Position numbers and translations under genes: made by a program | NCBI RefSeq assembly: GCF_009931435.1 | Contig: NZ_CP043415.1 | Length of the DNA stretch: 64,000 nucleotides | From: Escherichia coli | GTDB lineage: Bacteria; Pseudomonadota; Gammaproteobacteria; Enterobacterales; Enterobacteriaceae | Direction: 5' to 3' (one strand) | Shown: positions 1 through 64,000 of the stretch, piece after piece | Position numbering within the stretch: position 1 is the first letter of the stretch | Layout of the letters: the number at the start of each line of letters is the position of its first letter | The notes under the pieces: model-generated | What the model saw: only the letters and a program-made list of their open reading frames with translations | Database searches by the model: none | Told to the model about the DNA's origin: nothing

Positions 1-634
1 GGGTCTGGTATTTATGCTGGTTACCTGTTTCTGTACTGGTCTGAATTTTCGCACCTGATGTGCCCTGACGCAGGGCGGCAACATTATCCGTTGTCACCGT
101 TGCCTTAGTACGCTCTGCAATCTGCACATCCGTGATCATGGTATAGTTCACATCTTCCACCATCGCATCTGCAGCCATACCCACCAGACCGGCAGCAAGG
201 CCCACACCGAGTGTGGCACCGGCAGAATTGGAATTATATCCGGTGATACCGGCACCTAACGCTGCACCAACTGCTGCGCCTTCATAACCACGGTTCAGCC
301 ATCCCTGAGACTCCCGCAGATCCATCTTATCGGCCTTCAGCACATTCGCCTGAATCCAGTAGTAGGCTTTATCCGGAGAAGTCACCACCTGATACCCTTT
401 TGCTTTCACAGCATCAGCAATTTTGCCCTGCAGCCCACTCATGTCTTTATCAGACGTGTTTTTGATCTGCAGAAATACCGTGCGTTCGCTGGCGGGTTCA
501 AGCCAGATGGTCTCACTCATCTGAGTCTTCACCTCAAGGTTACGCTTCTTGATTGCTGTGCTCATCGCACCACACCCTGAAAGGGCCAGAGTGGAACTGA
601 CCAGTGCAACCATCATTAGTTTTTTTGTTTTCAT
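1..634 (-). CDS. traT: TraT surface-exclusion lipoprotein; start codon at 632-634, 3' end lies beyond the window start
   Basis: Reverse-complement of 1-634 translates to [32 protein letters not shown]..., the F TraT N-terminus with lipobox LSGC; follows traS as in F. Confidence 0.9.
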
Positions 635-658
635 CATATATTTACTCTCTAATATCTT

Positions 659-1180
659 TTATTTTACTCTTGATAACTTCTTGTTTTTGACGTAACTATT
701 GATTGCATCAATAACACCAACAAATTGATATCTACCGATATCTAATTGAATCAAGAACGCCATAATAACCGTCACTAAAATTGCGCCAAAACCGTATATA
801 ATCCCTCCACCTAAAAAAGACCATAAAAATATAACCCCCATATACACAATGAAATACACTTTAAGTTTTGATGATATAACCCTCATTACGGATGATGTCT
901 TTAGGAATTCTTCCGGCAGAGAGAAATATAACATTCTAATCCTTGCCACAATAAACAGAATAATAAGTCCAAGCCATCCTCCGGCTAACACAGCAGTGAG
1001 TGTTTCACTTGTCTTTTGTGTTATTAGAAATGACATTAGCAAGGGACAAAAAATCATCCACCCCATGATGATAAGCCCGGGTTTTAATCCCTGCCATAGT
1101 GACGGAATTCTAATATCTCCTGAGTCAATATGTTTCTTTAAAACTTCCAACTCACTACTGATAATTTGTTGTGTAATCAT
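659..1180 (-). CDS. traS: TraS entry-exclusion inner-membrane protein
   Basis: 173-aa hydrophobic ORF between traG and traT, the canonical traS position; assignment by synteny. Confidence 0.7.
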   Translation of the reverse strand: MITQQIISSELEVLKKHIDSGDIRIPSLWQGLKPGLIIMGWMIFCPLLMSFLITQKTSETLTAVLAGGWLGLIILFIVARIRMLYFSLPEEFLKTSSVMRVISSKLKVYFIVYMGVIFLWSFLGGGIIYGFGAILVTVIMAFLIQLDIGRYQFVGVIDAINSYVKNKKLSRVK

Positions 1181-1212
1181 GGTCTCTCCATACCCTACCC
1201 AACATGTTATGA

Positions 1213-4029
1213 TTATTTTTTATGCTGGTAACTCTTTGCTTTCTCTAAAAGCTCTTTCGGACTATCAGCACCAGGTATTCTTTCCTGAGCCAGCTTTTCT
1301 TCATTATATTTATTATTCTGAGTTAATGCTTCTGTTTTATGATGATTTTGTAGTTCAGAATACTGCCCTTTTACAATATTTTCCTCGCCTCGGATGCTGT
1401 TCTGAGTATCTCCGATATTACCTCGATATTCTGTGACCATATTATCAACCTGATGTTTTACATCATTACGGATATTACTGTCCTGCGTTCTTTGCTCAAT
1501 AATGGCCTGATGTCCCTGATGATCAGCAATAATATCCTGGCTGCCACCACCCGAAGGTACGCTCTCCATTCCTTTACCTATATCTCTACGGGATTCACGC
1601 CAGGTGTTATCAACACCAGGCTGTACCTGTTCCTGCACAAAAGACCACGCCATAGCCCGACGGCGTTCTGCAATCTCCGGCGAACTGGTATTTGTCAGAA
1701 TAGCTTCAACATCCTGCGGTGCGTTTTTCATCACATACTGTGCAAACTGTTGCGACAGATCTTCACTCATCTGCCCACTCATACTCTCAGTACGGGATGC
1801 CATTTCAGCATATTCATGGCTGCGGGTCATATTCGTCGTGTACTGGTCGTAACTCTGTTTCGCTGAATTCAGGGCTGCAGACAACTGATCCACACGGGAA
1901 TCAGCATTATTGTCAGTATGGCTGCCGGATTCACTGACTTTGCGGCTGGTAAAGTAATCGCTGGCTTCTTTAAAGTCTTGTGTAGCTCTGGCATCGATAT
2001 CATGACGAGCATCATGGCTGGCCCGTGAACCACTACTGGCTTCATGTGAGTCAAGATCACTGCCATCAATGCTTGCCTTAGCTCCGGCCTGGAGACCAAC
2101 CCCTCCACCGTTACCCAATACACTTATGCCTAAATGCCCTTTAGCATAAGCATCACCGTAAAGGCCAAGCGACGCATTTGTACTTCTCGAGGCCAGTTCT
2201 CTCGTCGCCTGCTCATTACTGATATTATGCGCCTTCGCATAGCTTTCCACTGCACTGCGCATACGGCTGGCCATCATGGAGTCCTGAGCACTCATCGTGC
2301 TGTCAGCACCACCAGTGACAGAGTCACTGCTCCCCCGGTTAGAGCCAAACTGACTGAGTGTGTTCCAGGCACTGGCAATACTGCTGCTGAAACCATGCAG
2401 GGCACTTTCGGCTCTGTTCGACGCCTCCCGGGCCATTTCCTGTTGTGCCGCTGCAATCTGACGCGTTGCATTGATACCGACCGGTAACCGGGACATCGCT
2501 CCGCTTGCATCCATCACCATATTACCGTCACGGGTCTGTGTGGCGGTTGCGCCACTGCCGGTCTGGTACATCATCTGACCAAACGACGTGGTGCTGTTGG
2601 TGCTCCAGCTGAAGCCGTTCACGTTTTCCGTCTGCATGTTGCCGTAGGAGTAATTACCGTCAACCACACTGCCTGCTGCACTGGCCGTTGGACTGATAGA
2701 TGAAGAGGCGAAGTGGCTGTACACGCTGGAAAAACCTGCGCCAAGGCCTTTTACCATCATCCATGACAACGGGGGGATCATGGCTGAAAGATACCCGGCA
2801 GTGGAGGCCAGGTCAGAGTATTTCAGCTGTATCTGAGAGAGTTCAGACAACACGACCGGCGCACCATTCTGTTTCGCATAGAATGTCATGGCACTGTTCA
2901 GAATGGCATACAACAACGGCCAGGTCTGCAGCCACATCAGGGCAAACACATACCCCTTTAATACAGACAATGTCAGCTTGTTAAAGACAGCCGCCAGTAT
3001 CAGGAGCGGGAATATACCAATGGCAATCCCCGTCAGGATAGTCTGGACCATCGGCAGGTTTCGCATAGTTACATGACCAATGGAGACATGTGCCAGACGT
3101 TGTTTCTCCATCGATGACGTGGTGGCCAGACTTACCAGGCTGGCGGTGTCACCGTTACGGGCTGCATTACTGGTGATACCCTCTTTCAGGGCATTCATGG
3201 TGACGTTCTGGCGCATAATCTGGCTGGCAGACTGACTGGAGCCGTAGAAATAACTGTAACTGTCACTGACCAGTTGTCTGAATAACAGGTCCGGGTCCGG
3301 TCTGCCGCCAAATATCTGCTGCACATAATAATGCCAGGTCTTGCCTCCCGTCTTTGTATCGAGATTCAGCCTGTCTTTCAGCGTGACCGACGCATCCTTA
3401 CAAGTTATGAAATTATTATTGTTGTCATAAACGCCCCGTAGCGGGCTGGGGCGGGAAAAAATCAGCGTGTAGGGGTCAGCGGAGGCCATCAGGTCTTCCA
3501 GCGTGTATTTATGATTCAGGTAAATATCACCCAGCACGCAGTTCTGGACGTAGTCCTGGAACAGATTGATGATTTCCGGATTCCGGGACAGGAAATCGGT
3601 GCTTTTCACAATCAGATTCGCCCCGAACAGCATCCCCGTTTTGCTGTAGGTGACGCTGTCCGGTTGCGTGAAGATCATCTCGTAACTGGCCACCATTGCA
3701 TGCCCGATACGGGTCGTCAGTGAAAGTGGCATCGCCAGACCGACCGGCACATTATCCACCCGGTGAACTTTGACCAGGTCACTGTTATCAATAATCTGCA
3801 CCGATGTGCGGACATTAACCAGCAGGCTGATAAGCACAAACACGGCCACCCAGCCCAGCAAATCCATCACGTTGTGCCGCTGTACCCACATTACGGCCAC
3901 CGCGAGAACAGACAATGTGAGCGCAATTTTTTCAATGGAATCCCACGTCCAGGTTCCCATAAAGGCGGCAATGGCGTTCAGGTTATTCCGCAACCACTCA
4001 CCACCGGCAATCACATAAACTTCATTCAC
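1213..4029 (-). CDS. traG: TraG mating-pair stabilisation / entry-exclusion protein
   Basis: 938-aa ORF, same length as F TraG, membrane N-terminal half, located between traH and traS. Confidence 0.9.
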   Translation of the reverse strand: MNEVYVIAGGEWLRNNLNAIAAFMGTWTWDSIEKIALTLSVLAVAVMWVQRHNVMDLLGWVAVFVLISLLVNVRTSVQIIDNSDLVKVHRVDNVPVGLAMPLSLTTRIGHAMVASYEMIFTQPDSVTYSKTGMLFGANLIVKSTDFLSRNPEIINLFQDYVQNCVLGDIYLNHKYTLEDLMASADPYTLIFSRPSPLRGVYDNNNNFITCKDASVTLKDRLNLDTKTGGKTWHYYVQQIFGGRPDPDLLFRQLVSDSYSYFYGSSQSASQIMRQNVTMNALKEGITSNAARNGDTASLVSLATTSSMEKQRLAHVSIGHVTMRNLPMVQTILTGIAIGIFPLLILAAVFNKLTLSVLKGYVFALMWLQTWPLLYAILNSAMTFYAKQNGAPVVLSELSQIQLKYSDLASTAGYLSAMIPPLSWMMVKGLGAGFSSVYSHFASSSISPTASAAGSVVDGNYSYGNMQTENVNGFSWSTNSTTSFGQMMYQTGSGATATQTRDGNMVMDASGAMSRLPVGINATRQIAAAQQEMAREASNRAESALHGFSSSIASAWNTLSQFGSNRGSSDSVTGGADSTMSAQDSMMASRMRSAVESYAKAHNISNEQATRELASRSTNASLGLYGDAYAKGHLGISVLGNGGGVGLQAGAKASIDGSDLDSHEASSGSRASHDARHDIDARATQDFKEASDYFTSRKVSESGSHTDNNADSRVDQLSAALNSAKQSYDQYTTNMTRSHEYAEMASRTESMSGQMSEDLSQQFAQYVMKNAPQDVEAILTNTSSPEIAERRRAMAWSFVQEQVQPGVDNTWRESRRDIGKGMESVPSGGGSQDIIADHQGHQAIIEQRTQDSNIRNDVKHQVDNMVTEYRGNIGDTQNSIRGEENIVKGQYSELQNHHKTEALTQNNKYNEEKLAQERIPGADSPKELLEKAKSYQHKK

Positions 4030-5399
4030 AGCGTGCTCCCTCCGAAGTGATAGTTGTTCTGGTAACGACTGAGCATGCGGGCGGAAAGCTGCTGACGCAT
4101 GTAGCTCATCTGACGATCGACAACCAGCAGCGCATCCTGCTGTACCTGCACCTGTGACTGAAACGCCGCAATCTGCCGGGTGGCATCATTCATGTTGTCG
4201 TTAATATGCCCGATAACCGCTTCGTCATAATTTCCCGTGGCCACCATCGCCCGGGCCTGCTGTATCAGCTCCTGAATGTACTGCAGCAGGATGTCGTAAC
4301 CGATATAGTCCGTCAGCTGGTAAATCATACTGTTGGAAACACCGAGCATCTGCGGGTCAACCAGGTATTTGAAGACGGGGATGGTGGTACTGGAAATAAA
4401 GCCTTTTTCCTTGTCATCCAGAGGCGTGTCACTGACAGCCTTGTTCTGAATGCTGGCCAGAAGTTTAGTAATCTGAGACTTCAGTGCATTATCCCGGCTG
4501 ATGGTCACCGGTGTGTCTGCCACCACTTTCAGGCATTTATCAGAATCGTTGCAGTGATAAATTTTTGCTGTGCCGCCTTCCATCATGGCCCGGATAATTG
4601 AGCGGTCAGTGGTTCTGGCTGACAGCGGTGTGATTTCGCCGTTGGGACCAAACACCAGTGAGCCGGTCAGCGTCATCACAAACTCTTTCAGCTCTTTGTT
4701 GCCGTCAAACATTCTGTTTTTGGAAAGCGCATTCCACATGATGTTAATGTTTTTGGTCACCCGCTCCTTATCCTTGTCGCTGGCTTTATCCCTGACGCTG
4801 TCAGATTTACCGCCAACGGTACATCCCTGCCGGGAAGCCGCCCAGTCAGCAAAAATATTGCTCTCACCGGCAATGTCCTGACAGACTTTTTGCTGGGACA
4901 CCTGCGTCCGGGGGAAAAGCCCGCCGATAATCCCCTGCGCCGCCTGGCAGGAACTGAGGTTCATGCTGTTAATGTCGCTTGCCATTTTCTGCAGGAAGTC
5001 TTTTGCGGTTTTGATTTCCGGCACCGTTGTCTGCAGGGCAAGGTCAAAAAAGTAACCGGCAGCATTACTCATAATCTGCTTAACAAAACGCTGCAGCTGC
5101 TCACCATTAATAAAACTGAACGAACCGAGATAAGCGTCGATGCCGCCACATCCGGCATTGATATCCGGCAGCGTCATGGAAATCAGCTGAACATTTTTGA
5201 CCTGAGTACGGGCATACAGGGAGCCGCCGTAAGCATAGCCGGCAGCCTGCCCCTGCCAGACGCCCGGCTGTGTGGTATTGGAGGCGAAGCCCAGCTTGTT
5301 AAAGAACTGATTCATGTCGCTGTTCACATCCGCTGACGCTGCAGGCGTCACCGTCAGTAAGGCGGCACAAAGAATAAAAAGAGGCTTAATGCGAAGCAT
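4026..5399 (-). CDS. traH: TraH pilus assembly protein
   Basis: 457-aa ORF with signal peptide (MLRIKPLFILCAALLTVTPAASA); length and position match F TraH. Confidence 0.9.
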   Translation of the reverse strand: MLRIKPLFILCAALLTVTPAASADVNSDMNQFFNKLGFASNTTQPGVWQGQAAGYAYGGSLYARTQVKNVQLISMTLPDINAGCGGIDAYLGSFSFINGEQLQRFVKQIMSNAAGYFFDLALQTTVPEIKTAKDFLQKMASDINSMNLSSCQAAQGIIGGLFPRTQVSQQKVCQDIAGESNIFADWAASRQGCTVGGKSDSVRDKASDKDKERVTKNINIMWNALSKNRMFDGNKELKEFVMTLTGSLVFGPNGEITPLSARTTDRSIIRAMMEGGTAKIYHCNDSDKCLKVVADTPVTISRDNALKSQITKLLASIQNKAVSDTPLDDKEKGFISSTTIPVFKYLVDPQMLGVSNSMIYQLTDYIGYDILLQYIQELIQQARAMVATGNYDEAVIGHINDNMNDATRQIAAFQSQVQVQQDALLVVDRQMSYMRQQLSARMLSRYQNNYHFGGSTL

Positions 5400-5811
5400 T
5401 ATTGCTGCCCTCCCTTAATGTGTTCTCCCGGCGCATACGGCGTTTCAACAGGAATATCCCGATATTTCCGTATATTAATTCGTACATTGGGAACAGAAAA
5501 AATGTAACAAGAAACCCGACTGCAAGCGCATATAACGCATACGGAATGACATATATCAGGATATTCCACATATAAATCGAATTATTTAATTCTTGGTCCA
5601 TTTTCCACGAATCAATACAGGCATCAAAAATAATATTCATAGCTGTCCATAAAACAATTCCGGCAGTCAGAAATACCAGAGGCAATCCAGCATACCTGTC
5701 AGTAATTCTGGAAATGTATTTATAATCTCGTTCTGTACTTCTGATTTTGAGTTCAGGATTATTTTTATTTTCTCTCATTATAAGTTCCCTCTGATATTTC
5801 CGATAATTCAT
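5386..5811 (-). CDS. trbF: TrbF membrane protein
   Basis: Small hydrophobic ORF immediately upstream of traH; synteny with F trbF. Start codon uncertain. Confidence 0.65.
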   Translation of the reverse strand: MNYRKYQRELIMRENKNNPELKIRSTERDYKYISRITDRYAGLPLVFLTAGIVLWTAMNIIFDACIDSWKMDQELNNSIYMWNILIYVIPYALYALAVGFLVTFFLFPMYELIYGNIGIFLLKRRMRRENTLREGSNNASH

Positions 5812-6139
5812 TCAGACCAGTCCTGCGGCTGTAATATATTTCAGACACCGAAATCCATCCCACAATTGCCCCCACAAAAAACACAACAGAAACAGAAAAG
5901 GTAAGGCACAGCGAAACGACAATTTCTACAGGGCTGGCGGGATAAAAAAGCCCCTGATGGATAAAGGGGATATTCAGGCTGACGATTATTCCCGTCGCGA
6001 TGCCGGATATTCCGGCAATGAGTAACACCACCTGCTTATTTCGCACCTTTTTTCCCTCCGTACATCTGCAGAACGGTATCCATCCGCGCCATAAAACCGG
6101 CGGCATCCGTTGCCCCCTGTAAAAGCGGTAATGCCTCAA
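5765..6139 (-). CDS. trbJ: TrbJ small membrane protein (start probably internal)
   Basis: Hydrophobic ORF between trbB and trbF; synteny with F trbJ. Confidence 0.6.
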   Translation of the reverse strand: MRHYRFYRGQRMPPVLWRGWIPFCRCTEGKKVRNKQVVLLIAGISGIATGIIVSLNIPFIHQGLFYPASPVEIVVSLCLTFSVSVVFFVGAIVGWISVSEIYYSRRTGLNELSEISEGTYNERK

Positions 6140-6581
6140 GCGTGTTGACGTTGACCAGGAAGGTGGTCGGTGTGGCCACCGGAATATTCGGGAAGAAGGT
6201 CTGCATCACGTCCGGTGGCACCGGTAATGCTTCCGGAAAGGCGGTATCCCCCTGACCATCCAGGGTGTAGGGAAAAACGGAAAAGCCGTACTGCTGTGCC
6301 AGCTGCTTCAGTACCGGGTCAAACTGGTGACAGTAAGGGCAATGCCCCTGCATAAACAGCACCACCTTCCAGTCGGCCAGGTTAACCTGCCTGCCATTAC
6401 TGAGGCGGAACCAGCGGGGAGCCGGCTTTGCTGTCCTGGCTGACGTGCCTGCTGCCGGTTGTGCAGGCTGCGTAGCCATACCCTGCGGATTCCAGAGTCG
6501 CTCTATTTCATCCCGGGTGGAGGCCTGCACAGCAGCGGCGCTCAGCAACAGGGTGAACAGCAGTGATTTAGTGAGAGACAT
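6036..6581 (-). CDS. trbB: TrbB periplasmic thioredoxin-like disulfide isomerase
   Basis: 181 aa with signal peptide and a CPYC active-site motif; canonical position after traQ. Confidence 0.85.
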   Translation of the reverse strand: MSLTKSLLFTLLLSAAAVQASTRDEIERLWNPQGMATQPAQPAAGTSARTAKPAPRWFRLSNGRQVNLADWKVVLFMQGHCPYCHQFDPVLKQLAQQYGFSVFPYTLDGQGDTAFPEALPVPPDVMQTFFPNIPVATPTTFLVNVNTLEALPLLQGATDAAGFMARMDTVLQMYGGKKGAK

Positions 6582-6852
6582 GTCCGCCCTCCTGCTGCCC
6601 TTCCATCATGGCCTGTTGCCTGGCTTCCAGTGCCTCACGCTCTTCCCGGCTGACACGGGCAATCCATGCATCCAGCACCTGGTATGCGCCGAACAGTACG
6701 AGAATGGCCGCAATCAGCTCCGCCAGAAAAAAAGCCATCCAGGGTTTGCTGTAAACAAGACGGGCGACGATATGAAACCAGACACCCAGGGAAAATACCC
6801 ACATTCCCGTAATATCAAGCCGGGGTAAAGAGAATCTGCGTTTACTTATCAT
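6568..6852 (-). CDS. traQ: TraQ pilin chaperone
   Basis: 94 aa, same length as F TraQ; membrane protein at the conserved position. Confidence 0.85.
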   Translation of the reverse strand: MISKRRFSLPRLDITGMWVFSLGVWFHIVARLVYSKPWMAFFLAELIAAILVLFGAYQVLDAWIARVSREEREALEARQQAMMEGQQEGGHVSH

Positions 6853-6932
6853 GTTAAACTCCGGTTATTATTTACATGAGAGTATTCATGTCTGTAATAT
6901 TCGCGTTTGTGTGATATTAATCAGAGGTACAA

Positions 6933-7247
6933 ATGGAAAAGCGATCTTTTAAAGAAAAACTGGAAATAATCAGAAACATAATAAGAGAGTCGTTACTGGG
7001 AAATGCGGCAATTATTGCGCTGATATATGCAGCATCACATTCATTACCGGTCAATGCCTTCCCTGACTATCTTGTAATAAGTTTATTAAGTATCGCAGCA
7101 GTCATCGTTGTATTATGGTTATTTTCAATTATCTATATTTATTTTTGTGAGCTATTCAGAAGCCACTGGATTGCGGTATGGTTTATCATATGGTCTTCAG
7201 TAATCAACCTCATTATTTTGTATGGTTTTTATGACCATTTTATATGA
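6933..7247 (+). CDS. artA: ArtA, anti-sense-oriented small membrane protein of the tra region
   Basis: 104-aa hydrophobic ORF on the opposite strand between traQ and trbA, exactly as artA in F. Confidence 0.65.
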   Translation: MEKRSFKEKLEIIRNIIRESLLGNAAIIALIYAASHSLPVNAFPDYLVISLLSIAAVIVVLWLFSIIYIYFCELFRSHWIAVWFIIWSSVINLIILYGFYDHFI

Positions 7248-7248
7248 C

Positions 7249-7596
7249 TTAGCCTGTCATAAGCCCCCTTATAAAAAACCACATCACTCCGGACCATACC
7301 GATGACAACACAATACAGATAAATATTCTTCTGAACCTGTCGAAGCTCGTAACGTCCGGTAATGCGGCCGCAACTATTGAAACAACCAGTGCTGCGCCCT
7401 GACTCATAATTGCACCACACAGAAACCAGAGACTGGCGGTAAGCACATATAAACACGCGATATTAATAACAAGGAAAACCAGTGAGCTCAGGAGAAACAT
7501 TTTCCTGTCATTACGCTCAGAAAAGAAATAACCGGCAATAATGACAAACATTAACAGAACAACACCTGTAAACATTTTCAAATAATCTTCACTCAT
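7249..7596 (-). CDS. trbA: TrbA membrane protein
   Basis: 115 aa, hydrophobic, located between traF and artA as in F. Confidence 0.7.
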   Translation of the reverse strand: MSEDYLKMFTGVVLLMFVIIAGYFFSERNDRKMFLLSSLVFLVINIACLYVLTASLWFLCGAIMSQGAALVVSIVAAALPDVTSFDRFRRIFICIVLSSVWSGVMWFFIRGLMTG

Positions 7597-7611
7597 AAAT
7601 CAAATCCGCGA

Positions 7612-8355
7612 TTAAAAATTGGGTTTAAAATCTTCAGAAACGTTCAGGAACTGTTTTGCCAGGTCGTCCTGCGAAATAAAGCCGTATGATAACGGGCGAA
7701 CACTGCCCTGTTTCGGGTCAACCAGCATCATGGCCGGGAAATATTTCACGCCGAGGCGCTGCGCCTGCCCCTGGTCAGTCCGGGAATCCGGCAACAGCGG
7801 ATTAATCACGCCATCCACGGAAACGGGAATAACACTCAGACCATACGTATCCCGGAAGCCATTAATGACCTGCGCCAGTTGCCCGTCGATGGGGTCCTGC
7901 CCCCGGTAAAAAAACATGATGCCGTAGTGTTCAGCCAGTTTCGCAATGGCCTGTCGCTGCTGCGCCTGGTCTGCTGCCAGCTGGTTCCGTACCGTGCCGT
8001 TGTAATGGCTGTACTGCAGGTTATAGTCCAGTTCAGGATGTGCCAGCATGGCCTTTCTGGCGCTCATGGTGAAAAGCCCGGCCTGCTGAGTCCAGTAATT
8101 TTGCAGCCGGAAATATTTCACAAAATTATCCACGCCGGGATACAGAATGGCTTCGTACAGCGCCCGCTTTGTTGCCGTCTGCAGTGCGGCCAGTTTCTGC
8201 ATAATATCCGGTTCCTGACGGGGGGCTGCAGGTACAGGTTTATTTTCTTTTTCCTTCGGATTTATTTTCTCGTTATACCACTGCCAGCCTGCATCTTTTC
8301 CTGACGCCGGAAAGATAAAGCAGCAGAGTAACAGTGGCAGTAATGCTTTATTCAT
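7612..8355 (-). CDS. traF: TraF periplasmic thioredoxin-fold pilus assembly protein
   Basis: ORF extends to 8385; start set at MNKALLPLLLCCFIFPASG, giving 247 aa as in F TraF. Confidence 0.85.
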   Translation of the reverse strand: MNKALLPLLLCCFIFPASGKDAGWQWYNEKINPKEKENKPVPAAPRQEPDIMQKLAALQTATKRALYEAILYPGVDNFVKYFRLQNYWTQQAGLFTMSARKAMLAHPELDYNLQYSHYNGTVRNQLAADQAQQRQAIAKLAEHYGIMFFYRGQDPIDGQLAQVINGFRDTYGLSVIPVSVDGVINPLLPDSRTDQGQAQRLGVKYFPAMMLVDPKQGSVRPLSYGFISQDDLAKQFLNVSEDFKPNF

Positions 8356-8608
8356 CTTCATTCCTTTCATCACTTTTTCTTTCATCAGGTTTCTGCAGGT
8401 CAGTCAGGGCAGAAAAACAAAAATACAGAATAAACAGGAGCACACCGGAGTAAAGGATAACGAAAGCAGCGGCAAGCATCCCGTCTGCCGTGGTTTCTTT
8501 TACCGTATCCCACGACCAGATAATTACCGGAGAAATGACAATCGCTGTAATCAAAAGCCGGATAAGAAAATCAATAAAACGGTTCGACGTGAATATGACT
8601 TTCATCAT
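8348..8608 (-). CDS. trbE: TrbE small membrane protein
   Basis: 86 aa, same length as F TrbE; lies between traN and traF. Confidence 0.8.
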   Translation of the reverse strand: MMKVIFTSNRFIDFLIRLLITAIVISPVIIWSWDTVKETTADGMLAAAFVILYSGVLLFILYFCFSALTDLQKPDERKSDERNEDE

Positions 8609-8631
8609 TTCCCCCGGTTATTTCCCATACC

Positions 8632-10440
8632 TTACTGTCCTGCCTGTTTCAGCTGGTCAGCAATCTGCTCTTTCACTTTCTGCGTCAGAACGCCACTGTC
8701 CGGGATTTTCTGGTTATTCATCAGGTCTTCGTAGAAGTTAGTGAAATCCAGTCTGTTGAACTGAATTTTCTGCAGCTCATCAACCGTAATCCCCCGACAG
8801 TCAGGATGCTTCGCACTACCAAAACTGATACGCAACTGACCGTTGCGCCCCTGCTGCTGGACTATCTGCGCCAGCTTCGAATCAAACTGACAGTAGCTGC
8901 GTTTTTTCTCCAGACAGACACCCAGCACTTTCTTCGAACAGAACTCCCCGACGCTGACGGTCAGTTTGTTTGATTTTGCTTTAGCCAGGGCCTTTTCATC
9001 ACTGCTGCATTTGGCCAGCCCGATATCCTGTCCCCAGCCGCTGTCCTTACAGCAGTTGCTGTATCCGGCTGCAGCCTTCTTACAAAATTTCGCCTGACCG
9101 GTGAAAGCACGGACATCCACCCCGTTCAGCGCCGCAACATCCTTACCTGCTGCGGCCAGTGCCGCCAGCTGAGAAACGGCTTCGGCAAAATCATTACTCT
9201 GCCCGCTCTGAGCCTTATCGCATTCGCCATCGAGACAGAAGACGTCTCCCCCACAGACCATCACTTTCCCGGATGTTTTTGACTCACAGGAGTACGTGGC
9301 ATATTCATGCAGACAGGCACCTTCTTCGGAGTAAAAGGCACACTGGTGTGACACCAGGGTACAGGCAGGATTGTCGGTGTAGGTCTGACAGGTTCCCTTG
9401 TCTGCTGACTGCGTGACATACGTGTCCCGGTATGCCCAGCAGCTCTGGTACATGCTGTATGACTGACCGTCTTTCACCAGCGTCCTGTTCCCGCCAGCCT
9501 CCGTACATTCTGTTTTTGTCAGTTTCCCCAGCTCCTTGCTGAACGGGCAGCTTTCAGACCAGACAACATACGGGGTGTACGAGGCTTTTTTTACCCTGAC
9601 AACCAGACGCAGCTTCATTGCCGTATGACGTTTGAATTTTGTATTCCCGACCCGGACGGGGTGAGATGACGTAAAAGCCACACCGGCAGTCAGTGTTTTC
9701 TGTACTGGTGTAAATGAGGCATCTGCTGAGTATTTGGCATTCCAGCTCAGTGGGGTTCCCAGTACTGTAATTGTCATAGGTACACTCTTCTGCAGGTAAG
9801 TACGACTCCAGCTGTAATGCGCATCGACAATTTCACCGGTAACGGGAGAGGTAATGGAGACAACATACTGACCATTCACTTCACGTGCAGGTAGCTGACT
9901 CATTTCATACTCCAGCGTCCGGGTTTCCCATGTGGTACTCCCCTGCAGCTCCATACGGGCAGTTCGTGTGCAGTACTGCTCCACCTGTAAATCCCGCTCA
10001 CAGGTGTAATTCGTGTATTCACTCCTGCTAATCTCCTGCGCACTGCACTGCTGCCCGGTGTTTCCCACAATGCTGTCAGCCCGGTTCACCACATCCCTGC
10101 CGGTCTGGATAAACGGTGCATCCGGTGAAAGAATGTCTTTCGGCTTGTTCATGAATGACTCTGTAATGGTTTTTCCGGTTTCACCGGTCGCCCATTCCGT
10201 GGTGCCGTCATTTTTCAGGCCGCCATCCCCGCCGGCAGTCACGCCACCGTAATATTTTGTCTCGTCCGGATTCGCGTTATAGCCGGGGATACTCTCCTGT
10301 GGCTTAAAGCCCTGAATACTGCTGCTTCCCTGCCCTTTGATCTGGTGAGCAAAATCAGAACCGGCCCGGTAATCACTGTTGCTGTCAGCCTGTGCCATGC
10401 CGGCAACCAGAGCCAGTATCAGAGGTAAAATACGTTTCAT
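8632..10440 (-). CDS. traN: TraN outer-membrane mating-pair stabilisation protein
   Basis: 602 aa, cysteine-rich C-terminal half, signal peptide; position matches F traN. Confidence 0.9.
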   Translation of the reverse strand: MKRILPLILALVAGMAQADSNSDYRAGSDFAHQIKGQGSSSIQGFKPQESIPGYNANPDETKYYGGVTAGGDGGLKNDGTTEWATGETGKTITESFMNKPKDILSPDAPFIQTGRDVVNRADSIVGNTGQQCSAQEISRSEYTNYTCERDLQVEQYCTRTARMELQGSTTWETRTLEYEMSQLPAREVNGQYVVSITSPVTGEIVDAHYSWSRTYLQKSVPMTITVLGTPLSWNAKYSADASFTPVQKTLTAGVAFTSSHPVRVGNTKFKRHTAMKLRLVVRVKKASYTPYVVWSESCPFSKELGKLTKTECTEAGGNRTLVKDGQSYSMYQSCWAYRDTYVTQSADKGTCQTYTDNPACTLVSHQCAFYSEEGACLHEYATYSCESKTSGKVMVCGGDVFCLDGECDKAQSGQSNDFAEAVSQLAALAAAGKDVAALNGVDVRAFTGQAKFCKKAAAGYSNCCKDSGWGQDIGLAKCSSDEKALAKAKSNKLTVSVGEFCSKKVLGVCLEKKRSYCQFDSKLAQIVQQQGRNGQLRISFGSAKHPDCRGITVDELQKIQFNRLDFTNFYEDLMNNQKIPDSGVLTQKVKEQIADQLKQAGQ

Positions 10441-11078
10441 TTCCCGGAATCTCCTTTCCCTGCCAGTAAATCATGAGCCACCTGCCGGCAGTCACCCGTG
10501 GCGGCCACTTTCTCCAGCGCCTGGCCGACCCGCAGGTTTCCCCGGATGATGTCGTATCCCTGACTGCAGAACACCACCAGTGCCGGTACAGTGCGAATGC
10601 CGTACTGTGAAAACAGCGTCGGGTCGATCTGAACACCATCAGTCGCGCCGTCTTTCACCAGGGACAACACAGCTTCAGCGGTGGTCTTCAGGTCATTGTT
10701 CACCATGCCCCGCAGTGTGGCCGGAATACCGTAGTGCCGGGTTTCGCCCAGCATTCGTTTCAGCCCCTCTTCGGGAATGGAAAACGACACAAAATACAGA
10801 GCACCCTGCCGGGGTTTCCCGTCCTGCGAAGCCTGCTGTTTACGAACCAGCTCATCCAGGAAATGGTTATCTGAACGCTGAAGGGGGTTTTCCAGCACCT
10901 GTTTCTCCGCCCAGGCTTTCAGCTGATGGTCAGGTTTTTCACGCAGTTGTCTGCTTAAATTTTCCTGCTGCTTCAGGAACTGGCGGTTTTCAGGAGTGTT
11001 CACGTTTTCTGACGCCATAACCGCCCCGTTCAGCATCATCAGCAGTGCTGCCAGAGATTTCATACTCAGCTTCATCAT
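10437..11078 (-). CDS. trbC: TrbC periplasmic pilus assembly protein
   Basis: 213 aa with signal peptide; sits between traU and traN. Confidence 0.85.
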   Translation of the reverse strand: MMKLSMKSLAALLMMLNGAVMASENVNTPENRQFLKQQENLSRQLREKPDHQLKAWAEKQVLENPLQRSDNHFLDELVRKQQASQDGKPRQGALYFVSFSIPEEGLKRMLGETRHYGIPATLRGMVNNDLKTTAEAVLSLVKDGATDGVQIDPTLFSQYGIRTVPALVVFCSQGYDIIRGNLRVGQALEKVAATGDCRQVAHDLLAGKGDSGK

Positions 11079-11083
11079 TCACC

Positions 11084-12076
11084 TCACAGGAAGACACAGT
11101 TACGTTTACGCCACATCAGGTAGCCGAAGTTTTTCTTTGTGTTGGGCGGATTTTTCCCGGTTTCCCAGCGGGTCACGCTGCGCCCGAACGGGTGGCACTG
11201 CCCGCTGTCCGGGTACATATTCACCATCTGGTAACGCCAGCGTTCTTTGGGCAGGATTGGGGACGGATATTCATTACAGACGGCGTTATTTTTCCCGATG
11301 GTTTCCATAATCATGCCCTGACGGTGCAGCTTGAACGCCATGCGTTCACTGACCAGCAGGGAGGACTGCAACGGACTGGACTCATTACTCACCCAGCCAT
11401 TGAACGGGTACATACTGCCCTGCGAACCGGCACACCAGAACAGAACATCGAGAGGCATATTAAAGGCGCTGGCAATCGCATCTGCTGCACAGGCCCCCTG
11501 TGCTATCGGATTGGCAAAGATGACAGCTTCCGGATTGAGAATGGTGGTCAGGCTGCTGTCCGTCCAGGTGGGGTCGATTTCAGAAAGATAAGCGATATCC
11601 AGGTCACCACCTTCCAGACAGCCCAGCGATGTGATGATGTTAAGCCAGTACGTCAGCGGGTATTTGTACCAGTGAACGTGATAGAACGCCCCGTTCACCT
11701 GCTTCTCATCCTTTTTCGCCGTTCCCTGTGCCGTTTTACCAAAAGCCGGCAGGCTGAAGCCCAGGTTCACCATGCATCCCGGTGATCGGGTGACGTCCGT
11801 CAGCGCCATCGGCTCCCAGTAACCAATGGCCAGCCCGATACGCCTGAACAGCGGCGGCGGTGCCGGACAAATCTGAATGGGCATCGACGGGTTCGCCGTG
11901 TCGGGGACCTTACCCTGACTGACTTTGATACTGCCCAGCGAGAGCGGGAAAATACAGCTCCAGCAGATATCCGTGATCGGGTTTACAAAACGCCCCTCAC
12001 AGGCAGAATCCGCAGACGCTGCAGGGACATGACCGGCGAGAAGGAATAACATCAGCAGCCACAGGCTTCGCTTCAT
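11084..12076 (-). CDS. traU: TraU pilus assembly / DNA transfer protein
   Basis: 330 aa, as F TraU; signal peptide MKRSLWLLMLFLLAGHVPAASA. Confidence 0.9.
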   Translation of the reverse strand: MKRSLWLLMLFLLAGHVPAASADSACEGRFVNPITDICWSCIFPLSLGSIKVSQGKVPDTANPSMPIQICPAPPPLFRRIGLAIGYWEPMALTDVTRSPGCMVNLGFSLPAFGKTAQGTAKKDEKQVNGAFYHVHWYKYPLTYWLNIITSLGCLEGGDLDIAYLSEIDPTWTDSSLTTILNPEAVIFANPIAQGACAADAIASAFNMPLDVLFWCAGSQGSMYPFNGWVSNESSPLQSSLLVSERMAFKLHRQGMIMETIGKNNAVCNEYPSPILPKERWRYQMVNMYPDSGQCHPFGRSVTRWETGKNPPNTKKNFGYLMWRKRNCVFL

Positions 12077-12705
12077 TTTCTGCCCTCCTCTGCCGGAATA
12101 AATTCCACCTTCAGGAAGCGATCGCCGGGAACGGCGCTCACCCGTGCCGGGACCTGATCAATGCCGAGGCGCTGGCAGAGCACACCGTTCTGGTCAAAGT
12201 AAACACGGCTGTCCAGAGACTTCTGCATCTCCGGGATACTGCCCTGCACGAGGATAATTTTGCTCTCCAGTATGGGCGGCGTCTGGCGTTTCATCCAGGC
12301 CACCTGCGCCGGATCATCGCCATTGATGAAATACAGCGTCTGGTTAAAAGGAACATACTGCAGCGGATTCATCACTTCACCCTGACGGGCAAACACCCGC
12401 CCTTCGTTATCCCGGATATCCGCAGCCAGTCTGACGGACGGGTCAAACAACCGGCTGCCGTATTTCTCCGTGCGTCCGATACCGGGCACGGCAGGGGGCC
12501 GCAGACTGTTGCGGATCACCCGCTCCTTAAAGGCATCCATTTTCCGGCCCATCTCACCGGACTGCTCCAGTGCCGTCAGGCGCTGCATGATCACCGTCAG
12601 CATGTCCGGCTCCTTTACCGGCCACAGATCGCCCCAGGTACCAAGATCGGCGGCGGCCACACTCTGCCCCCATATCAGCAGGGCAATCAGCCCCCGGCAT
12701 CTCAT
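12073..12705 (-). CDS. traW: TraW pilus assembly protein
   Basis: Start set at MRCRGLIALLIWGQSVAA (210 aa, as in F); overlaps the trbI stop. ORF track extends it to 12819. Confidence 0.85.
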   Translation of the reverse strand: MRCRGLIALLIWGQSVAAADLGTWGDLWPVKEPDMLTVIMQRLTALEQSGEMGRKMDAFKERVIRNSLRPPAVPGIGRTEKYGSRLFDPSVRLAADIRDNEGRVFARQGEVMNPLQYVPFNQTLYFINGDDPAQVAWMKRQTPPILESKIILVQGSIPEMQKSLDSRVYFDQNGVLCQRLGIDQVPARVSAVPGDRFLKVEFIPAEEGRK

Positions 12706-13088
12706 GGTTCCGCCCTCATTCGCCGGGCAATATCCTGCTGGATTTCCCGGGTGATATCCGGTGCCCCCTGTACCACAGCAGGCGACACCAGAATGACCGC
12801 GTGGTGTTTCTGCTGCCACGCCTGCAGGCTGGCTTCCAGTGCCGTGTTAAAACGCGCTGAAAGGGCTTTTGACTGCGCTTCTGACAGTTGTTTCTGACTG
12901 GCGCTGTCAAAAAACGCATCCACGGTCTGTTTCATGTTGAAGGCGACAGTCACCGGTGCGTTCAGTCTGACAATGCCGTAACTGACGGCTGCGTTCAGTA
13001 ACACCATTGCCAGGCATCCCGGCACCGTCCACCACCAGTGGCTGCGTCGTTCTGCCGTGACGTCGGCGGGTTTCTGCGTTGAACTCAT
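12702..13088 (-). CDS. trbI: TrbI inner-membrane protein
   Basis: 128 aa between traC and traW, as in F. Confidence 0.85.
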   Translation of the reverse strand: MSSTQKPADVTAERRSHWWWTVPGCLAMVLLNAAVSYGIVRLNAPVTVAFNMKQTVDAFFDSASQKQLSEAQSKALSARFNTALEASLQAWQQKHHAVILVSPAVVQGAPDITREIQQDIARRMRAEP

Positions 13089-15712
13089 GCCACACTCCTG
13101 TATTTCTCATGTTCTTCCAGCCAGGCTTCCAGCGAAGCCATTTCCGGCCCTGACTTCTTCCACGCCAGCTGCCACACTGCCTCATGAATACTCAGCCCCT
13201 CTTTACGCTTCTGCTGCACAAACTCAAAATCCGGGCCGTCAGAGCTGTACATGGCGCGGCTTAACGGGTCCACAAACAGACGGTGCCAGGAGGAATGGTT
13301 TTCCACCTGCAGCAGGAAGGAACTGAACCACTGGTCTTTGGCCGCACCAAACTTACCAATCATGTCGCGCTGCAGTGGCAGGAACTGGTCCGGATACAGT
13401 TGGTTGTATTTCGCGAACTCCTTCGCACTCTGTTTGAGGATAATTTTGTAGGAGGAGTTACCCCATGCCGCGCGGGCAGCACTGGAGGCCTTATCAGAGT
13501 CAAAGTCGACGATGTTCTGTGTGATGGTGATATAGGCACCGGTATGACGGCGGGCCGTACGGTAGCCCTTCTCAATAAATTCACCGACCTTGTGATTTTT
13601 GAAGTCCAGCAGACGCCAGCCTTCATCAATAACGTTCAGTTTCTTGAGGTTACGCGGCGTGCGGTACATCCTGTTCTCGATGTAGATAATCAGGGAGAAC
13701 ATCACCGCAACCAGCAGTGACGGACGGTCTTCCAGTCCGCCCAGCTCCAGCACCACCATTTTTGCGTCATCCCGCAGGGACGGCTCATCAGAGTTAAAAT
13801 ACTGGCCGTAAGTGCCGTTGGCAGTGTACTGGTCAAGCAGCACAATCATTTCGTCCAGACGGCTGCGGATAGTCGGTGACTCGGCATACTGCTCGCTGTC
13901 ACTGGCGTTTTTCAGGAAATCCACCACGTCATCAATACGTGCTCTGTTCTCTTTGGCCAGCCAGGAGGCTCTGACCGCCTGCAACAGCAGACCTTCATGC
14001 ACTTCATCCAGGTTACCGTTGGGGCTGGCCATCACTGACAACTGGTCACGGACACGCTCCGCTGACTGGTCAATATCGGTGATGTTCGCAAACGGGTTAA
14101 AACGCAGGGTTTCACCGTCCAGATACACCCCGCCCATGTTCTCACACAGGGACTTGTATCCATCCCCCATGTCGAACACCACGGCAAAGCCTCCGGAGTC
14201 CAGCACGCTGCGGATAAGTGGCTGTATCAGCCCGGTTTTACCGGCCCCGGAGGTGCCACAGACCGCCATGTTGTAGTTGGTGTTATTCATCCCCCGGAAG
14301 AAAATATCGATAAACGCCAGCTGGTTACGGTAGGTGGGTGCCAGCAGACCTGCCGGTGTCAGGGGGTTATCCGCCACTAACGGCATCAGGTTGGCAACAT
14401 TAAAGCTCTCTGCGCGCTGAACCACTCCGGCCTCTTTCAGCTGTTTAAACAGCCCTTTCCCGGCCATAAAGGGCAGGCAGGTCAGGAAATTGCGCATGTG
14501 GTTAAAGCGCGGTGAAATCAGCTCAAAACCGTTTTTACGAAAGCTGTTCAGGATGTCCTGCTCCACTTCCAGTGCCGTTTCATTATTGTCCTTGCAGAAG
14601 GCTGTGATGTTGAGGAAGTAGGACACGACAGAGGACTGACCGGAGCCCAGCCGCTGACGCAGTTCCCCCCACTCCTTCGCCTCTTTCTCCACGGACGGAA
14701 ACCATTTGGCATAGGAGGTCTTCGACTTTTTCTCCAGGTCCATGTACTTCAGGTTGGCTTCGCTGTGGGTTTTCACCTGGTCTTCCACCACCAGAGTCAG
14801 CGTCAGGATGAACGGACAGGAGATGGACAGTTCCGGGTTCAGCAGGTTGCTGTAGTTGTCGGCCATGTTCCACAGGAAGGCGATTTCCGGGTTACGGGCC
14901 AGATGGAAATTCAGGATGCGGGCCGTGCTGTTCCTGCCGTTCTCACGCAGGCCCAGCGTCAGGTAATCAGCCCGGACTTTCAGATCAAAACTGTCCTCCA
15001 CACACTGATAATTCAGATCAGAATACGGGTCCAGCTGACGTCTTTTCGGGTACAGGGAATCCGGGTTATGGTTAATCATCTCCCCGACAATATCGATAAA
15101 GGCCTGTGCATCCACCGTCTGTGTGGTGATACTGGCCCCCTGTAACGACGCCCGGATGATTTTCACCAGGTTTTCCATTTCCAGAATGTCGGCCCGGCTT
15201 TTTTTCTTCGAGGGAGAACAGTACGAGATAAACACCCGGTAATGGCGCAGGGTCAGGGGCAGATTCATTCCCTCCGGCAGCGGAAACTGTGTCGCTGCCG
15301 CTTTCATATAATAGGCCCGGGTAATGGCGTTAAACCGTTCAGCCTGTTCACCTGACCAGGAGAACTCACGCAGCCCGTATTCAATCCTGTCACCAACCAG
15401 CTGACTGGACATCAGATGGATACACAACGGAATACCGCGCGGCAGTTTGGTGCGCAGCATGTGATCGAGGGCCTCCACAATGGACTCATTCGCCCCATTG
15501 ATGGGGATGGCTTCCAGCATAAAGCCCATCGTGGTGTCATTCATGAACAGACCGGATTCCTGGTTGTAATCACGGTACGGCAGCAGACGGCTGAACTGCG
15601 GGAAGCTCATTTCGCCCAGAACTTCATTGGCCTTTGCGGATTCGTCAGGCAGTTTCAGTGCTGTGACGAGGGAGTTAACCGCCTGAGTGACGGCCTCAAG
15701 TGGGTTATTCAC
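13085..15712 (-). CDS. traC: TraC type IV secretion ATPase (VirB4 family)
   Basis: 875-aa translation is near-identical to F TraC along its whole length (MNNPLEAVTQAVNSLVTALKLPDES...); Walker A GTSGAGKT. Confidence 0.97.
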   Translation of the reverse strand: MNNPLEAVTQAVNSLVTALKLPDESAKANEVLGEMSFPQFSRLLPYRDYNQESGLFMNDTTMGFMLEAIPINGANESIVEALDHMLRTKLPRGIPLCIHLMSSQLVGDRIEYGLREFSWSGEQAERFNAITRAYYMKAAATQFPLPEGMNLPLTLRHYRVFISYCSPSKKKSRADILEMENLVKIIRASLQGASITTQTVDAQAFIDIVGEMINHNPDSLYPKRRQLDPYSDLNYQCVEDSFDLKVRADYLTLGLRENGRNSTARILNFHLARNPEIAFLWNMADNYSNLLNPELSISCPFILTLTLVVEDQVKTHSEANLKYMDLEKKSKTSYAKWFPSVEKEAKEWGELRQRLGSGQSSVVSYFLNITAFCKDNNETALEVEQDILNSFRKNGFELISPRFNHMRNFLTCLPFMAGKGLFKQLKEAGVVQRAESFNVANLMPLVADNPLTPAGLLAPTYRNQLAFIDIFFRGMNNTNYNMAVCGTSGAGKTGLIQPLIRSVLDSGGFAVVFDMGDGYKSLCENMGGVYLDGETLRFNPFANITDIDQSAERVRDQLSVMASPNGNLDEVHEGLLLQAVRASWLAKENRARIDDVVDFLKNASDSEQYAESPTIRSRLDEMIVLLDQYTANGTYGQYFNSDEPSLRDDAKMVVLELGGLEDRPSLLVAVMFSLIIYIENRMYRTPRNLKKLNVIDEGWRLLDFKNHKVGEFIEKGYRTARRHTGAYITITQNIVDFDSDKASSAARAAWGNSSYKIILKQSAKEFAKYNQLYPDQFLPLQRDMIGKFGAAKDQWFSSFLLQVENHSSWHRLFVDPLSRAMYSSDGPDFEFVQQKRKEGLSIHEAVWQLAWKKSGPEMASLEAWLEEHEKYRSVA

Positions 15713-15871
15713 ATGAATTCCTTAGTTGAAAAATAAAGCGAGAAATGCGGTAGCCATGAAGGGAATACCTGTAATTAACGCGCCATTTCCCGGCGCATAT
15801 ACAAAGATTTCTGTTTTCTGAATATCCACTCATGTTCATCCGGAATTAAATCACTATGTTCTGCGACTGAC

Positions 15872-16093
15872 TTATGCATAATGTTTTCTCTGTCTTTCCT
15901 GATACGCCTGACATTCAACGCACAACGTCACACCGGGAAATATTTTCCGCCGGGCTTCCGGAATAGGATTTCCGCATGCTTCACAGAGATAAACAGGAAT
16001 ACCATGAGCATTTATTTTCTGGCGTATCCGGTTTATTCCTGTCATGGTCAGTTGTTCTGTCACTGAATATGCTTCATCGGCTTCATCACTCAC
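15872..16093 (-). CDS. traR: TraR, DksA/TraR-family C4 zinc-finger protein
   Basis: 73 aa with CxxC...CxxC; located between traV and traC. Confidence 0.85.
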   Translation of the reverse strand: MSDEADEAYSVTEQLTMTGINRIRQKINAHGIPVYLCEACGNPIPEARRKIFPGVTLCVECQAYQERQRKHYA

Positions 16094-16227
16094 GGAATAT
16101 TCCTCCCGACATGTTCTGACACGCTACCGCCCATCCCTTTTCACGCACAGGGCACTCGTTTTACAGGCAGATTTTGAATACAGAAAGCCCGCCGGCATTG
16201 CCGGCTGATATACAACTTCAGGGCCAG

Positions 16228-16743
16228 TTAATTAATACGTGGTTTTCCCCACGCAGACGGTTTAATAACAAAAAACACGCTGGATGGCTGATGATAAACA
16301 TCCTGGTTATCAATATAAGGCGCTATCCATAATGCTGCCGTCTGCTCACCCGTTCTTAGCGGACGAGGAGGTGTTACCGGCGTAACTGAACTGACCGGAA
16401 CAACCGTTTTCACTTCCCGGGCAGCGGTAAACAGCGGGCGAGGTGCCAGCAGTTTCTGCTCCGGATGTGCTGTCACCGCAGGTCTGCTGCCGGACGGAGT
16501 GGTCGCGGTGACGGTCTGCACCGGCATTGTCCGGAAGTTCCCTTCAGCCAGGCGCGGCAGTGATGCCGCAACCGGCTTTGCTTCTGAGGACTGCTCCAGT
16601 TTTTTGGCCTTCTCATTGGCCTGCTCCATCGTCATACAGGTATCGGATGTGGTGGCGTTACACTCAAATTCCGTACTGGTTCCGGCACAGCCGGAAAGTA
16701 ATAAGGTCCCCAGCAGAGGAATAAAGAAAGAAATCTGTTTCAT
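16228..16743 (-). CDS. traV: TraV outer-membrane lipoprotein
   Basis: 171 aa, lipobox LLSGC, position as in F. Confidence 0.9.
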   Translation of the reverse strand: MKQISFFIPLLGTLLLSGCAGTSTEFECNATTSDTCMTMEQANEKAKKLEQSSEAKPVAASLPRLAEGNFRTMPVQTVTATTPSGSRPAVTAHPEQKLLAPRPLFTAAREVKTVVPVSSVTPVTPPRPLRTGEQTAALWIAPYIDNQDVYHQPSSVFFVIKPSAWGKPRIN

Positions 16744-16991
16744 TGTCCCTCACCTTTCTCATCGCAGTTCACAAAATCCTTCTTCAAATCCCTGACCGTA
16801 CAGGTTTTTACAATGTCAGGATTTTCAAAAACCGTACTCCGTGATGATTTATAAACATATGCCACAATGCGTTTCCCACCCGCATCAGGTTCTGGTGCAC
16901 TGACTTCACATAACGGAGGTGTTATTCCGGACTCATACAGCACCGGATAATTTATTTTTTTGACGCTGCCATCAGAAACCAGCTTATTCAT
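16740..16991 (-). CDS. trbG: TrbG small protein
   Basis: 83-aa ORF between trbD and traV; synteny. Confidence 0.65.
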   Translation of the reverse strand: MNKLVSDGSVKKINYPVLYESGITPPLCEVSAPEPDAGGKRIVAYVYKSSRSTVFENPDIVKTCTVRDLKKDFVNCDEKGEGQ

Positions 16992-17337
16992 CGAAGGGCT
17001 CCTTATATTTCTGAATAATTCTGTCGATTAGTTCTTTCACCGGAACAGATTTTCCGCCACCGGATTGTCCGGCAACCACAATATGCCCCGGAGAAGAAAA
17101 TAAACTCATCGACATACCCTTCTTCATCACACCGACAGCAGCCATATTAAAATTGTCCGGCAATGACTCAGAACCGAATTTCTCCGGTGCAGGAAGTACG
17201 ATTCTTGTGGCGCAGTTACTGAGAACAGCATGCATAAAATCATCTGACACGGTTTTACCCGGCACAGAGAGGGCTGTAATAACATTAATATTACGCATGT
17301 TCATTTTTATCTCCGTTGTTTCTGTTTGTTCTGTCAT
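16984..17337 (-). CDS. trbD: TrbD-like protein (start probably internal)
   Basis: ORF at the trbD position between traP and trbG; contains a P-loop-like GQSGGGKS. Assignment by synteny only. Confidence 0.55.
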   Translation of the reverse strand: MTEQTETTEIKMNMRNINVITALSVPGKTVSDDFMHAVLSNCATRIVLPAPEKFGSESLPDNFNMAAVGVMKKGMSMSLFSSPGHIVVAGQSGGGKSVPVKELIDRIIQKYKEPFDE

Positions 17338-17881
17338 CAGGAAGATAAACAGGGCATTTCCTGATTTTTCCCGGCAGGGAAGCGTCTTCCGTATAAACTT
17401 CCTTCAGATGTTCATCTGCGGTTACCACCCGGATACATTTCATTTTTCCGGGTCGCACCGGATATTTCCCGGTGATCGCTGCCAGCGAGACATACATCAG
17501 TGCCAGTGTTGCCCATAATGCGGTGACCAGTTGCATCAGTGACCGGTCAGTCTCCCTGACATAATCTGCAGCATCAGCCGCGCGGTAATGGCAGATATCC
17601 TGTATTTCTGATCTGCCTGAAGAATCAGAGGAAGAAAACCAGCATTCACTGACCGGGAACTGTCCGGCAGGTGCTGTTTGTCTTACGAAGTTAATCTCCT
17701 TAACCAGTAATTTCCCCGGCGTGGTGTTGTCCTTCCATAAAACAAACAGAGCCATCAGGGCCATTGTGGCCAGTGGCAGAATGACGGTGTACTTCAGACA
17801 CCAGAACAGTCCTCGCAGAACCCGGGCGACAACATACCGGGCGGCATGGCACGCCTGACGGGACGACATATTATTTGCCAT
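17291..17881 (-). CDS. traP: TraP inner-membrane protein
   Basis: 196 aa, membrane protein immediately downstream of traB. Confidence 0.8.
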   Translation of the reverse strand: MANNMSSRQACHAARYVVARVLRGLFWCLKYTVILPLATMALMALFVLWKDNTTPGKLLVKEINFVRQTAPAGQFPVSECWFSSSDSSGRSEIQDICHYRAADAADYVRETDRSLMQLVTALWATLALMYVSLAAITGKYPVRPGKMKCIRVVTADEHLKEVYTEDASLPGKIRKCPVYLPDDRTNRNNGDKNEHA

Positions 17882-19298
17882 CGTTGCCCCCTCCCTGGCT
17901 GCCGGACATAAACTGCTGCGGATTCAGGTTGCCCAGCTGCTTCAGCATCTGGTCAGTATTAAAGCCGTTAAGATGACTTTCAGCCGATGGCGGAACAGGA
18001 ACCGGACTTTCCGGATTGTCTTCTTCCGCTCTGCTCTGCGTGCGTTCCAGCGCCATCTCTTCCACGGTTTTCAGCTGGAAGCCGTCCTGGAACACCACGG
18101 TCACTTCGTTGCCCGCACCAATCGGTATCACCGGGTGATACTGTTCGGCACGTTTGATGTAGTAGTCACTGAGCGTCTGTGCGGCTTTCGATGCGCCGCC
18201 ACCGATACCCATTTTCAGGACATCACCAGCCCCGTAAGCGGCTGTGGCACCCAGCCCGACAGCCGGCTGGGAGGCGCGCTCCATTCCCTGACCGATACCG
18301 TCAACAAATCCCGCGCCCCATGCCCAGCCGAGGATTTTGCCGTTACGCATCACCACTTCGCCCTTGATACCGTTTTTACCCCGGAAGCTGACATGCCCCT
18401 TAATCGGCATATCAATAGTTTTGCCGTCCTTCAGGCAACTGATATTGCGGGTGCGTACAATGGCACGCTCACTGGACACATCCCCCCAGGCTTCCAGACC
18501 CACAAAACATCCCGTTGCGTCATACGTCTTGCTGTTCGGCATTTCCACCAGGCCGGTGATACGCAGCTGCATCGGCACCGTGGATTCATTACCGGTGACA
18601 GAGGCATTGGCATCCGCCCCTTCAATCAGCATGGCTTTCGCAAAACTTCCTGACGGAATGTACGGCAGTGATGGTCCCTGTTTTCCCTCATTACGGGTAA
18701 ACACCTTACGCTGTATCCGGTTAGGCACCGGCACAGACTGGTACGTCACCTGTGGTGGTGGCGTGACACCATTCCCGGGATAAAACGCCGTCGGCGGTGG
18801 AACAGCAACGCTGCCCTGCGGCGGGAAGGATACGGGGGTGTTTCCTGGCTGTGGTTCGCCTTCCGGGCCGGGCGGTGAGGCAGGCATCTGCGGTACAGGC
18901 TCACCGGTCGCCGTGACGGGATTAGCACCCAGGGCTTTTACCTGCTCTGCCAGGGCGGCATTGTCCTGTCCCAACTTTTCAATACGACGCTGGTCATCAC
19001 CGCGCTGTTTGTTCAGAACATCCAGCTCACGACGGATTTCCTCATACTGCTTCTGCATCTGCGCTGCCGTCACCTGCATCTCGGTGGTGGCATGCTGACG
19101 CACCTTGTCATCAAAGGTCGTATCCACCACACCGGTCATATCCGGCACAGGCTCCTGTTCAGCCACGGTTTCACCGTTACCGGACATGTCCACATCAGAC
19201 AGATACAGTGCCCCACCAATCGCGGAGGCTGTACCGACAACCACAATCCCCAGCCACAGGTACTGCTTGCGTTTCACAATGGTATTGATACTGGCCAT
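17871..19298 (-). CDS. traB: TraB (VirB10-like) secretion channel protein
   Basis: 475 aa, proline-rich linker, N-terminal TM segment; F TraB length and position. Confidence 0.9.
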   Translation of the reverse strand: MASINTIVKRKQYLWLGIVVVGTASAIGGALYLSDVDMSGNGETVAEQEPVPDMTGVVDTTFDDKVRQHATTEMQVTAAQMQKQYEEIRRELDVLNKQRGDDQRRIEKLGQDNAALAEQVKALGANPVTATGEPVPQMPASPPGPEGEPQPGNTPVSFPPQGSVAVPPPTAFYPGNGVTPPPQVTYQSVPVPNRIQRKVFTRNEGKQGPSLPYIPSGSFAKAMLIEGADANASVTGNESTVPMQLRITGLVEMPNSKTYDATGCFVGLEAWGDVSSERAIVRTRNISCLKDGKTIDMPIKGHVSFRGKNGIKGEVVMRNGKILGWAWGAGFVDGIGQGMERASQPAVGLGATAAYGAGDVLKMGIGGGASKAAQTLSDYYIKRAEQYHPVIPIGAGNEVTVVFQDGFQLKTVEEMALERTQSRAEEDNPESPVPVPPSAESHLNGFNTDQMLKQLGNLNPQQFMSGSQGGGNDGK

Positions 19299-20026
19299 CA
19301 GTTGCCCTCCCCGTCACGGATGACATACACATCCATGCGCGCACCTGCCAGTAACTGGCTGGCAGGCTGGCTGAACATCACGGCACGGGTTCCCGGCTGC
19401 CAGAAGTCACTTTCCCGGATATTCAGGGCAGACAGCGTTTTATTTTCCACGGCAAAGCGGACCATCTTCAGGTGATTCCCCGTCCATACGGCATCTGCCA
19501 CTGAAGACAGCCCCGCCGGGGCCTGCAGGGTTTCCTTTGTCACTGGGACCTGATACCAGCCTGCGGGTAATTTTCCGCCACGGACGGCCTGGCTGATGGT
19601 CACAAGCAGGGATTCGTAAGGCGTGGACGTTTCCCACGCACCGGCTTCTTCTCCGGTTCCGCGCAGGTCACTGACCAGCTGAATGGTACGCCCCGCGCCT
19701 TCACGGGGAACGGCCTGAATGGAAAGATTCAGACCACGTTCTGTTTCCAGAATGAACGTAAAGGGCTTTTTGTTGACGGTGGCAACCACCACACCGCCGG
19801 AGGCGGTCTGCTCATTATTGGTCAGGGCACCATCCAGACTGTTCACGGCGATAATCCGGTCACCGGGAACGGTAAACAGATTCGGGCTGGTATTGCTGAT
19901 GGCAATACTGGCCTGACCACCGTTCACCATTGGCACCACGGTGGGGGCCAGCGTACCGTTTGCGGCCATCACGCTGCAGGAAAAAAACAGGCTGCCGAAT
20001 ATTATTGCCGTATTATTTTTTCTCAT
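19298..20026 (-). CDS. traK: TraK (VirB9-like) secretin-like protein
   Basis: 242 aa with signal peptide; between traE and traB. Confidence 0.9.
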
Positions 20027-20579
20027 CGTCTGTTTCCCCGAAATTATCCAGCCAGGTCACCCCGTTTTCCCGCTTCAGAATAAGGATGTAATGTTTGATA
20101 TCAGTGAAAGGTTTTGAATCACCAATCCAGGTTTTAAGCACACCTCGAATTTCCACACGGCCATACTGAGGCCAGACACGAACACTGGTCTGGAAAAAGG
20201 CTGAGTTCACGTTATCGTTTTTAATACGCTTCGCTTCTTCAGCCAGAATAACTTTCATCTGGTTCTGTGCGCCCGGGCGGATATATTGCAGAAGCGCCTG
20301 ATGTGAGGCATCGGCGGTTTCTGATGAAACATTCAGACGGAGGGCAATAAATGACAGCGCCATCTGCTGTAAATAAGAGGCGTCGGCACTGTTCTGTGAC
20401 ACGGCAAAGGGGGCATTAAATGCCATTGGCGTCACGGCAGTGCGTTGCTCATTCTGAAGACGGTAGTTATTCACCCCCTGAATGACGTTAACAGAGAGGC
20501 TGAGAACAATAAGCACTGACATAAATATAAAGGCGATGGCCATTACACGACTGGTACTTAAACGGGCACCGTGTTCCAT
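20013..20579 (-). CDS. traE: TraE (VirB5/8-like) pilus assembly protein
   Basis: 188 aa, N-terminal TM anchor; position as in F. Confidence 0.9.
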
Positions 20580-20600
20580 ATAACAATCCTGGTATCAGTT

Positions 20601-20912
20601 CTATTTAATCCACTGCCGGAAACACGAATCGGGAACATTATGAAAAATACCGCGCAGCAGGGCTGTTGGCATATACCAGTAAATCAGGTCACGTAACCAG
20701 GAACTGCCCCGCCCTTTTTTCAGTTTTTTAATCCCGAAATAAACCAGAACCGCTGCACCAATACCGAACAGATATTTCGATGTTGTGATACCCCAGCCAA
20801 TACAGATTGCTGCGGGGATCAGTTCATCCAGTGGCAGGCCAAACCAGCGGCTCTGGTTGGTCAGTGTTTCCGGGAAACGATATTTCTTAAGTTTATTCTC
20901 GTCTCCCGACAT
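20601..20912 (-). CDS. traL: TraL (VirB3-like) pilus assembly protein
   Basis: Small membrane protein immediately downstream of traA. Confidence 0.85.
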
Positions 20913-20926
20913 CGTTTTATTTCCTG

Positions 20927-21292
20927 TCAGAGGCCAACGACGGCCATACCCACAGCAATAAATACAGAGATGATGGCAAAACCGGCCAGGAACTTGACGT
21001 TTTTGGTCATCATGTACATGACCGCACCGACCAGAACTTCAGCCAGAACAACCCATTTAACAACACTGGAGTCCTTACCGAAGGTCGCCTTAACCGTGGT
21101 GTTACCACTTGCCATCAGGTCCTGACCACTGCTGCCGGCGGCCATCGCCAGCTGCGGGAAGAACATCATCAGAACAGCAGCCGGGATCACAGCGCGAGCC
21201 AGGCGAAGCATATTCAGACGAGTGAATTTAGAAAAAAACGACTTCTTTTTGACGGGCGCAGAAACACCCTGAACACTTAAAACGGCGTCCAT
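20927..21292 (-). CDS. traA: TraA propilin (F-type pilin precursor)
   Basis: 121 aa; mature region [70 protein letters not shown] matches F pilin; N-terminus [11 protein letters not shown] is an allelic variant. Confidence 0.95.
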
Positions 21293-21334
21293 ATGATTCC
21301 TCTGTTTAATATTGATAGTGAAAAATAAAACTCT

Positions 21335-21550
21335 TTATATATCGTCTATGCTTTCAGCTTCCTCCTTTACTAAAGATGCATTATAAAAGTCTGGAAAACG
21401 ATTGAGATGATCTTTTAGTCTAATGAACACCTCATTAGTTTTTGTTCTTCCGCTACGATCTCTAGCTGCTAAAAGTTTCTGATTGGTTGTCTCATCCAGT
21501 ATTAATAAGACTTTGTTACCCGGTGCGGCTCTGGTTCTCCCTCTGCTCAC
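21335..21550 (-). CDS. traY: TraY ribbon-helix-helix oriT-binding protein (short, R100-type); GTG start
   Basis: 71-aa ORF directly upstream of traA, starting at GTG preceded by GGAGGAAAC. Confidence 0.8.
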   Translation of the reverse strand: MSRGRTRAAPGNKVLLILDETTNQKLLAARDRSGRTKTNEVFIRLKDHLNRFPDFYNASLVKEEAESIDDI

Positions 21551-21685
21551 GTTTCCTCCGCATAATTACTTGAGATAATAAAATATAATCATATAAATCA
21601 TCTTTAATGAAAACAAAAATAGAGTAAATTATATTAACAAAAACGGGAACCAATGGTTCCCGCAAAGTAACAATAAGTTAACAGC

Positions 21686-22333
21686 CTATCTTCCCAATAT
21701 TTCTTTTACTTTAGCATATAAAGGAAGTATCTTTTCCGTTCTAATCATTTCATCCAACCAGAGATCTCTAGAACTAAATCCATGTCGTTTAAATAATTTC
21801 ATGGTTTTCTTCTTTGATTTAGACACAGTGATGTTCATCTTTGCTGATGAATAATGATGGCTAAACCCTATCAGATATGGCTCAATGCCTACATATTCAT
21901 CAGATAGTACAATTAATTCATTGGTGTATTTAGACACAACAAACGATGACAGATTATCATTTGCTACCCAAATAAATCTCCAGATAAAGAAATAGCCGCA
22001 TGGTGTGATAACACTTTCTATGATCACACTCCATAACATATTATTAAGTAATATGTCATTATTACAATTTACACCATAAACTGAAGAGCATGATTCAATC
22101 TCTGCTCTGGATAACTGTAATTTACATTCCAACGTTAAACTATCAAACCATTCATCACATGAATTAAATGACGATCTGATAAGTTTTTCAAAGCGGTTAT
22201 TTTCCTGAATAAAAGAACCATCCTCGAAGCGGACACATACTGGATATTTTAAAAACGAAATAGCCTCTCCAAGACTATGAGGGAAATGCAATTGACTGAT
22301 GAGTGCTCTTTCTCTACGATCCATCGCACACAT
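21686..22333 (-). CDS. traJ: TraJ transfer activator
   Basis: ORF between traM and traY; start placed at [11 protein letters not shown], preceded by GAGGAGG. ORF track extends to 22411 via an upstream TTG. Confidence 0.8.
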
Positions 22334-22412
22334 AGGAACCTCCTCTAAGGATTCTATGGACAGTCGATGCAGGGAGTGGCTGCTCCCTGCATCGGCGATT
22401 TTCAGTTTCAAT
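22330..22412 (+). ncRNA. finP: FinP antisense RNA, complementary to the traJ leader/RBS
   Basis: Opposite the traJ start: perfect hairpin CGATGCAGGGAG-TGGCTG-CTCCCTGCATCG (22365-22394) followed by a T-rich tract, a stem-loop plus terminator architecture. Ends approximate. Confidence 0.55.
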
Positions 22413-22523
22413 TTTTAACGTGGCATTAACCACATAATCAATATACTAATTATTCTGATTATTGTCATCAGTTTGAACCATAAAAAACCATGATATTTGA
22501 ACAAAGTCAAAATTTATTTCACT

Positions 22524-22907
22524 TTATTCATCATCATTTTTTGGAAAGAACCTTTCCATCTCAACCGACACCTTCTCTCTGATATCTTCAACCATATTGG
22601 CATATTCAAACTTCGGTTTTCCGGAAACATGAGGGCTAAGAGACTCAATACCTAAAATCTTTGCCACCGTTGACTGCGTTTTTACAACACACTCAAGAAG
22701 AAGTTTATTAAACTCTGCCTGATTAAACGCTGATTCTTTTCGTTCCATCTGCGCTTCATAAACTCGCAATCCTAACTCAAGCAACATAGAGGCAATACTT
22801 GAATAACTAACATCTTTCTCTTTTGCTCCCTCTGCTCGCCTTTGCACAGCAATAGCATTTATTTTTTCAGACACATGGTCATTAACATAAACCTGAATTT
22901 TGGCCAT
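22524..22907 (-). CDS. traM: TraM relaxosome accessory protein
   Basis: 127 aa, MAKIQVYVNDHVSEKINAIAVQRRAEGAKEKDVSYSSIASMLLELGLRVYEAQ..., recognisable as F-family TraM. Confidence 0.92.
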   Translation of the reverse strand: MAKIQVYVNDHVSEKINAIAVQRRAEGAKEKDVSYSSIASMLLELGLRVYEAQMERKESAFNQAEFNKLLLECVVKTQSTVAKILGIESLSPHVSGKPKFEYANMVEDIREKVSVEMERFFPKNDDE

Positions 22908-22929
22908 AACACACCTTATTCACCTTCCT

Positions 22930-23260
22930 AAACAAACAATATATTTTCGTGCTCTCTATTCTGCACCTTATGACGAATCACCATTAGATTCATCATACTA
23001 AAATCACGATTCACTATACGAATCAGCAATCATCAAATGACGAATCTAATATAGATTCACGCGCCAAGTAAATAGATGTTTTCAAAAAAAATAGTCATTA
23101 CTGAATCATTGACAATTCGTGATAGATTCACTATCGAATCTATCACGAATCTCTGCAATATAATTCAAAATTATATAATATAAATATAGTTCATTAATTA
23201 CATGATTTAAAACACAAATCAGCAAAAACTTGTTTTTGCGTGGGGTGTGGTGCTTTTGGT
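22930..23260. other. oriT: oriT: origin of transfer with TraM/TraY/IHF binding region and F-type nic site (~23248/23249)
   Basis: Contains TTTGCGTGGGGTGT|GGTGCTTTTGGTGGTGAGAACCACCAACC, the F oriT nick-region sequence; AT-rich repeats toward traM. Confidence 0.85.
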
Positions 23261-23339
23261 GGTGAGAACCACCAACCTGTTGAGCCTTTTTGTGGAGTGG
23301 GTTAAATTATTTACGGATAAAGTCACCAGAGGTGGAAAA

Positions 23340-23849
23340 ATGAAAAAGTGGATGTTAGCCATCTGCCTGATGTTTATAAATGAGATCTGCCAGGCCACTG
23401 ATTGCTTTGATCTTGCAGGCCGGGATTACAAAATAGATCCTGATTTACTGAGAGCAATATCATGGAAAGAATCCCGTTACCGGGTTAATGCCATCGGTAT
23501 TAATCCGGTAACGGGATATGGCAGCGGACTGATGCAGGTAGATTCCCAGCATTTTAACGAACTGGCCCGCTACGGAATTAAGCCAGAACATCTGACAACA
23601 GATCCCTGCATGAACATTTATACCGGTGCTTATTATCTGGCAATAGCATTTAAAAAATGGGGCGTCTCCTGGGAGGCCGTTGGTGCATACAATGCCGGAT
23701 TCAGGAAGACCGAACGCCAGAACCAGAGACGTCTTGCCTACGCATCAGATGTTTACCGGATTTATACCGGGATAAAAAGCAGTAAAGGTATCCGGATTCC
23801 GGCCACGAAGAAATCACTTCCGGAAATTAACAGCGTGCAGAACAATTAA
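23340..23849 (+). CDS. Gene X / orf169-type lytic transglycosylase
   Basis: Start set at [19 protein letters not shown] (signal peptide); 169 aa; first gene on the leading side of oriT as in F/R1. Confidence 0.88.
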
Positions 23850-24094
23850 TCTTACAGACATTGTCAGATACCTGTTATGCCGCAAAAGCGGCATGGAAGG
23901 CCACACACAAAAATATCATATGAGTGACAATACTGACTGGCCGAAGCCCCGCGAAGCGGGAACCCATCTTATATATACCCGGTAACTGCGCAGCCTCCTG
24001 CCAGACCATTTTTCGCGGGCACAATATTTACAGACAACCGGAAAGCCAGTTGATGAAATTGAGGTATATCAGACGACACAGCGATGCCGAAGAA

Positions 24095-24147
24095 TGATAA
24101 TATAAGTAAAGCCCCGAAAAATTTTCGGGGCTTTACTTATATTATCA
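24095..24147. terminator. 53-bp perfect palindrome, likely bidirectional rho-independent terminator
   Basis: TGATAATATAAGTAAAGCCCCGAAAA/ATTTTCGGGGCTTTACTTATATTATCA, a GC stem flanked by A/T runs on both strands, between convergent genes. Confidence 0.6.
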
Positions 24148-24357
24148 TGACTTCCACTTTCTGAACTGTTCGGCAATCACCCATAACGCCTTGTTGATTC
24201 TTATATCACCATCAATACCTGTAATGACTCTTGTCCTGGTATTTTTCCCGGAGGCACTTCGCCCAGATAATCCACCTTTTATCATATTCTCCTGAACCCG
24301 CTGCCAGGTTGTCCAGAGATCGTTCTGTTTATCCTCCCGACGACGGGGAGTAATTAT

Positions 24358-25047
24358 TTATTCAGGCGTCACTGGCGTTTTATTTTCATCTTCATACCTG
24401 ACCATCAGTGCAGCTCTGCCAAATAAATGTTGCTCGTCACTGTTAAGATGAATTTCTTTCATTGCCTCCATATTATCAGTGACCTTATCAAAGACACCGA
24501 GTACTTCATACGCACCCTCGATAACCTGCCCGACAATATCACCTTTATGTGGAACGCGGATTTCGCCAAAATTATTTCCGCACACCAGGCCATTTGTGCA
24601 GACAAAACGAAAAATTCCGGGGTTCATCTGATAACTGGATGAACCATCATGTGAATTAAGCAGGATAATTTCAGGAACTTCCTGCCCGTTAATATGCCCT
24701 TCCCTGCGAAGACGTAACATATGTTTACTGTATTCGCGACGTCCCAAATCACGAACCCGACTCTGACAGGCAAAGAATGGCTGGAAACCTTCATCACGTA
24801 ACTTATTGATGATATTGATTGTTGGAATATACGTATAACGTTCACTCCGGGACTCATGTTTATCACCGGAAAATACCGAAGGCACGAACTGCATTAATTC
24901 ATCATCCGTTAAAGGACGTTCACGGCGGATGGAATTATACCGACCAAAACGGGAAGCTAATCGCATAACAGCTACTCCTTTATGAAAGAATAAATTTAAT
25001 AAAAAATTTTTCCGCTTAATATCATCCCTCCCGATCTCCATTAACAA
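24358..25047 (-). CDS. Conserved leading-region protein of unknown function (possibly DUF932-like); start uncertain
   Basis: 229-aa ORF, first sizeable gene downstream of repeat copy A. Family name is from memory, unverified. Confidence 0.5.
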   Translation of the reverse strand: MLMEIGRDDIKRKNFLLNLFFHKGVAVMRLASRFGRYNSIRRERPLTDDELMQFVPSVFSGDKHESRSERYTYIPTINIINKLRDEGFQPFFACQSRVRDLGRREYSKHMLRLRREGHINGQEVPEIILLNSHDGSSSYQMNPGIFRFVCTNGLVCGNNFGEIRVPHKGDIVGQVIEGAYEVLGVFDKVTDNMEAMKEIHLNSDEQHLFGRAALMVRYEDENKTPVTPE

Positions 25048-25085
25048 GATTGCAACAATCAGGGGGGGGTATTCATCACATCCGG

Positions 25086-25373
25086 TCAGCAGATAGCCCG
25101 GATATCGAGGCCGGCACGCTTAATCTGACGCAGGAACTGTTTGAAGTGATCGGCTTCCGCAATGTTGATATGGCGGAACTGCGTATCCACACCCCGGCTG
25201 AGCGCGTAGCTATAGCTGAAGGCCATCTTTTCCGGGTGGCTTTTGCGATATTTTTTCAGCTCAGTCAGGCTGCTGAATTCCAGGACGTCCCACTCTTCCC
25301 CGGTGTTTTTTTTCTTCCCGGCAACAAGAAGCGTGTACGACGCGGTGTTAACGTGGATATTTCGGGTACTCAT
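25086..25373 (-). CDS. Hypothetical small leading-region protein
   Basis: 95-aa ORF immediately downstream of repeat copy A, co-oriented with the leading-region genes. Confidence 0.45.
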   Translation of the reverse strand: MSTRNIHVNTASYTLLVAGKKKNTGEEWDVLEFSSLTELKKYRKSHPEKMAFSYSYALSRGVDTQFRHINIAEADHFKQFLRQIKRAGLDIRAIC

Positions 25374-25384
25374 CCTGCTTTCTC

Positions 25385-26005
25385 CTCTCTCTGGTTTTCA
25401 GCCCCCATCATCTGTTGAGTTTCGGGAGCCGCGGTTTTGACGTTTTGCGGGGACCTGCCTTTTGTTCCCTCCGGTATTCACCATCACCTGTTTGAGAACC
25501 TTCGCCGCAAGGGGCATCACTGCCACGGCCGGAAACGACTGTCCGGGGGCAGACCGCAAAAGTTTTTGCCTGCTTTTGGGCAAAAACTTTTGCGGGATGT
25601 GCATTTCACCCCTGGACTGGCGGAGACGGTTGTGGCTGTCTTTGCCCCCGGCGACAGGGGCTTAAACAGGTGAATGGCACCGGACACAACAACGGGCAGG
25701 GACCCGCCGCAACGACGTGAAGCGCGGTTTGCGAAACGGAGTTGCCCCTTACATCCCGGCGGTCTTTTGCCGGGATGTAAGGAGCGCAGGCCACGGCGCG
25801 ACCGGAACGGTCGCTGCAAGCCCGGGGTTTTCACGCATCGGACCGTAGCGACAGCCCGAAACCGCGCCAGCGGGTTTGGCGGAGACTGACAGGTGCGCCA
25901 GCAGCTGCCTGTCGGAGTCGGGCCTGACGACCGGATGCCGCCAGGCAGCCGGGAGCCGAAGGTGCGCCCGGCAGACAGGACAACACTGCAGTAGTCAGAA
26001 TCAGA
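25385..26005 (-). repeat. Leading-region repeat copy A (Frpo/ssi-like structured element)
   Basis: Near-identical to 32760-33408 and related to 36112-36600; internal hairpins GCAAAAGTTTTTGCC..GGCAAAAACTTTTGC, CATCCCGGC..GCCGGGATG, GCGACCG..CGGTCGC. Confidence 0.7.
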
Positions 26006-26280
26006 GCAGGAAGAAAAAGAGAATAATCACAGGGAAGGTGATGTGATTTCTGACAGGCCATAACCAGAGAAGGCGGGGGAAAAGAACGGGCGCCGCAGGC
26101 GCACGTTCATCCCCGTTCCTGAAGGGAAACGACCTTCCTGAAGTCAGGTTGTTCATGCCCGTACAACATCAGCAAGGAGAAAGGGGCTACCGGCGAACCA
26201 GCAGCCCCTTTATAAAGGCGCTTCAGTAGTCAGACCAGCATCAGTCCTGAAAAGGCGGGCCTGCGCCCGCCTCCAGGTTG

Positions 26281-26439
26281 CTACTTACCGGATTCGTAAG
26301 CCATGAAAGCCGCCACCTCCCTGTGTCCGTCTCTGTAACGAATCTCGCACAGCGATTTTCGTGTCAGATAAGTGAATATCAACAGTGTGAGACACACGAT
26401 CAACACACACCAGACAAGGGAACTTCGTGGTAGTTTCAT
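26281..26439 (-). CDS. hok: Hok-family toxin (flmA/hok), 52 aa
   Basis: Reverse-complement translates to [52 protein letters not shown]; below the 60-aa cutoff of the ORF track. Confidence 0.9.
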
Positions 26440-26497
26440 GGCCTTCTTCTCCTTGCGCAAAGCGCGGTAAGAGGCTATCCTGATGTGGACTAGACAT
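26285..26497 (-). CDS. mok: Mok (modulation of killing) overlapping reading frame
   Basis: 70-aa ORF overlapping hok in another frame, as in hok/mok/sok loci. Confidence 0.65.
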
Positions 26498-26535
26498 AGG
26501 GATGCCTCGTGGTGGTTAATGAAAATTAACTTACT
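26465..26535 (+). ncRNA. sok: Sok-like antisense RNA (approximate placement)
   Basis: Placed by the known architecture of hok/sok loci, antisense to the mok start region; not verified by structure. Confidence 0.35.
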
Positions 26536-26718
26536 ACGGGGCTATCTTCTTTCTGCCACACAACACGGCAACAAACCACCTTCACGTCATGAGGCAGAAA
26601 GCCTCAAGCGCCGGGCACATCATAGCCCATATACCTGCACGCTGACCACACTCACTTTCCCTGAAAATAATCCACTCATTCAGACCGTTCACGGGAAATC
26701 CGTGTGATTGTTGCCGCA

Positions 26719-27438
26719 TCACGCTGCCTCCCGGAGTTTGTTCGGCACCATCCACCGCTCCATCTCACGAACAGCATGACCGACCACCCTTGCCGCCATA
26801 CCAGCCTCTGCGATGACCTGCCAGAATGGCATATCCTGCCACTGCCAGCGTTCCATTCCGGCCAGTGACGGAAAACGCTCGCCCCACTGCCAGAACAGGG
26901 TTTCCAGGTCATGCTCTGCCACCCGGTCACTCCAGCGTGCATGCCAGCTTCCGACTGTTTCCGGCGAATGGAATGCCAGTTCGATTTCAGCCTGAGCGAC
27001 CAGCGCCTGGTACGCACGGGCTTTCTGCTCTGCCTCCCTCGCCTGCTGGCGGCTGTACTTCTGCATGACCAGCGCGGATTTATGGCGACTGCGTTCCCTG
27101 ACACGAAACCGCACCGACGGGAACAAGCGCTCTGCTGCATCACCGGGAAGGGGAAGGAGGCAGACCTCGCCCTGTGTTTCAATCAGCACATCGATGGCAT
27201 ACAGCCACTGAAGACGGTTGCCGTGCAGTTCTTCTGCGGTCAGGGACGGCATGAAAAATCGCAGGTCAGACAGCGATATCCTGCGGCTTCCGTTCAGACA
27301 GCGGAAAAACGCCCCCGCATACGGATATTCAGCCAGCGTGTTACCCTGATGGCGGCGTTTTTCGGTCTCCGCCACCGCCCGCCATGCGGCCTGTTGCTCT
27401 GTGCTGAGAGGAACCAGTGCCTGTGAACGTGCGCTCAT
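26719..27438 (-). CDS. psiA: PsiA, plasmid SOS inhibition protein A
   Basis: 239 aa, [78 protein letters not shown]...; start overlaps the psiB stop. Confidence 0.93.
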
Positions 27439-27869
27439 GCCTGACCTCCTTCCGCCATCAGGATATGGATGATGTCACTGACGCTGTACCCCTGCGCGTC
27501 CAGTGACGCCGCCAGTGCCAGTGAATGGCTGACGGCTTCCGGTGCAAACCGCCGCTGTACCTGAACCACCGCAAACGGCTCACCACCGGCATTCACCAGA
27601 ACCAGCACCCAGACCTGAGAGACATCGCCCGGTGAACATAACGCCAGGTGGAAACGTTCGTGGGCAGGCGTGAAACGGACCTGGACGGGGAAAAATCCGC
27701 CAAACTCGCTGCCGTACTCGCCGTTCATCGTCCAGTTGTCCGGCGCATCCAGTTCCCGCATCACGGCGTGTGTCAGCTCACGACGTTCATCACTTCCGGC
27801 TGCCCGGATATCTTCATATTCCTGTGCGCTCATGGTCTGTAATACATTCAGGGTCAGTTCAGTTTTCAT
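27435..27869 (-). CDS. psiB: PsiB, plasmid SOS inhibition protein B (RecA inhibitor)
   Basis: 144 aa from [66 protein letters not shown]..., recognisable as F PsiB. Confidence 0.95.
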
Positions 27870-27923
27870 CACGGTATCTCCCTTGCTGCCGCCCCGTCTC
27901 CGGCGGGGCGGTGTGGTTGTTTA

Positions 27924-31844
<3,921 letters not shown>

Positions 31845-31906
31845 TAGTACCTCCCAAAACGGTAATAATGATTGTCTGCCGGACGTGTCCCCGTCCGGCA
31901 CCTCTC

Positions 31907-32742
<836 letters not shown>

Positions 32743-32759
32743 GATGTGCCTCCTTCTGT

Positions 32760-33408
32760 TGATGTTTTCAGCCCCCATCATCTTTTGAGTTTCGGGAGCC
32801 GCGGTTTTGACGTTTTGCGGGGACCTGCCTTTTGTTCCCTCCGGTATTCACCATCACCTTTTTGAGAACCTTCGCCGCAAGGGGCATCACTGCCACGGAC
32901 GGAAACGACTGTCCGGGGGCAGACCGCAAAAGTTTTTGCCTGCTTTTGGGCAAAAACTTTTGCGGGATGTGCATTTCACCCCTGGACTGGCGGAGACGGT
33001 TGTGGCTGTCTTTGCCCCCGGCGACAGGGGCTTAAACAGGTGAATGGCACCGGACAGAACAACGGGCAGGGACCCGCCGCAACGACGTGAAGCGCGGTTT
33101 GCGAAACGGCGTTGCCCCTTACATCCCGGCGGCCTTTTGCCGGGATGCCAGGAGCGCAGGCCACGGCGCGACAGAGGCGGCGCGACCGGAACGGTCGCTG
33201 CAAGCCCGGGGTTTTCACGCATCGGACCGTAGCGACAGCCCGAAACCGCGCCAGCGGGTTCGGCGGAGACTGGCAGGTGCGCCAGCAGCTGCCTGTCGGA
33301 GTCGGGCCTGACGACCGGATGCCGCCAGGCAGCCGGGAGCCGAAGGTGCGCCCGGCAGACAGGACAACACTGCAGTAGTCAGAATCAGAGCAGCAGGAAA
33401 AAGAAGAA
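32760..33408 (-). repeat. Leading-region repeat copy B (Frpo/ssi-like), immediately upstream of ssb
   Basis: Near-identical to copy A over ~600 bp, with the same hairpins. Confidence 0.7.
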
Positions 33409-33462
33409 CAGTAGCAGTAGCAGTAGCAGTAGCAGTAGCAGTAGCAGTAGCAGTAGCAGTAG
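33409..33462. repeat. Hexanucleotide microsatellite (CAGTAG)x9
   Basis: Nine perfect tandem CAGTAG units, present only at the distal edge of repeat copy B; copy A has no expansion at the same place. Confidence 0.95.
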
Positions 33463-33626
33463 CAGGAACAACAACATCATCAGTAACAGACAAATGACAG
33501 GCATGAAGAAACAGAAGCCCCCATCAGAACGTCCGCGTAATGAAAGGGGCGGCGCGTGAGCGCGGCCCCTTTCAGCGCCACCGGCGCGGGCAGACAGGCA
33601 TTTATCCTCCCGCCGGCCCTGTGTCA

Positions 33627-34190
33627 TCAGGCACGCAGACGAATAATCATCGTCGGGACATCGGTATAAGCAAACGTGCCGCGCGGCAGCTCCTCGCGGA
33701 CGTCAGAAAACGGTAACAGCTTCTCCTGCTGGCGTGGTCCGTTGAGACAGACGGCGACCAGCACGCCACCCGGACGCAACAGGGAAAAGGCCCGCAGGAT
33801 ATGCCGGATATCCTGCCCGTGGCTGAACGGCGGATTCATGATAACCCGGCTGTAATACTGCACTGGCTGCCATTCCATGAAGTCGCCACACTGAACCCTG
33901 ACACCGTTAAAATTTTCCCGCAGATACCGGACCAGCCCGCTGTTGATTTCCACCGCATCACACATGGCCCCCGGCGCGGTATCCCGAATCGCCCGCAGTA
34001 TGGCCCCGGTGCCGGCAGAGGGTTCCAGAATGTGATCACGGTTGCTGATCTCCGCCAGCATCACCAGGCGATCACAGACCGGGGCAGGAGTCACAAAAAG
34101 CTGAGATTCAGCCCGGATTTCAGCAACCGGCGCGGCGTTATCCAGCCTTGCGCGCATCAGCCGGATACGTTCTCTTAACTGACTGTGCAT
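33627..34190 (-). CDS. Putative SAM-dependent DNA adenine methyltransferase (small orphan MTase)
   Basis: 187 aa with motif I-like LEPSAGTGA and motif IV-like NPPF; no adjacent restriction gene. Confidence 0.65.
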   Translation of the reverse strand: MHSQLRERIRLMRARLDNAAPVAEIRAESQLFVTPAPVCDRLVMLAEISNRDHILEPSAGTGAILRAIRDTAPGAMCDAVEINSGLVRYLRENFNGVRVQCGDFMEWQPVQYYSRVIMNPPFSHGQDIRHILRAFSLLRPGGVLVAVCLNGPRQQEKLLPFSDVREELPRGTFAYTDVPTMIIRLRA

Positions 34191-34237
34191 ATCATTATCT
34201 CCGTCATCCCCCGGGGATTTTCCCGGGGGGATATACC

Positions 34238-35599
34238 TTATTTCTGTGGGATTTCCGTGATTTTCATGTCGGTGATATACACATTCACCAGGCGGAAATT
34301 ATTGTCCATTGTGCGGCGGTACCGGTATGCCCCGTGGTCTTCTGCTTCTGCCACACTGCGCACGGCCTTACAGTCCCGGGGCAGGGCGGCCCACTGTGCC
34401 TTTGTCATTTCCCGGAAACCTTCCCCCGGATAGTTGACTACCGGCGGACGCTTCGCGGCCTGACTGGCGACGGCAGCCTCTTCTGCCGATGGTGCTTTGT
34501 AGTCCGTGATGCGATCGGGCGTCACTTTCATCGTGCCGCTGTACCCGAGAAAACTGTAATTTGGCGTTGTGACTGAACTCACCGCCCCGTTGCTTTTGTT
34601 CACACGGATGATGGTCAGCCACTCGCCCCGGCTGAAAACCTGTCCGCCCGGCTCAAAATCCTGTGTCCGGGTAACCACGCCGCCGCTTTCGTCCAGCATG
34701 GCACGCTCATAGATCAGGCGGTTCTGATAGTGGTTAACCCAGCGTTGTTGATGCTGAATCTGCCGTTCATGACAGCGGATCGCAATTTCGCGGGCCTGCT
34801 CCGTGGTGATGATGTCATCATCCAGGGCCGACCATAACGATCGACTTCCTTCATACTGGCTTTTTTCTGCCGGGCGCGGATACGTATCCAGCGGGAAACA
34901 GGCGCTGATATGGTCATGACTGCTGATGAGTTTTGCCATATTCAGATCCAGCGATTCAGCCCGCCACATCGTCAGATATTTCTGCGACTGCGCGATGGTC
35001 TTTTCAGCCTTGCGCAAATCAGCTTCGATTTTTTTGATACGACGCCAGCGAACGTCCGGACGTTCTTTATACTTCGCGTGAAGCAGTGCCGACCGCGCCC
35101 GCTCTTCCCAGTATTCCGCACGTTCAAAGAGCATCACGGCTCGTTTCATGCCGTTTTCAATACGCTGCGCATCACGACGGGCGCGGCGTTCGCTGTGATG
35201 CCCCACAAGAATGGGCTGACCGGGCGGGATCATCGCGGCCAGTCTTTCCACTTCATCAAGTGCCTGTGCGGATTCACTGGCCCGCTTTCCGCTGTATCCG
35301 GTAAACCGCTCCGCCCGTGCTTCCTGACGTTCAGCGAGCGTGCTGTCTTCATCCTCAATCTCTCCGGCAAGTGAGAGGAGCACGTCTTCCCGGCCCGGTG
35401 TCCAGGCTGGCGCGACAAACAGCGCCTGTTTTGGTGCCCAGCGGAAACCGGCATCATGCACTTTTTTATACGTCTCCGGGTCAAGACGTGACACGGCATA
35501 CAGGCGCAGTTTGTTGTCATCCGGTGAGTAGGTCGCGCGGTACATCTGCACAGGGCTGGCGGCTTCCGGGGCGGTCATGGTGATTGCTGCTGATGTCAT
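34238..35599 (-). CDS. Conserved leading-region protein of unknown function, 453 aa
   Basis: Long charged ORF co-transcribed in orientation with the downstream MTase; no recognisable catalytic motif. Confidence 0.6.
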   Translation of the reverse strand: MTSAAITMTAPEAASPVQMYRATYSPDDNKLRLYAVSRLDPETYKKVHDAGFRWAPKQALFVAPAWTPGREDVLLSLAGEIEDEDSTLAERQEARAERFTGYSGKRASESAQALDEVERLAAMIPPGQPILVGHHSERRARRDAQRIENGMKRAVMLFERAEYWEERARSALLHAKYKERPDVRWRRIKKIEADLRKAEKTIAQSQKYLTMWRAESLDLNMAKLISSHDHISACFPLDTYPRPAEKSQYEGSRSLWSALDDDIITTEQAREIAIRCHERQIQHQQRWVNHYQNRLIYERAMLDESGGVVTRTQDFEPGGQVFSRGEWLTIIRVNKSNGAVSSVTTPNYSFLGYSGTMKVTPDRITDYKAPSAEEAAVASQAAKRPPVVNYPGEGFREMTKAQWAALPRDCKAVRSVAEAEDHGAYRYRRTMDNNFRLVNVYITDMKITEIPQK

Positions 35600-35650
35600 A
35601 AAATGTTCTCCTTCCGTCTGTTGCCGCCCCTCGCGGGGCGGCTCACCTCA

Positions 35651-35881
35651 TCAGTTAAAAGCGCGTTTCAGTTCGAGTGTGCGGAGCACCTGCCCGAAGG
35701 CCGTGTTTTTCATGGCGGGGATGTGTACACCACGCCCCCGGTGAAAACTCCGGGCAATGTGTCGCCCGAAGGCTTTCAGCACGGGGTCAATTTCCGGCGC
35801 GGGGATGTCTTCGCGTCTGAAACGGGGATGACGGCGGGGCTTTACAGCCGCTGCGGAAGGTGAAACAATACTTACTGTCAT
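35651..35881 (-). CDS. Hypothetical small protein
   Basis: 76-aa ORF, first ORF downstream of repeat copy C; weak support. Confidence 0.3.
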   Translation of the reverse strand: MTVSIVSPSAAAVKPRRHPRFRREDIPAPEIDPVLKAFGRHIARSFHRGRGVHIPAMKNTAFGQVLRTLELKRAFN

Positions 35882-36111
35882 AATTTAGCCTCTTATGACG
35901 TTAATTAATGAAACCGTAAAGACTGTTCGTGCAGTCTCTGCGGTGTGGATTAAGCAGGTCCCTGACCTGCTTTTTTCATATCTGCGTCTGACGTTCTCCG
36001 GTGTTTTCCTCCTTCTGTTCCTGCGTTCTCATTACCTGCCAGCCGGATGACTGACAGAACACATAAATGCGTATTGCCGGAGCCTGAAATAAATCCTGAT
36101 TTTTAAAGAAC

Positions 36112-36600
36112 ATCACCCGTTGAGTTTCGGGAGCCGCGGTTTTGACGTTTCGCGGGAACCTGCTGCTGTATTCCCTGTGGTATGAACTTCACCCGTTTGA
36201 GAACCTTCGCCGCAAGGGGCATCACTGCCACGGCCTGACGCACCTGTCCTGGGCAGAACGCAAAATTTTTTACCGGGTTTTGGGTAAAAAATTTTGTGGG
36301 CTGTTCATTTACCCTGGACAGTCAGTGCGGCAGGTTGTGGCTGTATGAGCCCCCGGCGACAGGGACTCATACGGGTGTGTGGCATCCGGCAGGCAATGAG
36401 CAGGGACCCGCCGCAATGACGGAGAGCGCGTGCGCGAAACGGCGTTGCGCCTCACATCCCGGCGGCCTTTTGCCGGGATGCCAGGAGCACAGGCCACGGC
36501 GCGACAAGGGTGGCGCGACCGTTCCGGTCGCTGCAAGCCCGGGGTTTTGCGGCGTCAGGGATGGAAGCCCGCCAGGGCGGAGACAGCTCCGCTGGCTCCG
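36112..36600 (-). repeat. Leading-region repeat copy C (diverged Frpo/ssi-like)
   Basis: Shares TTGAGTTTCGGGAGCCGCGGTTTTGACG, TTGAGAACCTTCGCCGCAAGGGGCATCACTGCCACGG and CCCGGCGGCCTTTTGCCGGGATGCCAGGAGC blocks with copies A and B. Confidence 0.65.
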
Positions 36601-36801
36601 TTCACGACAGCCCGCCCCGCAAGCGGGACGCCCGGGAAAGCCATAAACAGGAGAGCAACGAAAAGAAGAAGAGGAAGAAGAACAATAACAAGCACGGTAA
36701 CCACAGAAAAATAACATCAGAAAAAAACATTCCGGACACATCACAAACGGGAAGGGTAACGGGCGACGCGTCAGCGTGGCCCGCTTCCCTTCCGGCAGGC
36801 G

Positions 36802-37203
36802 TCAGCCTGCCAGGGGGGGTCGCGCGGGCTGACAGACGGCCTCCACCGCCTGCCCCTGTAACACAACGTCCATTGCTTCGCGTTCTTCCCTGACGAATGC
36901 GTCACCGTCGCCCCCGTTCTCACTCCCGACGGCATACAGGCGCTTCATTTCACTGCCAGCCAGCGCCATCACTTTTTCCAGCATCACCGCCGGAACTGTC
37001 ACCTGACGGCTGGCGCGCTTTTCTTCCATCAGTTCACGAACAACGTCATGAACAATGCTGACATCCGCACCATATTCAAAGGCATCGTCCAGCCGCTGCA
37101 TGACGGTTTCCAGCTCATCGTCTGACAGGTTCCAGTCCTGAGCCATATGGCGCACATCCCCACGGGTCAGCACCACGGCCAAAACGCATTCACTGTCCGG
37201 CAC
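36802..37203 (-). CDS. Conserved hypothetical protein, paralog of the 38947-39414 ORF
   Basis: 133 aa; shares the RQVTVPA motif and acidic character with the 155-aa ORF. Confidence 0.5.
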   Translation of the reverse strand: MPDSECVLAVVLTRGDVRHMAQDWNLSDDELETVMQRLDDAFEYGADVSIVHDVVRELMEEKRASRQVTVPAVMLEKVMALAGSEMKRLYAVGSENGGDGDAFVREEREAMDVVLQGQAVEAVCQPARPPLAG

Positions 37204-37292
37204 GTCTGTATCCAGTACATCGCGGATAATTTCTTTAACAGTACATGTTCTCGTCTTCTTTACAGGGGCGGCATTGCCGCCCCGTCCGTTAA

Positions 37293-37718
37293 TCAGTCCA
37301 GTGCCGCGTAAATCGCGTTACATTCGGGGTGAAATTCGATGTGGCTCCACAACTGCGCATCGCGCATCCGGTAAAGCTGGGTCAGTCCTGCATCCCCACT
37401 GTCGTGGTACAGCCACAACTGGCGGTTAATCACAAGGGAAGTCAGAATGATGCCTGCGGCATCGGCGCTGACCGTGCGGTCAAACCAGTTTTCACCGTTG
37501 ACCAGATGAAAACGGTCGCCATCCGGCATCATGTAACCGCCACCGTCCGGCAGGCGGATGAAGTGCCAGAATCCGCCTTCATATTCCGGCATCATTTTTT
37601 TCGCCAGCGCGTATACAGACGCTTCGGCATACAGAAAATCCAGGCCAAACAGGTAAGGCAGAAAAGACAGACGGTCGCACTCTTCAACGTTCAGAGTGAC
37701 AGGTTTCGCATACTGCAT
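37293..37718 (-). CDS. klcA: KlcA/ArdB-family antirestriction protein
   Basis: 141 aa, typical family length, with an [13 protein letters not shown]-type motif; leading-region location. Confidence 0.75.
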
Positions 37719-38131
37719 GATGTTTTCCTCCGTTGTTCACATATTCCGCGACACCGGGCGGTGCCGTGCCTCCATAAAAGCCGGGCGATAAGGCGGGGAT
37801 GCACAGGGCGCAAGGGAAGCCGCAGCCTGACGCACACGGCTGACGGGAGTTGGAGGGTGAGACAGCGAAATCTGAGCGGGTGAACGACCGGAAAATCACG
37901 GCAGACGGGAAGGAGGGACCGGGTGACCGCAGCGGCGAAGCGTACCCTTGCATCCCTGCCAGCCCGGCTAAGATGGAGGCACGGCACAGCCCGCACACGA
38001 CACGGCGGCCACATAACTGAAAATCCACAAGGCCATGCCCCGCATGGCTGGGTAAAGCGGAGCCGCCGGCGACTTCCTTTGTGCTCTGTCCGGGGACCGG
38101 CAGGAAAAAGGCGGGGATTTCCCCGCCATCA

Positions 38132-38902
38132 TCAGCCCCTGATTTTTGCCAGGGCATCCGCCATGCTGCGGATTTCATCCCGTGCCTCCAGAACAACCTC
38201 CCGCAGAATATCCCGGTCAAACCAGCGACGGGACGGTTCATCCGGTATACGCAGCACATCACAGACCAGACCACTGGCCAGGATATGCTCCACACACTCA
38301 CAGACCAGGTACATTTCCACAGAGGAAAAACGTGCGCCACGGTTCAGAATGGCATCGAGCACCACGGGCAGATTTTCGTCATCTTCATCAAGCCAGCAGG
38401 GGTAATCGCTTTCCTTCACAACCAGACGAAAGCGGCGCGTCTGGCGGGTCAGCAACGTCTGACCGGTGGTGGTCAGCGCCGCCCGGATACGCCGCGCATC
38501 GTCTGCCACCTGGTAACAGATGCTTCGTACTGCATTGCGCACCGCATCAAGAACTGCCCTGATTTCGTCTTCGGTCAGCCATTCACCGGCATACGGAAAA
38601 GACACCTGTGTTCCGTCTGCCGGAAGTACCGGCAGCGACTGCCACTGACTGCCGGACAGAACAAGTTCCGCCCCGGTTCCGGTCAGTTTCTGAATGGCGG
38701 AGGCCAGGTGCGGCGGCAGTACGCCATCGTGGCGGTTAACGAGTAACGTCGCCAGCCGGGGCGCATCCAGCCGCACGTAAATGCTGATCCAGCCCGGATA
38801 CTTCAGGTTACGCTGGTCAACATCCGTCTCTTCCGGCCAGCCCTGCGCCAGCAGCAGGTCGCGGGCATGACGACAAATCAGTGCATTCAGCGTTTTATTC
38901 AT
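38132..38902 (-). CDS. Conserved leading-region protein of unknown function, 256 aa
   Basis: ORF co-oriented with klcA; no recognisable motif. Confidence 0.5.
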
Positions 38903-38946
38903 GATTCATGGTCTCCCTGAATCGCCGCCCGGAGGCGGCGATAACA

Positions 38947-39414
38947 TCAGTCGTTTTCGTGCGTGTTGTTTTTCAGCAGGATGCGGGCCTGATTAACCAC
39001 CGCCTGACGGCGGGTAACGCATTCCGGGACGGCGAGGCCGTAATCACGGGCGGCCCATTCACGCTTCCACAATGCCTGTTCAGCGGTCTGAATCAGGGAC
39101 GCCAGCAGTTCAGCAGGGACGGTCACCTGGCGGTTTTCGCTCACGTTGCTGATAATCTCCATCGCCGCGGCGGAAGAAATACCGGACTCAATTCGCTGGT
39201 CTTCCGGGATGTCCTCCAGGCGCGCCAGGACGGTCCTGATTTCATGATCGGACAGGGAAATATCCATTCCGTCAGCGAGGGCCTGAATCTCTTCCGGGGA
39301 CCAGACAACCAGCATCAACGGCGTGTCTCCCGGATACTTTGCTGCCAGCTCCCGGCATAGCGTTTCGCATGTTCCGTACATTCTCGTCTCCTTCTCAATC
39401 TTTAAAGCACGCAT
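38947..39414 (-). CDS. Conserved hypothetical protein, paralog of the 36802-37203 ORF
   Basis: 155 aa; shares RQVTVPAELL with the 133-aa ORF. Confidence 0.5.
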   Translation of the reverse strand: MRALKIEKETRMYGTCETLCRELAAKYPGDTPLMLVVWSPEEIQALADGMDISLSDHEIRTVLARLEDIPEDQRIESGISSAAAMEIISNVSENRQVTVPAELLASLIQTAEQALWKREWAARDYGLAVPECVTRRQAVVNQARILLKNNTHEND

Positions 39415-39616
39415 CCAGTTCCAGAATTTCGGTATATGCCTCCATCAGGAGGCGGTTTGCGCGAAACAACGTCTGACGCACCAGACGTTCCGGAAGGGTG
39501 TCAGCATTAAAGCTGTACCGCCGCTCCATCTCATTCATGGTTGTACGCAGGTCGCACATGGCATTGGCCACCTCCGCCACTTCGGCGCGAAGTTTTTCGT
39601 GTCCGGCATAGTGCAT
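39395..39616 (-). CDS. Hypothetical small protein
   Basis: 73-aa ORF whose start overlaps the stop of the upstream MTase gene; likely translationally coupled. Confidence 0.4.
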   Translation of the reverse strand: MHYAGHEKLRAEVAEVANAMCDLRTTMNEMERRYSFNADTLPERLVRQTLFRANRLLMEAYTEILELDACFKD

Positions 39617-40300
39617 TTACGCAGCCTCCGGCATAAACCAGTCATCATTCGCGGCCCCCTGCTGCATGGCCCGTTGCACGGCGGAAAGGCGTTGCTGCCC
39701 GGCACGGTGATACTGCTCAAGCAGCTCGATACCGATATACCGGCGTCCGGACTGGAGGGCGGCGACGCAGGTTGAGCCGCTGCCTGCAAACGGGTCCAGC
39801 ACAATTGCGTTCGGGTGTGTGAAGCTCTCAATCAGCGGTTGCAGGCTGGTAACGGGCTTTTCCGTCGGGTGATGGCGATTGCCCGAATATTTCCAGCCCA
39901 GCACGTCCGGCAGCGGGTTTTGTGGCAGACGTGGACGGCCTTTTGCCAGGATGTAGGCGCATTCGTGGCGATAGCCCACATATGCGGCCTTCGATGTGTA
40001 GTTTTTGGTGAAGACCAGGTGACCAACCACGCTGAATCCCGCATTTTTCCAGGCGGCCACAAAGCGATCGACGCGGTTCCAGCCATAGAAGCTGACCATC
40101 AGCGCATCTTTTTTGAGTACGCGGTACATTTCATTACAGGCCGGTTGCAGCCATTCATCGGTTTTATCGCCAGCGATGGTGCGCCCGGAACGGTCACGGA
40201 AACCGACGAGGTACGGCGGGTCGGTGAGGATGAAATCAATGGCGTTATCAGGGATACGGGCTATAACATCGATGCAGTTACCGAGGACAAAACGGGACAT
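39617..40300 (-). CDS. Orphan DNA methyltransferase (beta-class N6-adenine/N4-cytosine MTase)
   Basis: 227 aa; DPPY motif near the N-terminus and DPFAGSGST (SAM-binding) near the C-terminus; no cognate endonuclease nearby. Confidence 0.85.
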   Translation of the reverse strand: MSRFVLGNCIDVIARIPDNAIDFILTDPPYLVGFRDRSGRTIAGDKTDEWLQPACNEMYRVLKKDALMVSFYGWNRVDRFVAAWKNAGFSVVGHLVFTKNYTSKAAYVGYRHECAYILAKGRPRLPQNPLPDVLGWKYSGNRHHPTEKPVTSLQPLIESFTHPNAIVLDPFAGSGSTCVAALQSGRRYIGIELLEQYHRAGQQRLSAVQRAMQQGAANDDWFMPEAA

Positions 40301-40683
40301 ACAAAACGCCTTCTCTTACAGAGGGCACCGGGAGGGCACCCCTGTGGTGCCCGTTCCCCGCTGCCTGTGGGCTGTTCACCGCGTCCGGTAACGGGTCAGG
40401 CCGACCGTGGAATACCGCAGCCGTCGTCTGTTTGACGGCAAGGTTATGCCGCGAAAGCGGCTTGAAGGGCGTTCATCAGAAAAGGGCGACAGGCTGGCGT
40501 ACACTGTCACCGACGCCAGCCGGGAGCGGTAAAAGCGCCCGTCCCGTGCCCGCCGGACGCGGGACACTGACCACAGGCAGCGTTTATGCCGCGCCGCGTC
40601 AGCCGGCGCAGTAAAAAGAGGAGCATGGCGACATCCTTTACCGGAAAAGAAACGGGCAGTTGCCCGCCCGTCTCCGTCATACT

Positions 40684-41586
40684 TCATCCACCGTAATGCG
40701 CCACCTTGTCGACTATCCACGCAGGTCCGGTGACTTCCGGCAGCTCATCGTCATCTGTCGGGGAAGACCATTCCAGTTCCCCCCACAGCACATCAACAAG
40801 CTCTCCACGCTCATATCGCTGCCAGCCACAGAAATTGCAGCCCTGTTCGGCGTACCAGTGCTCCAGCGTGCAGCCGAAACGGCGGCTTAATTCTGCAACA
40901 ACGTCGCTTTCCGGCTGACACCACGGCGTGTCGAAATCCACCTGAATGAAGTTTTCCCCCTGACTGCTGATATTCAGGTCATACCCACAAGGCCACTTCA
41001 CGCCATACCGTTCTGTATACCAGTGATATGCAGAAGGAACACCGTTCAGAACACCACCGTTAAAGCCATTCACTTCAACATCCAGGCGGGTCGGCAGAAC
41101 CGTCAGCAGGTCAAACGGCATGGTTTTTTCCGGCACTACGTTGTCACACAGACGGTTCCACCACACCGATACATCCTCGTTACCCCAGATGTCACACCAG
41201 TCACCTCTTTTTGCGGTGAAATGCACAGTGATGGTTTCCCTGACATCATCCGGTAACCCTTCCCAGCGACGCTGTCCAGTACCGCTCTGCAGCCAGAGTT
41301 CATGCAGCATCAGGCAGTTTTGCTCATCCAGCAGTACACCGTTCTGCAGGTGTGTCAGCCAGCGGGTGAACGCGATATTTTCCGTCGATACAGCACCACG
41401 TCCGGCAGCCGTCACTCCGGGGCACTGCTCAGAGCGGATATTTTCAGTGATCTGCAGAAGTCCGGCACTTCCGGCCAGAAACAGCTGAATACCTTCATTT
41501 GTGGCGCGGCGATAAAACGGTGTGACTGCACCGCTGGCCCGTCGTTTAATCTCAGCAATCTGTGCCGGTTCACCAGAAAAATGCAT
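40684..41586 (-). CDS. Conserved leading-region protein of unknown function, 300 aa, Cys/Trp-rich
   Basis: ORF whose ATG (41584-41586) lies a few nt from the group II intron 3' end; no assigned function. Confidence 0.55.
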   Translation of the reverse strand: MHFSGEPAQIAEIKRRASGAVTPFYRRATNEGIQLFLAGSAGLLQITENIRSEQCPGVTAAGRGAVSTENIAFTRWLTHLQNGVLLDEQNCLMLHELWLQSGTGQRRWEGLPDDVRETITVHFTAKRGDWCDIWGNEDVSVWWNRLCDNVVPEKTMPFDLLTVLPTRLDVEVNGFNGGVLNGVPSAYHWYTERYGVKWPCGYDLNISSQGENFIQVDFDTPWCQPESDVVAELSRRFGCTLEHWYAEQGCNFCGWQRYERGELVDVLWGELEWSSPTDDDELPEVTGPAWIVDKVAHYGG

Positions 41587-41594
41587 ACGATCGG

Positions 41595-43995
41595 GTAGCA
41601 GTGATGCATTACTGCATCACCGCCCCCTAAGAACCGTACGTGCCAGTTTCCCGGCATACGGCTCAAGCCTTTCTAAGCCCACTCTCATGAGCCGGTTTCA
41701 CTACATGTATACCTTTCGCATGAACAAGTGTGTGACACATCGGATGCAGCATAATCAAATTGGAGAGGCAGTTGCTCCCTCCATCGACTCGCCGTATGAT
41801 GTGATGAACCTGCCACTGGGAATCAGATGTAATCCTCTCATCACATATGGGGCATCGGCCCCGCTGCTCAAACCAGATTTGAATGAGCTTTTTCCGTCCT
41901 TGCAGTTTGTGCCGCATTTTGTCTGCACAACGCTCCTCAAAGTACATCTCCCATTGAGGATCGAACGGATTAGCTGCAATTTTAATCGGTTTAAACCGGT
42001 TGATAGGCGTATCGATTGCTTTCCTCAGATTTGCATACTGAGGCTTACCGTTGGCAAGGAGTTCTCCGGTAGCCGTGGAGAAAGACCAGTTTCGGGCACC
42101 TTGTTGATGGAAATATCTTTTCCGAATCCACTTCTTTCCCTTATTGGGATGACGCCGAACAGCCCAACGCCATAAAGCCAGCCAGATCTCATTGTCAACT
42201 TTGTTAAATGCGACCTTGGCCACAATGTGTTGATGGTAAGCCGCCCACCCTTTGATCATTGGGTTCAGCATGCGGATCAACGTAAGCTGATCCATAGCTT
42301 TGTTGCCTTTGATTACAGCGCGTATTTTCTTTAAAAAGGAACTGACATTGGCTTTAGAGGGTTTGATCAGCATCTTACCGCCATATTTGCGAATGTTCTG
42401 TCCAAGAAAATCAAATCCTTCCTCGATATGTGTGATTTTCGTCTTTTCCGGAGAAAGCATTAATCCTCTTTCAGCCATAAACCGCCTGACGACGGGTAAT
42501 ACCTGAGACTCAAGAAGTTCTTTTGACTCTCCAGTGATAATAAAATCATCAGCATATCTCACATAGTTAACTTTCGGGTTAACCAATCGTCCCTTGACTG
42601 TTCTCTTTTTAAACTCCGAAGCAAGAAGCGCCTCCAGTCCATCCAGAGCAATGTTAGCCAGTACAGGAGAAATTATTCCCCCCTGAGGAGTTCCTGAATT
42701 TACAGGGAATAACTGCCCCTTTTCCCTGTAACCCGCTTTAAGCCACTTTGTCAGGATTTGTCTGTCTGTTGAGGTGTTATCGATTAGCCATTGATGAGAT
42801 ATATTGTCAAAGCATCCCCGTATATCCCCCTCAAGCACCCATTCAGCGGATGTTTTCTGCGCAAGAACACAGAAGCACTGTGCTATCGCATCTGCAGTAG
42901 ACCTTCCAGTCCGAAAGCCGAAGGATCTCTGGTCAGCAGTGACTTCAGCAACGGGCTCAAGAGCCAGCAAATACAACGCCTGCATCGCCCGATCCTTCAT
43001 AGTGGGTATCCCAAGGGGACGAGACTTCCCATTTGACTTAGGTATATAAACCCGCTTAAGTGGCTGTGGTTTGTAACCACGCCGTTTCAGCAGGTTAATA
43101 GCAAGAAATTTAACCTCCGGGGAAGACCATGTCTGACCATCAACCCCAGGAGTACGTTTCCCGCTATTCTCTGTAACTCGTCTGACAGCAACTGCTCTGC
43201 CACTAAACGAGTGAGTCAGTATCCATTGCAAGGATTTGACCTTGCCATGTTTACCTTCTCGTGTTGCCTTTACGATACGCGCTTGCAGTCTCCGCACTTC
43301 CCGATAGCACTGACGCCAGTTGATACTGTGCCAGGAGTCACCGTTAAGTAAGGACGCACCTTTACAGGTTGTAGCCTGCTCAGTCATCTGCTTTTCCTTT
43401 CTGGAAGATTACTCAAACTCTCTCGTAATGAAAGACCCAGTGGAAGTCTGCCCGCTTTCGCGTAGGGTAATGTTGCCGGGCTCAACCCTTATCCGGTCCA
43501 TTACAGACTGGCATTCGCTTTTTCCACCTTCTTTTACCCGCACCGCCAACAGTATCCCTTGCGGTTAACCTGCCTCACGAGGCAGCGATACGGGCTTACC
43601 ATGTTCCACCTGAATAACAACAGTAGGTTAGACTCTGCTCACAACACCGGTGGTTTATTGTCCGTGTACCCCTAGCAAACAGAGGAGTAACCAACCACAT
43701 ACCTTTTGGTTCAAGCCTGTCAGCATCTTTGGCTTGTTCTGGTTAACGACGCTTCAGCAGTTCACATATGTTAGTCATGCTACCGAGCCTAGACCTCCTC
43801 CGCCTGATGCTGGCAGATTACATGTAACCTCACGGTTTCATGCGATCCGAAGATCCGGTTTCATTGTCCTGACAGCTTCACACCCCACCGTTACCAGTGA
43901 CGCATGTGTCAGTAGGCTACTGATGACGGAACATCAGGTTCCCTGACGGAATCGAACTCCGCTGGAACAATTATTCAGGCGACTTCATGTCGCAC
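41595..43995 (-). mobile_element. Group II intron (~2.4 kb) with intron-encoded RT-maturase-HNH protein
   Basis: Minus-strand 5' end GTGCGACATG at 43995; domain V GAGCCGTATGCCGGGAAACTGGCACGTACGGTTC at 41664-41631 overlapping the ORF stop; domain VI-like hairpin follows. 3' boundary approximate. Confidence 0.8.
41663..43387 (-). CDS. Group II intron-encoded protein (reverse transcriptase / maturase / HNH endonuclease)
   Basis: 574 aa; RT motif YVRYADDFII, maturase X region, C-terminal HNH block (CPICDERI…HHIIRRVDGGSNCLSNLIMLHPMCHTLVH). Confidence 0.92.
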   Translation of the reverse strand: MTEQATTCKGASLLNGDSWHSINWRQCYREVRRLQARIVKATREGKHGKVKSLQWILTHSFSGRAVAVRRVTENSGKRTPGVDGQTWSSPEVKFLAINLLKRRGYKPQPLKRVYIPKSNGKSRPLGIPTMKDRAMQALYLLALEPVAEVTADQRSFGFRTGRSTADAIAQCFCVLAQKTSAEWVLEGDIRGCFDNISHQWLIDNTSTDRQILTKWLKAGYREKGQLFPVNSGTPQGGIISPVLANIALDGLEALLASEFKKRTVKGRLVNPKVNYVRYADDFIITGESKELLESQVLPVVRRFMAERGLMLSPEKTKITHIEEGFDFLGQNIRKYGGKMLIKPSKANVSSFLKKIRAVIKGNKAMDQLTLIRMLNPMIKGWAAYHQHIVAKVAFNKVDNEIWLALWRWAVRRHPNKGKKWIRKRYFHQQGARNWSFSTATGELLANGKPQYANLRKAIDTPINRFKPIKIAANPFDPQWEMYFEERCADKMRHKLQGRKKLIQIWFEQRGRCPICDERITSDSQWQVHHIIRRVDGGSNCLSNLIMLHPMCHTLVHAKGIHVVKPAHESGLRKA

Positions 43996-44409
43996 ATTTG
44001 AGCACCAGTTTGGCATGGGAATTCTCCTCTCACATGCGGCCTCCACCAGGCCGTGCCGCACCTGTAACCGGGCGACCGCATACGAATGCAGGTGCGGCCC
44101 CGAAGCCGCAGCGCGTGGAGGAGGAACGACGAAACGTGACCGGGTGAGGAGGCCGGCGACAGCGACACACTTGCATCGGATGCAGCCCGGTTAACGTGCC
44201 GGCACGGCCTGGGTAACCAGGTATTTTGTCCACAGAACCGTGCACAAAATGCTGTGGATAAGCTGGACACAGCCGTCCACAGCAGGCATACAGCCACACC
44301 CTCAGAGAATTGAGCGTTTTTTAGTCACAATAATGACATTTGACTGTGTGTGGATTCAGTTATTAGAATACTGTATATGCATACAGCAAAAGAAAAGGGA
44401 GATGAGAAC

Positions 44410-44658
44410 ATGATCCGCATTGAAATTCTTTTCGACCGCCAGAGCACAAAAAACCTCAAATCAGGCACACTTCAGGCGCTACAGAATGAAATCGAACGAC
44501 GTCTGAAACCACACTACCCGGAAATCTGGCTGCGTATAGACCAGGGCAGCGCCCCGTCTGTATCTGTCACAGGAGCCCGCAACGACAAGGATAAAGAACG
44601 TATCCTGTCTCTGCTGGAAGAAATCTGGCAGGACGACAGCTGGCTGCCTGCAGCATGA
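44410..44658 (+). CDS. impC: ImpC, small regulator of the impCAB mutagenesis operon
   Basis: 82 aa from MIRIEILFDRQSTKNLKSGTLQALQNEIERRLKPHYPEIWLRIDQGSAPSV…; SD AAGGGAGA upstream. Confidence 0.85.
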   Translation: MIRIEILFDRQSTKNLKSGTLQALQNEIERRLKPHYPEIWLRIDQGSAPSVSVTGARNDKDKERILSLLEEIWQDDSWLPAA

Positions 44659-45074
44659 GTACCGTTTATCACCGTCCGGCTGACCCTTCAGGCAATGACA
44701 GTTACGTGCGACCGTTGTTTGCCGATCGTTGCCAGGCCGGTTTTCCTTCGCCTGCCACTGATTATGCTGAGCAGGAACTGGATCTGAACAGCTATTGCAT
44801 CAGCAGACCTGCAGCCACCTTCTTTCTGCGCGCCAGCGGTGAATCGATGAACCAGGCTGGCGTGCAGAATGGTGATCTGCTGGTAGTGGACAGGGCCGAA
44901 AAACCACAACACGGGGACATCGTTATCGCTGAGATCGACGGGGAGTTCACCGTCAAACGACTGCTGTTGCGCCCACGCCCGGCACTGGAGCCGGTTTCAG
45001 ACAGCCCGGAGTTCCGCACACTGTATCCGGAAAACATCTGTATTTTTGGTGTTGTCACTCACGTTGTTCATTGA
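44655..45074 (+). CDS. impA: ImpA (UmuD-like), C-terminus altered by a deletion
   Basis: 139 aa with LexA-like cleavage-site region (RASGESM) and catalytic domain; ends …GVVTHVVH, shorter than expected for UmuD-family proteins. Confidence 0.85.
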   Translation: MSTVYHRPADPSGNDSYVRPLFADRCQAGFPSPATDYAEQELDLNSYCISRPAATFFLRASGESMNQAGVQNGDLLVVDRAEKPQHGDIVIAEIDGEFTVKRLLLRPRPALEPVSDSPEFRTLYPENICIFGVVTHVVH

Positions 45075-46031
45075 TTTGCGGGGGGTGAACCGTTGCATCT
45101 CTCCGGAGGTTTTTGGTCATCAGCTCAGGGAACAAGTAAAGAGCTGGACAGGACTCGCCATGGGGGTGGGCATTGCACCTACAAAAACGCTGGCCAAAAG
45201 TGCACAGTGGGCAACAAAGCAATGGCCACAGTTTTCCGGTGTGGTCGCGCTGACGGCAGAAAACCGTAATCGGACCTTCAAGTTACTGGGGCAGCAGCCT
45301 GTTGGTGAAGTCTGGGGAGTAGGACGCAGACTGACGGAAAAGCTGAATGCGCAGGGTATTAACACAGCGCAGCAGCTGGCGCAGGCTAACACGGCATTCA
45401 TCCGGAAAAACTTCAGCGTCATTCTTGAGCATACAGTACGCGAACTCAACGGCGAGTCCTGCATATCTCCGGAAGAAGCCCCACCGGCAAAACAGCAGAT
45501 TGTCTGTAGCCGCAGTTTTGGTGAACGAATCACAGACAAAGATGCCATGCACCAGGCTGTTGTTCAGTATGCAGAGCGGGCCGCAGAGAAACTACGTGGG
45601 GAGCGTCAGTATTGCCGGCAGGTGGCGACATTTATACGAACGTCACCCTTTGCAGTGAAAGCCCCTGTTACAGCAATTCCGCTGTGGAAAAGCTTCCATT
45701 GCCTACACAGGACAGCCGGGACATTATTGCCGCAGCATGCAGAGCGTTAAACCATGTCTGGCGTGAAGGGTACCGCTATATGAAGGCAGGAGTCATGCTG
45801 GCTGATTTCACACCATCGGGTATAGCGCAGCCGGGATTATTTGATGAAATCCAGCCCCATAAAAACAGCGAAAAGTTAATGAAAACACTCGATGAACTGA
45901 ACCAGTCGGGAAAAGGGAAAGTGTGGTTTGCGGGGCGAGGAACCGCCCCTGAATGGCAAATGAAACGGGAAATGTTGAGTCAGTGTTATACAACTAAATG
46001 GCGAGATATTCCCCTGGCCAGGCTGGGTTAG
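45070..46031 (+). pseudogene. impB: impB (UmuC-like Y-family polymerase), N-terminally deleted and frameshifted
   Basis: Translation aligns to UmuC only from about residue 100 (…GVGIAPTKTLAK…); reading frame shifts near 45650-45665, with the C-terminal part continuing in another frame (45612-46031). Confidence 0.8.
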
Positions 46032-46032
46032 T

Positions 46033-46449
46033 TCAGTCATCTCCGAACATATTTTCAGCGTTTCTTCTGGTCTGGTCTTCACCGTCATTTCTCGACAGAC
46101 TCTGCTCTGTAAGAGGAGTACTGCAATCCACAGACGTATGGAGACCAGATTGTTTTTCCAGTAATTCAAGCAATTTCTTTTCAACCGAAAAAGCACCTGG
46201 TATTACGCTGGAAATCACCTTATTAATATCATCCAGAGTCGTATTTTCTGTCAGTAACTCCGATATCAGCAAAGGAAGACGTTTATCTATAGCTGCAAAC
46301 GCCGCACCAGTAACTAACATCGCGCGCATGAAACGTCCCCGCTCCTTCAGTTTTTCATTTGCAATGAGCTCATCTGCTATCTTATCTCCTGTCCGTTCAT
46401 CCGGGAAAAGTTCAAATGAGCAGCGTCTGGATTTATTTTCATCACTCAT
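46033..46449 (-). CDS. parR: ParR/StbB-like partition adaptor protein
   Basis: Small protein downstream of parM with similarity to R1 ParR (…ELLTENTTLDDINKVI…). Confidence 0.75.
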   Translation of the reverse strand: MSDENKSRRCSFELFPDERTGDKIADELIANEKLKERGRFMRAMLVTGAAFAAIDKRLPLLISELLTENTTLDDINKVISSVIPGAFSVEKKLLELLEKQSGLHTSVDCSTPLTEQSLSRNDGEDQTRRNAENMFGDD

Positions 46450-47422
46450 TAGTCACACCACCTTTCATTTTTATCATTCCCATGACTAAATCAAACTGCG
46501 GGGATGAGCTCAGATAAAAGCGCTCATCAGGAACCTTAGTCAGGTTCTTCACAGCCTCGGCCACAATTTCAGCCCCACCACCAACACACATTACATGTGT
46601 ATAGTCGGTGAAACGGCTGATGACATCATTAACTCGTTTAATAAGCAACTTCTGCCGTTCATTGATAACATTAATGATAGACTCACGCTGTTCAGCATTA
46701 TAAATGCGACGGGAAAGGTAGTCAGGTTCATTACGGTGCACAATGATATTGTCAGCCTGGAATGAGCTCACTCTTGTATTAGCATGTACAGCCATCTGTT
46801 CCTTAACCCCGGATGTAATCAGGGACACGCCGATATTCGGATCACACCAGGTTTTTGTAATCCCTGTCATTTTGCTACGAACATGCGACACATCAAGAGT
46901 TGTACCACCGAGATCTACGATCAAAAGGGATTCATCATCCTCAAGCCCCGCAAGAACACTGAAACCAGCGGGAATACTTTCAGGAAGAACGGAAACACTG
47001 CGAATAACAAATGCATCACTCCCCTGCACCCGTACTTCACGCATCACATTTTTTTTCTTTCTTTCAATGTTTTGCTTATTTTTCTGATTGTTGGCGTCAA
47101 GGTATTCAGAGATCGGCAATGTGACGATGACATCAATAGGCTGCGCTTTCAGGCCGGTCTGCTGTAGCGCATGCTGAATGGCCACAACATTCACATCACT
47201 GTACTGATAGCGTGTTTCAGTCGTTACGACAGCATCAGCACTTAATGGATCAAATGAAAACTTCTCGCCGTCGATCTCGTAATTAGCCGGGGCAGCATCA
47301 TCCAGTAAACTAAAAGACCATTCCGGTTTAAAGCTGTTAGGGCTGATTAACGTTTTCACGTCACCATCCTCCAACCAGGCAAGTTTAATGTTGGTAGAAC
47401 CATCATCAATAAAGATTTTCAT
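46442..47422 (-). CDS. parM: ParM/StbA actin-like partition ATPase
   Basis: Start set at MKIFIDDGSTNIKLAWLEDG; 326 aa with the R1 ParM-like actin fold (DLGGTTLDVS). Confidence 0.9.
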   Translation of the reverse strand: MKIFIDDGSTNIKLAWLEDGDVKTLISPNSFKPEWSFSLLDDAAPANYEIDGEKFSFDPLSADAVVTTETRYQYSDVNVVAIQHALQQTGLKAQPIDVIVTLPISEYLDANNQKNKQNIERKKKNVMREVRVQGSDAFVIRSVSVLPESIPAGFSVLAGLEDDESLLIVDLGGTTLDVSHVRSKMTGITKTWCDPNIGVSLITSGVKEQMAVHANTRVSSFQADNIIVHRNEPDYLSRRIYNAEQRESIINVINERQKLLIKRVNDVISRFTDYTHVMCVGGGAEIVAEAVKNLTKVPDERFYLSSSPQFDLVMGMIKMKGGVTNE

Positions 47423-47429
47423 AACCAGT

Positions 47430-47640
47430 CTCCGTTGCTCATAAACAAATAGAAAAAACAAATATGCTTCATACATGCAATGTATATTCAATTATAATGG
47501 AAAGATGGTCTTTCTGAAAGGGTACAAGCAACATAAAAACACAATAAACTGCATGTATATCGCACGTACAACCTTAAGACCAGAGAAAATCATAGATACA
47601 AAAAACATTATGAGTGTTATATGTGATACATAAATGCAAT
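47430..47640. promoter_or_regulatory. Putative parC-like centromere/promoter region upstream of parM
   Basis: AT-rich region with repeated CATGCAATGTATAT / GCATGTATATCGCACGTACA / ATGCAATATAAAA-type motifs, 5' of parM. Confidence 0.35.
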
Positions 47641-47835
47641 ATAAAAATATCTTTGACATCATGGTTCAGGTTAAGGGAAGGGAATGAAATGGTGAAACTG
47701 AGAGGAAAGGAAAGCGGTGACGAATCATGTCACCATATACAGAAAGATGTCTAATGGGGACTCTTTAGGTACACTAAGAATCCCCATAACGCATTTAAAA
47801 GACACACATTAGATACCCTTAAGGTATCCGATAGC

Positions 47836-48144
47836 TTATTGACCTATTGCGCCATCACGTTCAAGCTTCTCTCTTATAGCCTCAATAATATATGAGCTAA
47901 AATCCAGAGATGTTTTACTGGTCGCTTTAAGTTCCGCATGAGCTTCAAAATACGACAGCGGTATGGCCTTAAGATTCTTAGCCTTCGTCCTGGCGGCCAC
48001 GGGACGACCTGAAACTTCCTCTGTACCTTCATTTGGCTGAGACGGGACTGTTGCTGTTACGGCAGAAGAAGAAGTTTGTAATCTGGCAGAATCCACCAGG
48101 TTTTTCAGTTTTTCAGCCTGTGCACTAAATTTCGCTTTGCTCAT
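47836..48144 (-). CDS. ParG-like ribbon-helix-helix partition protein (putative)
   Basis: 102-aa ORF directly downstream of the ParA-like gene; C-terminal region looks RHH-like. Confidence 0.5.
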   Translation of the reverse strand: MSKAKFSAQAEKLKNLVDSARLQTSSSAVTATVPSQPNEGTEEVSGRPVAARTKAKNLKAIPLSYFEAHAELKATSKTSLDFSSYIIEAIREKLERDGAIGQ

Positions 48145-48230
48145 GAGATAACCCAGGATGTTTGTTAGATACTCAAAAGATATCCTTTAAAAACCCAAAG
48201 AATACTATATGGATACCCAATAGATACACT

Positions 48231-48875
48231 TTACTGTTTGTTATTTTCAATCAGATGATTGATTTCTTCGATCAGGGCAATAACTTCCTTACCTCCTGCC
48301 GAATAGCGCCCATGAACAGACTCAGTGATTCCCATCCCAGTCTCAATGACATCCTCAAATTCTGCACGAGCAGAAATGCGGCTCTTCATCAGCTTCAGAT
48401 GTTTGAACGATGGCAGGATTGCATCAAGCTTAGGGAATTTCTTCTTGTTAGGATTAACTTTACAGAGATACAGGTGAGCAGTTATATCAGTCCCCATGAT
48501 AGAGCTGATTTCGTCCAGTACTCCATCAAAATGCATCAAACCAATACGCTCAGTCAGGGAGTCTTTTGAAGGGACAATAACGCAGTCTGCAAAGGCAATC
48601 GCAGTACGGGTAAGATCTGAGTCAAATCCCCCACAGTCAATAAGTAACGTCTTATCGCTGTTCTTGTAGGGAGTCATAATTTCGATTAACTCATCCACTG
48701 TTTTGGGTACTTTCACGGAAATTTCTTTTCCTTCAGGTCTCAGCCCCAGAATGATAGAAAGCCCGGTATGAGTATCCAGATCAACTGTATCAGACTTCAT
48801 TTCACCAACAATGTTTACGGATGAAGTTGTCTTACCCACACCACCTTTGGGATGCGTATTAGCAATAACAGGCAT
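48231..48875 (-). CDS. parA: ParA/ParF-type partition ATPase (deviant Walker A)
   Basis: Start set at MPVIANTHPKGGVGKTT (214 aa); small ParA typical of type Ib systems. Confidence 0.8.
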   Translation of the reverse strand: MPVIANTHPKGGVGKTTSSVNIVGEMKSDTVDLDTHTGLSIILGLRPEGKEISVKVPKTVDELIEIMTPYKNSDKTLLIDCGGFDSDLTRTAIAFADCVIVPSKDSLTERIGLMHFDGVLDEISSIMGTDITAHLYLCKVNPNKKKFPKLDAILPSFKHLKLMKSRISARAEFEDVIETGMGITESVHGRYSAGGKEVIALIEEINHLIENNKQ

Positions 48876-49056
48876 AGTGTATCTCCAGAATCCACATGTA
48901 ATACCCATAAAGCCCCCCCAAAGACACCTTTCGGATATCCAAGAGGTACTCAATAGATGTTTTTTTTACTCTATACCGGCCCGGCATGTCAACAGAATAT
49001 GAAATACCGATAATATATCCATGAGATATCCGAAAGGGATTTAAAAAAGTCAGAGC

Positions 49057-49419
49057 TTAAGGAATTCTTTTGAGCATAGACACCGCATCGGACTCAAGCA
49101 TCGAAAACTGCACCCGGTGCCGTGCAGCCACATCCAGTGCAAATACCTTCGTGTAGACCTCCGTTGAACTGATGGACTTATGCCCCATCAGGCTCTGCAG
49201 GACCTTCAGCGGTATACCGACATACAGCATGTGCATCGCATAGGAATGGCGGAACGTATGTGGCGTGACCGGGACAGATAACGTCACACCGTCAGCGGTA
49301 ACCGCTTCCCCAATCCAGGCCCTGACCGTTCTGTCCGTCACTTCCCAGATCCGCGCTTTCTCTCTCCTGCCTGTCCGTTTATTACGCCGTTCCATGGGGA
49401 TTTTCAGTGTGGCCACCAT
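49057..49419 (-). pseudogene. Tyrosine recombinase/integrase remnant (C-terminal catalytic region only)
   Basis: 120-aa ORF containing HTFRHSYAMHMLYVGIPLKVLQSLMGHKSISSTEVYTKV (H-x-x-R … Y catalytic motif); no N-terminal domain in frame. Confidence 0.7.
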
Positions 49420-49820
49420 CGTCTGCAGCTGGCTGACGTACCAAGAGTCGGAGAGCGGAACCAGCCGGTGAGTCTACTGCCCGGCTGGCGTTCTTCCTGC
49501 CGTCCTGGCTGCTTTTTCTGTCCGCTGCTTCAGAGTGACCAGCAGGTATTTTGGCAGTTCATCATGAACCATCGACATATCCCTCAGTGAAGAGGAGGCT
49601 TATGGATGGTGTCGCTGCGGTAATTTCAGAACGTGCCATCATCCGTCCTGTATAGCGCATCTTCCTGCAGAAGGGTTTCAGCCGCCGCGGTAATAAATGC
49701 TCGTACCGTGCAGATAGCATTCTGCACACTCCCCGAACTGATATACACGGGTTCAAGAGATTCGGTAACTCCATCACGGTGTACCAGTGCGTTTCGGACC
49801 TTGATTACCCTCTCAAGTTC

Positions 49821-50405
49821 CTACAAAGGCCACTCATGCGGTGTTGCCAGCATCGTTGAAAAATACCGATCTATCACTTTGTGGCTCTGAAACGTTTTCT
49901 TCGCCACAAGAGACTGAGCTCGCCAGGTATAAACCTTCTCAGGAGTGGCTGTATCCGGTTCCTGCTCGACCCATTTGGAAGCACGTAATTTTCTTCTGTC
50001 TTCCTTATTAGCAATCAGCGAATCAGCTACCTGCAGAAATCGCTGCAAATGTGGAGGATGATTAAGAAGTGCCCTTGCGCTGTACATCAGAAAACTGTCC
50101 AACACACTCACACAATGAACGTAAGCCATTCGCTCCACAATTCCCGGTTGGTTGAACTGCATCAGGTTCTCTAACTCAAACAATTCATCTTTTGCATCCT
50201 GCAGACGGTCAGGAATACTGGCAAGCGAAGCCTCAAAATATTGCTGCTCAGCCGCCTCTTCCATCCAGTCCTGAAACCAGCTGTATTCCTGTGCTGCCGC
50301 ATCCCATTCAGGAGTTCCTTCCTCAGCATCCGTGTAATTTTCCGCAATCCATTCATCAGTGCGTTCTTCCTGAATTTCAAACAGCAGTTCTTTCATTTTT
50401 CCCAT
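49821..50405 (-). CDS. Hypothetical acidic protein, 194 aa
   Basis: ORF only; no recognisable motif; possibly truncated. Confidence 0.35.
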   Translation of the reverse strand: MGKMKELLFEIQEERTDEWIAENYTDAEEGTPEWDAAAQEYSWFQDWMEEAAEQQYFEASLASIPDRLQDAKDELFELENLMQFNQPGIVERMAYVHCVSVLDSFLMYSARALLNHPPHLQRFLQVADSLIANKEDRRKLRASKWVEQEPDTATPEKVYTWRAQSLVAKKTFQSHKVIDRYFSTMLATPHEWPL

Positions 50406-50593
50406 TTATACCTCACTGAATCTCCTGAAATCCCGCCTGGCATTTGTCTGTGCTCATTCCAGGATTAGATTTATTCAGTATCCATGCTTGGCGTAATGTG
50501 ATGCGATGTTTTTATCCAGAGGTATACCGCACGAAAGCATGAACCGCCCCGGAAATCCTGGAGACTAAACTCCCTGAGAAAGAGGTAAACAGG

Positions 50594-50920
50594 ATGACTA
50601 AAAATACTCGTTTTTCCCCCGAAGTCCGTCAACGCGCAGTTCGTATGGTTCTGGAAAGTCAGGGCGAATATGACTCACAGTGGGCGGCAATTTGTTCCAT
50701 TGCCCCAAAGATTGGCTGTACGCCGGAGACTCTGCGTGTCTGGGTTCGCCAGCATGAGCGGGATACCGGGGGCGGTGATGGTGGGCTCACCAGCGCTGAA
50801 CGTCAGCGTCTGAAAGAGCTGGAACGTGAAAATCGTGAACTGCGCTGCAGTAACGATATCCTTCGCCAGGCTTCCGCTTATTTTGCGAAGGCGGAGTTCG
50901 ACCGCCTCTGGAAAAAATGA
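50594..50920 (+). CDS. IS3-family transposase OrfA
   Basis: 108 aa, HTH and leucine zipper, [41 protein letters not shown]…. Confidence 0.9.
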
Positions 50921-51807
50921 TGCCACTGCTGGATAAGCTGCGTGAGCAGTACGGGGTCAGACCGGTATGCAGCGAACTGCATATTGCCCCGTCAACGTAT
51001 TACCATTGTCAGCAACAGCGACATCATCCGGATAAACGCAGTGCCCGTGCGCAGCACGATGACTGGCTGAAGAAAGAGATACAGCGCGTATACGATGAAA
51101 ATCACCAGGTATACGGTGTGCGTAAAGTCTGGCGTCAGTTGTTACGGGAAGGTATCAGAGTGGCCAGATGCACTGTGGCACGTCTCATGGCAGTTATGGG
51201 ACTTGCCGGTGTTCTCCGGGGTAAAAAGGTCCGCACTACCGTCAGCCGGAAAGCCGTTGCCGCATGCGACCGCGTAAACCGTCAGTTCGTGGCAGAACGT
51301 CCAGACCAGTTGTGGGTGGCTGATTTTACCTGGGTAAGCACATGGCAGGGCTTCGTTTATGTGGCGTTCATCATTGATGTGTTCGCCGGATACATCGTGG
51401 GATGGCAGGTCTCATCATCCATGGAAACAACATTCGTGCTGGATGCACTGGAGCAGGCGTTGTGGGCCCGTCGGCCGTCCGGCACAATCCATCACAGTGA
51501 TAAAGGTTCTCAGTATGTATCGCTGGCCTACACGCAGCGGCTTAAGGAAGCCGGATTACTGGCATCAACAGGGAGTACTGGCGACTCGTATGACAACGCG
51601 ATGGCGGAGAGCATCAATGGTCTTTACAAAGCGGAGGTAATACACCGTAAGAGCTGGAAAAACCGGACAGAAGTGGAACTGGCCACACTAACGTGGGTGG
51701 ACTGGTATAACAATCGACGATTGCTGGGAAGGCTGGGCCATACTCCTCCGGCAGAAGCAGAAAAAGCTTATTATGCTTCCATCGGAAACAATGATCTGGC
51801 AGCCTGA
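50917..51807 (+). CDS. IS3-family transposase OrfB (DDE integrase domain)
   Basis: 296 aa, overlaps the orfA 3' end. Confidence 0.9.
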
Positions 51808-51978
51808 GTTCACAGATAAAACACTCTCCAGGAAACCCGGGGCGGTTCATTCAGTGGTGAACAGTCCATTCCGGAGACGGAATATCTTGTTAAGGCTGTA
51901 TATTATACTGGCTGTAAACAACATGGCCACCAAGGACCATGTTGTTTACAGCATACCCTTGTTACAAAAGAATCCCCG

Positions 51979-54177
51979 TCAGAACAGCACTGAGTAGTTC
52001 AGACCAAAGGTTCGGCCCCGGCCTTTGTAGTCGTACAGTGAAGCAGGGCCGTAACCCGGGCTGTAGTACAGAGGTGCACGCTGTCCCCAGACAGTGGTAT
52101 AGTCACGGTCGAAGAGGTTCTCAACGCTGAAGCTGAGTGTTCCCACCGGAAGCAGCCAACTACTGATAAAATCGACGGTAGTGTAACCATTAATATCGTT
52201 ACCCTCTGCATCGCTTACGTCGAAAGAAGTGGTGCTCTGCACACGCAGACTCCACGGTTCCGGCGCCCAGCTAATGTAAGCTGTCGCTTTCGATGGACTT
52301 GATTCCTTCACGTCATATTTTTGCCATTGACCGTTCACTTTCGACTCGGTTTTCAGCACATTGAAGTTCACACCGGTACTCCAGTCAGTATCCGGGATCA
52401 GGTAGTCCACCGCACCTTCCACGCCGTAAATACGGCGCCTGTCGTCCTTCACACTGATGGTCAGATCTTTATTCCTTTCCACGCTCTTATTGGAAAGCGA
52501 GTAATATGCTGCGATTTGAGTCCGCAGGTTGTCACCGGTAAAGCGCCAGCCCAGTTCATAAGAATCGACTTTCACGCCTTCCAGCTTACTGTCGCTGACG
52601 TTCACGCTCTTTGTCAGGGGAAGATGGCCGTTCACTGCTGCACCATAGATGCCGCGACCATAATATTTCCCCGGATCCGGCAATGCCACCCCCTGGGAAA
52701 AATTGAACCATGCCTGCTGACGTTCGGTGATGTGCATCAGCAGACCAGCATTGAACAGAAAGTTATCGTAATCTACCGAACCACCAGGAATGGCGTCGGC
52801 AGATATCGCCTTCCCGGCAGCAATCTTCTGTTGCTGCATGTAGTCGATAAAATCATCTACCCTGTTCTCAGTATACTGATAGCGTACGCCACCGCTGACG
52901 GTAAAAATATCATTAATGTCATAGCTGGATTGCAGGAAGGCCGCCAGATTGGTGATGTCATATGACGGATAGCGCCCGGTGGTGTAAATCTTATGGTTGT
53001 TCAGCCCTCCGGAAGCACTTGCCTGAGCCAGATCGAAGAACATCTGGTTGGAGGTAAAGCGCTCATGCTCAGCATCCAGCCCCCAGGTGATTTGCCAGCC
53101 GTCCATCAGTTGGCTGTTCAGAGTCAGTTTCATGCCGTACTGGTCGGTATCCTGCTGTGACGAGGAGAAAGCCGTCGCCTGTTTATTCGCATTTACCGTC
53201 GGGAACGGGTAGAACCGCAACGACTCATCGCGGTAGTAAACCTGACCGACCAGTTCCTGTCTCAGGAAATCACTGTCAGAGTACTGCAGGCTGATCAAAT
53301 GCCGCTCAGTGCCGGGAATGCGGTCAGAATTCAGCCCCTTACTGACGTATGGTGTGCTGCTCCCGCTGATGGCGGAAAAGCCTTTCCCGAGATTAAGCCC
53401 GTAATTGTCGTCCCCCTGACTTTTATAGTACTGCGTTATCAGTTGAAGCTGCCGGGATTCATCGATGTTCAGCGTACCGGTTCCCATGATGTCCAGCCGA
53501 TTGGAGTGCTGCAGGCCGGTCTGGGTGTTATCAAGCAGGGTAGCATCGCCGTTACCGTCAAACCAGCCGCCAAATTTCTGATATGCCACGGAAAGACGTC
53601 CGGAGATATGGTCATTTCCGCCGGAGACAGCACCGGCAATGCGCTCATCGTGATCTTTACTGCTGTTAAAGCCACTTTTTGTGCCAGCCTCAAACTCCAT
53701 CATGGTTTCCGGCTGGCCTTTTTTGGTCACGATGTTTATCAACCCTCCGGTACTCCCGCCACCGTACAGGGCCGTCGCGCCGGAGATCACTTCAATATGG
53801 TCGATATTAAAAGGATCGACAGAGTCCAGTTGTCGGCTGTCGGAACGTGAAGAGTTGAGGCGCACACCGTCAATCAGGACAACCAGCGGGCGGCCACGCA
53901 TGTTCATACCGTAGTTGGTTCGGCTCTGGCTGCTGACATCAAGGCCGGGGATTAACTGAGCCAGTGCGTCTTTCAGCTCTTTACCGCCCTGAATCTGCTG
54001 CTCCAGTTCGGCATTTTCGATAACCCAGGTGGTTTGCGCCATCTCCGCTACAGTTCGATTGCTGCGGCTGGCAGACACTATGATCTCATTATCATCGTTT
54101 TGCTGGGCGACAGCTGGTGACAACACGACAAGAAGCAGCGGACCAAGAGCCCGGGGCATATACTTTTTGCGCATCAT
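51979..54177 (-). CDS. iutA: IutA, TonB-dependent ferric aerobactin receptor
   Basis: Start set at MMRKKYMPRALGP…, giving 732 aa; C-terminal TonB-box-family terminus …GLNYSVLF. Confidence 0.93.
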   Translation of the reverse strand: MMRKKYMPRALGPLLLVVLSPAVAQQNDDNEIIVSASRSNRTVAEMAQTTWVIENAELEQQIQGGKELKDALAQLIPGLDVSSQSRTNYGMNMRGRPLVVLIDGVRLNSSRSDSRQLDSVDPFNIDHIEVISGATALYGGGSTGGLINIVTKKGQPETMMEFEAGTKSGFNSSKDHDERIAGAVSGGNDHISGRLSVAYQKFGGWFDGNGDATLLDNTQTGLQHSNRLDIMGTGTLNIDESRQLQLITQYYKSQGDDNYGLNLGKGFSAISGSSTPYVSKGLNSDRIPGTERHLISLQYSDSDFLRQELVGQVYYRDESLRFYPFPTVNANKQATAFSSSQQDTDQYGMKLTLNSQLMDGWQITWGLDAEHERFTSNQMFFDLAQASASGGLNNHKIYTTGRYPSYDITNLAAFLQSSYDINDIFTVSGGVRYQYTENRVDDFIDYMQQQKIAAGKAISADAIPGGSVDYDNFLFNAGLLMHITERQQAWFNFSQGVALPDPGKYYGRGIYGAAVNGHLPLTKSVNVSDSKLEGVKVDSYELGWRFTGDNLRTQIAAYYSLSNKSVERNKDLTISVKDDRRRIYGVEGAVDYLIPDTDWSTGVNFNVLKTESKVNGQWQKYDVKESSPSKATAYISWAPEPWSLRVQSTTSFDVSDAEGNDINGYTTVDFISSWLLPVGTLSFSVENLFDRDYTTVWGQRAPLYYSPGYGPASLYDYKGRGRTFGLNYSVLF

Positions 54178-54179
54178 CG

Positions 54180-55517
54180 TTATTCCTGAATATTTGTTGT
54201 ATAGTGAGTTAAAGAAGCAGCCTCCGGCTGCGGTTTTTTCCGGCTGCCGCTGCGCCACTGAATCAGTGCGGGCGGCATACTGAGATCGAATAAATCACGC
54301 CCCAGTACGCGATTAAGAATACGTGCAGATCTCCAGGCCATCAGGCTGAGCTGGGGTTCGGCGATGCCATGAGTTTGCATGCTGGCGTTGACCGCAAAGA
54401 TGTTATTTTCTTTCGGGCCACTCCATTCCAGAGTGAAGTCATCACGCACTTTAAAGGTGTTCTTATCGTGCATGGTGATCAAGGGCATCAGTGAGGGAAG
54501 TATTTGTGGCAATGCAGAACGGTAACCTGTGGCGAAAATCACCACATCACTTTCCAGGCTCTCTCTGCCCCGATCCAGATGATGTTCCATCAATAACTTC
54601 CAGCCCGGACCACTACTTTCCAGAGTTGTTACCGAGCGGCTGGGTAGCAGACGGATATTTCTTGGTTTTCTCAGAACTTCAAAACGGTGGTACAACTCAC
54701 GATAAATGGTCAGTAAAGAATCGGCAGTGATGCCATCCGATGTCATTTTCTGCTCATCCAGTAACTGATGGCGAATATCTTCCTTCAGTCCGGAGAAGCC
54801 TGAAATATATTCAGGTGTAAAATACTCATCAGCAAAAGCAGCCTCATCCAGTGCGTTAAAATTATTACGCCGTGAGACCCAGTTTATTTCCGCCGCTTCT
54901 CCCCATTCCCCGCGTAATGCATTAAGGAACAGGTCTGCACCACTCTGTCCTCCACCAACCACAGTTATCCGTTTTCCACTCAGGTCCGGCCGACGAAGAT
55001 TCATTTCACTGGCATGGAAACAGGATTGTGTCACATGCTTCACACAGGGTGGTAAATAAGGTTGTTTTCCTGTACCAAGGCAGATATTGCGGGCAAAATA
55101 TTCTCCCCGACTGGTCTGAACCAGAAACAATCGACTTTTTTTGTCGAAATCAATATTTTCAACGGTATGACTGAAATACAGGTTATTCATATCTTCAGCA
55201 GCCCAGCGGAGATAGTCAGAAAACTCTTCACGGGATACTGTACGTAGTCTGCTTGTAAGGAAGCGATAGAACTTTTTGTGCTTCACCAGATAGTTAACAA
55301 AGCTGTAGGGATTTGTAGGTGCAACTGCACTGACCAGATCTTTCAGAAAGACAGTCTGCATATGACAATCCGGTACCAGCATACCCGGATGCCAGGAAAA
55401 ATGAGGATGTTCGTCAAAGAAGAGACAGTTCAGTTCTTCGATCTGATGTGACAATGCAGCAATACTGAGATTAAATGGCCCTGTCCCGACACCAATAAAA
55501 TCGACACTTTTTTTCAT
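54180..55517 (-). CDS. iucD: IucD, L-lysine N6-monooxygenase
   Basis: FAD/NADPH-binding motifs GVGTGPFNLS and GGGQSG; position in the iuc operon. Confidence 0.9.
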   Translation of the reverse strand: MKKSVDFIGVGTGPFNLSIAALSHQIEELNCLFFDEHPHFSWHPGMLVPDCHMQTVFLKDLVSAVAPTNPYSFVNYLVKHKKFYRFLTSRLRTVSREEFSDYLRWAAEDMNNLYFSHTVENIDFDKKSRLFLVQTSRGEYFARNICLGTGKQPYLPPCVKHVTQSCFHASEMNLRRPDLSGKRITVVGGGQSGADLFLNALRGEWGEAAEINWVSRRNNFNALDEAAFADEYFTPEYISGFSGLKEDIRHQLLDEQKMTSDGITADSLLTIYRELYHRFEVLRKPRNIRLLPSRSVTTLESSGPGWKLLMEHHLDRGRESLESDVVIFATGYRSALPQILPSLMPLITMHDKNTFKVRDDFTLEWSGPKENNIFAVNASMQTHGIAEPQLSLMAWRSARILNRVLGRDLFDLSMPPALIQWRSGSRKKPQPEAASLTHYTTNIQE

Positions 55518-57256
55518 GATTCATATTCCTGAGTTACCAGCCACAGCGGATTTTGCAGATTCTCAAGGTAATTCGGCAGCATGCGACTGCCGCCATCCTG
55601 GTCCGGCCAGGTCAGTTTTACCGGGTTCAGCACCACGCGAATGATTTGTGGCCTGAAGAGTGAGAAAAGCGCAAAACGCTCTGACATTTGTGGATGTTTG
55701 TTCATGTAATCACTCAACACTGCTGCCAGCAGTTGATAAAATCGCCTTTCAGGTACGCCAAGACGAACCATCAGTGGCGAAATAAAACGCAGTACTGTCA
55801 CGAAGTGACCCGTCTGCAAATCATGGATTAAGTAGTCCGCACTCAGACGGGATGTGACATCACGCACCTCCTGAGGCAAAGAGTCCATTTCGGGAAACGC
55901 TTCTTTCACCAACCGCATATCGCCCTGGAAGTCTTTCAGCAGAACACGCTGTGGTACCCCCTCTTTCATGGCGAGCGTTATATTTTGTCCGTGTGCAATA
56001 AGCGCGACACCGTAGCGGCAAAGCAGGTGATACAGCGGAACCACAACCACCCGGAACAATTGCGTAAGCCAGGTTTCAGCGTCCAGTCCGGAGCGGTCGA
56101 TATATGCGCCTGCCAGCGGCTGATTGTTTTCGTCGCACTCCATCAGTGTTGCCATCAGAACCGGACTTTCATCCGGTTTCAGCCAGCGGCACGGATTCTC
56201 CCGCCAGATAACACCAAGCATTTCCTGGTAGCGATAGGGAGCCCGGGCAAGCGCGGCATAGCCTTCATGGGACACATAGCCTGCAGCCGGTTCACCAAGG
56301 ATCACTGCGCCGCTTTGCACCAGGGTGGCGTCGGTCGCAAAAACCTGTTGCAGCCAGCGTGAAGCCAGTGGTCCGGCAGCGATATATCTGCCAGGGATCC
56401 CCCGGTAGCATGAGGTGTTGTAGATGGTCAGCGGCAGCTTGATATCCAGCCCTCCCCGGCGGCTGGCGTTGGTCAGGGTACGCAGCGACTGCTGGGCGAG
56501 CCACTGGTCGCCAAACTCGCCGAGAGACACCATCCTGCCTTCGGCAAAATCAGCGATGAAGTCGGTGGCGATTTTTTGCTGCCACTGCCACGGATGTACC
56601 GGCAGCGGCAGCCAGTTGTGATCCAGCCCGTTTTCCTGCCAGACCTGACTGAAGCGTGTAAACTCCTGCGGATCCATTGCGGCAGTCAACAACTGCTGAA
56701 TATCCAGATCGTTGTCGCAGCGCCAGATCATATGTTCACGTTTTACCGCCAGCCAGTGCAGTCTGAAGGTGTTGGCATACTCTGGCGCATATCGTTCCAG
56801 CGCCTCTTTGCCCCAGCCACGGCGACCTTTATTAAAAACGAATTTAGGATGACCGCTCAGCAGGCATTGCAGACGATCGGCATCAAGATTAATCAGGTCA
56901 CTGGCACTCAGTCCGCGACGGGCCTTCAGCAGTTGCAGGTCGCCCAGTAGCGTGGCATACAAATCCTGCATATGCTCTGCAACAGTGGCATCACTCATTG
57001 ACAGCACCGGCTTTAGCTGCATCAGCAGCGTCTGCGCCAGTACTGGTTCGTCCGTGCAGCGCAACGTTTGGGCATCAATCCACAGCCAGCCCCAGATACC
57101 ACGTTCAGCGATGAAGCGCCATTGTGCTCCCGGCAGGTTAATGCAGTAGTGGTCATCGCCCTGAGATTCCGCGTGGAAAACCTGCTCATACTCCATCTCA
57201 GACAACATTTTTGCCACCAGCCGACGGTTAACAAAATCCCAGTCCTTGTGATTCAT
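55514..57256 (-). CDS. iucC: IucC, aerobactin synthetase (NIS synthetase)
   Basis: 580 aa, IucA/IucC family; operon position. Confidence 0.9.
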   Translation of the reverse strand: MNHKDWDFVNRRLVAKMLSEMEYEQVFHAESQGDDHYCINLPGAQWRFIAERGIWGWLWIDAQTLRCTDEPVLAQTLLMQLKPVLSMSDATVAEHMQDLYATLLGDLQLLKARRGLSASDLINLDADRLQCLLSGHPKFVFNKGRRGWGKEALERYAPEYANTFRLHWLAVKREHMIWRCDNDLDIQQLLTAAMDPQEFTRFSQVWQENGLDHNWLPLPVHPWQWQQKIATDFIADFAEGRMVSLGEFGDQWLAQQSLRTLTNASRRGGLDIKLPLTIYNTSCYRGIPGRYIAAGPLASRWLQQVFATDATLVQSGAVILGEPAAGYVSHEGYAALARAPYRYQEMLGVIWRENPCRWLKPDESPVLMATLMECDENNQPLAGAYIDRSGLDAETWLTQLFRVVVVPLYHLLCRYGVALIAHGQNITLAMKEGVPQRVLLKDFQGDMRLVKEAFPEMDSLPQEVRDVTSRLSADYLIHDLQTGHFVTVLRFISPLMVRLGVPERRFYQLLAAVLSDYMNKHPQMSERFALFSLFRPQIIRVVLNPVKLTWPDQDGGSRMLPNYLENLQNPLWLVTQEYES

Positions 57257-58203
57257 TACAGACCGACCTCCGTGAAGAAGTGATGACGATCCGCCATCAC
57301 CATGCGCGAGCGCTTATGTGGGAAGTCGAACTCTTTAATTGTCCGGTATCCCGCAGGCTCAAGATGGCGGAACAGGCGCTGGTTATCGGTGCGTGGCTCC
57401 AGTACTGTGCGCTGCGTACGGGGCTCATCCAGCAGCAGGTAATGTGTCAGCCCGCGCAGCCAGCTTTGCACATAGTGGGCCCCGCGCCATTGCTGTTCAC
57501 CAACCAGCAGATGCAGGCCACGGTCAAAGGGCTGCCACGAATAGTGACGACCAATGCGGTCTTCCGCCGCCCAGTAGATTTCAAAATAGCTGAATGGCCG
57601 ATCGTCGAAGCACCCAATCAGCGGAAATGCATGTTTACCGGTGAGCTGGCGCTCCAGATAGGCGGTCTGTACCTCCAGTGAGCCACTTTGCTCCCAGAAA
57701 TACTCAACGCGCGGATCATTCATCCAGCGGGTGAAACGTTCTGCATCAGAAACGGGATCGGCAATGCGGAAACTCAGCATCCTGCGAATACGTGGATCGT
57801 AACGGCGGTAAACCTCACCCTGCGGACGGGGTGGGCGCTGCGGGAAATAAATCTCACGCTCTGCATCAAAAACCATTTCACCGGAGGCCCGGTTTGCCGG
57901 TGAACTCAACCATAACGGTAACTGCCAGAAGGCGGTACGATGGATAATGTCGCTTTTTACCTGCCCAAAAAGCGTCAGCGCCTGTGGCTCCTCACACCAT
58001 TCGGCCCAGGGGAGAGCCACTGCTGACAGTTGTGGTGCGGCGATAAATATCTGATCCAGCGCATCGCACAGCCACCCTGTCGGCAGCTCCCCGGGACAGT
58101 GCAACACCGCGCTATTGTCCAGTCCCCAGCCAAGATTCAGGGGCTTGTCGAGTTTTTCACAGCGCAGTCCATATCTGCTGTGAATAATGTTTGCCTCAGA
58201 CAT
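57256..58203 (-). CDS. iucB: IucB, N6-hydroxylysine acetyltransferase
   Basis: 315 aa; operon position. Confidence 0.9.
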   Translation of the reverse strand: MSEANIIHSRYGLRCEKLDKPLNLGWGLDNSAVLHCPGELPTGWLCDALDQIFIAAPQLSAVALPWAEWCEEPQALTLFGQVKSDIIHRTAFWQLPLWLSSPANRASGEMVFDAEREIYFPQRPPRPQGEVYRRYDPRIRRMLSFRIADPVSDAERFTRWMNDPRVEYFWEQSGSLEVQTAYLERQLTGKHAFPLIGCFDDRPFSYFEIYWAAEDRIGRHYSWQPFDRGLHLLVGEQQWRGAHYVQSWLRGLTHYLLLDEPRTQRTVLEPRTDNQRLFRHLEPAGYRTIKEFDFPHKRSRMVMADRHHFFTEVGL

Positions 58204-59928
58204 TCAGACCTCCTGAGCCTGCAGCGGGTTAGCGAAATCGAAATAGATCACCGAAGGGTCAACAATGGTGTTCTCGTTATGATCGTTCAGATAACAGAAA
58301 AAGTTACCTTTTACGTTCCAGTACGGACTTTCCAGCACGTAGTTGAGACAGGTTTTATGAGTCACCTGATCACGCACTTCAGCCAGCGATGCTCGTACAC
58401 GAGCCATCAGATTCGATTCGCTGTCCAGCCCGGCAGCCCCCAGCGCAGCGGTCACAGCAAAAGTGGAGTTAACCAGCAGGTAATAAGGGAAATAGCGCAG
58501 CAACTGCTCATGGGTGAAAATATTTTCCGCCTGCGCCTCGCCAATAGAATCGAGCCAGTCTGTCGCGTGAGGCATAAAAGCGCTGCCCTGACAGTCACGG
58601 TAAATAAATCCGACCGGCAGATCCCCAAGCATCTGGACAAGAATATTTTGCTGATGCGCCAGCAGCACCAGGCCGTAATCCGCTTCAGCCGTAAACAGCG
58701 GCTTTAGCACTTGCTGACAGTATGCATCGACCCATGCATGGGCGGCCTGTTGCACAGTGATACCGAGGCGATCGCTCAGGCGTTTTACCGCCGAAACCAG
58801 CAGCGAATCACCGCCATCAGGTGCGGCCTGAGTCAGGGAGACCAGTACGTTGGTCTGGCTTTTCGGCTGATCCACCAGCAGATTTTCACGCAGGGCAAAC
58901 AGACTTTCCTGCATGATGTTGCCGTTAAGATCGAGCAGCCCGGCCCAGCCATCCTCCTGCATTACCCGGAAAGTCGGGAAGCGGACCTGTAGCATCTGCC
59001 AGCCGTCGGTTTGAGCCAGGCGTGCCAGGCGCATCCCACGCTTCACTTCTTTCACGGACAGAGTACGGATGGAGTTGGTCAGCCGTACGCTCAGGGAGAA
59101 CTTGATCATATCGCGGCTGGTGGCACAGTAGAGGGAACGGGAAGAGGTGGTCGGCAGCCACGACGTGCCGGCCTCACCTAAGTCTTTAATCAGCCCTTTA
59201 GCAACAAGTGCCTGGCACCACCCCTGCTGCAAAAGATATTCCCCCTGCCACGGGTGCAACGGGAACAGCCATTGGTTGTCACTTAATTCGTTGAGTAACT
59301 GAGGCGCATTCTCTGCGGCAAATCGCGTCAGCCGCTGTTGAAGGTTGAGATGCAAACTTTCACCGGCGATTTGCGTTTTATCCACCGAAAACCACCGCAG
59401 TGGGAAGTGGGGTGCCATATCAGGCAGGTAGCGTTCAGCCTCCCGCCGGTTAAACGGTTCATGAGACTTAGGCGCAGGGTGGAAAGCGTGTCCTGTCAGC
59501 AGCGCCTGCTCAGCTTCGCCAAAATTCAACGCTTTTTCACGCAGGGCGGTCCAGTCATGACGGGCATCAATTGCCTGTTGCGTATGGGCGTGGCTTTCCA
59601 GCACGCGCTGGTGGAAAGTTTCGCAGAGGGGAACGGGCAGAAACAGTTGATGCCGTAGCTTATCAATAATAAGCCGGGAGAGAGTGGTAAAGTCGACAGG
59701 ATAACTGCCTGATGCCGTGACCAGACGTGCAGGAAATGCAAAGCGGTGATGCTGGGTTGGGGAGAAATAAGCCACTCTGAAATGGAGCGATTTCTGCTCA
59801 TCCAGCGGGATGATCAATTCGTCTGGCGGGTATTCTGTCAGTTTCCAGTCTGTGGTTTCACGAATCAGTGCATTCAGGAAGCACTGCGCAGCCACATCTG
59901 TGGCTGGTTTTTCAGAGGGCAGGGTCAT
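58204..59928 (-). CDS. iucA: IucA, NIS synthetase
   Basis: Start set at MTLPSEKPATDVAAQ (574 aa); the ORF-track N-terminal extension is the Fur box read as codons. Confidence 0.88.
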   Translation of the reverse strand: MTLPSEKPATDVAAQCFLNALIRETTDWKLTEYPPDELIIPLDEQKSLHFRVAYFSPTQHHRFAFPARLVTASGSYPVDFTTLSRLIIDKLRHQLFLPVPLCETFHQRVLESHAHTQQAIDARHDWTALREKALNFGEAEQALLTGHAFHPAPKSHEPFNRREAERYLPDMAPHFPLRWFSVDKTQIAGESLHLNLQQRLTRFAAENAPQLLNELSDNQWLFPLHPWQGEYLLQQGWCQALVAKGLIKDLGEAGTSWLPTTSSRSLYCATSRDMIKFSLSVRLTNSIRTLSVKEVKRGMRLARLAQTDGWQMLQVRFPTFRVMQEDGWAGLLDLNGNIMQESLFALRENLLVDQPKSQTNVLVSLTQAAPDGGDSLLVSAVKRLSDRLGITVQQAAHAWVDAYCQQVLKPLFTAEADYGLVLLAHQQNILVQMLGDLPVGFIYRDCQGSAFMPHATDWLDSIGEAQAENIFTHEQLLRYFPYYLLVNSTFAVTAALGAAGLDSESNLMARVRASLAEVRDQVTHKTCLNYVLESPYWNVKGNFFCYLNDHNENTIVDPSVIYFDFANPLQAQEV

Positions 59929-59970
59929 AGTCAAACAGCTCCCACACAGTAAAATAATAACAATTATGTC

Positions 59971-59989
59971 AATAATGATTCTCATTATC
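59971..59989 (-). promoter_or_regulatory. Fur box (iron box) in the aerobactin promoter
   Basis: AATAATGATTCTCATTATC, a close match to the Fur consensus GATAATGATAATCATTATC, just upstream of iucA. Confidence 0.8.
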
Positions 59990-60063
59990 AATAAGAAATG
60001 TTATTGTCAGATGAATTAATTTTACAAATAAACACAATTAATACATGGAGTTGAAACATTAAA

Positions 60064-61257
60064 ATGTCACCTGGGATCGAAGATACGCCCCAAAAACCAC
60101 TGTCCTGCTGGCCACTTGCGTTCAGTGCCGGGCTTCTCGGTATCGGGCAGAACGGTCTGCTGGTTGTGCTCCCTGTTCTGGTCATACAGACAAATCTGAG
60201 TCTGTCTGTATGGGCTGCCCTGCTGATGCTTGGCTCAATGCTGTTTCTGCCATCGTCCCCGTGGTGGGGAAAGCAAATTTCCCGTACTGGCAGTAAACCT
60301 GTGGTGTTGTGGGCTCTGGGAGGATATGGCATAAGCTTTACCCTGCTAGGGCTGGGAAGCGTGCTGATGGCTACCAGCGCCATAACAACAGCGGTGGGAC
60401 TGGGAATATTAATCATCGCCCGGATCGCCTACGGGCTGACCGTGTCGGCAATGGTGCCAGCCTGTCAGGTCTGGGCATTGCAGAGAGCAGGAGAAGGGAA
60501 TCGCATGGCCGCTCTGGCAACCATCAGCTCCGGCCTGAGTTGCGGCAGGCTATTCGGGCCGCTGTGCGCGGCAGCAATGCTGGCCATTCATCCTCTGGCG
60601 CCACTGGGGCTGCTGATGGCAGCCCCAGTGCTGGCGCTGCTGATGCTGCTGCGGTTGCCCGGCACACCACCACAGCCCACACCGGAGCGCAAGAGCGTCA
60701 GTCTGAAGCGGGATTGTCTGCCTTATCTGCTTTGCGCAATATTACTGGCTGCGGCGGTGAGCATGATGCAGCTTGGACTTTCGCCTGCCCTTACTCGCCA
60801 GTTCGCCACGGATACCACCGCCATTAGCCAACAGGTGGCCTGGCTGTTGGGTCTGTCCGCAGTAGCTGCGCTTATCGCGCAGTTCGGGGTACTCCGTCCG
60901 CAGCGCCTGACTCCGGTGGCCCTGCTCCTGAGTGCCGGAGTGTTGATGAGTGGTGGTCTGGCTATCATGCTCTCCGAACAGCTATGGTTGTTTTACCCGG
61001 GCTGTGCAGTGCTGTCATTTGGAGCTGCTCTGGCAACACCCGCTTATCAACTTCTACTGAATGATAAGCTGGCTGATGGCGCAGGCGCGGGCTGGCTCGC
61101 TACCAGTCACACACTTGGCTATGGACTGTGCGCTTTGCTGGTGCCGCTGGTATCGAAAACAGGTGTCGCAATCGCGCTGATTATGGCGGCATTATTTGCA
61201 ACTATATTATTTACCATTGTGTCTGTATTTATCTGGCATTACCGTGCTATCAAATAA
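60064..61257 (+). CDS. shiF: ShiF-like MFS transporter divergent from the iuc operon
   Basis: 397 aa, about 12 predicted TM segments; divergently transcribed from the aerobactin promoter region. Confidence 0.75.
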   Translation: MSPGIEDTPQKPLSCWPLAFSAGLLGIGQNGLLVVLPVLVIQTNLSLSVWAALLMLGSMLFLPSSPWWGKQISRTGSKPVVLWALGGYGISFTLLGLGSVLMATSAITTAVGLGILIIARIAYGLTVSAMVPACQVWALQRAGEGNRMAALATISSGLSCGRLFGPLCAAAMLAIHPLAPLGLLMAAPVLALLMLLRLPGTPPQPTPERKSVSLKRDCLPYLLCAILLAAAVSMMQLGLSPALTRQFATDTTAISQQVAWLLGLSAVAALIAQFGVLRPQRLTPVALLLSAGVLMSGGLAIMLSEQLWLFYPGCAVLSFGAALATPAYQLLLNDKLADGAGAGWLATSHTLGYGLCALLVPLVSKTGVAIALIMAALFATILFTIVSVFIWHYRAIK

Positions 61258-61642
61258 AGATATGATCATCACCTTACCGGAGTAAATCAGAGGATATGAG
61301 AGAGAACCTGCGTCTGATGAAAGCATGTCAGGCAGTAACACTGGCAAAAATGCACCGCATGGTACAGGGTATGTTCGGTATAAAACCGGCCGGTGTCACT
61401 TAAGTTGCATTGAAGTCATGCTGGTTGTGAGTGCAACATCACATGGCTCTGTCCGGATGCCTGCAGACAATGAGAACAGTGCGATTACTCATTGGGAATG
61501 AGATGAACGCATCCCCAACATTAGATCTGGGGCACCGTGATAAATAAAGGGGAAAATCAGAGAGGTGTCGAGCCTCGCAGATTTCCGGCATCATAGTGCC
61601 CAATACGGGATGCATAAAACTCTCTCAGAGTGGCGTTGATAC

Positions 61643-62682
61643 CTGAAAGAGCTGGAGCGAGAAAATCGTGAACTGCGCCGCAGTAACGATATCCTTCGCC
61701 AGGCTTCCGCTTATTTTGCGAAGGCGGAGTTCGACCGCCTCTGGAAAAAATGATGCCACTGCTGGATAAGCTGCGTGAGCAGTACGGGGTCAGACCGGTA
61801 TGCAGCGAACTGCATATTGCCCCGTCAACGTATTACCATTGTCAGCAACAGCGACATCATCCGGATAAACGCAGTGCCCGTGCGCAGCACGATGACTGGC
61901 TGAAGAAAGAGATACAGCGCGTATACGATGAAAATCACCAGGTATACGGTGTGCGTAAAGTCTGGCGTCAGTTGTTACGGGAAGGTATCAGAGTGGCCAG
62001 ATGCACTGTGGCACGTCTCATGGCAGTTATGGGACTTGCCGGTGTTCTCCGGGGTAAAAAGGTCCGCACTACCGTCAGCCGGAAAGCCGTTGCCGCATGC
62101 GACCGCGTAAACCGTCAGTTCGTGGCAGAACGTCCAGACCAGTTGTGGGTGGCTGATTTTACCTGGGTAAGCACATGGCAGGGCTTCGTTTATGTGGCGT
62201 TCATCATTGATGTGTTCGCCGGATACATCGTGGGATGGCAGGTCTCATCATCCATGGAAACAACATTCGTGCTGGATGCACTGGAGCAGGCGTTGTGGGC
62301 CCGTCGGCCGTCCGGCACAATCCATCACAGTGATAAAGGTTCTCAGTATGTATCGCTGGCCTACACGCAGCGGCTTAAGGAAGCCGGATTACTGGCATCA
62401 ACAGGAAGTACAGGCGACTCGTATGACAACGCGATGGCGGAGAGCATCAATGGTCTTTACAAAGCGGAGGTAATACACCGTAAGAGCTGGAAAAACCGTG
62501 CAGAAGTGGAACTGGCCACACTAACGTGGGTGGACTGGTATAACAATCGACGATTGCTGGAAAGGCTGGGCCATACTCCTCCGGCAGAAGCAGAAAAAGC
62601 TTATTATGCTTCCATCGGAAATAATGATCTGGCAGCCTGAGTTCACAGATAAAATACTCTCCAGGAAACCCGGGGCGGTTCA
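61643..62682 (+). mobile_element. IS629/IS1203-like element, 5'-truncated copy (about IS positions 271-1310)
   Basis: Near-identical to the complete copy from the orfA 3' part through the right inverted repeat; left inverted repeat and orfA 5' end absent. Confidence 0.85.
61750..62640 (+). CDS. IS3-family transposase OrfB (second copy)
   Basis: 296 aa, differs from copy 1 at about 3 residues. Confidence 0.85.
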
Positions 62683-64000
62683 GCATGACCGGATTTTTAT
62701 CAGTGGGTAGACAGTTGGGAGTGAAGCCTGAACACACCCATTGTTGTCTGTGCACATCAAGCGTGGCCAGAATACGACCCGACGCGCTGTAAATTGCAAA
62801 CTGATGTGTATATACCGAACCGGTATATCCTGGCGGTACAGGGTTTATTTTTAACCATAGGAATTTATGACCACAACGTGTCAGATAATTCCAGACATGA
62901 ACTATTGATGCGCGCATTTAGTTCCTTAGTAAAAAGTCACCAATGGTAATTATGATGTGCAGCATAATCAGCTGCACATACCTCTACATCTGTCACTCTA
63001 ATGACTTTCTCCTACCGCAATCATCACTCCACTGATAATAATCAGACATATAGACACATTATTAAATTAACGAATGGCCGTTCCGGTGAGATCCGATTTT
63101 CTGTCTTATAACAACTTTCCGGAAGTGTAACACGGTTGCGTCTTGGCTCTTGCACCCTTTTCTGTCGTTGTGAACGGGCCCACAGGGAATGAAGGAGACA
63201 CAATATATAGTGTCATTAGCATCTAAATTAAGCACTATATGTTGTGCTGACAGAAGGTGGCGTTGTTGTGGGGGAAAAGGAAGATCCGTAACTATCAGGA
63301 CTCTGACGATTAGTCTTAAGACTGTCGGTAAATTAAGTGATATCAGTTGTCAGGATATTCATGGAGTCAGTCTGTATGCACCTTTGCCATTGAAACAAAC
63401 ATATGAAGTGTACTTCGGATATGACCGTATGTTCAGGAAGTACGGCAGATTGAGTCGAAAATTACCTGTAAAGACAGACATCAGAAAAACAGTGCTCGCC
63501 GCAGACCGGTGACCGGGCGAAGCCCGCGAACCGGCGAGGAAGCGCAATGGATCTGTAGTTACAGTGAGCAGGTACGCCCTGAAGCCTTCATAATCGGTAG
63601 TGTATGCTGTTTTTCTGGAATGATTTATCCACATATCCGGAGGCCCGATCCAGTAAACAGATCCATGAATGATCAACAAAGGATCCATTAAAGATCCCCA
63701 TATCTCTGCAAACCTTGTCACTCATGGGCCGGGACTACGATCACATAAGCTGTGGCATGTTACTGATAAACTGTAACATGCTAATGATAAGCTGTATTCA
63801 GTAATCCATATACTGAAGTAAGTTAATGACATAAACTATGGTCAGTATGCCAGACTCAGTTGTTAAATACAGGCTGCAGGTTTTTCTTCAGTCAGTTAGC
63901 GGAGTTCTGACACACGATTTTCTGTTTATTCTTTTACTGTCCACAGGCTGGAGGCTTTCTGGAAAACGAAAATTCAGACATCAAAAAACTGTTCGGCGAG

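Follow-up and report, generated by a model that had tools for sequence, protein, structure and literature searches.

The closest described relatives of the gene block considered here lie in the leading regions of the IncI1 plasmid pESBL and of F. In pESBL, the methyltransferase M.EcoGIX shares an operon with Hp9-Hp11 under a class 3 promoter, and KlcA shares one with Hp12 under a class 2 promoter (PMC4288162, PMC7736820, PMC12672017). M.EcoGIX is a characterised single-strand SAY m6A enzyme (PMC7736820) that protects pESBL up to ~1000-fold against restriction on entry (PMC4288162), and evidence that the KlcA/ArdB family inhibits type I restriction in vivo comes from R64 ArdB, RP4 KlcA and the deletion of ssp2 in F. 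Six promoters have been described in all; one of class 3 lies 5′ of M.EcoGIX and is conserved in F (PMC12672017), and ssp2 of F is both a class-2 single-strand promoter and a replication roadblock (PMC12672017; bioRxiv 10.64898/2026.01.09.698686). Promoter activity of such hairpins is known from pESBL and F only, and both plasmids switch on their KlcA and M.EcoGIX operons in fresh transconjugants (zygotic induction; PMC12672017). With non-isogenic E. coli, deletion of ssp2 left F transfer between 21-fold lower and undetectable (bioRxiv 10.64898/2026.01.09.698686).

Samuel et al. 2024 (PMC11541004, Supplementary Table 1) listed the families found here as enriched in leading regions, uncharacterised and probably anti-defence; four of them can be matched by name to ranks 7, 10, 14 and 27 of that list, and position and annotation suggest rank 11 for the fifth. 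Both the genes and the anti-defence idea are already in the literature, and the hypothesis is not new (PMC11541004); what holds of the original prediction, which offered these ORFs as undescribed anti-defence or establishment candidates, is the context, the lack of characterised relatives and the plausibility of such roles.

The window that we analysed is a stretch of 64,000 nucleotides from Escherichia coli (NZ_CP043415.1), in which the elements of the block are laid out as follows.

44046..44211, + strand: long hairpin upstream of yubB exon 1, candidate class-2-type single-strand promoter
43996..44016, - strand: yubB exon 1, 7 codons (MPNWCSN), preceded by GAGAGGAG
41590..43995, - strand: group II intron, 2406 nt, after yubB codon 7 (Rfam matches)
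41663-43387: reverse transcriptase/maturase ORF, inside the intron
40684..41589, - strand: yubB exon 2, DUF1281 and C-terminal ferredoxin-like domain
40376-40687, - strand: extra 103-aa ORF of RefSeq, inside the methyltransferase-upstream hairpin
40301..40683, + strand: hairpin-forming spacer upstream of the methyltransferase, candidate class-3 single-strand promoter
39617..40300, - strand: methyltransferase (yubD/yfeA), beta-class N6-adenine, M.EcoGIX ortholog (NF010253, pESBL identity)
39395..39616, - strand: yubE, 73 aa (phrog_4830 at 5.8e-33; PF27407 in homologs)
38947..39381, - strand: yubF, DUF1380 paralog 1, most likely 144 aa from Met12 (open frame to 39414)
38132..38902, - strand: yubG/ychA, 256 aa, last gene of the methyltransferase operon
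38110..38127, - strand: intrinsic terminator directly 3′ of yubG (GGCGGGG-AAAT-CCCCGCC, then TTTTT)
37755..37993, + strand: long conserved hairpin 5′ of klcA, corresponding to F ssp2
37293..37718, - strand: klcA/ardB-type antirestriction gene (yubI/yfgB), 141 aa (PDB and phrog matches)
36802..37293, - strand: yubJ, DUF1380 paralog 2, with a start-codon lesion (YubF homology)

The F nick sequence, GCGTGGGGTGT joined to GGTGCTTT at the nick, has a single exact occurrence in the window (23238-23256, + strand), placing an F-type oriT nick at 23248/23249. Since that sequence is on the + strand, this is the strand that is transferred, and it templates the block genes, which lie 13.6-18.3 kb away on the minus strand with psiA, psiB and ssb in between. 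All seven ORFs of the original prediction are present on that strand where it had placed them, and its description of a co-oriented, leading-region block is borne out. The near-oriT, leading-side position and the T-strand-templated genes are those of a leading-region anti-defence island, and the islands of Samuel et al. (PMC11541004) likewise lie near oriT in the T-strand orientation and mix an antirestriction gene, an orphan methyltransferase and uncharacterised families. Deposited E. coli IncF plasmids carry the block at 100% identity, and at >=90% identity it occurs in >5000 PLSDB plasmids. F and pESBL carry it gene for gene, in the same order and with the same hairpins ahead of the methyltransferase and klcA; the pESBL proteins are 88-97% identical to those encoded here. 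It is, in short, the oriT-distal part of a conserved leading region common to IncF and IncI1 plasmids. Unlike pESBL and F, this plasmid has a group II intron in yubB, a 5-nt lesion at the start of yubJ and, between yubJ and ssb, an extra module that pairs DUF3560 with a SAM-methyltransferase and includes a duplicate of Frpo. Antibiotic resistance in Enterobacterales has major carriers in the IncF and IncI plasmids, and the five families are among the commonest uncharacterised plasmid genes, with thousands of each in the census of Samuel et al. (PMC11541004). Learning their functions would explain how plasmids survive entry into defence-proficient hosts and could also point to ways to block establishment.

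By layout the block comprises three units (yubB; methyltransferase-yubE-yubF-yubG-terminator; klcA-yubJ), each headed by a transferred-strand hairpin, and no sigma-70-like promoter was found on the coding strand anywhere in 36600-44400. The hairpin upstream of klcA (DNA fold of 37719-38131, z=-5.17) has compensatory changes in 27 of 58 pairs across 13 loci, including versions that stand upstream of ardA. The predicted hairpin upstream of yubB (z=-4.75) matches the 3′ arm of the one at klcA with 74% identity across 73 nt, shows compensatory changes in 17/51 pairs, and is kept in pESBL, two other close IncF/IncI-like loci and two distant loci; a seventh locus (L028) has a different hairpin type at this position. 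The spacer upstream of the methyltransferase (z=-5.74) is of the same sequence type in 7 loci. Both the structure and the covariation characteristic of hairpin promoters were found.

We suspect, with a probability of roughly 0.6, that the block's genes are recipient establishment genes in hairpin-headed leading-region units, extending known anti-restriction functions or blocking further defences. The hairpins would work as promoters for as long as the DNA stays single-stranded and no longer, and therefore a short burst of expression would be expected in the new recipient, followed by silence. Such a burst has been observed for the methyltransferase and klcA units of pESBL and F, and homology suggests the same for this plasmid. 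Anti-defence or establishment roles for the five uncharacterised proteins are plausible in view of the induction of both known operons, that of KlcA and that of M.EcoGIX, in transconjugants, and of the lower F transfer into non-isogenic hosts once the klcA hairpin promoter is deleted. Most probably these small, acidic, soluble proteins act in the recipient during establishment, where they may widen or adjust the known anti-restriction functions, relieve their toxicity, or counter additional defences.

The two recognisable functions of the block were correctly named at the outset. The KlcA/ArdB-like antirestriction protein has full-length homology to the PF03230 family: it matches PDB 2KMG (E=2.5e-18, residues 5-141), the ArdB structure 2WJ9 (7e-8) and phrog_10132 ("anti-restriction protein"). 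The beta-class methyltransferase matches NF010253 (E=1.8e-149), is 94.3% identical to pESBL M.EcoGIX, and carries DPPY near its N-terminus and FAGSGST near its C-terminus, the beta-class motif order; it is an orphan, flanked by the hairpin spacer and yubE with no adjacent nuclease gene, and is the only PADLOC match in the block. The 73-aa ORF had been described as overlapping the methyltransferase stop, which is incorrect, since the two abut (TAAATG), the yubE ATG directly following the TAA.

The five ORFs described as having no assignable function are yubB (DUF1281), yubE, yubF and yubJ (DUF1380 paralogs) and yubG/ychA, and that description stands: profile, PDB and fold searches, the last with YubG and YubF models, returned no characterised relative, and the fold searches gave no hint of mechanism. 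By their patterns of substitution all five behave as genuine genes under purifying selection, with pairwise dN/dS of 0.09-0.44 and lengths that are constant over 47-99% identity. None matched in NCBIfam or PADLOC searches; YubG matched nothing in Pfam or PDB, and neither did YubE, the Pfam set searched being one without PF27407. YubE homologs in two of the loci (L005 and L010) do carry the PF27407 "YubE" domain; YubE matches the 73-aa ORFs of the sampled loci (phmmer 1e-31 to 2e-46), is always 73-74 aa long, and has dN/dS of 0.09-0.35. YubB, YubF and YubJ belong to families of unknown function only, YubB having in addition one uncharacterised solved structure. YubF matches DUF1380 (PF07128) at 4e-52. 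As predicted, it and YubJ are paralogs (BLASTP E=2e-7, with the RQVTVPA motif in both), and jackhmmer recovers both copies. YubB has both domains of the DUF1281/Api92-like group (PF06924 at 1e-45, PF18406 at 7.5e-15) and shares its two-domain layout with the "hypothetical protein Api92" (PDB 2IJR; E=1e-42 over residues 13-266), a structural-genomics target from a Yersinia pseudotuberculosis pathogenicity island. Api92 has no known function, and the match therefore names a fold rather than an activity.

Two labels in circulation for these proteins lack support here, and their removal is one increment of this work. The name "putative DNA methyltransferase", attached to YubJ as family 14 (PMC11541004) and to DUF1380 proteins in UniProt, is not accompanied by a Rossmann-type alpha/beta fold or by SAM-binding and catalytic motifs, and the model of the DUF1380 member YubF is all-alpha. 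The name "ArdA", given to YchA/YubG as family 10 (PMC11541004), corresponds to an hhalign probability against ArdA of 0.2%.

The literature reports no anti-defence activity for YubB, YubE, YubF, YubG or YubJ. That one or more of them are stand-alone inhibitors of defences other than classical restriction, acting independently of their neighbours as the original prediction had it, seems to us unlikely. Exactly these families are enriched in leading regions in the T-strand orientation (PMC11541004), all five proteins are acidic with negative mean hydropathy, the net charges (-10 to -13 for the DUF1380 proteins, -20 for DUF1281) are comparable to the -9 of KlcA, and novel or uninformative folds are common to many anti-defence proteins; moreover, "other potentially important leading genes" may add to the effects of the ssp2 deletion (bioRxiv 10.64898/2026.01.09.698686). 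However, none of the five resembles any PADLOC, anti-CRISPR or anti-restriction protein, and YubE and YubF are strictly inherited together with the methyltransferase, which speaks against full independence.

That co-inheritance emerged from a synteny sample of ~30 loci in roughly six lineages, a small and partly redundant sample largely anchored on YubF. Methyltransferase, YubE, YubF and YubG were contiguous in 20/20 loci having YubF and enough sequence, and where the methyltransferase was missing, in three independent YubG lineages, YubE and YubF were missing too. KlcA or ArdA followed YubG in every locus with sequence downstream of YubG. YubJ followed KlcA in 11 of 16 loci, the other 5 having no yubJ, and followed ArdA in 0/9. 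Newly described here, for the sampled loci, are thus three rules: YubE and YubF always accompany the methyltransferase, YubJ occurs solely after KlcA, and YubG always precedes a conserved hairpin and antirestriction gene. These rules tell experimenters which genes to delete together. They suggest accessory roles for YubE and YubF alongside the single-strand methyltransferase and for YubJ alongside KlcA, with YubG as the constant companion of a hairpin-plus-antirestriction module. Catalysis itself does not depend on YubE or YubF, since M.EcoGIX cloned by itself is an active methyltransferase in vivo (PMC7736820). We speculate, tentatively, that DUF1380 and YubE form a new class of dedicated anti-restriction partners, with YubG and DUF1281 as novel-fold inhibitors of further defences; YubE/YubF might then tune or target M.EcoGIX, for example via its association with DNA polymerase I or by limiting toxic over-methylation, and YubJ might extend or regulate KlcA.

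The same linkage bears on the possibility, which we regard as doubtful, that the five act during establishment on host physiology (replication, repair, transcription or acquisition cost) and not on defence. A precedent is YfjB/HerB, a ParB-like leading-region protein that reprograms host transcription rather than blocking defence, and whose deletion leaves transfer frequency unchanged (PMC13370423). Like the five, HerB was a conserved leading-region unknown, expressed early (zygotically) and dispensable for transfer frequency; it differs in binding DNA and rewiring host transcription, nothing comparable being seen in the five, and it has no sequence or fold relation to any of them. The same regions also carry SSB, PsiA/PsiB, UmuD/UmuC and a pol III theta homolog, M.EcoGIX is itself associated with DNA polymerase I (PMC7736820), and the lack of similarity to defence-related proteins would fit this reading too. 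Yet every one of the five is closely tied, in a lineage-specific way, to an anti-restriction gene, the proteins show no signature of DNA binding or of enzymatic activity, and next to those genes DUF1380 has undergone repeated duplication and divergence (additional copies adjoin block genes in L026 and L028), a behaviour more typical of conflict genes.

Three of the gene models require revision, and two of the ORFs that the original prediction stressed are wrongly delimited or damaged in this plasmid. The Cys/Trp-rich 300-aa protein of the original prediction has the composition claimed (15 Trp, 9 Cys, net charge -20) and is not a whole gene: the ORF begins at an internal Met (41586) of exon 2 and reads as the exon 2 portion of yubB, a 308-aa gene that a group II intron interrupts. 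The intron begins 5′ with GTGCG and matches RF02012 at 43792-43938 and RF00029 at 41590-41666; F has no intron at exactly that point, and the identical junction occurs in 154 PLSDB plasmids. Exon 1 has a good ribosome-binding site and the same N-terminus as pESBL Hp8 and the F sequence, and splicing would be needed here to regain that site and the first 8 codons. The 155-aa ORF is indeed a DUF1380 gene, yubF, whose length is most likely 144 aa, starting at Met12 (39381) after AAGGAG; it retains the conserved MY(G/C)T at its N-terminus, along with a ribosome-binding site of its own. The 133-aa ORF is likewise a real gene, yubJ, that has lost this N-terminus, because a 5-nt deletion relative to F has put the native ATG 37246 out of frame (ATG TAC TGT TAA). 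The starts that are left are GTG 37203 (133 aa) and RefSeq's ATT 37293 (163 aa), neither preceded by a Shine-Dalgarno sequence.

Damage of this kind raises the question of whether some ORFs are dispensable passengers or decaying genes, yubJ and perhaps yubB yielding little or no protein here. Besides its destroyed start, yubJ has a weakened Shine-Dalgarno sequence (AGGAG to AGAAG) and an altered C-terminus relative to F; yubB depends on splicing here and is frameshifted in F; and transposon sequencing of pESBL found all five genes non-essential and not needed for transfer into E. coli K-12 (PMC4288162), a result expected equally of an anti-defence gene and of a dispensable one. We nevertheless consider this explanation very improbable: all five keep dN/dS well under 1 even between deeply diverged copies (0.43 for yubB), the families occur in thousands of plasmids, and the yubJ lesion is rare, being carried by 13 plasmids among the at least 5000 that match best. 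Decay in wild copies (yubB frameshifted in F and intron-split here, yubJ startless here) is an observation that runs against the reading of recipient establishment genes.

Corrected gene models, namely an intron-split yubB, a start-less yubJ and a spurious hairpin ORF, are a further increment. The last of these is the 103-aa ORF annotated by RefSeq at 40376-40687, which is probably not a gene; its predicted product has a pI of 11.8, and the sequence shows dN/dS of 0.64 and 30 gaps against F.

The original prediction placed a co-oriented string of genes, 36802-41586, in a plasmid leading region, and both the placement and the shared orientation are borne out: the plus strand has an exact copy of the F-type nick sequence, GCGTGGGGTGT|GGTGCTTT, at 23238-23256, and every block gene is on the minus strand. 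Since the nick sequence is on the plus strand, that strand is the one transferred, entering the recipient from 23249 upward; the block lies 13.6-18.3 kb from the nick, and the incoming strand is the template for all of its genes. The following lie between nick and block:

26719-27438, psiA
27435-27872, psiB
32203-32781, ssb, preceded by a ParB-like gene and followed by the block

The ParB-like gene (yfjB/herB) is split into two ORFs at 27924-28742 and 30606-31901 (minus strand) by an IS21-family element (istA, istB; 28795-30596, plus strand), an insertion that has probably inactivated the host-reprogramming protein HerB in this plasmid.

Several E. coli IncF plasmids (e.g., NZ_CP065971) carry the 4.8-kb block at 100% identity, and at 90% identity or more it is present in more than 5000 PLSDB plasmids of Escherichia, Klebsiella, Salmonella, and Shigella. 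Plasmid F (93% DNA identity) and the IncI1 plasmid pESBL (88-97% protein identity) share its gene content and gene order. Our plasmid searches, at the protein level and with spread sampling, gave at least 5000 near-identical records and are uninformative on diversity.

Two block genes belong to the families first proposed for them. The 141-aa ORF encodes an antirestriction protein of the KlcA/ArdB family (PDB 2KMG, 2.5e-18; 2WJ9, 7e-8), and the 227-aa ORF, in which DPPY precedes FAGSG, is a beta-class adenine methyltransferase (NF010253, 1.8e-149). With 94.3% identity to M.EcoGIX, the methyltransferase of pESBL, this orphan is an ortholog of a characterised enzyme, one that methylates SAY on single strands, associates with DNA polymerase I (PMC7736820), and raises pESBL transfer to restriction-proficient recipients up to ~1000-fold (PMC4288162).

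Judged by how their sequences have evolved, the other five ORFs, YubB (300 aa), YubE (73 aa), YubF (155 aa), YubG/YchA (256 aa), and YubJ (133 aa), are genuine genes: in pairwise comparisons with copies from F, Klebsiella, Escherichia sp., and Enterobacter, dN/dS is 0.09-0.44 for all five and indels are nearly absent. Each is acidic and has a mean hydropathy below zero, consistent with a soluble protein. The description of the five as having no assignable function also holds, since profile and PDB searches, and fold searches with YubG and YubF, were uninformative. Every ORF was scanned with NCBIfam, PHROGs, PADLOC, and Pfam, and the five fell only in DUF or unknown-function families. YubB has a DUF1281 and a C-terminal ferredoxin-like domain (Pfam), has a 1e-42 match to PDB 2IJR, a structural-genomics entry titled "hypothetical protein Api92," and contains 15 Trp and 9 Cys with a net charge of -20. 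YubF matches PF07128 (DUF1380) at 4e-52, and its paralogy with YubJ is upheld by ~29% identity, the common RQVTVPA, and membership of both in DUF1380. YubG and YubE had no match in the Pfam version searched, which lacks PF27407, the newer family "YubE" to which YubE homologs are assigned. YubG, YubF, and YubE had no match in PDB sequence searches (single sequences, YubG also as a profile), and YubG had none in phage genomes. The YubG model is confident (pLDDT 91.4, pTM 0.84); Foldseek against AFDB50 found only uncharacterised members of its own family, all from Enterobacterales, and with 181 representative clusters in 1.8 billion this family is a narrow one. The six-helix YubF model (pLDDT 82, pTM 0.50) gave only generic helical-hairpin matches, so that neither prediction offered a clue to function. 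A PP-binding (acyl-carrier-like) Pfam match in YubF was not significant (E=0.011) and found no support in the fold search.

The observation of a block of such genes is real, with three boundaries corrected. The 300-aa ORF is real coding sequence, but it represents only the second exon of an interrupted gene and not the whole of yubB, which in F and pESBL starts 8 codons further 5′, at MPNWCSNR, after GAGAGGAG. The parts of the split gene are as follows:

44016-43996, minus strand, yubB exon 1, with a start matching F and pESBL
43995-41590, minus strand, group II intron of 2406 nt within yubB after codon 7 (codon 8 at 41589)
43792-43938, intron domains 1-4 (Rfam)
41663-43387, intron reverse-transcriptase ORF
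41590-41666, intron domain 5/6 (Rfam)

The intron begins with GTGCG, and an identical yubB-intron junction occurs in 154 PLSDB plasmids; exon 1 is absent from both the RefSeq annotation and the first gene model. The ATG at 41586 has no ribosome-binding site unless the intron is spliced, and from the sequence it seems probable that YubB production in this plasmid hinges on splicing. It is unusual to find a bacterial group II intron in a conserved protein gene, here one whose expression is predicted to be confined to a short single-stranded phase. F's own yubB (6875-7785 of the F locus) is frameshifted near codon 160, which leaves the classical model plasmid without YubB protein, a point relevant to deletion studies in F.

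The 133-aa ORF is a DUF1380 gene whose native start has been lost through a 5-nt deletion. The start reads AGGAGACGAGAAC-ATG-TAC-TGT-ACT-GTT in F and AGAAGACGAGAAC-ATG-TAC-TGT-TAA in the window; deletion of one TACTG unit puts the native start out of frame and leaves a 3-codon mini-ORF, ATG TAC TGT TAA, at 37235-37246. Because DUF1380 N-termini are always MY(G/C/A)(T/P) or MFAT, the GTG-133 and RefSeq ATT-163 models of yubJ are makeshift. In this plasmid yubJ is probably crippled; the lesioned allele occurs in 13 of the at least 5000 best-matching plasmids. The 73-aa ORF does not overlap the methyltransferase stop as described; the yubE start abuts it (TAAATG). The start of yubF is most likely Met12 (39381), behind AAGGAG. 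A RefSeq 103-aa ORF (yubC-like; 40376-40687, minus strand) lies wholly inside the hairpin 5′ of the methyltransferase and encodes a product of pI 11.8; its dN/dS of 0.64 and 30 gaps against F indicate evolution like that of non-coding DNA, and it is probably not a gene but an annotation artefact in thousands of records.

A spacer of ~330-410 nt precedes each of the three units, and the predicted folding of its transferred strand is much stronger than that of shuffled sequences:

44017-44349, spacer before yubB, z -4.75
40301-40683, spacer before the methyltransferase, z -5.74
37719-38131, spacer before klcA, z -5.17
38127-38110, strong terminator directly after yubG

No sigma-70-like promoter was found on the coding strand across 36600-44400. 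The klcA hairpin is kept in 13 loci (some ahead of ardA), and 27 of its 58 pairs show compensatory changes. Its published counterparts are the class-2 single-strand promoter that Wen et al. described (PMC12672017) and ssp2 of F, a replication roadblock that UvrD resolves and whose deletion reduces F transfer to non-isogenic E. coli by anything from 21-fold to an undetectable level (bioRxiv 10.64898/2026.01.09.698686). Class-2 core blocks are also present in the yubB hairpin (44046-44211), and we predict that it could serve as a promoter. It is kept in pESBL, two other close loci, and two distant ones; a Citrobacter locus, L028, has a different, class-3-like hairpin ahead of DUF1281 (7065-7396). 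The spacers upstream of the methyltransferase comprise two types of hairpin, so that a single alignment of them all had a poor consensus. Hairpin types swap positions, with a class-2-like hairpin before the methyltransferase in some loci (L011, L019-L023) in place of the type at 40301-40683 in the window, and one and the same hairpin can be followed by either KlcA or ArdA; modules of promoter and effector thus recombine.

The main new result of the comparative genomics is a pattern of co-inheritance. It was drawn from ~30 loci of some six lineages (contigs with distant YubG homologs, 24-42% identity, and an anchored scan of species-representative genomes), a small and partly redundant sample; the scan used YubF-type sequences only, a mixed DUF1380 alignment having no conserved stretch. 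The methyltransferase, YubE, YubF, and YubG are contiguous in all 20 loci that have YubF and enough flanking sequence, and where YubG occurs without the methyltransferase, in three independent lineages, YubE and YubF are missing too. An antirestriction gene (KlcA/ArdB or ArdA) follows YubG by 170-430 nt in every locus with downstream sequence. Behind KlcA, YubJ is present in 11 of 16 loci; behind ArdA, in none of nine. We read this as modular co-inheritance, in which YubE and YubF would travel with the methyltransferase and YubJ with KlcA, while YubG would belong to the unit of hairpin plus antirestriction gene. Since cloned M.EcoGIX works alone, any partnership with YubE or YubF is accessory and not obligatory. 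DUF1281 is usually first in the region, adjoining umuDC or partition genes, and Citrobacter loci L026 and L028 have additional tandem DUF1380 paralogs. Where the methyltransferase is missing (L003, L006, L007), a conserved ~156-aa family (MxKxTxIxLDxGxxALYxxGHYL...) fills the slot 5′ of YubG, and an 85-87-aa two-pass membrane protein family recurs at the region boundary (L005, 5200-5466).

The anti-defence reading of the five genes is reasonable and has already been published as a hypothesis. Samuel et al. 2024 clustered leading-region genes from 21,907 elements, and the block genes are among their families:

Block genes among leading-region families (PMC11541004, Supplementary Table 1)
Rank 7, DUF1380 (YcgB/YubF), n=3957, position 19 from oriT
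Rank 8, methyltransferase
Rank 9, KlcA
Rank 10, YchA/YubG, n=3556
Rank 11, 73-aa family, n=3388, assigned here via position 20 and names
Rank 14, YcjA/YubJ, n=3145
Rank 27, DUF1281 (YubB), n=1949

Two labels that have been published or propagated are not borne out. The "ArdA" tag of family 10 fails, with 0.2% hhalign probability for YubG against an ArdA profile (hhalign of DUF1380 against YubG found no relation either). DUF1380 commonly carries the name "adenine-specific methyltransferase," as in the family 14 label; the YubF model is all-alpha, and methyltransferase profiles were unmatched.

A literature search by gene names (yub*, yff*, yfe*, yfg*, ychA) and DUF numbers found no functional study of the five. 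The KlcA and M.EcoGIX operons are induced in transconjugants (Wen et al.; PMC12672017), and the same genes in pESBL (Hp8-Hp13) were scored as dispensable both for plasmid maintenance and for transfer to K-12 (Yamaichi et al.; PMC4288162). The main rival is a role in host physiology, for which HerB provides a precedent (PMC13370423). The most likely picture is that these are zygotically expressed establishment genes, and we infer that YubE, YubF, and YubJ may be accessories of the adjoining anti-restriction functions.

Just beyond yubJ, a class-1 Frpo/ssi-type element (36140-36550) is 81% identical over 415 nt to 32805-33215 before ssb and heads a module absent from F (33627-35881) that comprises a 76-aa ORF, DUF3560, and a class I SAM methyltransferase; the arrangement suggests that the module was acquired along with a promoter copy. 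An Rfam match to AS-pc01 (antisense RNA to pHK01_035; 98.9 bits) at 35876-35975, plus strand, covers the leader of the 76-aa ORF (35651-35881) and extends over the initial 6 nt of that ORF. At the other end of the region, 44350-46031 (plus strand) contains an intact dinI-like gene and umuD, together with a umuC-like gene in two overlapping ORFs (45046-45750 and 45612-46031) that is probably a frameshifted pseudogene.

Follow-up and report, generated by a model that had tools for sequence, protein, structure and literature searches.

A full-length group II intron identical to the pO157 copy of EcI5 in the yubA gene of a predicted conjugative Escherichia coli plasmid

Introduction

The 64,000-nucleotide stretch of Escherichia coli plasmid DNA analysed in this study (contig NZ_CP043415.1; hereafter the window) contains a complete group II intron of 2406 nt on its minus strand, at 41590-43995. 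Judged by its sequence, the intron is almost certainly EcI5 (E.c.I5), intact and full length, located in sense orientation at its native pO157 site within yubA. The element is already known. Its cataloguing dates back to the pO157 sequence, and it has served as a targetron since 2009. Its presence at the yubA site has been described previously, and pO157 is its natural source; EcI5 combines a IIB1 ribozyme with a reverse transcriptase (RT) of the CL1 lineage (PMC8643678). The plasmid studied here is of IncFIA/FIB/FIC type, is predicted to be conjugative, and has a full tra region; it shares 99.86% identity with NZ_CP065971. A preliminary description of the window had recognized the intron at the head of the leading region and had known of no described intron at such a position. 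In this study, we define the boundaries, host gene, and distribution of the intron and consider its likely effects on the genes around it.

Results

Identity, boundaries, and ribozyme domains

The intron and the pO157 Sakai copy (NC_002128) are identical at 2406 of 2406 bases, and the position is the native pO157 site, so the supposed absence of a described intron there does not hold. The exons contain all the published critical target bases, C-18, C-17, A-15, A-14, and T+5 (published set: PMC8643678). The element was assigned to EcI5 because of this complete identity together with the presence of every critical target base. The coordinates of the intron and of the features around it are listed in Table 1.

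The ends fit the boundaries of a mobile bacterial group II intron (5' GUGYG and 3' AY), and comparison with empty sites shows an exact insertion. The GTGCG 5' end noted earlier is present, and the intron terminates with ...CCCGAU at 41590. The 3' end had been put at 41595; alignment with intron-less alleles moves the true 3' splice site to 41590.

Two Rfam searches, which correspond to the covariance-model check proposed in the preliminary description, gave matches above the gathering scores. RF02012 recovered the conserved domain I core (133.4 bits against a gathering score of 34; E 2e-29), and RF00029 recovered domains V/VI at 41666-41590 (66.2 bits against 40; E 3e-12). Domains V and VI fold strongly together (z = -7.5), and the bulged branch-point A of domain VI is intron nt 2400, 7 nt from the 3' end. 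Domain V begins within the stop codon of the intron-encoded protein (IEP), TGA at 41665-41663, and both this overlap and the domain VI-like hairpin had been read correctly from the sequence. The segment of domains II/III (nt 386-610) gave a minimum free energy (MFE) z of only -0.97 against shuffles, a fragment MFE being an invalid test of group II tertiary architecture; the EBS2 region folded alone by MFE gave nothing above shuffles. The six-domain structure of the identical sequence has been published (PMC8643678, Fig. 1A).

Table 1. Positions of the intron, its parts, and neighbouring elements in the window.
Feature	Position	Strand	Basis or detail
EcI5 intron	41590..43995	-	pO157 identity; ends set by intron-less alleles; Rfam matches
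5' splice-site consensus GUGCG	43991..43995	-	Direct sequence reading (DNA GTGCG at 43995-43991)
Domain I core (intron nt 58-204)	43792..43938	-	RF02012 group-II-D1D4-7, full-length model match
Candidate EBS2a U (nt 250/251)	43745-43746	-	2-3 nt upstream of EBS2; fits published EBS2a
EBS2 (intron nt 253-257, ACCAG)	43739..43743	-	Complementary to CUGGU, exon -13 to -9, at all four natural sites
EBS1 (intron nt 316-320, GUUUG)	43676..43680	-	In loop of hairpin nt 308-328; pairs with exon -5 to -1
IEP, 574 aa, RT (YADD present) + maturase/X + HNH endonuclease, encoded in domain IV	41663..43387	-	Pfam, NCBIfam
Domain V	41631..41664	-	34-nt hairpin, GAAA loop, 2-nt bulge; RF00029 alignment and fold
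Domain VI	41593..41627	-	Bulged branch-point A at 41596; fold and RF00029 alignment
yubA exon 1, ATG + 6 codons (MPNWCSN)	43996..44016	-	927-nt intron-less CDSs start at same ATG; contains IBS2a (A, 44009), IBS2 (44004-44008), IBS1 (43996-44000)
yubA exon 2 (codon 8 to stop)	40684..41589	-	IBS3 = C at 41589
M.EcoGIX/YubD-type single-strand DNA methylase, 227 aa	39617..40300	-	NF010253, 495 bits
167-nt hairpin, candidate single-strand promoter/initiation element, outside intron	44046..44212	.	Fold and conservation
Frpo-like repeats	25394-26020, 32764-33404, 36099-36548

Intron-encoded protein

The protein encoded in domain IV contains the RT, maturase, and DNA-binding/endonuclease regions of a mobile intron, with Pfam matches to RVT_N, RVT_1 (3e-45), GIIM (9e-24), and HNH (2e-9). 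It scored 371.8 bits against NCBIfam TIGR04416 (cut-off 300), and among solved structures the Th.e.I3 maturase-RT 6ME0 is closest to it (E 1.7e-200, residues 15-558). An RT gene could also belong to a retron or a DRT-type defence system, and weak matches of this kind were obtained. However, they fall far under the family cut-offs (retron St85 RT, 54 bits against 235; Drt2, 36 against 390; Drt3a, 35 against 200), whereas TIGR04416 is above its own. Ribozyme domains also lie on both sides of the ORF, and empty sites show the insertion to be precise; hence, a retron or DRT identity was rejected and is given practically no chance. The Rfam domain I and V/VI matches, the IEP domains, and the precise insertion thus bear out the earlier reading of a complete RT-maturase-HNH group II intron.

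Insertion within the coding sequence of yubA

The intron separates codon 7 of yubA from codon 8, with 21 nt of coding sequence ahead of it. Joining exons 1 and 2 in silico (junction ...TCAAAT|CGTATG) restores an open, in-frame sequence of 308 aa, a DUF1281/Api92-like protein with Pfam matches to DUF1281 and DUF1281_C and to the Api92 structure (PDB 2IJR; E 2e-46, from residue 3). The uninterrupted site was recovered from intron-less relatives, as the preliminary description had proposed: with the intron deleted, the sequence equals the intron-less alleles of CP027135 and CP024975 base for base, both annotated as 927-nt DUF1281/YubA genes. Alignment with these alleles places the true start of yubA at ATG 44016-44014, downstream of an AGGAG Shine-Dalgarno sequence.

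The preliminary description had the intron abutting the start codon of a 300-aa ORF and interrupting either the 5' UTR or the true 5' end of the gene. The second option is the correct one, and the ATG at 41586 is not a start but codon 9 (Met9) of yubA. A location in 5' UTR or intergenic DNA, with the 300-aa ORF as the whole gene, agrees with GenBank/PGAP, which annotate a 903-nt DUF1281 CDS in intron-bearing plasmids. Against this, the intron-less CDS is 927 nt long and starts 24 nt further upstream behind the AGGAG sequence, the two exons are in frame, and the Api92 alignment begins at residue 3 of the 308-aa protein. The ATG at 41586 has no Shine-Dalgarno sequence, and 4 nt separate it from the domain VI hairpin. 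The 5'-UTR location was rejected on the 927-nt alleles, the in-frame exons, and the Api92 alignment, and we regard it as extremely unlikely. In intron-bearing plasmids, automatic annotation overlooks exon 1 and leaves yubA truncated at 300 aa.

Exon-binding pairings

EBS coordinates were derived from our own pairing analysis and Monachello 2021 (PMC8643678). Four natural sites were compared: the two yubA alleles (window and pO157), prophage gpU, and an amino-acid permease gene. The EBS1 and EBS2 pairings hold at all four, in agreement with the EBS/IBS check suggested earlier. IBS1 is complementary to GUUUG at four of four sites through Watson-Crick or G-U pairs, the exon -5 to -1 bases being CAAAU in the window, CGAAU in pO157, CAAAU in gpU, and UAAAC in the permease gene. 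At position -4, the window has A (U-A with EBS1) and pO157 has G (U-G). IBS2 (CTGGT), A-14, C+1, and T+5 are invariant. For EBS3/IBS3, only the C+1 invariance was observed, and the EBS3 nucleotide was not located in the intron by the pairing analysis. In the published scheme, A258 is directly 3' of EBS2 and EBS2a(U) is two nt upstream of EBS2 (PMC8643678).

Distribution and natural mobility

The uninterrupted yubA junction occurs in 4256 PLSDB plasmids and the exon 1-intron junction in 181, so that EcI5 occupies about 4% of roughly 4400 plasmid sites. The valid occupancy count is this junction-specific one; a count of 153 plasmids is unproven for the flanks, as the intron by itself is enough to pass the 80% coverage threshold. 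Between the window and pO157, the intron has 0 differences in 2406 nt and yubA exon 2 has 60 in 900 (6.6%). An identical intron in yubA alleles 6.6% apart indicates that EcI5 moves between plasmids in nature. Ectopic chromosomal copies are present in O157:H7 (prophage gpU and the amino-acid permease gene). On this sequence comparison, EcI5 appears as a naturally mobile element, found in diverged yubA alleles and on conjugative and non-conjugative backbones, with occasional chromosomal hops.

In Shigella boydii pINV and in ETEC plasmids, the yubA site holds truncated EcI5, consisting of the first 574-909 nt only, which would fit a reading of the window element as a decayed, non-functional remnant that merely disrupts yubA. 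The window copy, however, is full length, its ORF is open with intact YADD and HNH motifs, its domains V and VI are intact, and it is identical to the copy with about 88% retrohoming (PMC8643678). The relic reading was rejected on these grounds and is very unlikely.

Leading-region context

The intron shares its strand with the leading-region genes, and yubA heads the co-oriented string, as described before: yubA, yubC, the M.EcoGIX-type methylase, klcA, ssb, psiB, oriT, and traM, read toward oriT. In pESBL, Hp8 (927 nt) is followed by M.EcoGIX (684 nt), the same order and sizes as in the window (PMC4288162). The 167-nt hairpin sits 30 nt upstream of the yubA ATG and has an ssDNA fold z of -5.4 to -6.2. 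It is at least 99% identical in 4055 of 4350 PLSDB plasmids and shows a single substitution in its 167 nt among plasmids whose yubA is 3-6.6% apart. In a covariation test, one pair changes (U-G to C-G), the hairpin being essentially invariant. Blocks of sequence in its 3' arm recur in the klcA-upstream hairpin, including the hexamers TTGCAT ... TAA(C/G)(G/A)T. A second strong hairpin lies between yubA and the methylase, at about 40359-40583 (z = -6.45).

This arrangement suggests a further possibility, namely that the intron acts as more than a passenger: lying behind a single-strand hairpin promoter on the transferred strand, it would be induced on conjugative entry, would gate or delay the yubA-M.EcoGIX anti-restriction unit, and would produce a burst of retrohoming-competent ribonucleoprotein in every new host. 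By the gene order and the strand logic of PMC9849209, yubA is read from the transferred strand in the same way as ssb and psiB. The strongly folding, nearly invariant hairpin is close to the ATG and has the blocks in common with the klcA-upstream hairpin; Wen et al. 2025 report a klcA-upstream hairpin as an experimentally mapped ssDNA promoter in pESBL, conserved in F. The same report has the M.EcoGIX operon induced early in pESBL and F. A simple sigma-70 scan of the minus strand upstream of yubA detected no double-strand promoter, the scan being too crude to establish absence. On the other side, the 'class 3' ssDNA promoter that Wen et al. 2025 give as 5' of M.EcoGIX is not assigned in their main text, or in related papers, to one of two places, upstream of Hp8/yubA or directly upstream of M.EcoGIX; both regions fold strongly, and according to Wen et al. 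2025 not all leading genes are induced. The hairpin at about 40359-40583 could drive the methylase independently, and the hexamers are weak with a 15-nt spacer. Expression does not need conjugative entry, since EcI5 reached O157:H7 chromosomal sites although pO157 is non-conjugative. With occupancy of yubA sites at only about 4%, there is no indication that the intron is selected for. On this evidence, induction of the intron on entry is unlikely.

Discussion

Proposed working of the intron

From its identity to the tested element, splicing and retrohoming of the window copy would be expected. The intron would be transcribed as part of the yubA transcript. The 574-aa protein would be translated from domain IV, bind the intron RNA, and promote branching at the bulged A of domain VI, and splicing would release a lariat ribonucleoprotein and ligated yubA mRNA encoding the 308-aa protein. 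The lariat ribonucleoprotein may then retrohome into intron-less yubA alleles. Targets would be recognized by the EBS1/IBS1, EBS2/IBS2, EBS2a/IBS2a, and EBS3/IBS3 pairings and by protein contacts at -18, -17, -15, and +5. The HNH domain would cut the bottom strand, priming reverse transcription; such a cut is established for the class. For the identical sequence, splicing in E. coli has been shown, target recognition by EBS-IBS pairings and protein contacts is experimental, and retrohoming was about 88% efficient in plasmid assays (PMC8643678).

Probable effect on expression

The unspliced RNA encodes only a 13-aa peptide. YubA production needs splicing, because an in-frame TGA at intron nt 19-21 ends the unspliced reading. 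For EcI5, 17% splicing and lowered mRNA and reporter levels have been reported (PMC6003770), and the intron probably reduces YubA production. The claim that everything downstream would depend on splicing or read-through was overstated, as only the translation of YubA needs splicing; the downstream cistrons have their own start sites and would need transcription through the intron, not splicing. The downstream string is split into units, each preceded by its own strongly folding single-strand element: the hairpins upstream of klcA and between yubA and the methylase, and the Frpo-like repeats (Table 1). Separate ssDNA promoters have been reported for leading-region operons in F and pESBL (PMC9849209; Wen et al. 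2025, NAR 53:gkaf1299). The effect past yubA is limited to 2.4 kb of transcriptional read-through within at most one operon.

Comparison with known introns

The window and pO157 copies of EcI5 share the 2406-nt sequence, host gene, insertion point, orientation, IIB1/CL1 class, and endonuclease-positive (En-plus) 574-aa IEP. They differ in backbone, pO157 being tra-deleted and non-mobilizable, whereas the window plasmid is predicted to be conjugative with full tra; the yubA alleles differ by 6.6%. The Th.e.I3/TeI4h-type introns of Thermosynechococcus (cryo-EM 6ME0/6MEC) belong to the same IIB1 subgroup and CL1 RT lineage and have the EBS2a-IBS2a pairing in common with EcI5 (PMC8643678), but are thermophilic and differ in host, sequence, and target sites. 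Like EcI5, Ll.LtrB is a mobile intron in a conjugative-plasmid gene (the relaxase gene ltrB of pRS01, Lactococcus lactis). Its host protein needs splicing, its host mRNA is lowered (PMC6003770), and conjugation spreads the intron. In contrast to EcI5, Ll.LtrB is of the IIA/ML type and occupies a gene that transfer cannot do without, whereas no transfer role is known for yubA; experiments have demonstrated the regulatory coupling for Ll.LtrB alone.

The IIB1 introns of the EcKTE56.groEL type have about 70% ribozyme and 56% RT identity to EcI5, and both lie near gene ends. Members of that start/stop-codon-associated clade have an additional subdomain Ia and insert precisely at start or stop codons; EcI5 does not have this extra insertion and is stated to be outside the clade, and the window intron lies 21 nt inside the ORF. 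A 2343-bp group II intron of pHN7A8 (FII-33 backbone) likewise interrupts a small F-like backbone ORF with intron-less sister lineages, but differs in length and in host ORF (a 77-aa protein). In experimental evolution, a group II intron homed between co-resident IncF/IncI plasmids within 15 days (PNAS-2023); it resembles EcI5 as a group II intron on F-like plasmids, the likeness being drawn at the group II level alone.

Possible implications for plasmid entry

The EcI5 literature consulted for the native site (Monachello 2021, Enyeart 2014, Qu 2018) describes it only as the natural insertion site in pO157. In the present analysis, this site is the first gene of the F/IncI leading region, beside the M.EcoGIX anti-restriction methylase and just 3' of a near-invariant hairpin. 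It is doubtful that the intron and its RT are transcribed from ssDNA within the first minutes after entry, coupling a burst of retrohoming to plasmid arrival. If they were, the retrohoming targets would be resident intron-less F/I plasmids or ectopic chromosomal sites. About 2.4 kb of extra transcription would then precede the M.EcoGIX methylase in a single-strand interval of only 1-3 minutes, and the intron would impose a measurable cost on plasmid establishment. If the hairpin is an ssDNA promoter, the locus would offer a simple test system for a retroelement that exploits or burdens early entry expression.

Identity of the element

The element on the minus strand within yubA is a group II intron. 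Covariance models for domain I and for domains V and VI (DV/DVI) both scored above their gathering scores, and the GTGCG 5' end, the domain V overlapping the ORF stop and the domain VI-like hairpin read in the preliminary description were all recovered. In the fold of the terminal 79 nt, domain V (34 nt, capped by a GAAA loop) overlaps the TGA stop of the protein that the intron encodes (IEP), and domain VI, 3' of it, has a single bulged A lying 7 nt from the intron 3' end (fold z = -7.5). The IEP scored 371.8 against the NCBIfam curated cut-off of 300 for group II RT/maturases, and its nearest solved structure was the Th.e.I3 maturase-RT (6ME0; E 1.7e-200). Retron and DRT identities for this RT were rejected, as those NCBIfam models scored far under their own cut-offs.

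Full-length relatives were sought by megablast against plasmids; the matches included the O157:H7 virulence plasmid pO157 Sakai (NC_002128), and direct alignment of the two introns gave identity at 2406/2406 bases. EcI5 is a well-characterised intron in commercial use as a targetron. It belongs to subgroup IIB1 with a CL1-lineage RT, its natural home is pO157, and its target site was deduced from the natural pO157 insertion (PMC8643678). The target bases reported as critical, C-18, C-17, A-15, A-14 and T+5 (PMC8643678), are present in the exons flanking the window intron (5/5). Because of these bases and the match to pO157, the window intron is the already known EcI5 at its native homing site; the preliminary description, which knew of no intron reported at this position, is corrected on that point. 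The accessible EcI5 literature gives the native site only as the natural pO157 insertion, never as a leading-region gene, and in the literature on group II introns and the leading region we found no paper tying EcI5 to a leading-region gene.

Features of the window and their positions
Feature	Position	Strand	Remarks
EcI5	41590-43995	minus	2406 nt; ends placed from intron-less alleles
Intron 5' end, GTGCG	starts 43995	minus	read from sequence
Group II domain I	43938-43792	minus	Rfam RF02012, full-length model match, 133.4 bits (gathering score 34)
DV/DVI	41666-41590	minus	Rfam RF00029, 66.2 bits (gathering score 40)
Bulged A of domain VI	41596		
IEP ORF	43387-41663	minus	574 aa; RVT_N, RVT_1, GIIM, HNH domains
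Frpo/ssi-like direct repeat	25394-26020		leading region
Frpo/ssi-like direct repeat	32764-33404		abuts ssb start
Frpo/ssi-like direct repeat	36099-36548		leading region
klcA-upstream hairpin	37917-37985		
yubA-methylase spacer	40301-40700		
Spacer hairpin	~40359-40583		
yubA-upstream hairpin	44046-44212		167 nt
LexA box, perfect	44370-44385		CTGTATGCATATACAG
umuC	45046-46031		~958 nt
IS21-family element	28709-30658		1.95 kb
IstA	28795-29817		340 aa
IstB	29814-30596		260 aa
ParB-like gene fragments	30606-31901, 27924-28742		
IS3-family segments	50810-51849, 61643-62682		direct orientation
ALIL frameshift pseudoknots	50875-50991, 61708-61824		one in each IS3-family segment

Insertion site within yubA

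On the minus strand, the sequence 5' of the intron reads AGGAGAATTCCC ATG CCA AAC TGG TGC TCA AAT before the intron GTGCG, and the intron end ...CCCGAT is followed by CGT ATG CAT TTT.... Joining of 43996 to 41589 in silico gave an open 308-aa frame (MPNWCSNRMHFSGEP...). The joined sequence is present exactly in the intron-less plasmids CP027135 and CP024975, whose annotation gives a 927-nt DUF1281/'YubA' gene there, and the 129-nt exon junction was uninterrupted in 4256 PLSDB plasmids. Since intron-less alleles carry the joined sequence, the boundaries are placed at 41590 and 43995, the insertion point falls after codon 7 of the yubA coding sequence, and the ATG at 41586 encodes yubA residue Met9. 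In the preliminary description the 3' end had been set at 41595, 5 nt inside the intron, and that ATG had been taken as the start of a 300-aa ORF; of the two locations proposed there, the 5' UTR is rejected and the true 5' end of the gene upheld.

The predicted spliced YubA has DUF1281 and DUF1281_C domains and matches the Api92 structure 2IJR, starting at residue 3. YubA production requires splicing, because the unspliced frame from exon 1 stops at a TGA at intron nt 19-21 (a predicted peptide of just 13 aa) and a Shine-Dalgarno sequence is absent upstream of Met9. In intron-bearing plasmids, GenBank/PGAP annotation begins yubA at Met9 and gives a 300-aa protein, leaving the 7-codon exon 1 unannotated; this is a systematic artefact. 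The pO157 copy also precedes a truncated 903-nt 'hypothetical protein'. EcI5 in its homing site reduces host mRNA and reporter protein, with ~17% splicing in E. coli (PMC6003770); on these data, YubA expression is likely lowered.

Target-site pairing and natural mobility

A few O157:H7 chromosomes also carry EcI5, at two ectopic sites: antisense in the prophage tail-terminator gene gpU (CP017249, CP038372; 601-3006 of the CP017249 locus, L004), and sense in an amino-acid permease gene adjoining ebgC (CP028693; 601-3006 of its locus, L005). Both copies (CP017249, CP028693) are 100% identical to EcI5. Because the gpU copy lies antisense, its removal from the gpU transcript by splicing is impossible. 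Two yubA alleles, gpU and the permease gene thus provided four independent targets for a comparison of pairing.

Exon sequences flanking EcI5 at four natural sites
Site	5' exon	3' exon
Window yubA	CCAAACTGGTGCTCAAAT	CGTAT
pO157 / pINV yubA	...CTCGAAT	CGTAT
Prophage gpU	CCATACTGGTGATCAAAT	CTGAT
Amino-acid permease	ACCTACTGGTTCGTAAAC	CTGTT

A-14, CTGGT (-13 to -9), C+1 and T+5 were unchanged at 4/4 sites. Intron nt 253-257 (ACCAG), complementary to this CTGGT, coincide with the EBS2 position of Monachello et al. (PMC8643678), with A258 directly 3'. Intron nt 316-320 (GUUUG), which lie in the loop of a hairpin (nt 308-328), pair with -5 to -1 at 4/4 sites through Watson-Crick or G-U pairs. The EBS/IBS pairing, whose absence the preliminary description had named as refuting the intron, was found at these four natural sites.

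Comparison of the window with pO157 shows 0/2406 differences in the intron against 60/900 (6.6%) in the neighbouring yubA exon 2; ~160 intron differences would be expected if the intron had diverged as far as yubA. Because of this disparity, the diverged yubA alleles appear to have gained EcI5 recently, by retrohoming or, possibly, by gene conversion. Among PLSDB plasmids, 181 have the junction of yubA exon 1 with the intron and 153 have at least 80% of the intron; with the exon 1 region in ~4440, intron occupancy is ~4%. Plasmid hosts include E. coli, Shigella and Salmonella, with predicted conjugative and non-mobilizable types. A near-full copy occurs in 127/5426 complete E. coli genomes, and the same yubA site holds truncated remnants in other records.

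Gene context and downstream expression

NZ_CP065971 (IncFIA/FIB/FIC, typed conjugative) matches the window at 99.86% identity. The minus-strand order is parM/stbB, divergent dinI-umuD-(umuC), yubA::EcI5, yubC, methylase, yubE-G, klcA, ssb, parB-like, psiB, hok/sok, oriT and traM; yubA is, as initially described, the distal first of the co-oriented leading genes. Following the strand reasoning of PMC9849209, its template, like that of ssb and psiB, is the transferred strand (window plus strand). Two genes past yubA, the 227-aa methylase is of the M.EcoGIX/YubD type, and pESBL has the same arrangement, Hp8 (927 nt) then M.EcoGIX (684 nt) (PMC4288162).

The leading gene string is more than one transcription unit, because it contains three Frpo/ssi-like repeats (79-96% identity among themselves) and large hairpins 5' of klcA and between yubA and the methylase, and because separate ssDNA promoters are documented for these operons in F and pESBL (PMC9849209; Wen et al. 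2025). Only YubA therefore needs splicing, and at most the yubA-to-yubG unit relies on transcription through the intron; the earlier proposal that everything downstream depends on splicing or read-through was overstated.

Other features were observed in the window. An IS21-family (IS100-like) element, missing from NZ_CP065971, cuts the ParB-like gene between ssb and psiB and is probably polar on early psiB expression. Downstream of dinI-like/umuD, umuC has two overlapping frames (the intact CP027135 gene is 1275 nt) and appears to be a pseudogene. The layout of the two IS3-family segments, 99% identical, is composite-transposon-like: between them lie the aerobactin cluster iucABCD-iutA and a gene for an MFS transporter.

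Candidate single-strand promoter upstream of yubA

The hairpin lying 30 nt 5' of the yubA ATG folds as ssDNA far better than shuffled sequences (z = -5.4, transferred strand). Across plasmids that diverge by 3-6.6% in yubA, and by up to 46% farther upstream, its 167 nt carry a single substitution. Its identity reaches 99% or more in 4055/4350 PLSDB plasmids, and its 3' arm has sequence blocks in common with the klcA-upstream hairpin. We regard the hairpin as a candidate for a single-strand promoter or an initiation site. The accessible text of Wen et al. 2025 places a 'class 3' ssDNA promoter '5' of M.EcoGIX', which fits a position upstream of either Hp8/yubA or the methylase. The second large ssDNA hairpin, in the yubA-methylase spacer (z = -6.45), is as good a candidate for this promoter; annotation places the small ORF yubC in the spacer, and this ORF may be spurious. 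That the yubA-upstream hairpin is the class 3 promoter, with EcI5 expressed from ssDNA right after transfer, we consider rather unlikely. The single-strand window in F is reported as roughly 72-162 s. If the yubA-upstream hairpin were the promoter, the path to the methylase would be 2.4 kb longer through EcI5.

Follow-up and report, generated by a model that had tools for sequence, protein, structure and literature searches.

An impB pseudogene in a remnant of the LexA-regulated impCAB operon on an F-type conjugative plasmid of Escherichia coli

The locus described here is, with a high degree of confidence, best explained overall as a copy, in the course of decay, of impCAB, an operon that is carried by plasmids, is regulated by LexA and is the plasmid equivalent of dinI and umuDC. 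It is recognizable from its gene content as an operon remnant, that is, as an incomplete member of the impCAB class, in which impB is an ordinary pseudogene inside a known operon that public annotation has already flagged. The window analyzed, a single stretch of 64,000 nucleotides, is a segment of an F-type conjugative E. coli plasmid with an IncFIA/FIB/FIC-like backbone. The segment runs from the tra genes through oriT, the leading region, imp and stbAB/parM to an aerobactin operon, with psiB, ssb, ardA-like and methylase genes and a DUF1281 gene in the leading region. The imp locus is flanked by the leading region on one side and by the stability genes stbAB/parM on the other. The coordinates of the relevant features are collected in Table 1.

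Table 1. Features of the imp locus and of the intron upstream of it. Positions are those of the 64,000-nucleotide window.
Feature	Position	Strand	Basis
Group II intron, complete	41592-43995	-	Rfam D1-D4 at 43792-43938 and D5/D6 at 41590-41666; ltrA at 41663-43387
imp promoter, TTGACT-18 nt-TAGAAT	44340-44369	+	Best sigma-70-like candidate within 43990-46200; agrees with the consensus at 10 of 12 positions
Second, weaker LexA-like box, AACTGAATCCACACACAGTC	44342-44361	-	Read directly from the sequence
LexA (SOS) box, TACTGTATATGCATACAGCA, predicted to be of high affinity	44369-44388	+	Near-consensus; overlaps the -10 hexamer
impC, intact, 82 aa, DinI-like	44410-44658	+	DinI profile NF007893, E 5.8e-11
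impA, 139 aa (intact, 145 aa)	44655-45074	+	UmuD profile NF007621, positions 1-115 of 115; 142.8 bits (cut-off 110)
Deletion junction, 334 bp lost	45064/45065	+	Alignment and blastn breakpoints against pPWD4_103
impB pseudogene, piece 1 (codons 103 to ~301)	45065-45661	+	UmuC profile positions 103-303
1-bp deletion causing a frameshift, where a C-run begins	45661/45662	+	Alignment; impB nt ~905, codon ~302
impB pseudogene, piece 2 (codons ~302-424 and native stop)	45662-46031	+	UmuC profile positions 300-422 of 422

Lesions in the operon were defined by reference to pPWD4_103, an IncI-gamma/K1 plasmid in which umuD and umuC are both annotated as intact and which is 97.8% identical to the window over positions 44300-46100. 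Altogether, three plasmids were aligned with the window, the others being C5 plasmid A and pRHB40-C03_2. The 1801 bp between positions 44300 and 46100 match thousands of enterobacterial plasmids, and the same stretch measures 2136 bp in intact operons; an identity of 97.8% over the retained 1801 bp was observed with many intact IncI operons. In the window, genes for impC (dinI-like), impA (umuD-like) and impB (umuC-like) follow one another on one strand, as they do in intact operons. The reading frames of impC and impA overlap by 4 nt, and the overlap of impA with impB has been deleted. A full-length ImpB of 424 aa is not encoded here, codons 1-102 being deleted and the frame being shifted at codon ~302. 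The alignment to intact operons that was proposed in the first-pass annotation of this DNA has therefore defined both the deletion and the frameshift, and it revealed no intact ORF of ImpB length at the locus.

The imp promoter is the same in intact IncI operons, and the LexA box that overlaps it upstream of impC was the sole match in the 64-kb window, where zero were expected by chance. Both LexA boxes correspond to those published for pTF2. A single central base distinguishes the main box from its pTF2 impCAB counterpart, TACTGTATATACATACAGCA, whose published heterology index is 1.60; the weaker box on the opposite strand has exactly the sequence of the other box given for impCAB in pTF2, with a heterology index of 13.49 (PMC12211044). 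When pTF2 was maintained in an SOS-constitutive host, ImpC was increased by 21-fold and ImpA by 9-fold, and these were the most strongly SOS-induced proteins of that plasmid (PMC12211044).

Both genes immediately downstream of the promoter are retained. impC had been described as intact, and the 82-aa ORF that matches the DinI profile differs from the IncI reference in a single codon. The further claim that impA is mostly intact, with an early end at ...GVVTHVVH, also holds: the protein has 139 rather than 145 residues and covers the full UmuD profile. Intact ImpA ends in ...GVVTHVIHRTRELR, and the change can be expressed as I138V together with loss of the last six residues, RTRELR (...THVIHRTRELR becoming ...THVVH, each followed by a stop). 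The gene reads across the deletion junction as GTT GTT CAT TGA, such that the new TGA stop (45072-45074) is impB sequence read out of frame. In the PGAP annotation of NZ_CP065971.1, impC is entered as the DinI-like family protein WP_000619113.1, and umuD is entered as WP_000109083.1 (139 aa).

The alignment of the shortened protein (ImpA139) with UmuD of E. coli, which has 139 residues, extends to V135 and includes the last conserved strand. Residues expected of a self-cleaving protein are present, namely A28-G29 (aligned with UmuD C24-G25), S64 within an SGESM motif and K101 within an FTVK motif. ImpA139 is, as predicted from these features, a protein of the UmuD/LexA type, with a cleavage site, a Ser/Lys dyad and a complete C-terminal domain. 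Given that the promoter and LexA box remain, along with impC and a near-full-length impA, DNA damage should still induce the DinI-like protein together with a UmuD-like protein that has a slightly shortened tail.

The proposal of an internal deletion across the impA-impB junction was borne out by a 334-bp gap relative to pPWD4_103. The deleted segment (positions 3766-4099 of locus L001) comprises the last 28 nt of impA (nt 411-438) and nt 1-307 of impB, which encode ImpB residues 1-102, and the pPWD4_103 version of this segment is 100% identical to that of ColIb-P9 (NC_002122.1). No microhomology was found at the two deletion breakpoints, which share no base when read from the alignment, and the deletion is therefore not repeat-mediated. 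Such an arrangement would be explained by a single illegitimate deletion of 334 bp that took impB codons 1-102 together with the 3' end of impA. The first base of the impB remnant is position 2 of codon 103, and the remnant is in the +1 frame with respect to impA. An ImpA-ImpB fusion was considered and ruled out: owing to this difference in frame, no fusion protein results, and impA stops within a few codons of the junction.

The next reading frame had been reported to resemble UmuC only from about residue 100, and its match to the UmuC profile NF002955 does begin at position 103. Here, an ORF of 234 aa (45046-45750) matches the profile only at positions 103-303, and an ORF of 139 aa (45612-46031) matches it only at positions 300-422. 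A frameshift near 45650-45665 had been suggested to split the polymerase sequence into these two ORFs, and the alignment places it as a 1-bp gap at 45661/45662. At this site, the window has four C residues (45662-45665), compared with GCCCCC in the closest full-length allele and GAACCC in the IncI allele. The remainder of impB would have been frameshifted when 1 bp was lost by slippage in the C-run, in an event that was later than the deletion or separate from it. The remnant as a whole is 96.4% identical to nt 308-1275 of intact impB, and directly past the native impB stop lies a convergent stbB-like gene (46033-46449).

Residues 99-102 of intact ImpB form a SIDE motif that lies inside the deleted segment and aligns with the SIDE of a solved Y-family DNA polymerase IV. 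This motif carries the catalytic residues D101/E102 of UmuC, and the region of the N-terminal catalytic Asp (UmuC D6) likewise lies within the deleted segment. The remnant, which starts at residue 103, is thus devoid of the N-terminal catalytic acidic residues of a Y-family polymerase and, with the SIDE motif and the N-terminal Asp region gone, would not be capable of acting as a polymerase. These observations point to loss of polymerase function by impB, and the plasmid is predicted to encode no translesion polymerase of its own. The loss of ImpB residues 1-102, SIDE motif included, agrees with the first-pass view that the UmuD-like and regulator genes have been kept and that a functional polymerase has apparently been lost.

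The distribution of the deletion was established using a 50-mer centered on the junction, with 25 nt on each side, which cannot seed a match on intact operons. A 100-bp junction query was uninformative, as its 50-bp halves were joined across the 334-bp gap on intact operons and carriers could not be counted. The 50-mer was present at 100% identity in 15 independently sequenced PLSDB plasmids, all of them conjugative and all from E. coli, with sources that were mostly cattle, yak or veal. Among 5,426 complete E. coli genomes, 7 also carried it at 100% identity, in each case on a plasmid. The precise ImpA139 sequence, a product that only the deletion can generate, occurs on 825 contigs of a public protein collection, and a second 139-aa ImpA variant occurs on 129 contigs. 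Given that the deletion is common to 15 plasmids, 7 genomes and 825 contigs, it is real and inherited. A 1-bp lesion in a homopolymer run is a typical site of long-read error, and it could be argued that the frameshift, the deletion or both are sequencing or assembly artefacts of a single record. Such an explanation can be given practically no credence, however, as the identical junction recurs in 15 plasmids that differ in laboratory and host of origin, at least 12 of these carry the very same frameshift allele, and the deletion-specific ImpA139 is so widely recorded.

One RefSeq plasmid, NZ_CP065971.1, is 100% identical to the window over positions 44300-46100, and PGAP lists its umuC as a pseudogene that is "frameshifted; incomplete; missing N-terminus". 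Identity of the whole window with NZ_CP065971.1 was rejected, since the window has an extra IS21-family insertion of ~1.95 kb and 26 mismatches over the last 33 kb (30659-63999).

At least one relative, ARS-C301 (NZ_CP132984.1, locus L015), has the deletion without the frameshift. In this plasmid, a patch equivalent to window positions 45657-45746 has IncI-type bases (7 differences in ~90 bp), and the rest of the remnant is like that of the window. The patch covers the frameshift site, removes the frameshift and looks like a gene-conversion tract between imp alleles. Either the frameshift arose after the deletion or the gene-conversion patch erased it in ARS-C301; the order of the two lesions could not be fixed from this plasmid, since the patch spans the site in question. 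Other members of the same lineage have been damaged further, with an additional 13-bp deletion in pRHB40-C03_2 and an IS66-family truncation in pUTAK-5-1. Such added lesions in relatives are the signature of a pseudogene that is still decaying.

It has been considered whether a truncated protein comprising the thumb and little-finger region (residues ~103-424) is still made and has a non-catalytic role, for example, in binding the beta clamp, RecA or ImpA'. The remnant of ARS-C301 is one uninterrupted frame from the junction to the native stop, and the window itself holds the reading frames of 234 and 139 aa described above. By contrast, the remnant frame in the window is broken by the 1-bp gap, and the deleted segment included the native impB start codon (ATG) as well as the TGATG overlap through which its translation is coupled to the impA stop. 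Moreover, the remnant ORFs listed begin at TTG codons, with no ATG beside the new impA stop, and the further deletion and IS truncation seen in relatives follow the pattern of unconstrained sequence. A retained function of this kind is accordingly regarded as highly improbable. The preferred reading, that impB is a pseudogene, is consistent with the existence of intact homologues elsewhere, the disabling lesions in the window, the extra lesions in relatives and the PGAP flag.

Several other features of the surrounding region were recorded. Between imp and the DUF1281 gene sits the group II intron, whose insertion point is 4-5 nt ahead of the DUF1281 start codon. It is on the same strand as the DUF1281 gene and ends ~345 bp upstream of the imp promoter, which is untouched; no such intron is present in the IncI reference pPWD4_103. 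An IS21-family element at ~28709-30658 (~1.95 kb; istA, 28795-29817; istB, 29814-30596) splits a ParB/RepB/Spo0J-like gene of the leading region and is missing from the otherwise near-identical NZ_CP065971.1. An 8-bp overlap between the flanks of this element suggests that its target site was duplicated. Self-matches revealed three repeat copies in the leading region, at 25394-26023, 32764-33408 and 36111-36548 (~440-640 bp, 83-96% mutual identity), and these may be the single-strand promoter/initiation regions of F-like leading regions.

The region contains several decayed genes besides impB. In NZ_CP065971.1, PGAP annotates as pseudogenes a DUF932 gene with an internal stop (window ~24145-24966, where only a 229-aa ORF is left, at 24358-25047) and a tyrosine recombinase gene that is truncated and has an internal stop (window ~49057-49599). 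PGAP also calls psiA "frameshifted" in NZ_CP065971.1, and the window has an uninterrupted psiA ORF of 239 aa at 26719-27438 on the minus strand. It may be that this flag stems from a longer reference model and not from a genuine lesion.

Comparison with known systems places the locus closest to the impCAB operons of IncI1/I-complex plasmids, represented by TP110, ColIb-P9, pMS7163B, pTF2 and pPWD4_103. The window shares with these operons the promoter, the main LexA box (apart from the one central base), impC, impA codons 1-137 and an impB remnant that retains 96.4% identity to the pPWD4_103 gene, as well as the neighboring DUF1281 gene upstream and stbB/parM downstream. It differs from them in the absence of 334 bp and of one further impB base, and hence of a polymerase gene, and also in an ImpA that is six residues shorter, in the F-type backbone and in the group II intron upstream.

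Similarities to the chromosomal systems of E. coli are also evident. ImpA139 aligns with UmuD of umuDC/pol V from residue 6 to V135, and both the cleavage site and the Ser/Lys dyad are conserved. Profile matches link the impB remnant to UmuC and ImpC to DinI, and regulation by a LexA box is shared with umuDC and dinI. Unlike in umuDC, the UmuC-like partner in the window is frameshifted and is without its first 102 residues. Given that this partner is broken, no polymerase of the UmuD'2C type would be formed from the plasmid genes alone.

Loss of impB is not confined to this lineage. The whole intact operon was searched against PLSDB, and an evenly spaced 60 of the 3,814 matching records were surveyed. 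Annotated near-complete operons were present in 35 of these, with a polymerase CDS in 26 and only umuD and dinI-like CDSs in the other 9. The reverse pattern, a polymerase CDS without the small genes, was observed in none of the 35 near-complete operons; this count of 9 versus 0 is taken from PLSDB gene tables, from which pseudogenes are omitted, and the records share ancestry and are not phylogenetically independent. In a second sample, drawn from records with the 334-bp segment and therefore conditioned on the 3' end of impA being present, polymerase-less operons with both small genes accounted for ~9 of 28. Taken together, these counts suggest that impB is lost more readily than impC-impA.

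Retention of impC-impA is not general, however, because many F-type plasmids keep only the last 526 bp of impB. Approximately 19 of the 60 survey records have this form, in which the remnant (operon query nt 1465-1990) lies beside stbB and impC and impA have been lost. Nothing is annotated at the 526-bp remnant, which is a very common fixed form on F-type plasmids.

The lesions that inactivate impB elsewhere are varied. C5 plasmid A has a stop at W156 (W156*), impB truncations adjoin IS21-family elements at nt 670 and 1023 (p5505-1, CP099182.1), a further truncation adjoins an IS66-family element at nt 860 in pLSN03016011A_163, and impB indels are present in pEcoUTI1d. Single-base indels were found in sampled plasmids at nt 722, 887, 946, 1167 and 1264, some of which may be sequencing errors; the 1-bp deletion at nt 946 is common to two sampled plasmids. 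A 3-bp insertion at nt 741 and a stop at E399 (E399*) were also sampled. Thus, the window resembles other decayed enterobacterial imp loci in that impB is inactivated and impC and impA are still annotated, but the lesions differ case by case, and the commonest F-plasmid form is instead the last 526 bp of impB.

Over-expression of impCAB results in a severe growth defect (PMC10286972), and this toxicity provides a plausible reason for the loss of impB. We infer that the operon would be of no benefit in a host with chromosomal umuDC and costly when over-expressed, such that loss of impB would be tolerated or even favored.

A more ambitious explanation is that selection maintains impC-impA as a module that works without the polymerase, and that impB is shed as the costly part. 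The roles of such a module may include DinI-like modulation of RecA filaments, tuning of the SOS response around conjugation or UmuD-like partnering with chromosomal UmuC. The window has an intact promoter, LexA box and impC, and the conserved core of impA is likewise undamaged, beside an impB gene with two or more lesions. In the two evenly spaced samples, the share of near-complete operons that keep the small genes without a polymerase CDS is roughly one-quarter to one-third; these samples are phylogenetically non-independent, however, and one was conditioned on the impA 3' end. The finding that nine of nine first lesions fall in impB has a probability of ~0.02 if lesions are proportional to coding length, of which impB makes up 65%. 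In addition, published median dN/dS values for I-complex plasmids are far lower for impC and impA (0.001) than for impB (0.11) (PMC10286972).

By contrast, impC and impA are wholly lost in roughly a third of matching plasmids, and deletion of impA, impB, impC or impCAB from pTF2 altered neither SOS levels nor conjugation frequency (PMC12211044). Within the deletion lineage, impC and impA codon differences number 0-2 synonymous and 0-2 non-synonymous per comparison, counts that are too small to show constraint in the form of purifying selection. Maintenance of impC-impA as a selected module is therefore considered unlikely, and decay of a probably costly and dispensable impB within a known operon is the preferred account.

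Judged from the sequence, the most likely state of the locus is SOS-inducible production of ImpC and a slightly shortened ImpA without a plasmid polymerase. For the annotator, the message is that this plasmid cannot supply an error-prone polymerase and that SOS mutagenesis in its host would rely on chromosomal umuDC and dinB. Taken alone, the locus is of little significance. If impC-impA does act independently of a polymerase, the locus would be one stable and widely circulating example, as the occurrence of ImpA139 on 825 contigs attests. The wider pattern of impB loss is a modest lead as to how plasmids could balance the cost of mutagenesis against management of the SOS response.

Follow-up and report, generated by a model that had tools for sequence, protein, structure and literature searches.

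The parC site of plasmid R1 consists of 11-bp iterons that flank a promoter and are bound by a ribbon-helix-helix (RHH) protein, and the parH site of plasmid TP228 sits only upstream of parF. The TP228 centromere has been described (PMC3130281) as an array in which AT-rich spacers separate short degenerate boxes, and it doubles as an operator. In pSM19035, repeat arrays overlap the promoters of both the ParA gene and the RHH ParB gene and act as operator and centromere, with at least four contiguous repeats being needed (PMC9499535). The type Ib locus of pB171 has arrays upstream and downstream (PMC7602700), and the arrays on both sides of the type Ib locus of the IncI1 plasmid pESBL bind its 100-aa ParB and stabilise mini-F (Daniel et al., 2020; PMC7602700).

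The window analysed here, a 64,000-nt stretch of Escherichia coli DNA, most probably contains two autonomous plasmid-partition cassettes in one shared backbone block of R64-type IncI1 plasmids, residing in this case within an IncF-type plasmid, with the repeat arrays of the second, type Ib cassette serving as its centromere and as a switch for its expression. Of the two, cassette 1 (46033 to ~47660) is an unremarkable ParM/ParR locus of type II and has a probable promoter and parC region of its own. Cassette 2 (47715-49043) comprises yefA, yegA and ~25 copies of an 11-bp unit in three arrays, and is an uncharacterised member of type Ib, itself a known kind. A literature search found no functional study of the yefA-yegA module, which has apparently gone unstudied.

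A type II and a type Ib cassette in tandem

An earlier note on this DNA had read the region as two partition systems in tandem, parMR and then a ParA with a 102-aa protein on one strand, and both gene content and strand agree with that description: by position, ParR, ParM, the 102-aa protein (YegA) and the ParF-like ATPase follow one another on the minus strand (Table 1).

Table 1. Features of the two cassettes and their flank, by position in the window.
Feature	Position	Strand	Description
parR/stbB	46033..46449	-	Type II adaptor, 138 aa; Pfam PF10784 Plasmid_stab_B, E 7.6e-28
parM/stbA	46442..47422	-	Actin-like ATPase of type II system, 326 aa; Pfam PF06406 1.5e-81, PF21523 2.6e-72
Probable parM promoter and parC region	47440..47660	-	Low confidence, approximate boundaries
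Terminator-like hairpin	47715..47735	-	Ends parA-yegA transcription unit; 7-pair stem (4 G-C), then CTTTCCTTTC
Downstream array	47743..47830	-	8 in-phase 11-bp positions; six at >=8 bits, one at 5.9
yegA	47836..48144	-	102-aa centromere-binding-protein candidate; N-terminal helix, variable disordered linker, C-terminal RHH
Intercistronic array	48143..48230	-	8 contiguous 11-bp units
parA (yefA)	48231..48875	-	214-aa ParF-like deviant Walker A ATPase, from ATG 48875
Promoter-proximal upstream array	48886..48963	-	~7 unit positions, from -10 element to parA start
Perfect inverted repeat, 13 nt	48927..49037	.	Brackets parA promoter
parA promoter-like element	48963..48992	-	TTGACA-N18-TAAAAA, conserved hexamers
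Promoter-distal upstream array	49000..49032	-	3 units, possible fourth at 49033-49043
resD-like tyrosine integrase gene, 5'-truncated	49057..49543	-	Flanking backbone gene; Pfam Phage_integrase 4.7e-14, 120-aa ORF left

In cassette 1, the actin-like ParM is followed by ParR, both recognised by Pfam, as expected of a type II ParMRC locus such as that of R1. Upstream of parM, a promoter-like site (TTCAGA-16-TATAAT, 47518..47491, minus strand) is flanked by a 15-nt inverted repeat (47471-85 / 47544-58), and the stretch from 47423 to 47714 shows a lag-11 autocorrelation z of 3.1. A k-mer search upstream of parM for a clean parC iteron returned T-rich low-complexity matches only, such that parC, unlike that of R1, is not resolved here into clean iterons.

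The yefA product of cassette 2 corresponds to the type Ib form of ParA, being a deviant Walker A protein in the ~200-220 aa range with a KGGVGKT motif and no N-terminal DNA-binding extension. The NCBIfam ParA_partition model covers it at full length (residues 3-203 aligned; 1.6e-14, below the curated cut-off), and a profile of eight yefA homologues gives full-length matches to ParA 5u1g_D (E 6e-12) and to the ParF protein of TP228 (4dzz_A; E 1e-11). The protein belongs to PHROG 164, ParA-like partition proteins. Existing labels for this ATPase are 'type II partitioning protein' or a filing under site-specific recombination. The use of a Walker ATPase, in place of an actin-like one, distinguishes cassette 2 from R1 ParMRC, whose parC geometry the arrays of cassette 2 resemble.

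Downstream of parA, again as in type Ib loci, yegA encodes a small adaptor with a predicted RHH fold. Modelling presents YegA as an RHH dimer with a conserved N-terminal helix, a layout of N-terminal tail and C-terminal RHH like that of ParG and omega; in TP228, too, the N-terminal tail or helix of the adaptor is thought to contact the ATPase. YegA matched none of the curated ParB/ParG families, and Pfam ParG was absent for YegA and 26 homologues at E values up to 10, a search in which HMMER filters drop most matches above ~0.1 and a very weak one could escape. On that basis YegA was not placed in the Pfam ParG (TP228 ParF/ParG) family, and cassette 2 further differs from TP228 in having 11-bp units and three arrays, one of which lies between the genes. 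The yegA product is routinely, and wrongly, annotated as 'molecular chaperone GroEL' or 'hypothetical'.

Two described loci share the backbone position of cassette 2. In pB171 and pUTI89, as here, a type Ib system neighbours a type II one in the backbone slot bounded by a resD-like integrase and umuDC; in the window, homology of the integrase remnant to the intact 780-bp IncI1 gene ends at 49543. The pB171/pUTI89 systems are divergent and share parC1, whereas those of the window are in tandem with a terminator-like hairpin between them, and identity with that double par locus was rejected (in a comparison made against the pUTI89 sequence, ParA is 19% identical, the ParB proteins are unalignable and the arrangement differs). 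The pESBL locus is likewise an IncI1 backbone type Ib locus, by impB/umuC, with a ~100-aa ParB of unrecognisable family, but its genes overlap, so that an intercistronic array is lacking, and no parMR adjoins it; this locus too was rejected, on the grounds of a ParA only 24% identical, an octamer (GATAACAA) with 0 matches in 64 kb and a different layout. As judged by sequence comparison, yefA-yegA is unrelated to the pB171 and pESBL type Ib systems of the same slot.

The 11-bp unit and its arrays

The GATAC-type motifs that the earlier note had placed at ~48160-48225 and ~47760-47830 are present, and constitute the cores of an 11-bp unit with the consensus TGGGTATCTTT in gene orientation. Nearly all copies are gene-oriented, and they form three phased arrays around and within yefA-yegA, one around the parA promoter, one filling the whole 86-bp parA/yegA spacer and one downstream of yegA ahead of the terminator-like hairpin; short-repeat arrays that adjoin the operon are a type Ib trait. 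The intercistronic array reads AGTGTATCTAT / TGGGTATCCAT / ATAGTATTCTT / TGGGTTTTTAA / AGGATATCTTT / TGAGTATCTAA, with in-phase units at 48165/76/87/98/209/220, followed by two degenerate units, the last of which overlaps the yegA ribosome-binding site and start codon. Units of the downstream array lie at 47820, 47809, 47798, 47776, 47765, 47754 and 47743. Upstream of parA, the promoter-proximal units at 48953, 48942, 48931, 48920 and 48897 score 6.0-10.1 bits, those at 48908 and 48886 are degenerate, and a one-base phase slip occurs near 48919; the promoter-distal units CGGATATCTCA, TGGATATATTA and TCGGTATTTCA score 8.3-10.0 bits. Several units among the arrays are degenerate. This third set (48897-48963 and 49000-49032) had been noticed previously solely as an inverted repeat.

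The 11-bp repeats occur beyond chance. In all three non-coding segments the strongest autocorrelation lag is 11 or its multiple 22, with lag-11 z values against dinucleotide shuffles of 5.2 (48876-49056), 3.2 (intercistronic; lag-22 z = 4.4) and 2.8 (downstream), and neither of the two coding sequences shows the periodicity (z of -1.8 and 0.5). A position matrix derived from the intergenic array of one K. pneumoniae homologue alone finds 16 same-strand sites in the 378 bp of non-coding DNA versus 1.4 expected (Poisson P ~3e-12).

Arrays precede both parA and yegA, but only parA has a conserved promoter-like element upstream of it. The sequence TTGAC[AT]-N18-TAAAAA recurs at -115/-117 relative to the ATG of parA, both in the window and in three enterobacterial homologues (L006, L007 and L009), with a diverged spacer sequence; its poor -10 hexamer caused it to be missed by a generic promoter scan. 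Neither that scan nor one across eight loci gave a consistent internal promoter in the parA/yegA spacer. The hairpin downstream of yegA is the sole terminator-like site within 47400-49100. The inverted repeat that the earlier note had seen upstream of the ParA gene proves to be perfect, with 13-nt arms (48927-48939 / 49025-49037) that are 100% complementary and lie 85 nt apart. Both arms consist of the unit variant GATATCCGAAAGG, which has a palindromic core of its own (GATATC), so that the inverted repeat amounts to a single array unit present twice in opposite orientations; inverted unit pairs, read from the sequences, also lie upstream of parA in L006 and L007.

Array positions in diverged homologues

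An 11-bp-periodic spacer of 40-95 bp separates the two genes in eight of eight diverged homologues (E. albertii, K. pneumoniae, Salmonella, pKPC_UVA01, Vibrio, Aeromonas, Citrobacter and Vibrio phage K303; lag-11 z of 2.9-5.2), among them pKPC_UVA01, whose box has drifted to GGAATCC, and every locus examined has an array between the two par genes. An equivalent of the downstream array occurs in the enterobacterial homologues L006-L009 and, among the loci examined, is absent from those of Vibrio, Aeromonas, Citrobacter and the phage; it is therefore dispensable for the yefA-yegA family.

On other plasmids and on phage genomes, the ParA/RHH module and its arrays are present with no adjacent parMR, and because the arrays occur without ParMR, it is the ParA/RHH module that owns them. 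Taken over all loci, with or without parMR, the arrays accompany the ParA/RHH pair on IncI1, IncFII and IncFIA/FIB/FIC replicons, on a MOBC plasmid and an IncP-typed one, on plasmids of Vibrio and Aeromonas and on phage genomes, and the neighbours vary from a tyrosine integrase or serine recombinase to RepB, an antirestriction gene or a toxin-antitoxin pair. Near-identical copies of the module are found in 1108 PLSDB records from Escherichia, Salmonella, Shigella and Klebsiella, IncF virulence and resistance plasmids among them, and 1074 of these (~97%) hold the whole block including parMR; together, yefA-yegA and parMR form an R64-type IncI1 backbone module.

Centromere, operator or shared site

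Since the repeats are genuine, phased, conserved in position in diverged homologues and tied to the ParA/RHH pair, a centromere/operator role is the best-supported reading of the arrays. The proposal of an "atypically placed centromere" in the earlier note is supported as regards the centromere; as for placement, flanking arrays are not exceptional for type Ib loci (pB171, pSM19035, pESBL; PMC7602700), and it is the array in the parA/yegA spacer that is unusual. By analogy of layout, the delta/omega system of the Firmicute plasmid pSM19035, likened to cassette 2 for having arrays before both the ATPase gene and the RHH gene, appears to be the best architectural analogue for this intercistronic array. 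The two differ in their units (contiguous 7-bp heptads of mixed orientation there, mostly direct 11-bp units here) and in that omega has its own promoter, whereas none is detectable in the parA/yegA spacer.

From these features we infer that YegA binds DNA, stimulates the ATPase and represses the operon, and that the cassette stabilises the plasmid. YegA dimers would bind successive units cooperatively, with the 11-bp period placing them on roughly one face of the helix, and the resulting nucleoprotein complexes would form the centromere. The conserved N-terminal helix (K12, K14, R21), borne on a flexible linker, may contact nucleoid-bound ParA-ATP and stimulate its ATPase activity, and plasmid copies would be spaced by a ParA-gradient (diffusion-ratchet) mechanism. 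With arrays both flanking and following the parA promoter, YegA may also act as autorepressor of the operon. The intercistronic array is probably the core centromere, because it is the sole feature kept in every homologue, and is possibly a brake that tunes YegA synthesis. Extending this, we tentatively suggest that it could be the primary centromere of the whole yefA-yegA family, embedded in the partition operon and transcribed with it, where the bound adaptor might set the ParA:adaptor ratio by acting as a roadblock, or transcription through the array might remodel the segrosome.

Were the arrays mainly transcriptional operators, with YegA an autorepressor, yefA-yegA devoted to something other than partition (e.g. 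positioning or regulation) and ParMR the sole partition system, a plain repressor would have little need of ~25 sites or of arrays inside and downstream of its operon. The partner of YegA is, moreover, a full-length ParF-like ATPase, the two genes keep together on plasmids and phage genomes where no parMR adjoins them, and dual use as operator and centromere is the rule in type Ib systems (PMC9499535, PMC7602700); we consider this explanation unlikely. That the repeats are instead replication iterons or a resD-like integrase recombination site, and no part of the ParA pair, is suggested by the integrase gene abutting the upstream array and by the RepB initiator gene just upstream in Salmonella pCFSAN076215. 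This we hold to be highly improbable, as the arrays follow the ParA/RHH pair across varied replicons and neighbours, and the two par genes always have an array between them.

A closer linkage of the cassettes, as in pB171, would make the downstream array a shared cis site and YegA a regulator or competitor of ParMR. Such coupling has precedent, in that pB171-type loci have a parC1 common to both systems and deletion of parB in pUTI89 raises stbA 16-fold (PMC9800825), and it would accord with the tandem arrangement of nearly all near-identical copies and with the downstream array ending ~225 bp from the parM promoter-like site. The terminator-like hairpin and ~200 bp, however, intervene between that array and the parM promoter; in K. 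pneumoniae pKPN-0d7f the downstream array is kept although the next gene is umuC and parMR is missing, and in Salmonella pCFSAN076215 umuDC separates the cassettes. ParM and ParR are, in addition, only 36% and 30% identical to pUTI89 ParM and StbB, and the type Ib proteins are unrelated, leaving coupling quite unlikely in our estimation. The centromere/operator reading is accordingly retained, with the two systems, as far as their sequences indicate, juxtaposed and not functionally merged, because a terminator-like hairpin lies between the cassettes and the ParA/RHH module occurs with its arrays in the absence of adjacent parMR.

Recognition that the type Ib cassette is complete and has a defined 11-bp unit corrects the annotation of yefA and yegA, genes that are very common on resistance and virulence plasmids, and predicts partition-mediated incompatibility determinants for a major resistance-plasmid family. 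It also brings to at least three the number of unrelated type Ib cassettes in the slot between resD and umuDC/impCAB. A centromere inside the operon would be a design undescribed for Gram-negative type Ib systems, in a family that extends to Vibrio phage genomes, and three arrays, one of them an invariant intercistronic array, offer a compact test case for the way in which a working centromere is assembled by RHH adaptors that do not spread. If the intercistronic array is the primary centromere, expression of the partition machinery would be linked directly to the occupancy of its own centromere.

Repeat arrays of the tandem partition block

Gene calls and Pfam searches agree with the earlier note that a parMR locus is followed on one strand by genes for a ParA and a 102-aa RHH-like protein, the latter being RHH by prediction only; the minus strand carries every gene of the interval. 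On one side the block is flanked by dinI-like/umuD/umuC genes (impCAB), and on the other by the remnant of a resD-like tyrosine integrase. The GATAC-containing motifs reported around the small gene are indeed present, and prove to be the cores of an 11-bp unit (consensus in gene orientation, TGGGTATCTTT) that is repeated in three arrays, all read in gene direction. The last intercistronic unit overlaps the yegA start codon and ribosome-binding site. The inverted repeat noted upstream of the ParA gene has perfect 13-nt arms (48927-39 / 49025-37), which are two opposite-orientation copies of a unit variant, GATATCCGAAAGG, one on each side of the promoter.

Coordinates of genes, repeat arrays and transcription signals in the window
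Feature	Position	Strand	Details
ParR/StbB	46033-46449	minus	Pfam PF10784, 7.6e-28
ParM/StbA	46442-47422	minus	PF06406, 1.5e-81
Terminator-like hairpin	47715-47735		after downstream array; sole one in region
Downstream array	47743-47830		eight in-phase positions 3' of yegA
102-aa protein (yegA)	47836-48144	minus	no family in Pfam or NCBIfam
Intercistronic array	48143-48230		eight contiguous units = entire 86-bp parA/yegA spacer
Walker-type ATPase (yefA/parA)	48231-48875	minus	KGGVGKT; 214 aa from same ATG as RefSeq
Upstream array, promoter-proximal part	48886-48963		~seven unit positions, -10 hexamer to parA start codon
parA promoter-like element	-35, 48987-48992; -10, 48963-48968	minus	-35 TTGACA; -10 TAAAAA
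Upstream array, promoter-distal part	49000-49032		three units just ahead of TTGACA -35 hexamer

Autocorrelation identifies lag 11 or a multiple (lag 22) as the strongest periodicity in every non-coding segment (lag-11 z = 5.2, 3.2 and 2.8 in three segments, relative to dinucleotide shuffles); the same analysis finds no lag-11 signal in either coding sequence. To avoid circularity, a position matrix was built solely from the intergenic array of a Klebsiella pneumoniae homologue; this matrix returns 16 same-strand matches in 378 bp of non-coding DNA, as compared to 1.4 expected (P ~3e-12).

The ParMR cassette appears independent of the ParA/YegA cassette. A promoter-like site of its own lies at 47491-47518, and the region upstream of its genes shows weak 11-bp periodicity, but a search there did not delimit parC. 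An inverted repeat of 15 nt (47471-47485 / 47544-47558; ATACATGCAATGTAT / ATAAACTGCATGTAT; 87% complementary) brackets the parM promoter-like site, and a related copy lies at ~47626-47642; these elements are candidate ParR sites.

A family of ParA/small-protein loci

A profile of eight ParA homologues gives full-length matches to ParA 5u1g_D (E 6e-12) and TP228 ParF 4dzz_A (1e-11), identifying the window ATPase by homology as a ParF-like type Ib enzyme. Modelling supports, as a prediction, an RHH assignment for the small protein, for which DndE, WYL1, VirC2 and AvtR are listed. Its conserved N-terminal segment is helical in the model (K12 and K14 invariant, R21 shared by 90% or more of the sequences), and is joined through a variable, low-confidence linker to 50 strongly conserved C-terminal residues.

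Searches by tblastn with the small protein recovered diverged homologues down to ~48% identity. We compared loci from E. albertii IncFIA/FII, K. pneumoniae pKPN-0d7f IncFII, Salmonella pCFSAN076215, pKPC_UVA01, Vibrio parahaemolyticus and Aeromonas caviae plasmids, Citrobacter pLNU-11 and Vibrio phage K303. In all eight, a ParA gene is separated from the small gene that follows it by 40-95 bp of DNA with an 11-bp period (z 2.9-5.2). Upstream of parA, five of the eight give a clear lag-11 signal (z 3.2-5.2); it weakens in Citrobacter (z 2.4) and in pKPC_UVA01 (z 1.8), and is undetectable in Aeromonas (z 1.0); among these loci, the downstream array is limited to the enterobacterial ones. Most loci have a (G/A)(G/A)TATC-like box, which has drifted to GGAATCC in pKPC_UVA01. 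In four loci a TTGAC[AT]-N18-TAAAAA element, diverged in its spacer sequence, is positioned at -115/-117 relative to the start of parA. Since several loci lack an adjacent parMR, and umuDC lies between the two cassettes in the Salmonella plasmid, this comparison indicates that the arrays belong to the ParA/small-protein pair rather than to ParMR, the integrase or a replicon.

The same module, with a ParA, a 79-aa RHH protein and arrays of 11-bp period both upstream of the two genes and between them, occurs in 82 records of Vibrio phages, 36.4 kb in length (for example K303, our locus L013; OZ195676.1, 1739-2683), which are possibly phage-plasmids. The K303 annotation places a 35-aa ORF over the spacer, and this ORF is probably spurious.

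Partition cassettes beside umuDC

The pair shares its slot, from integrase to umuDC, with the double par locus of pB171/pUTI89. Identity with that locus is ruled out by its divergent arrangement, by a ParA of 19% identity and by a ParB that fails to align. The IncI1 par locus of pESBL, type Ib by experiment (PMC7602700), is also distinct, having a ParA of 24% identity, overlapping genes and an octamer, GATAACAA, that is absent from the window. Sequence comparison thus places type Ib cassettes of at least three unrelated types, those of pB171/pUTI89 (L002), pESBL (L005) and the window, beside umuDC/impCAB in different IncF/IncI plasmids. Because these cassettes share one slot, are found in both orientations and may or may not be accompanied by ParMR, the pattern suggests that partition cassettes are exchanged as modules between the resD-like integrase and umuDC/impCAB.

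IncFIA/FIB/FIC E. coli plasmids carry the 3.3-kb block at 100% identity, and a large set of IncI1 plasmids carries it at ~98%. Window positions 43996-49543 are common to the IncI1 plasmid pCERC6 (97-99% identity), and alignment places one edge of this IncI1-like segment within an IncF-type plasmid at 49543. The integrase (49057-49543) is 5'-truncated and matches the intact IncI1 gene, which is 780 bp long, no further than 49543; an IS3-family element lies beyond it (50594-51807). At the other flank, impB/umuC (45046-46031) is a remnant of two overlapping ORFs (234 and 139 aa), because a 334-bp deletion relative to pCERC6, at 45064/45065, takes out the 5' part of impB. In a 100%-identical plasmid (L001, NZ_CP065971.1), a group II intron reverse transcriptase/maturase gene (ltrA, 1764-3488) lies ~2.5 kb past the dinI-like gene.

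A candidate centromere in a mis-annotated cassette

The earlier note's suggestion that the repeats may form a centromere is supported by the retention of 11-bp arrays with the ParA/small-protein pair across homologous loci. As the sole array retained across the whole family, the intercistronic one is the strongest candidate for the core centromere. Omega, ParG and similar RHH adaptors require four or more repeats in a contiguous array, bind sites that overlap promoters, and contact ParA through their N-terminus (PMC9499535). By analogy with these adaptors and the pESBL precedent, we infer that YegA dimers would bind successive units cooperatively, that the arrays would act as centromere, with those surrounding the promoter doubling as operator, and that the YegA N-terminal helix, on its flexible linker, would activate nucleoid-bound ParA. 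In the nearest analogue, pSM19035, a repeat array overlaps the RHH gene's promoter; in the window, by contrast, a search of the parA/yegA spacer detected no promoter.

At a threshold of at least 80% present, 1108 PLSDB records hold the ParA/small-gene module and 1074 the whole tandem block. Where records use R64 gene names, the ATPase goes by yefA and is described as 'type II bacterial partitioning protein', and the small gene goes by yegA and is described as 'hypothetical'; elsewhere in RefSeq/GenBank the ATPase is labelled 'MipZ', and RefSeq frequently labels the 102-aa protein 'molecular chaperone GroEL'. The naming of both proteins across many records is a systematic annotation error. Citing the R64 description, PMC4541600 lists yefA and resD together as genes of site-specific recombination, and gives the name 'parAB' to ParM/ParR. 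Among the papers that could be searched, none addresses yefA/yegA function, which may nevertheless have been characterised earlier, for example in the R64 genome paper. Type II and type Ib systems in tandem form a known theme. Of the two cassettes here, the type Ib one is a widespread, mis-annotated and apparently uncharacterised system of known kind, of which the conserved intercistronic array is one uncommon feature.

Follow-up and report, generated by a model that had tools for sequence, protein, structure and literature searches.

The recombinase gene and the adjacent open reading frame (ORF) at positions 49057-50405 of the window (the whole stretch of Escherichia coli DNA analysed, 64,000 nucleotides) are very probably (about 85%) the relic of an F-type plasmid stability operon, lost by ordinary plasmid gene decay through small internal mutations. 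Ordinary decay is preferred because the losses in both genes, resD and a gene for a HEPN-fold protein, came from internal mutations and not from the nearby aerobactin island. Intact relatives carry, in this order, an rfsF site, one or two cargo genes and resD; ResD is a small Cre-like tyrosine recombinase resolving plasmid multimers at rfsF, so that each daughter cell gets a copy. The cargo slot holds ccdAB in F, and a HEPN-fold protein of 256-259 aa (after a 104-aa gene in intact relatives) in the window lineage. All components in the window are defective: resD has lost 32 plus 52 codons and acquired a stop, the HEPN gene has also acquired a stop, the rfsF-like site has one arm, and the 104-aa gene is absent. 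A 12.1-kb aerobactin unit separates the HEPN gene from the rfsF-like region, where it entered with duplication of 3 bp. The two genes should be annotated as a resD pseudogene and a HEPN-family pseudogene, in place of an integrase fragment and a hypothetical protein.

The resD pseudogene (49057-49578, minus strand; translation and alignment to intact genes) corresponded to the F-type tyrosine recombinase that resolves plasmid multimers, and by translation kept a single frame between its original start (ATG, 49576-49578) and its original stop. Its last 138 codons were 90% identical to residues 128-267 of F ResD, and F ResD was 95% identical to the intact homologue of the pE7476_162 / p205880-NR2 type. 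The preliminary description had reported a 120-aa ORF (49057-49419, minus strand) and a 194-aa ORF (49821-50405, minus strand), both of which were found as given, and had held that only the C-terminal catalytic region of the recombinase survived. The C-terminal match was borne out: the 120-aa ORF, the 3' part of the pseudogene beginning at an internal Met codon, matched Pfam PF00589 (Phage_integrase) at profile positions 106-168 of 172 (E 4.7e-14), well past chance level, and retained the H-x-x-R, G-H and Tyr motifs (HTFRHS, GH and EVYTKV). The intact homologue matched the same profile at positions 2-168 (E 3.1e-18). The word "only" had to be dropped: for the missing N-terminus, a search for which had been proposed, translation showed the original ATG and N-terminal parts in frame up to 49578, with 32 and 52 codons deleted. 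An intact recombinase family of about 120 aa, which had been named as the observation that would speak against a truncated gene, was not found, the homologues being 246-271 aa long.

Comparison with intact homologues in related plasmids, as also proposed, mapped the resD lesions against pE7476_162 and p205880-NR2, in which the gene is intact and encodes 260 aa. One lesion was an in-frame loss of 96 bp (32 codons; alignment), with the 9-mer ATGTCGATG at its junction (49570-49578, minus strand). The DNA upstream of this 9-mer was of the pE7476 type, in which the 9-mer is the start codon region, and the DNA downstream was of the F / pNMBU-W10C18_02 type, in which the same 9-mer is internal; the loss could be a chimeric join of two resD alleles at the shared 9-mer instead of a deletion, with the same outcome. 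A 156-bp in-frame deletion (junction at 49536-49537, minus strand; alignment and translation) removed 52 codons (APEVSALL...NTGARINEAL...PFVQLA), including the box-I catalytic arginine. A nonsense codon (CAG>TAG; 49474-49476, minus strand; alignment and translation) occupied codon 35 of the shortened frame and was common to pRM11911, pRHB40-C03_2, pNADC1036IncF and pSTEC2018_607-c. A 9-bp in-frame deletion (junction at 49294-49295, minus strand) removed three Ala codons and was present in island-carrying plasmids only.

The remaining 172 codons were split by the TAG at codon 35 into pieces of 34 and 138 codons, and the uninterrupted ORF of about 260-268 aa that is typical of ResD was lacking. 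The full catalytic set (Arg-I, (Lys), His-x-x-Arg-II, His/Trp, Tyr) was incomplete, Arg-I (NTGARINEAL) having been deleted. Judged from these lesions, the gene is a dead copy of the ResD gene of F-like plasmids and its recombinase activity is probably gone; DNA binding by a shortened protein that starts at the internal ATG (49419) is conceivable in principle. PLSDB contained no undeleted form of the resD allele seen in the window (>95% identity), and all 17 close PLSDB matches (17/17) aligned in one piece and therefore carry the resD deletions. Substitutions between the window and pRM11911 were oddly clustered in the 3' part of resD (49097-49316), a pattern that simple decay does not explain.

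The full-length form of the HEPN-fold protein pseudogene (49626-50405, minus strand) is 259 aa counted from its ATG; annotations start at the following Met and give 256 aa. The preliminary description had treated the 194-aa ORF (the 5' part of this pseudogene) as an orphan of no recognisable function; it proved to be a truncated member of a conserved HEPN-fold family found in resD operons. Truncation resulted from a nonsense codon (CAG>TAG; 49821-49823, minus strand; translation and plasmid comparison) that was absent from pRM11911 and pRHB40-C03_2. The stop fell 9 codons before the R-x4-H motif, and the 64 codons beyond it were still open and in frame. The RNALVH codons (49779-49796, minus strand) represent the invariant R-x4-H, the putative HEPN active site, and now lie 3' of the stop codon. 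R201, L204, H206 and R207 were invariant across 35 homologues; the R-x4-6-H motif was conserved in the family and missing from the 194-aa product of the window.

Neither the 194-aa ORF nor the full-length protein (256 aa) was assigned to a family by Pfam or NCBIfam scans, a Foldseek search of the PDB returned nothing, and PADLOC gave just an insignificant RTasHEPN match (E 0.36). PF18735 (RiboL-PSP-HEPN) matched 6/35 relatives (best E 1.1e-7), with the E. coli protein below the Pfam threshold; one relative (P0084) had a precomputed PF18735 match on record, and the UniRef name of another (P0076) was RiboL-PSP-HEPN domain protein. The predicted structure was a helical bundle as in HEPN folds. 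Relatives, predicted structure and motif together point to a HEPN-fold family. Family members measured 256-269 aa and were located in the resD operon of many plasmids; the E. coli members had no Pfam or NCBIfam name and were repeatedly linked to resD. About 205 plasmids, IncI-gamma/K1 among them, carried the HEPN plus resD pair in intact form, with a DNA identity of about 91.5-92%.

A 104-aa gene preceded the HEPN gene in intact relatives and was homologous to a 115-aa gene upstream of HEPN in Enterobacter plasmids (E 3e-12). The small upstream gene had weak similarity in Pectobacterium, and Kosakonia and Phytobacter had different genes. No remnant of the 104-aa gene was detected in the window lineage by tblastn or blastn. 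The HEPN protein may once have been an RNase-type toxin or defence protein. It is tentatively suggested, with well under even odds, that the HEPN protein and its small partner might form a plasmid addiction or anti-phage module in the rfsF-resD cargo slot, co-expressed with the resolvase as one stability operon, and that selection against an unpartnered toxin might account for its silencing in the window, where the stop arose immediately ahead of R-x4-H once the partner gene had gone.

The rfsF-like region (63014-63292) was homologous to the segment of F that lies upstream of ccdA (about nt 45,922-46,165) and to which rfsF/oriV1 has been assigned, and shared with it the conserved blocks AGATCCGA (63088-63096), CTTTCCGGAAGTGTA and GACACAAtATATAGTGTCAT. 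The core inverted repeat in F was AGATCCGAAA-N8-TTACGGATCT (nt 45,922-45,949), the best in F; the counterpart in p205880-NR2 was GCAGATCCGGAA-N8-AACCGGATCTGC, and that in pE7476_162 was weaker. An inverted-repeat scan located the resD-proximal arm of the core, GGAAGATCCGTAAC, at 63279-63292 of the window. The distal arm was absent in the window, in which similarity to F and to IncI-type plasmids ended at this point, and likewise in pRM11911. A cognate rfsF in cis (an imperfect inverted repeat with a 6-8-bp spacer) was thus lacking in the window, with the core taken from the best inverted repeat and two published descriptions and not from a published sequence; one paper mentions two rfsF sites. 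The search for a published rfsF core sequence turned up descriptions alone, and the call of a half-site in the window could be incomplete. ResD/rfsF has been described as a multimer resolution system with rfsF at the start of RepFIA (PMC4398462), and alternative gene sets are reported to meet at rfsF (PMC8004404, PMC9412624).

The aerobactin island was a 12.1-kb IS-bounded unit (50540-62682). A complete IS629-like copy had been placed about 130 bp beyond the 194-aa ORF, which agrees with the complete IS3-family element of 1310 bp (50540-51849, plus strand) that starts 134 bp from the ORF start. This element carried orfA (108 aa), orfB (296 aa) and a frameshift pseudoknot of the ALIL type (117.8 bits, Rfam), and was delimited by the inverted repeats TGAACCGCCCCGG...CCGGGGCGGTTCA; its length (~1.3 kb), terminal inverted repeats and frameshifted orfA/orfB, and the 3-bp duplication at the outer ends of the unit, are those of the IS3 family. 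The Rfam scan returned IS3 ALIL pseudoknots and no other family. The cargo (51850-61642) comprised iutA, iucD, iucC, iucB, iucA and an MFS transporter gene. The second IS copy (61643-62682, plus strand) had the same orientation, was 5'-truncated by loss of its first 270 bp (IS positions 271-1310 remaining), and differed from copy 1 at 10 positions (99.0% identity). The right copy being 5'-truncated, copy 1 is therefore the sole possible source of transposase.

The target-site duplication GCA (3 bp) bounded the island on the left (50537-50539) and on the right (62683-62685), and the empty site in pRM11911 read AAAGCATGACCGG, with a single GCA. The intergenic DNA upstream of the HEPN gene (50406-50539) was continuous in pRM11911 with the DNA from 62686 onward, and the continuation of pRM11911 past the empty site was 96.4% identical to window positions 62682-64000. 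The island is a clean insertion in the intergenic DNA that separated the HEPN gene from the rfsF-like region, and it left the flanking DNA undeleted. Two flanking IS copies, a duplication at the outer ends and an empty site elsewhere identify it as a composite transposon. Because the right copy is short of its first 270 bp and differs from copy 1 at 10 positions, the unit may have originated when a circular segment of IS plus cargo recombined with a resident IS, as opposed to one-step composite transposition.

The sequence was 99.7-100% identical in 14 E. coli plasmids in PLSDB, mostly from cattle. pNADC1036IncF was 100% identical over the 1.7 kb compared (48900-50600), and also has cnf2, cdt-III and F17. 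pRM11911 carried the resD lesions with an intact HEPN gene and no island; pRHB40-C03_2 combined the island and the resD lesions with an unbroken HEPN gene; and the window, pNADC1036IncF and pSTEC2018_607-c carried the resD lesions, the island and the HEPN stop. Because of these combinations across the plasmids compared, the order of events is read as resD deletions and stop, followed by island insertion and the 9-bp deletion, followed by the HEPN stop. pNADC1036IncF also had an intact paralogous integrase beside RepFIB (WP_001066934; 47% identical to ResD); multimer resolution is presumably supplied by another system, for which this RepFIB-linked integrase is a candidate.

Disruption during assembly of the virulence region, as the preliminary description had it, was contradicted by the internal deletions and CAG>TAG codons and by the presence of the resD lesions in pRM11911, which has the empty site. 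The broader proposal that virulence-region rearrangements or IS activity truncated the recombinase and the adjacent ORF, leaving a rearrangement scar, is very improbable. The IS3-family element does start close to the HEPN gene, and similarity to intact-type plasmids does stop just upstream of the HEPN start codon, with their 104-aa gene replaced by unrelated DNA. However, both genes are whole from start to stop except for the internal lesions, the island has a 3-bp duplication and removed no flanking DNA, and pRHB40-C03_2 has the island yet lacks the HEPN stop; the same resD lesions beside an uninterrupted site in pRM11911 effectively refute a scar. The earlier suggestion of a resolvase system or integrative element stands as regards a plasmid resolvase relic, and nothing points to an integrative element. 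An integrative-element scar was considered and rejected: att-like repeats and integrative context were absent, and the gene lies within a parM/parA maintenance backbone.

Barely more probable than a scar is retention of the shortened products for a function, that is, of the 120-/138-aa recombinase or the 194-aa HEPN fragment for DNA binding, regulation, or a dominant-negative or antitoxin-like role. All large resD deletions were in frame, although this has a chance probability of about 1 in 9, and the truncated alleles persist at near identity in the 14 plasmids, although such identity reflects recent common descent and not selection. F ResD (D protein) reportedly also acts as a transcriptional repressor, in work attributed to Lane et al. 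of 1986, which would favour a regulatory role. Against a function, the stop splits resD into two pieces and the Arg-I box is lost, no homologue of such length occurred among the relatives examined, and a promoter and terminator scan of 48900-50600 gave none above shuffled background. Read-through of TAG, in which an amber suppressor that inserts glutamine would give back the original residues and allow conditional expression of the genes, is the least credible of the alternatives and was rejected. Both stops were CAG>TAG and both genes continued in frame past the stop, but resD would remain without 84 codons, including the catalytic arginine (Arg-I), and the two stops differ in age. C>T at CAG is among the commonest one-step routes to a stop codon, and an amber suppressor tRNA is not expected in wild E. 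coli, both of which count against read-through.

Silencing of the HEPN gene by selection, as a toxin whose inactivation was favoured once its 104-aa partner gene was lost, is unlikely but has distinctly better prospects than the foregoing. A homologous small gene lies directly upstream of HEPN in E. coli/IncI and Enterobacter plasmids and, weakly, in Pectobacterium; the HEPN module occupies the position of ccdAB in F; the small gene is missing altogether from the window lineage; and the stop falls just before the catalytic motif. Conversely, the small genes upstream differ in Kosakonia and Phytobacter, and the HEPN gene is intact in pRM11911 and pRHB40-C03_2, from which the 104-aa gene is absent, so the protein is either tolerated alone or not expressed. 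Ordinary decay of a plasmid stability operon is the preferred reading over all of these.

The biology described here is already known. In plasmids of the F, I and K types, the rfsF-resD module forms a mosaic junction, and a plasmid can survive its loss. In this cattle-associated family of virulence plasmids, the aerobactin operon arrived as a discrete unit bounded by IS3-family copies, at a defined site for which the empty site is known. The succession of resD lesions, island and HEPN stop provides a marker for lineage tracing. The HEPN family riding unannotated in the resD operon is a modest lead and the sole forward-looking point.

The closest known system is ResD/rfsF of F (RepFIA: rfsF - oriV1 - ccdAB - resD), with an orthologous recombinase (95% identity in the intact relative, 90% over 138 aa in the remnant) and an rfsF-like region, with the same conserved upstream blocks, ahead of a short operon ending in resD. 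Unlike F, the window has a resD pseudogene (two deletions, a stop and loss of Arg-I), a one-armed site, a HEPN-fold gene in place of ccdAB as cargo, and the 12.1-kb aerobactin unit between the site region and the genes. The rfsF-resD modules of IncI1 (R64, ColIb-P9), IncK and IncR share the neighbourhood (umuDC, parM/parR, parA, resD), but are intact, whereas in the window the boundary falls inside the rfsF core and the enzyme has decayed. Cre/loxP, FLP/FRT and XerCD/cer-dif belong to the same superfamily as ResD (PF00589) and convert dimers to monomers at an inverted-repeat core with a 6-8-bp spacer; similarity to them is distant only (best PDB matches XerC-like and XerD, E 1e-13 to 1e-11, in the C-terminal motif), and ResD is shorter (260-268 aa). 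Compared with the HEPN superfamily PF18735 and HEPN/MNT toxins, the E. coli protein carries about 80 additional N-terminal residues, which form an acidic helical region; it has no MNT partner, and the window copy is cut before the motif. The island resembles IS3-family (IS629/IS1203-like) composite transposons in its two directly oriented IS copies around iucABCD-iutA, intact outer inverted repeats, 3-bp duplication and known empty site.

The 120-amino acid (aa) tyrosine recombinase open reading frame (ORF) and the 194-aa ORF beside it, which the preliminary description had read as a scar left by assembly of the virulence region, are most probably (approximately 0.85) the remains of a defunct rfsF-HEPN-resD stability operon. 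This operon would have decayed stepwise, and the aerobactin unit would have been inserted later, and cleanly, into its upstream intergenic DNA.

Both ORFs were found in the ORF scan of the window as previously described (49057-49419 and 49821-50405, both minus strand). The match of the 120-aa ORF to the Pfam tyrosine recombinase domain was confined to the C-terminal third of that domain (profile positions 106-168 of 172; E 4.7e-14). Megablast against plasmids returned 99.7-100% identity in 14 plasmids, all from E. coli and mostly from cattle, and both genes intact at about 91.5-92% identity in about 205 further plasmids, where the gene for a 260-aa "site-specific integrase" directly follows that for a hypothetical protein of 256-259 aa (the HEPN gene). 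Partial matches in more than 4500 plasmids were mostly to the recombinase gene alone. The intact 260-aa homologue shared 95% identity with ResD (D protein), the product of the gene next after ccdAB in the F plasmid, and residues 128-267 of F ResD were 90% identical to the last 138 codons in the window. The published role of ResD is multimer resolution at its target site, rfsF (PMC4398462), and ResD/rfsF has been termed the mini-F dimer resolution system (preprint 10.1101/2024.03.26.585537).

Lesions were mapped by six-frame translation and by alignment to the intact genes of plasmids pE7476_162 and p205880-NR2. The earlier view that a recombinase C-terminus survives agreed with the Pfam match, but the original ATG (49576-49578) also persisted, in a single frame to the original stop (49057-49059), with four lesions. 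Right after the start, 96 bp (32 codons) were lost in frame at a junction formed by the 9-mer ATGTCGATG, which is the start of the pE7476-type gene yet internal in the gene of F and pNMBU-W10C18_02 type; resD in the window was F-like downstream of ATGTCGATG and pE7476-like upstream. This loss would reflect a deletion between 9-bp repeats, or else two alleles joined out of register. An in-frame deletion of 156 bp (52 codons; junction 49536/49537) removed NTGARINEAL, including the box-I catalytic arginine (Arg-I), a CAG>TAG change created a stop at 49474-49476, and a 9-bp in-frame deletion removed three alanine codons (junction 49294/49295). The 120-aa ORF began at the first internal Met past the stop, and kept H-x-x-R, G-H and the tyrosine. 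Compared with pRM11911, a plasmid with an empty island site, all eleven substitutions and the 9-bp indel clustered at 49097-49316 in the 3' third of resD, and the roughly 1.2 kb that follow held a single difference, the HEPN stop; the substitution cluster, otherwise unexplained, may be a gene-conversion patch.

The 194-aa ORF (49821-50405, minus strand) gave no direct family match in profile scans. Nonetheless, it had been misjudged as an orphan without recognisable function, as it makes up three-quarters, from the 5' end, of the conserved gene preceding resD, some of whose relatives match HEPN. Its 194-codon end was set by a CAG>TAG change at 49821-49823, past which the frame stayed open for another 64 codons, ending at the original TGA (49626-49628).

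A complete IS3-family element of 1310 bp (50540-51849), which has the ALIL frameshift pseudoknot of IS3 and terminal inverted repeats that match each other, began 134 bp past the start of the 194-aa ORF, as anticipated (about 130 bp). It opened the aerobactin island (50540-62685 including the right GCA), which continued with iutA-iucDCBA and an MFS transporter gene and closed with a second, identically oriented IS copy that is 5'-truncated (61643-62682; IS positions 271-1310; 99.0% identical). Coming from the parA side, plasmid pRM11911 was collinear with the window across both pseudogenes as far as the IS's first base, and continued beyond the site as window 62682-64000 (96.4% identity). The outer flanks of the island read ...AAAGCA|IS...IS|GCATGACC... 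and the empty site of pRM11911 read AAAGCATGACC; the GCA flanks are a target-site duplication of 3 bp, the length that IS3-family transposition should leave. The 12.1-kb unit was inserted cleanly, with flanking DNA undeleted and both pseudogenes untouched at the supposed REARRANGEMENT boundary. Because of ten differences between the IS copies, arrival either as a composite transposon or as a circular IS-plus-cargo segment recombining into a resident IS is retained.

Lesion-by-lesion comparison among plasmids gave the order of events. Plasmid pRM11911 had the resD deletions and stop without the island or the 9-bp deletion, and its HEPN gene was intact; pRHB40-C03_2 had the resD lesions, the island and the 9-bp deletion, also with an intact HEPN gene; the window, pNADC1036IncF and pSTEC2018_607-c carried all of these plus the HEPN stop. 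From this distribution, resD decay preceded the island and HEPN loss followed it, which contradicts disruption during assembly of the virulence region, and the empty site of pRM11911 refutes the scar model. Residual function of the resD and HEPN fragments is unlikely: without Arg-I the 120-aa ORF cannot be a recombinase, the frame is split by a stop, and there were no homologues of fragment length, a recombinase family of about 120 aa not being found and every relative examined having 246-271 aa. Amber read-through of the TAG codons, improbable in itself, would be irrelevant for resD. Possibly the HEPN stop was selected, silencing an unpartnered toxin, but this reading is weakened by two plasmids in which the HEPN gene is intact without the 104-aa gene that accompanies it elsewhere.

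Homologues of the F region upstream of ccdA (from nt ~45,922 or ~45,938 to 46,165) preceded the operon in pE7476_162 and p205880-NR2, and the window had one at approximately 63014-63292, beyond the island (rfsF/oriV1-like region). The best inverted repeat of the F region, AGATCCGAAA-N8-TTACGGATCT (nt 45,922-45,949), coincides with the published location of rfsF (PMC4398462) and fits the published account of rfsF, in which imperfect repeats of 10-14 bp are separated by a spacer of 6-8 bp (PMC5587640); the counterpart in p205880-NR2 was GCAGATCCGGAA-N8-AACCGGATCTGC. The window and pRM11911 kept only the resD-proximal arm, GGAAGATCCGTAAC (63279-63292), and similarity of the window to F-type and I-type plasmids ended inside the spacer. 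This break fits reports that plasmids switch from one gene set to another at rfsF (PMC8004404, PMC9412624), and suggests that the crossover site is a mosaic junction. With one arm and similarity ending in the spacer, the rfsF-like site, its core as predicted here from sequence, is probably as dead as the enzyme, although one paper mentions two rfsF sites, which makes the one-arm reading less certain. Just upstream of the RepFIB replicon, which starts at the window's end, the short stretch 63491-63551 matched F nt 48,028-48,088, between resD and repE, at about 79% identity.

Across the 1.7 kb used for comparison (48900-50600), the window was 100% identical to pNADC1036IncF, a conjugative IncF plasmid with genes for aerobactin and F17 fimbriae as well as cnf2 and cdtABC-III. 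The maintenance backbone was ordered umuD, umuC, parR, parM, a 102-aa gene, parA, resD' and HEPN'. In this backbone, umuC is an apparent pseudogene (45046-46031) that lacks the N-terminus and is broken into overlapping ORFs of 234 and 139 aa, each in its own frame; related plasmids encode a 423-aa Y-family polymerase, and no umuC CDS is annotated in pNADC1036IncF. The 102-aa ORF between parM and parA (47836-48144, minus strand) is labelled "molecular chaperone GroEL" in RefSeq (WP_000030206), almost certainly a mis-annotation; its sole match was a weak one to DUF3950, and it may serve the neighbouring ParA as DNA-binding partner. Outside the window, an intact tyrosine recombinase of 246 aa adjoins RepFIB (pNADC1036IncF 28803-29543); it shares 47% identity with F ResD and is a plausible alternative resolvase for the remaining multimer resolution. 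The interval from rfsF to resD had different contents in different plasmids: F has ccdAB there, pE7476_162 and IncI-gamma/K1 plasmids have the HEPN gene together with a 104-aa gene, pNMBU-W10C18_02 and pRM8426 have a 137-aa gene, and pMRY15-131_1 has 116-aa and 229-aa genes. This suggests that the interval is an exchangeable cargo slot in a resolvase operon.

Protein search gave 85 clusters of relatives of the HEPN protein, nearly all unnamed and, wherever a taxon was given, from Enterobacterales only; one was named a RiboL-PSP-HEPN domain protein by UniRef and one had a precomputed PF18735 hit. When 35 homologues were aligned, the most distant at 33% identity, R201, L204, H206 and R207 were among the invariant positions (R-x4-H motif), and 6 of the 35 individually matched Pfam HEPN_RiboL-PSP (best E 1.1e-7). 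A ResD-like integrase followed the HEPN gene in Enterobacter, Pantoea, Phytobacter and Kosakonia plasmids (Kosakonia integrase 77% identical to F ResD). The HEPN homologues in these genera were distant (38-65% identity), and all but one of the four had parA/parM genes close by. A homologue of the 104-aa gene occupied the same position in Enterobacter (E 3e-12), with no trace of it in the window lineage. In a Pectobacterium ICE the HEPN gene had no adjacent integrase, and SIR2 and DUF4238 genes lay nearby. ResD/rfsF, IS3-bounded aerobactin units and plasmid pseudogenes are already known; the resD-linked, unannotated HEPN family is the only item that is, modestly, new.
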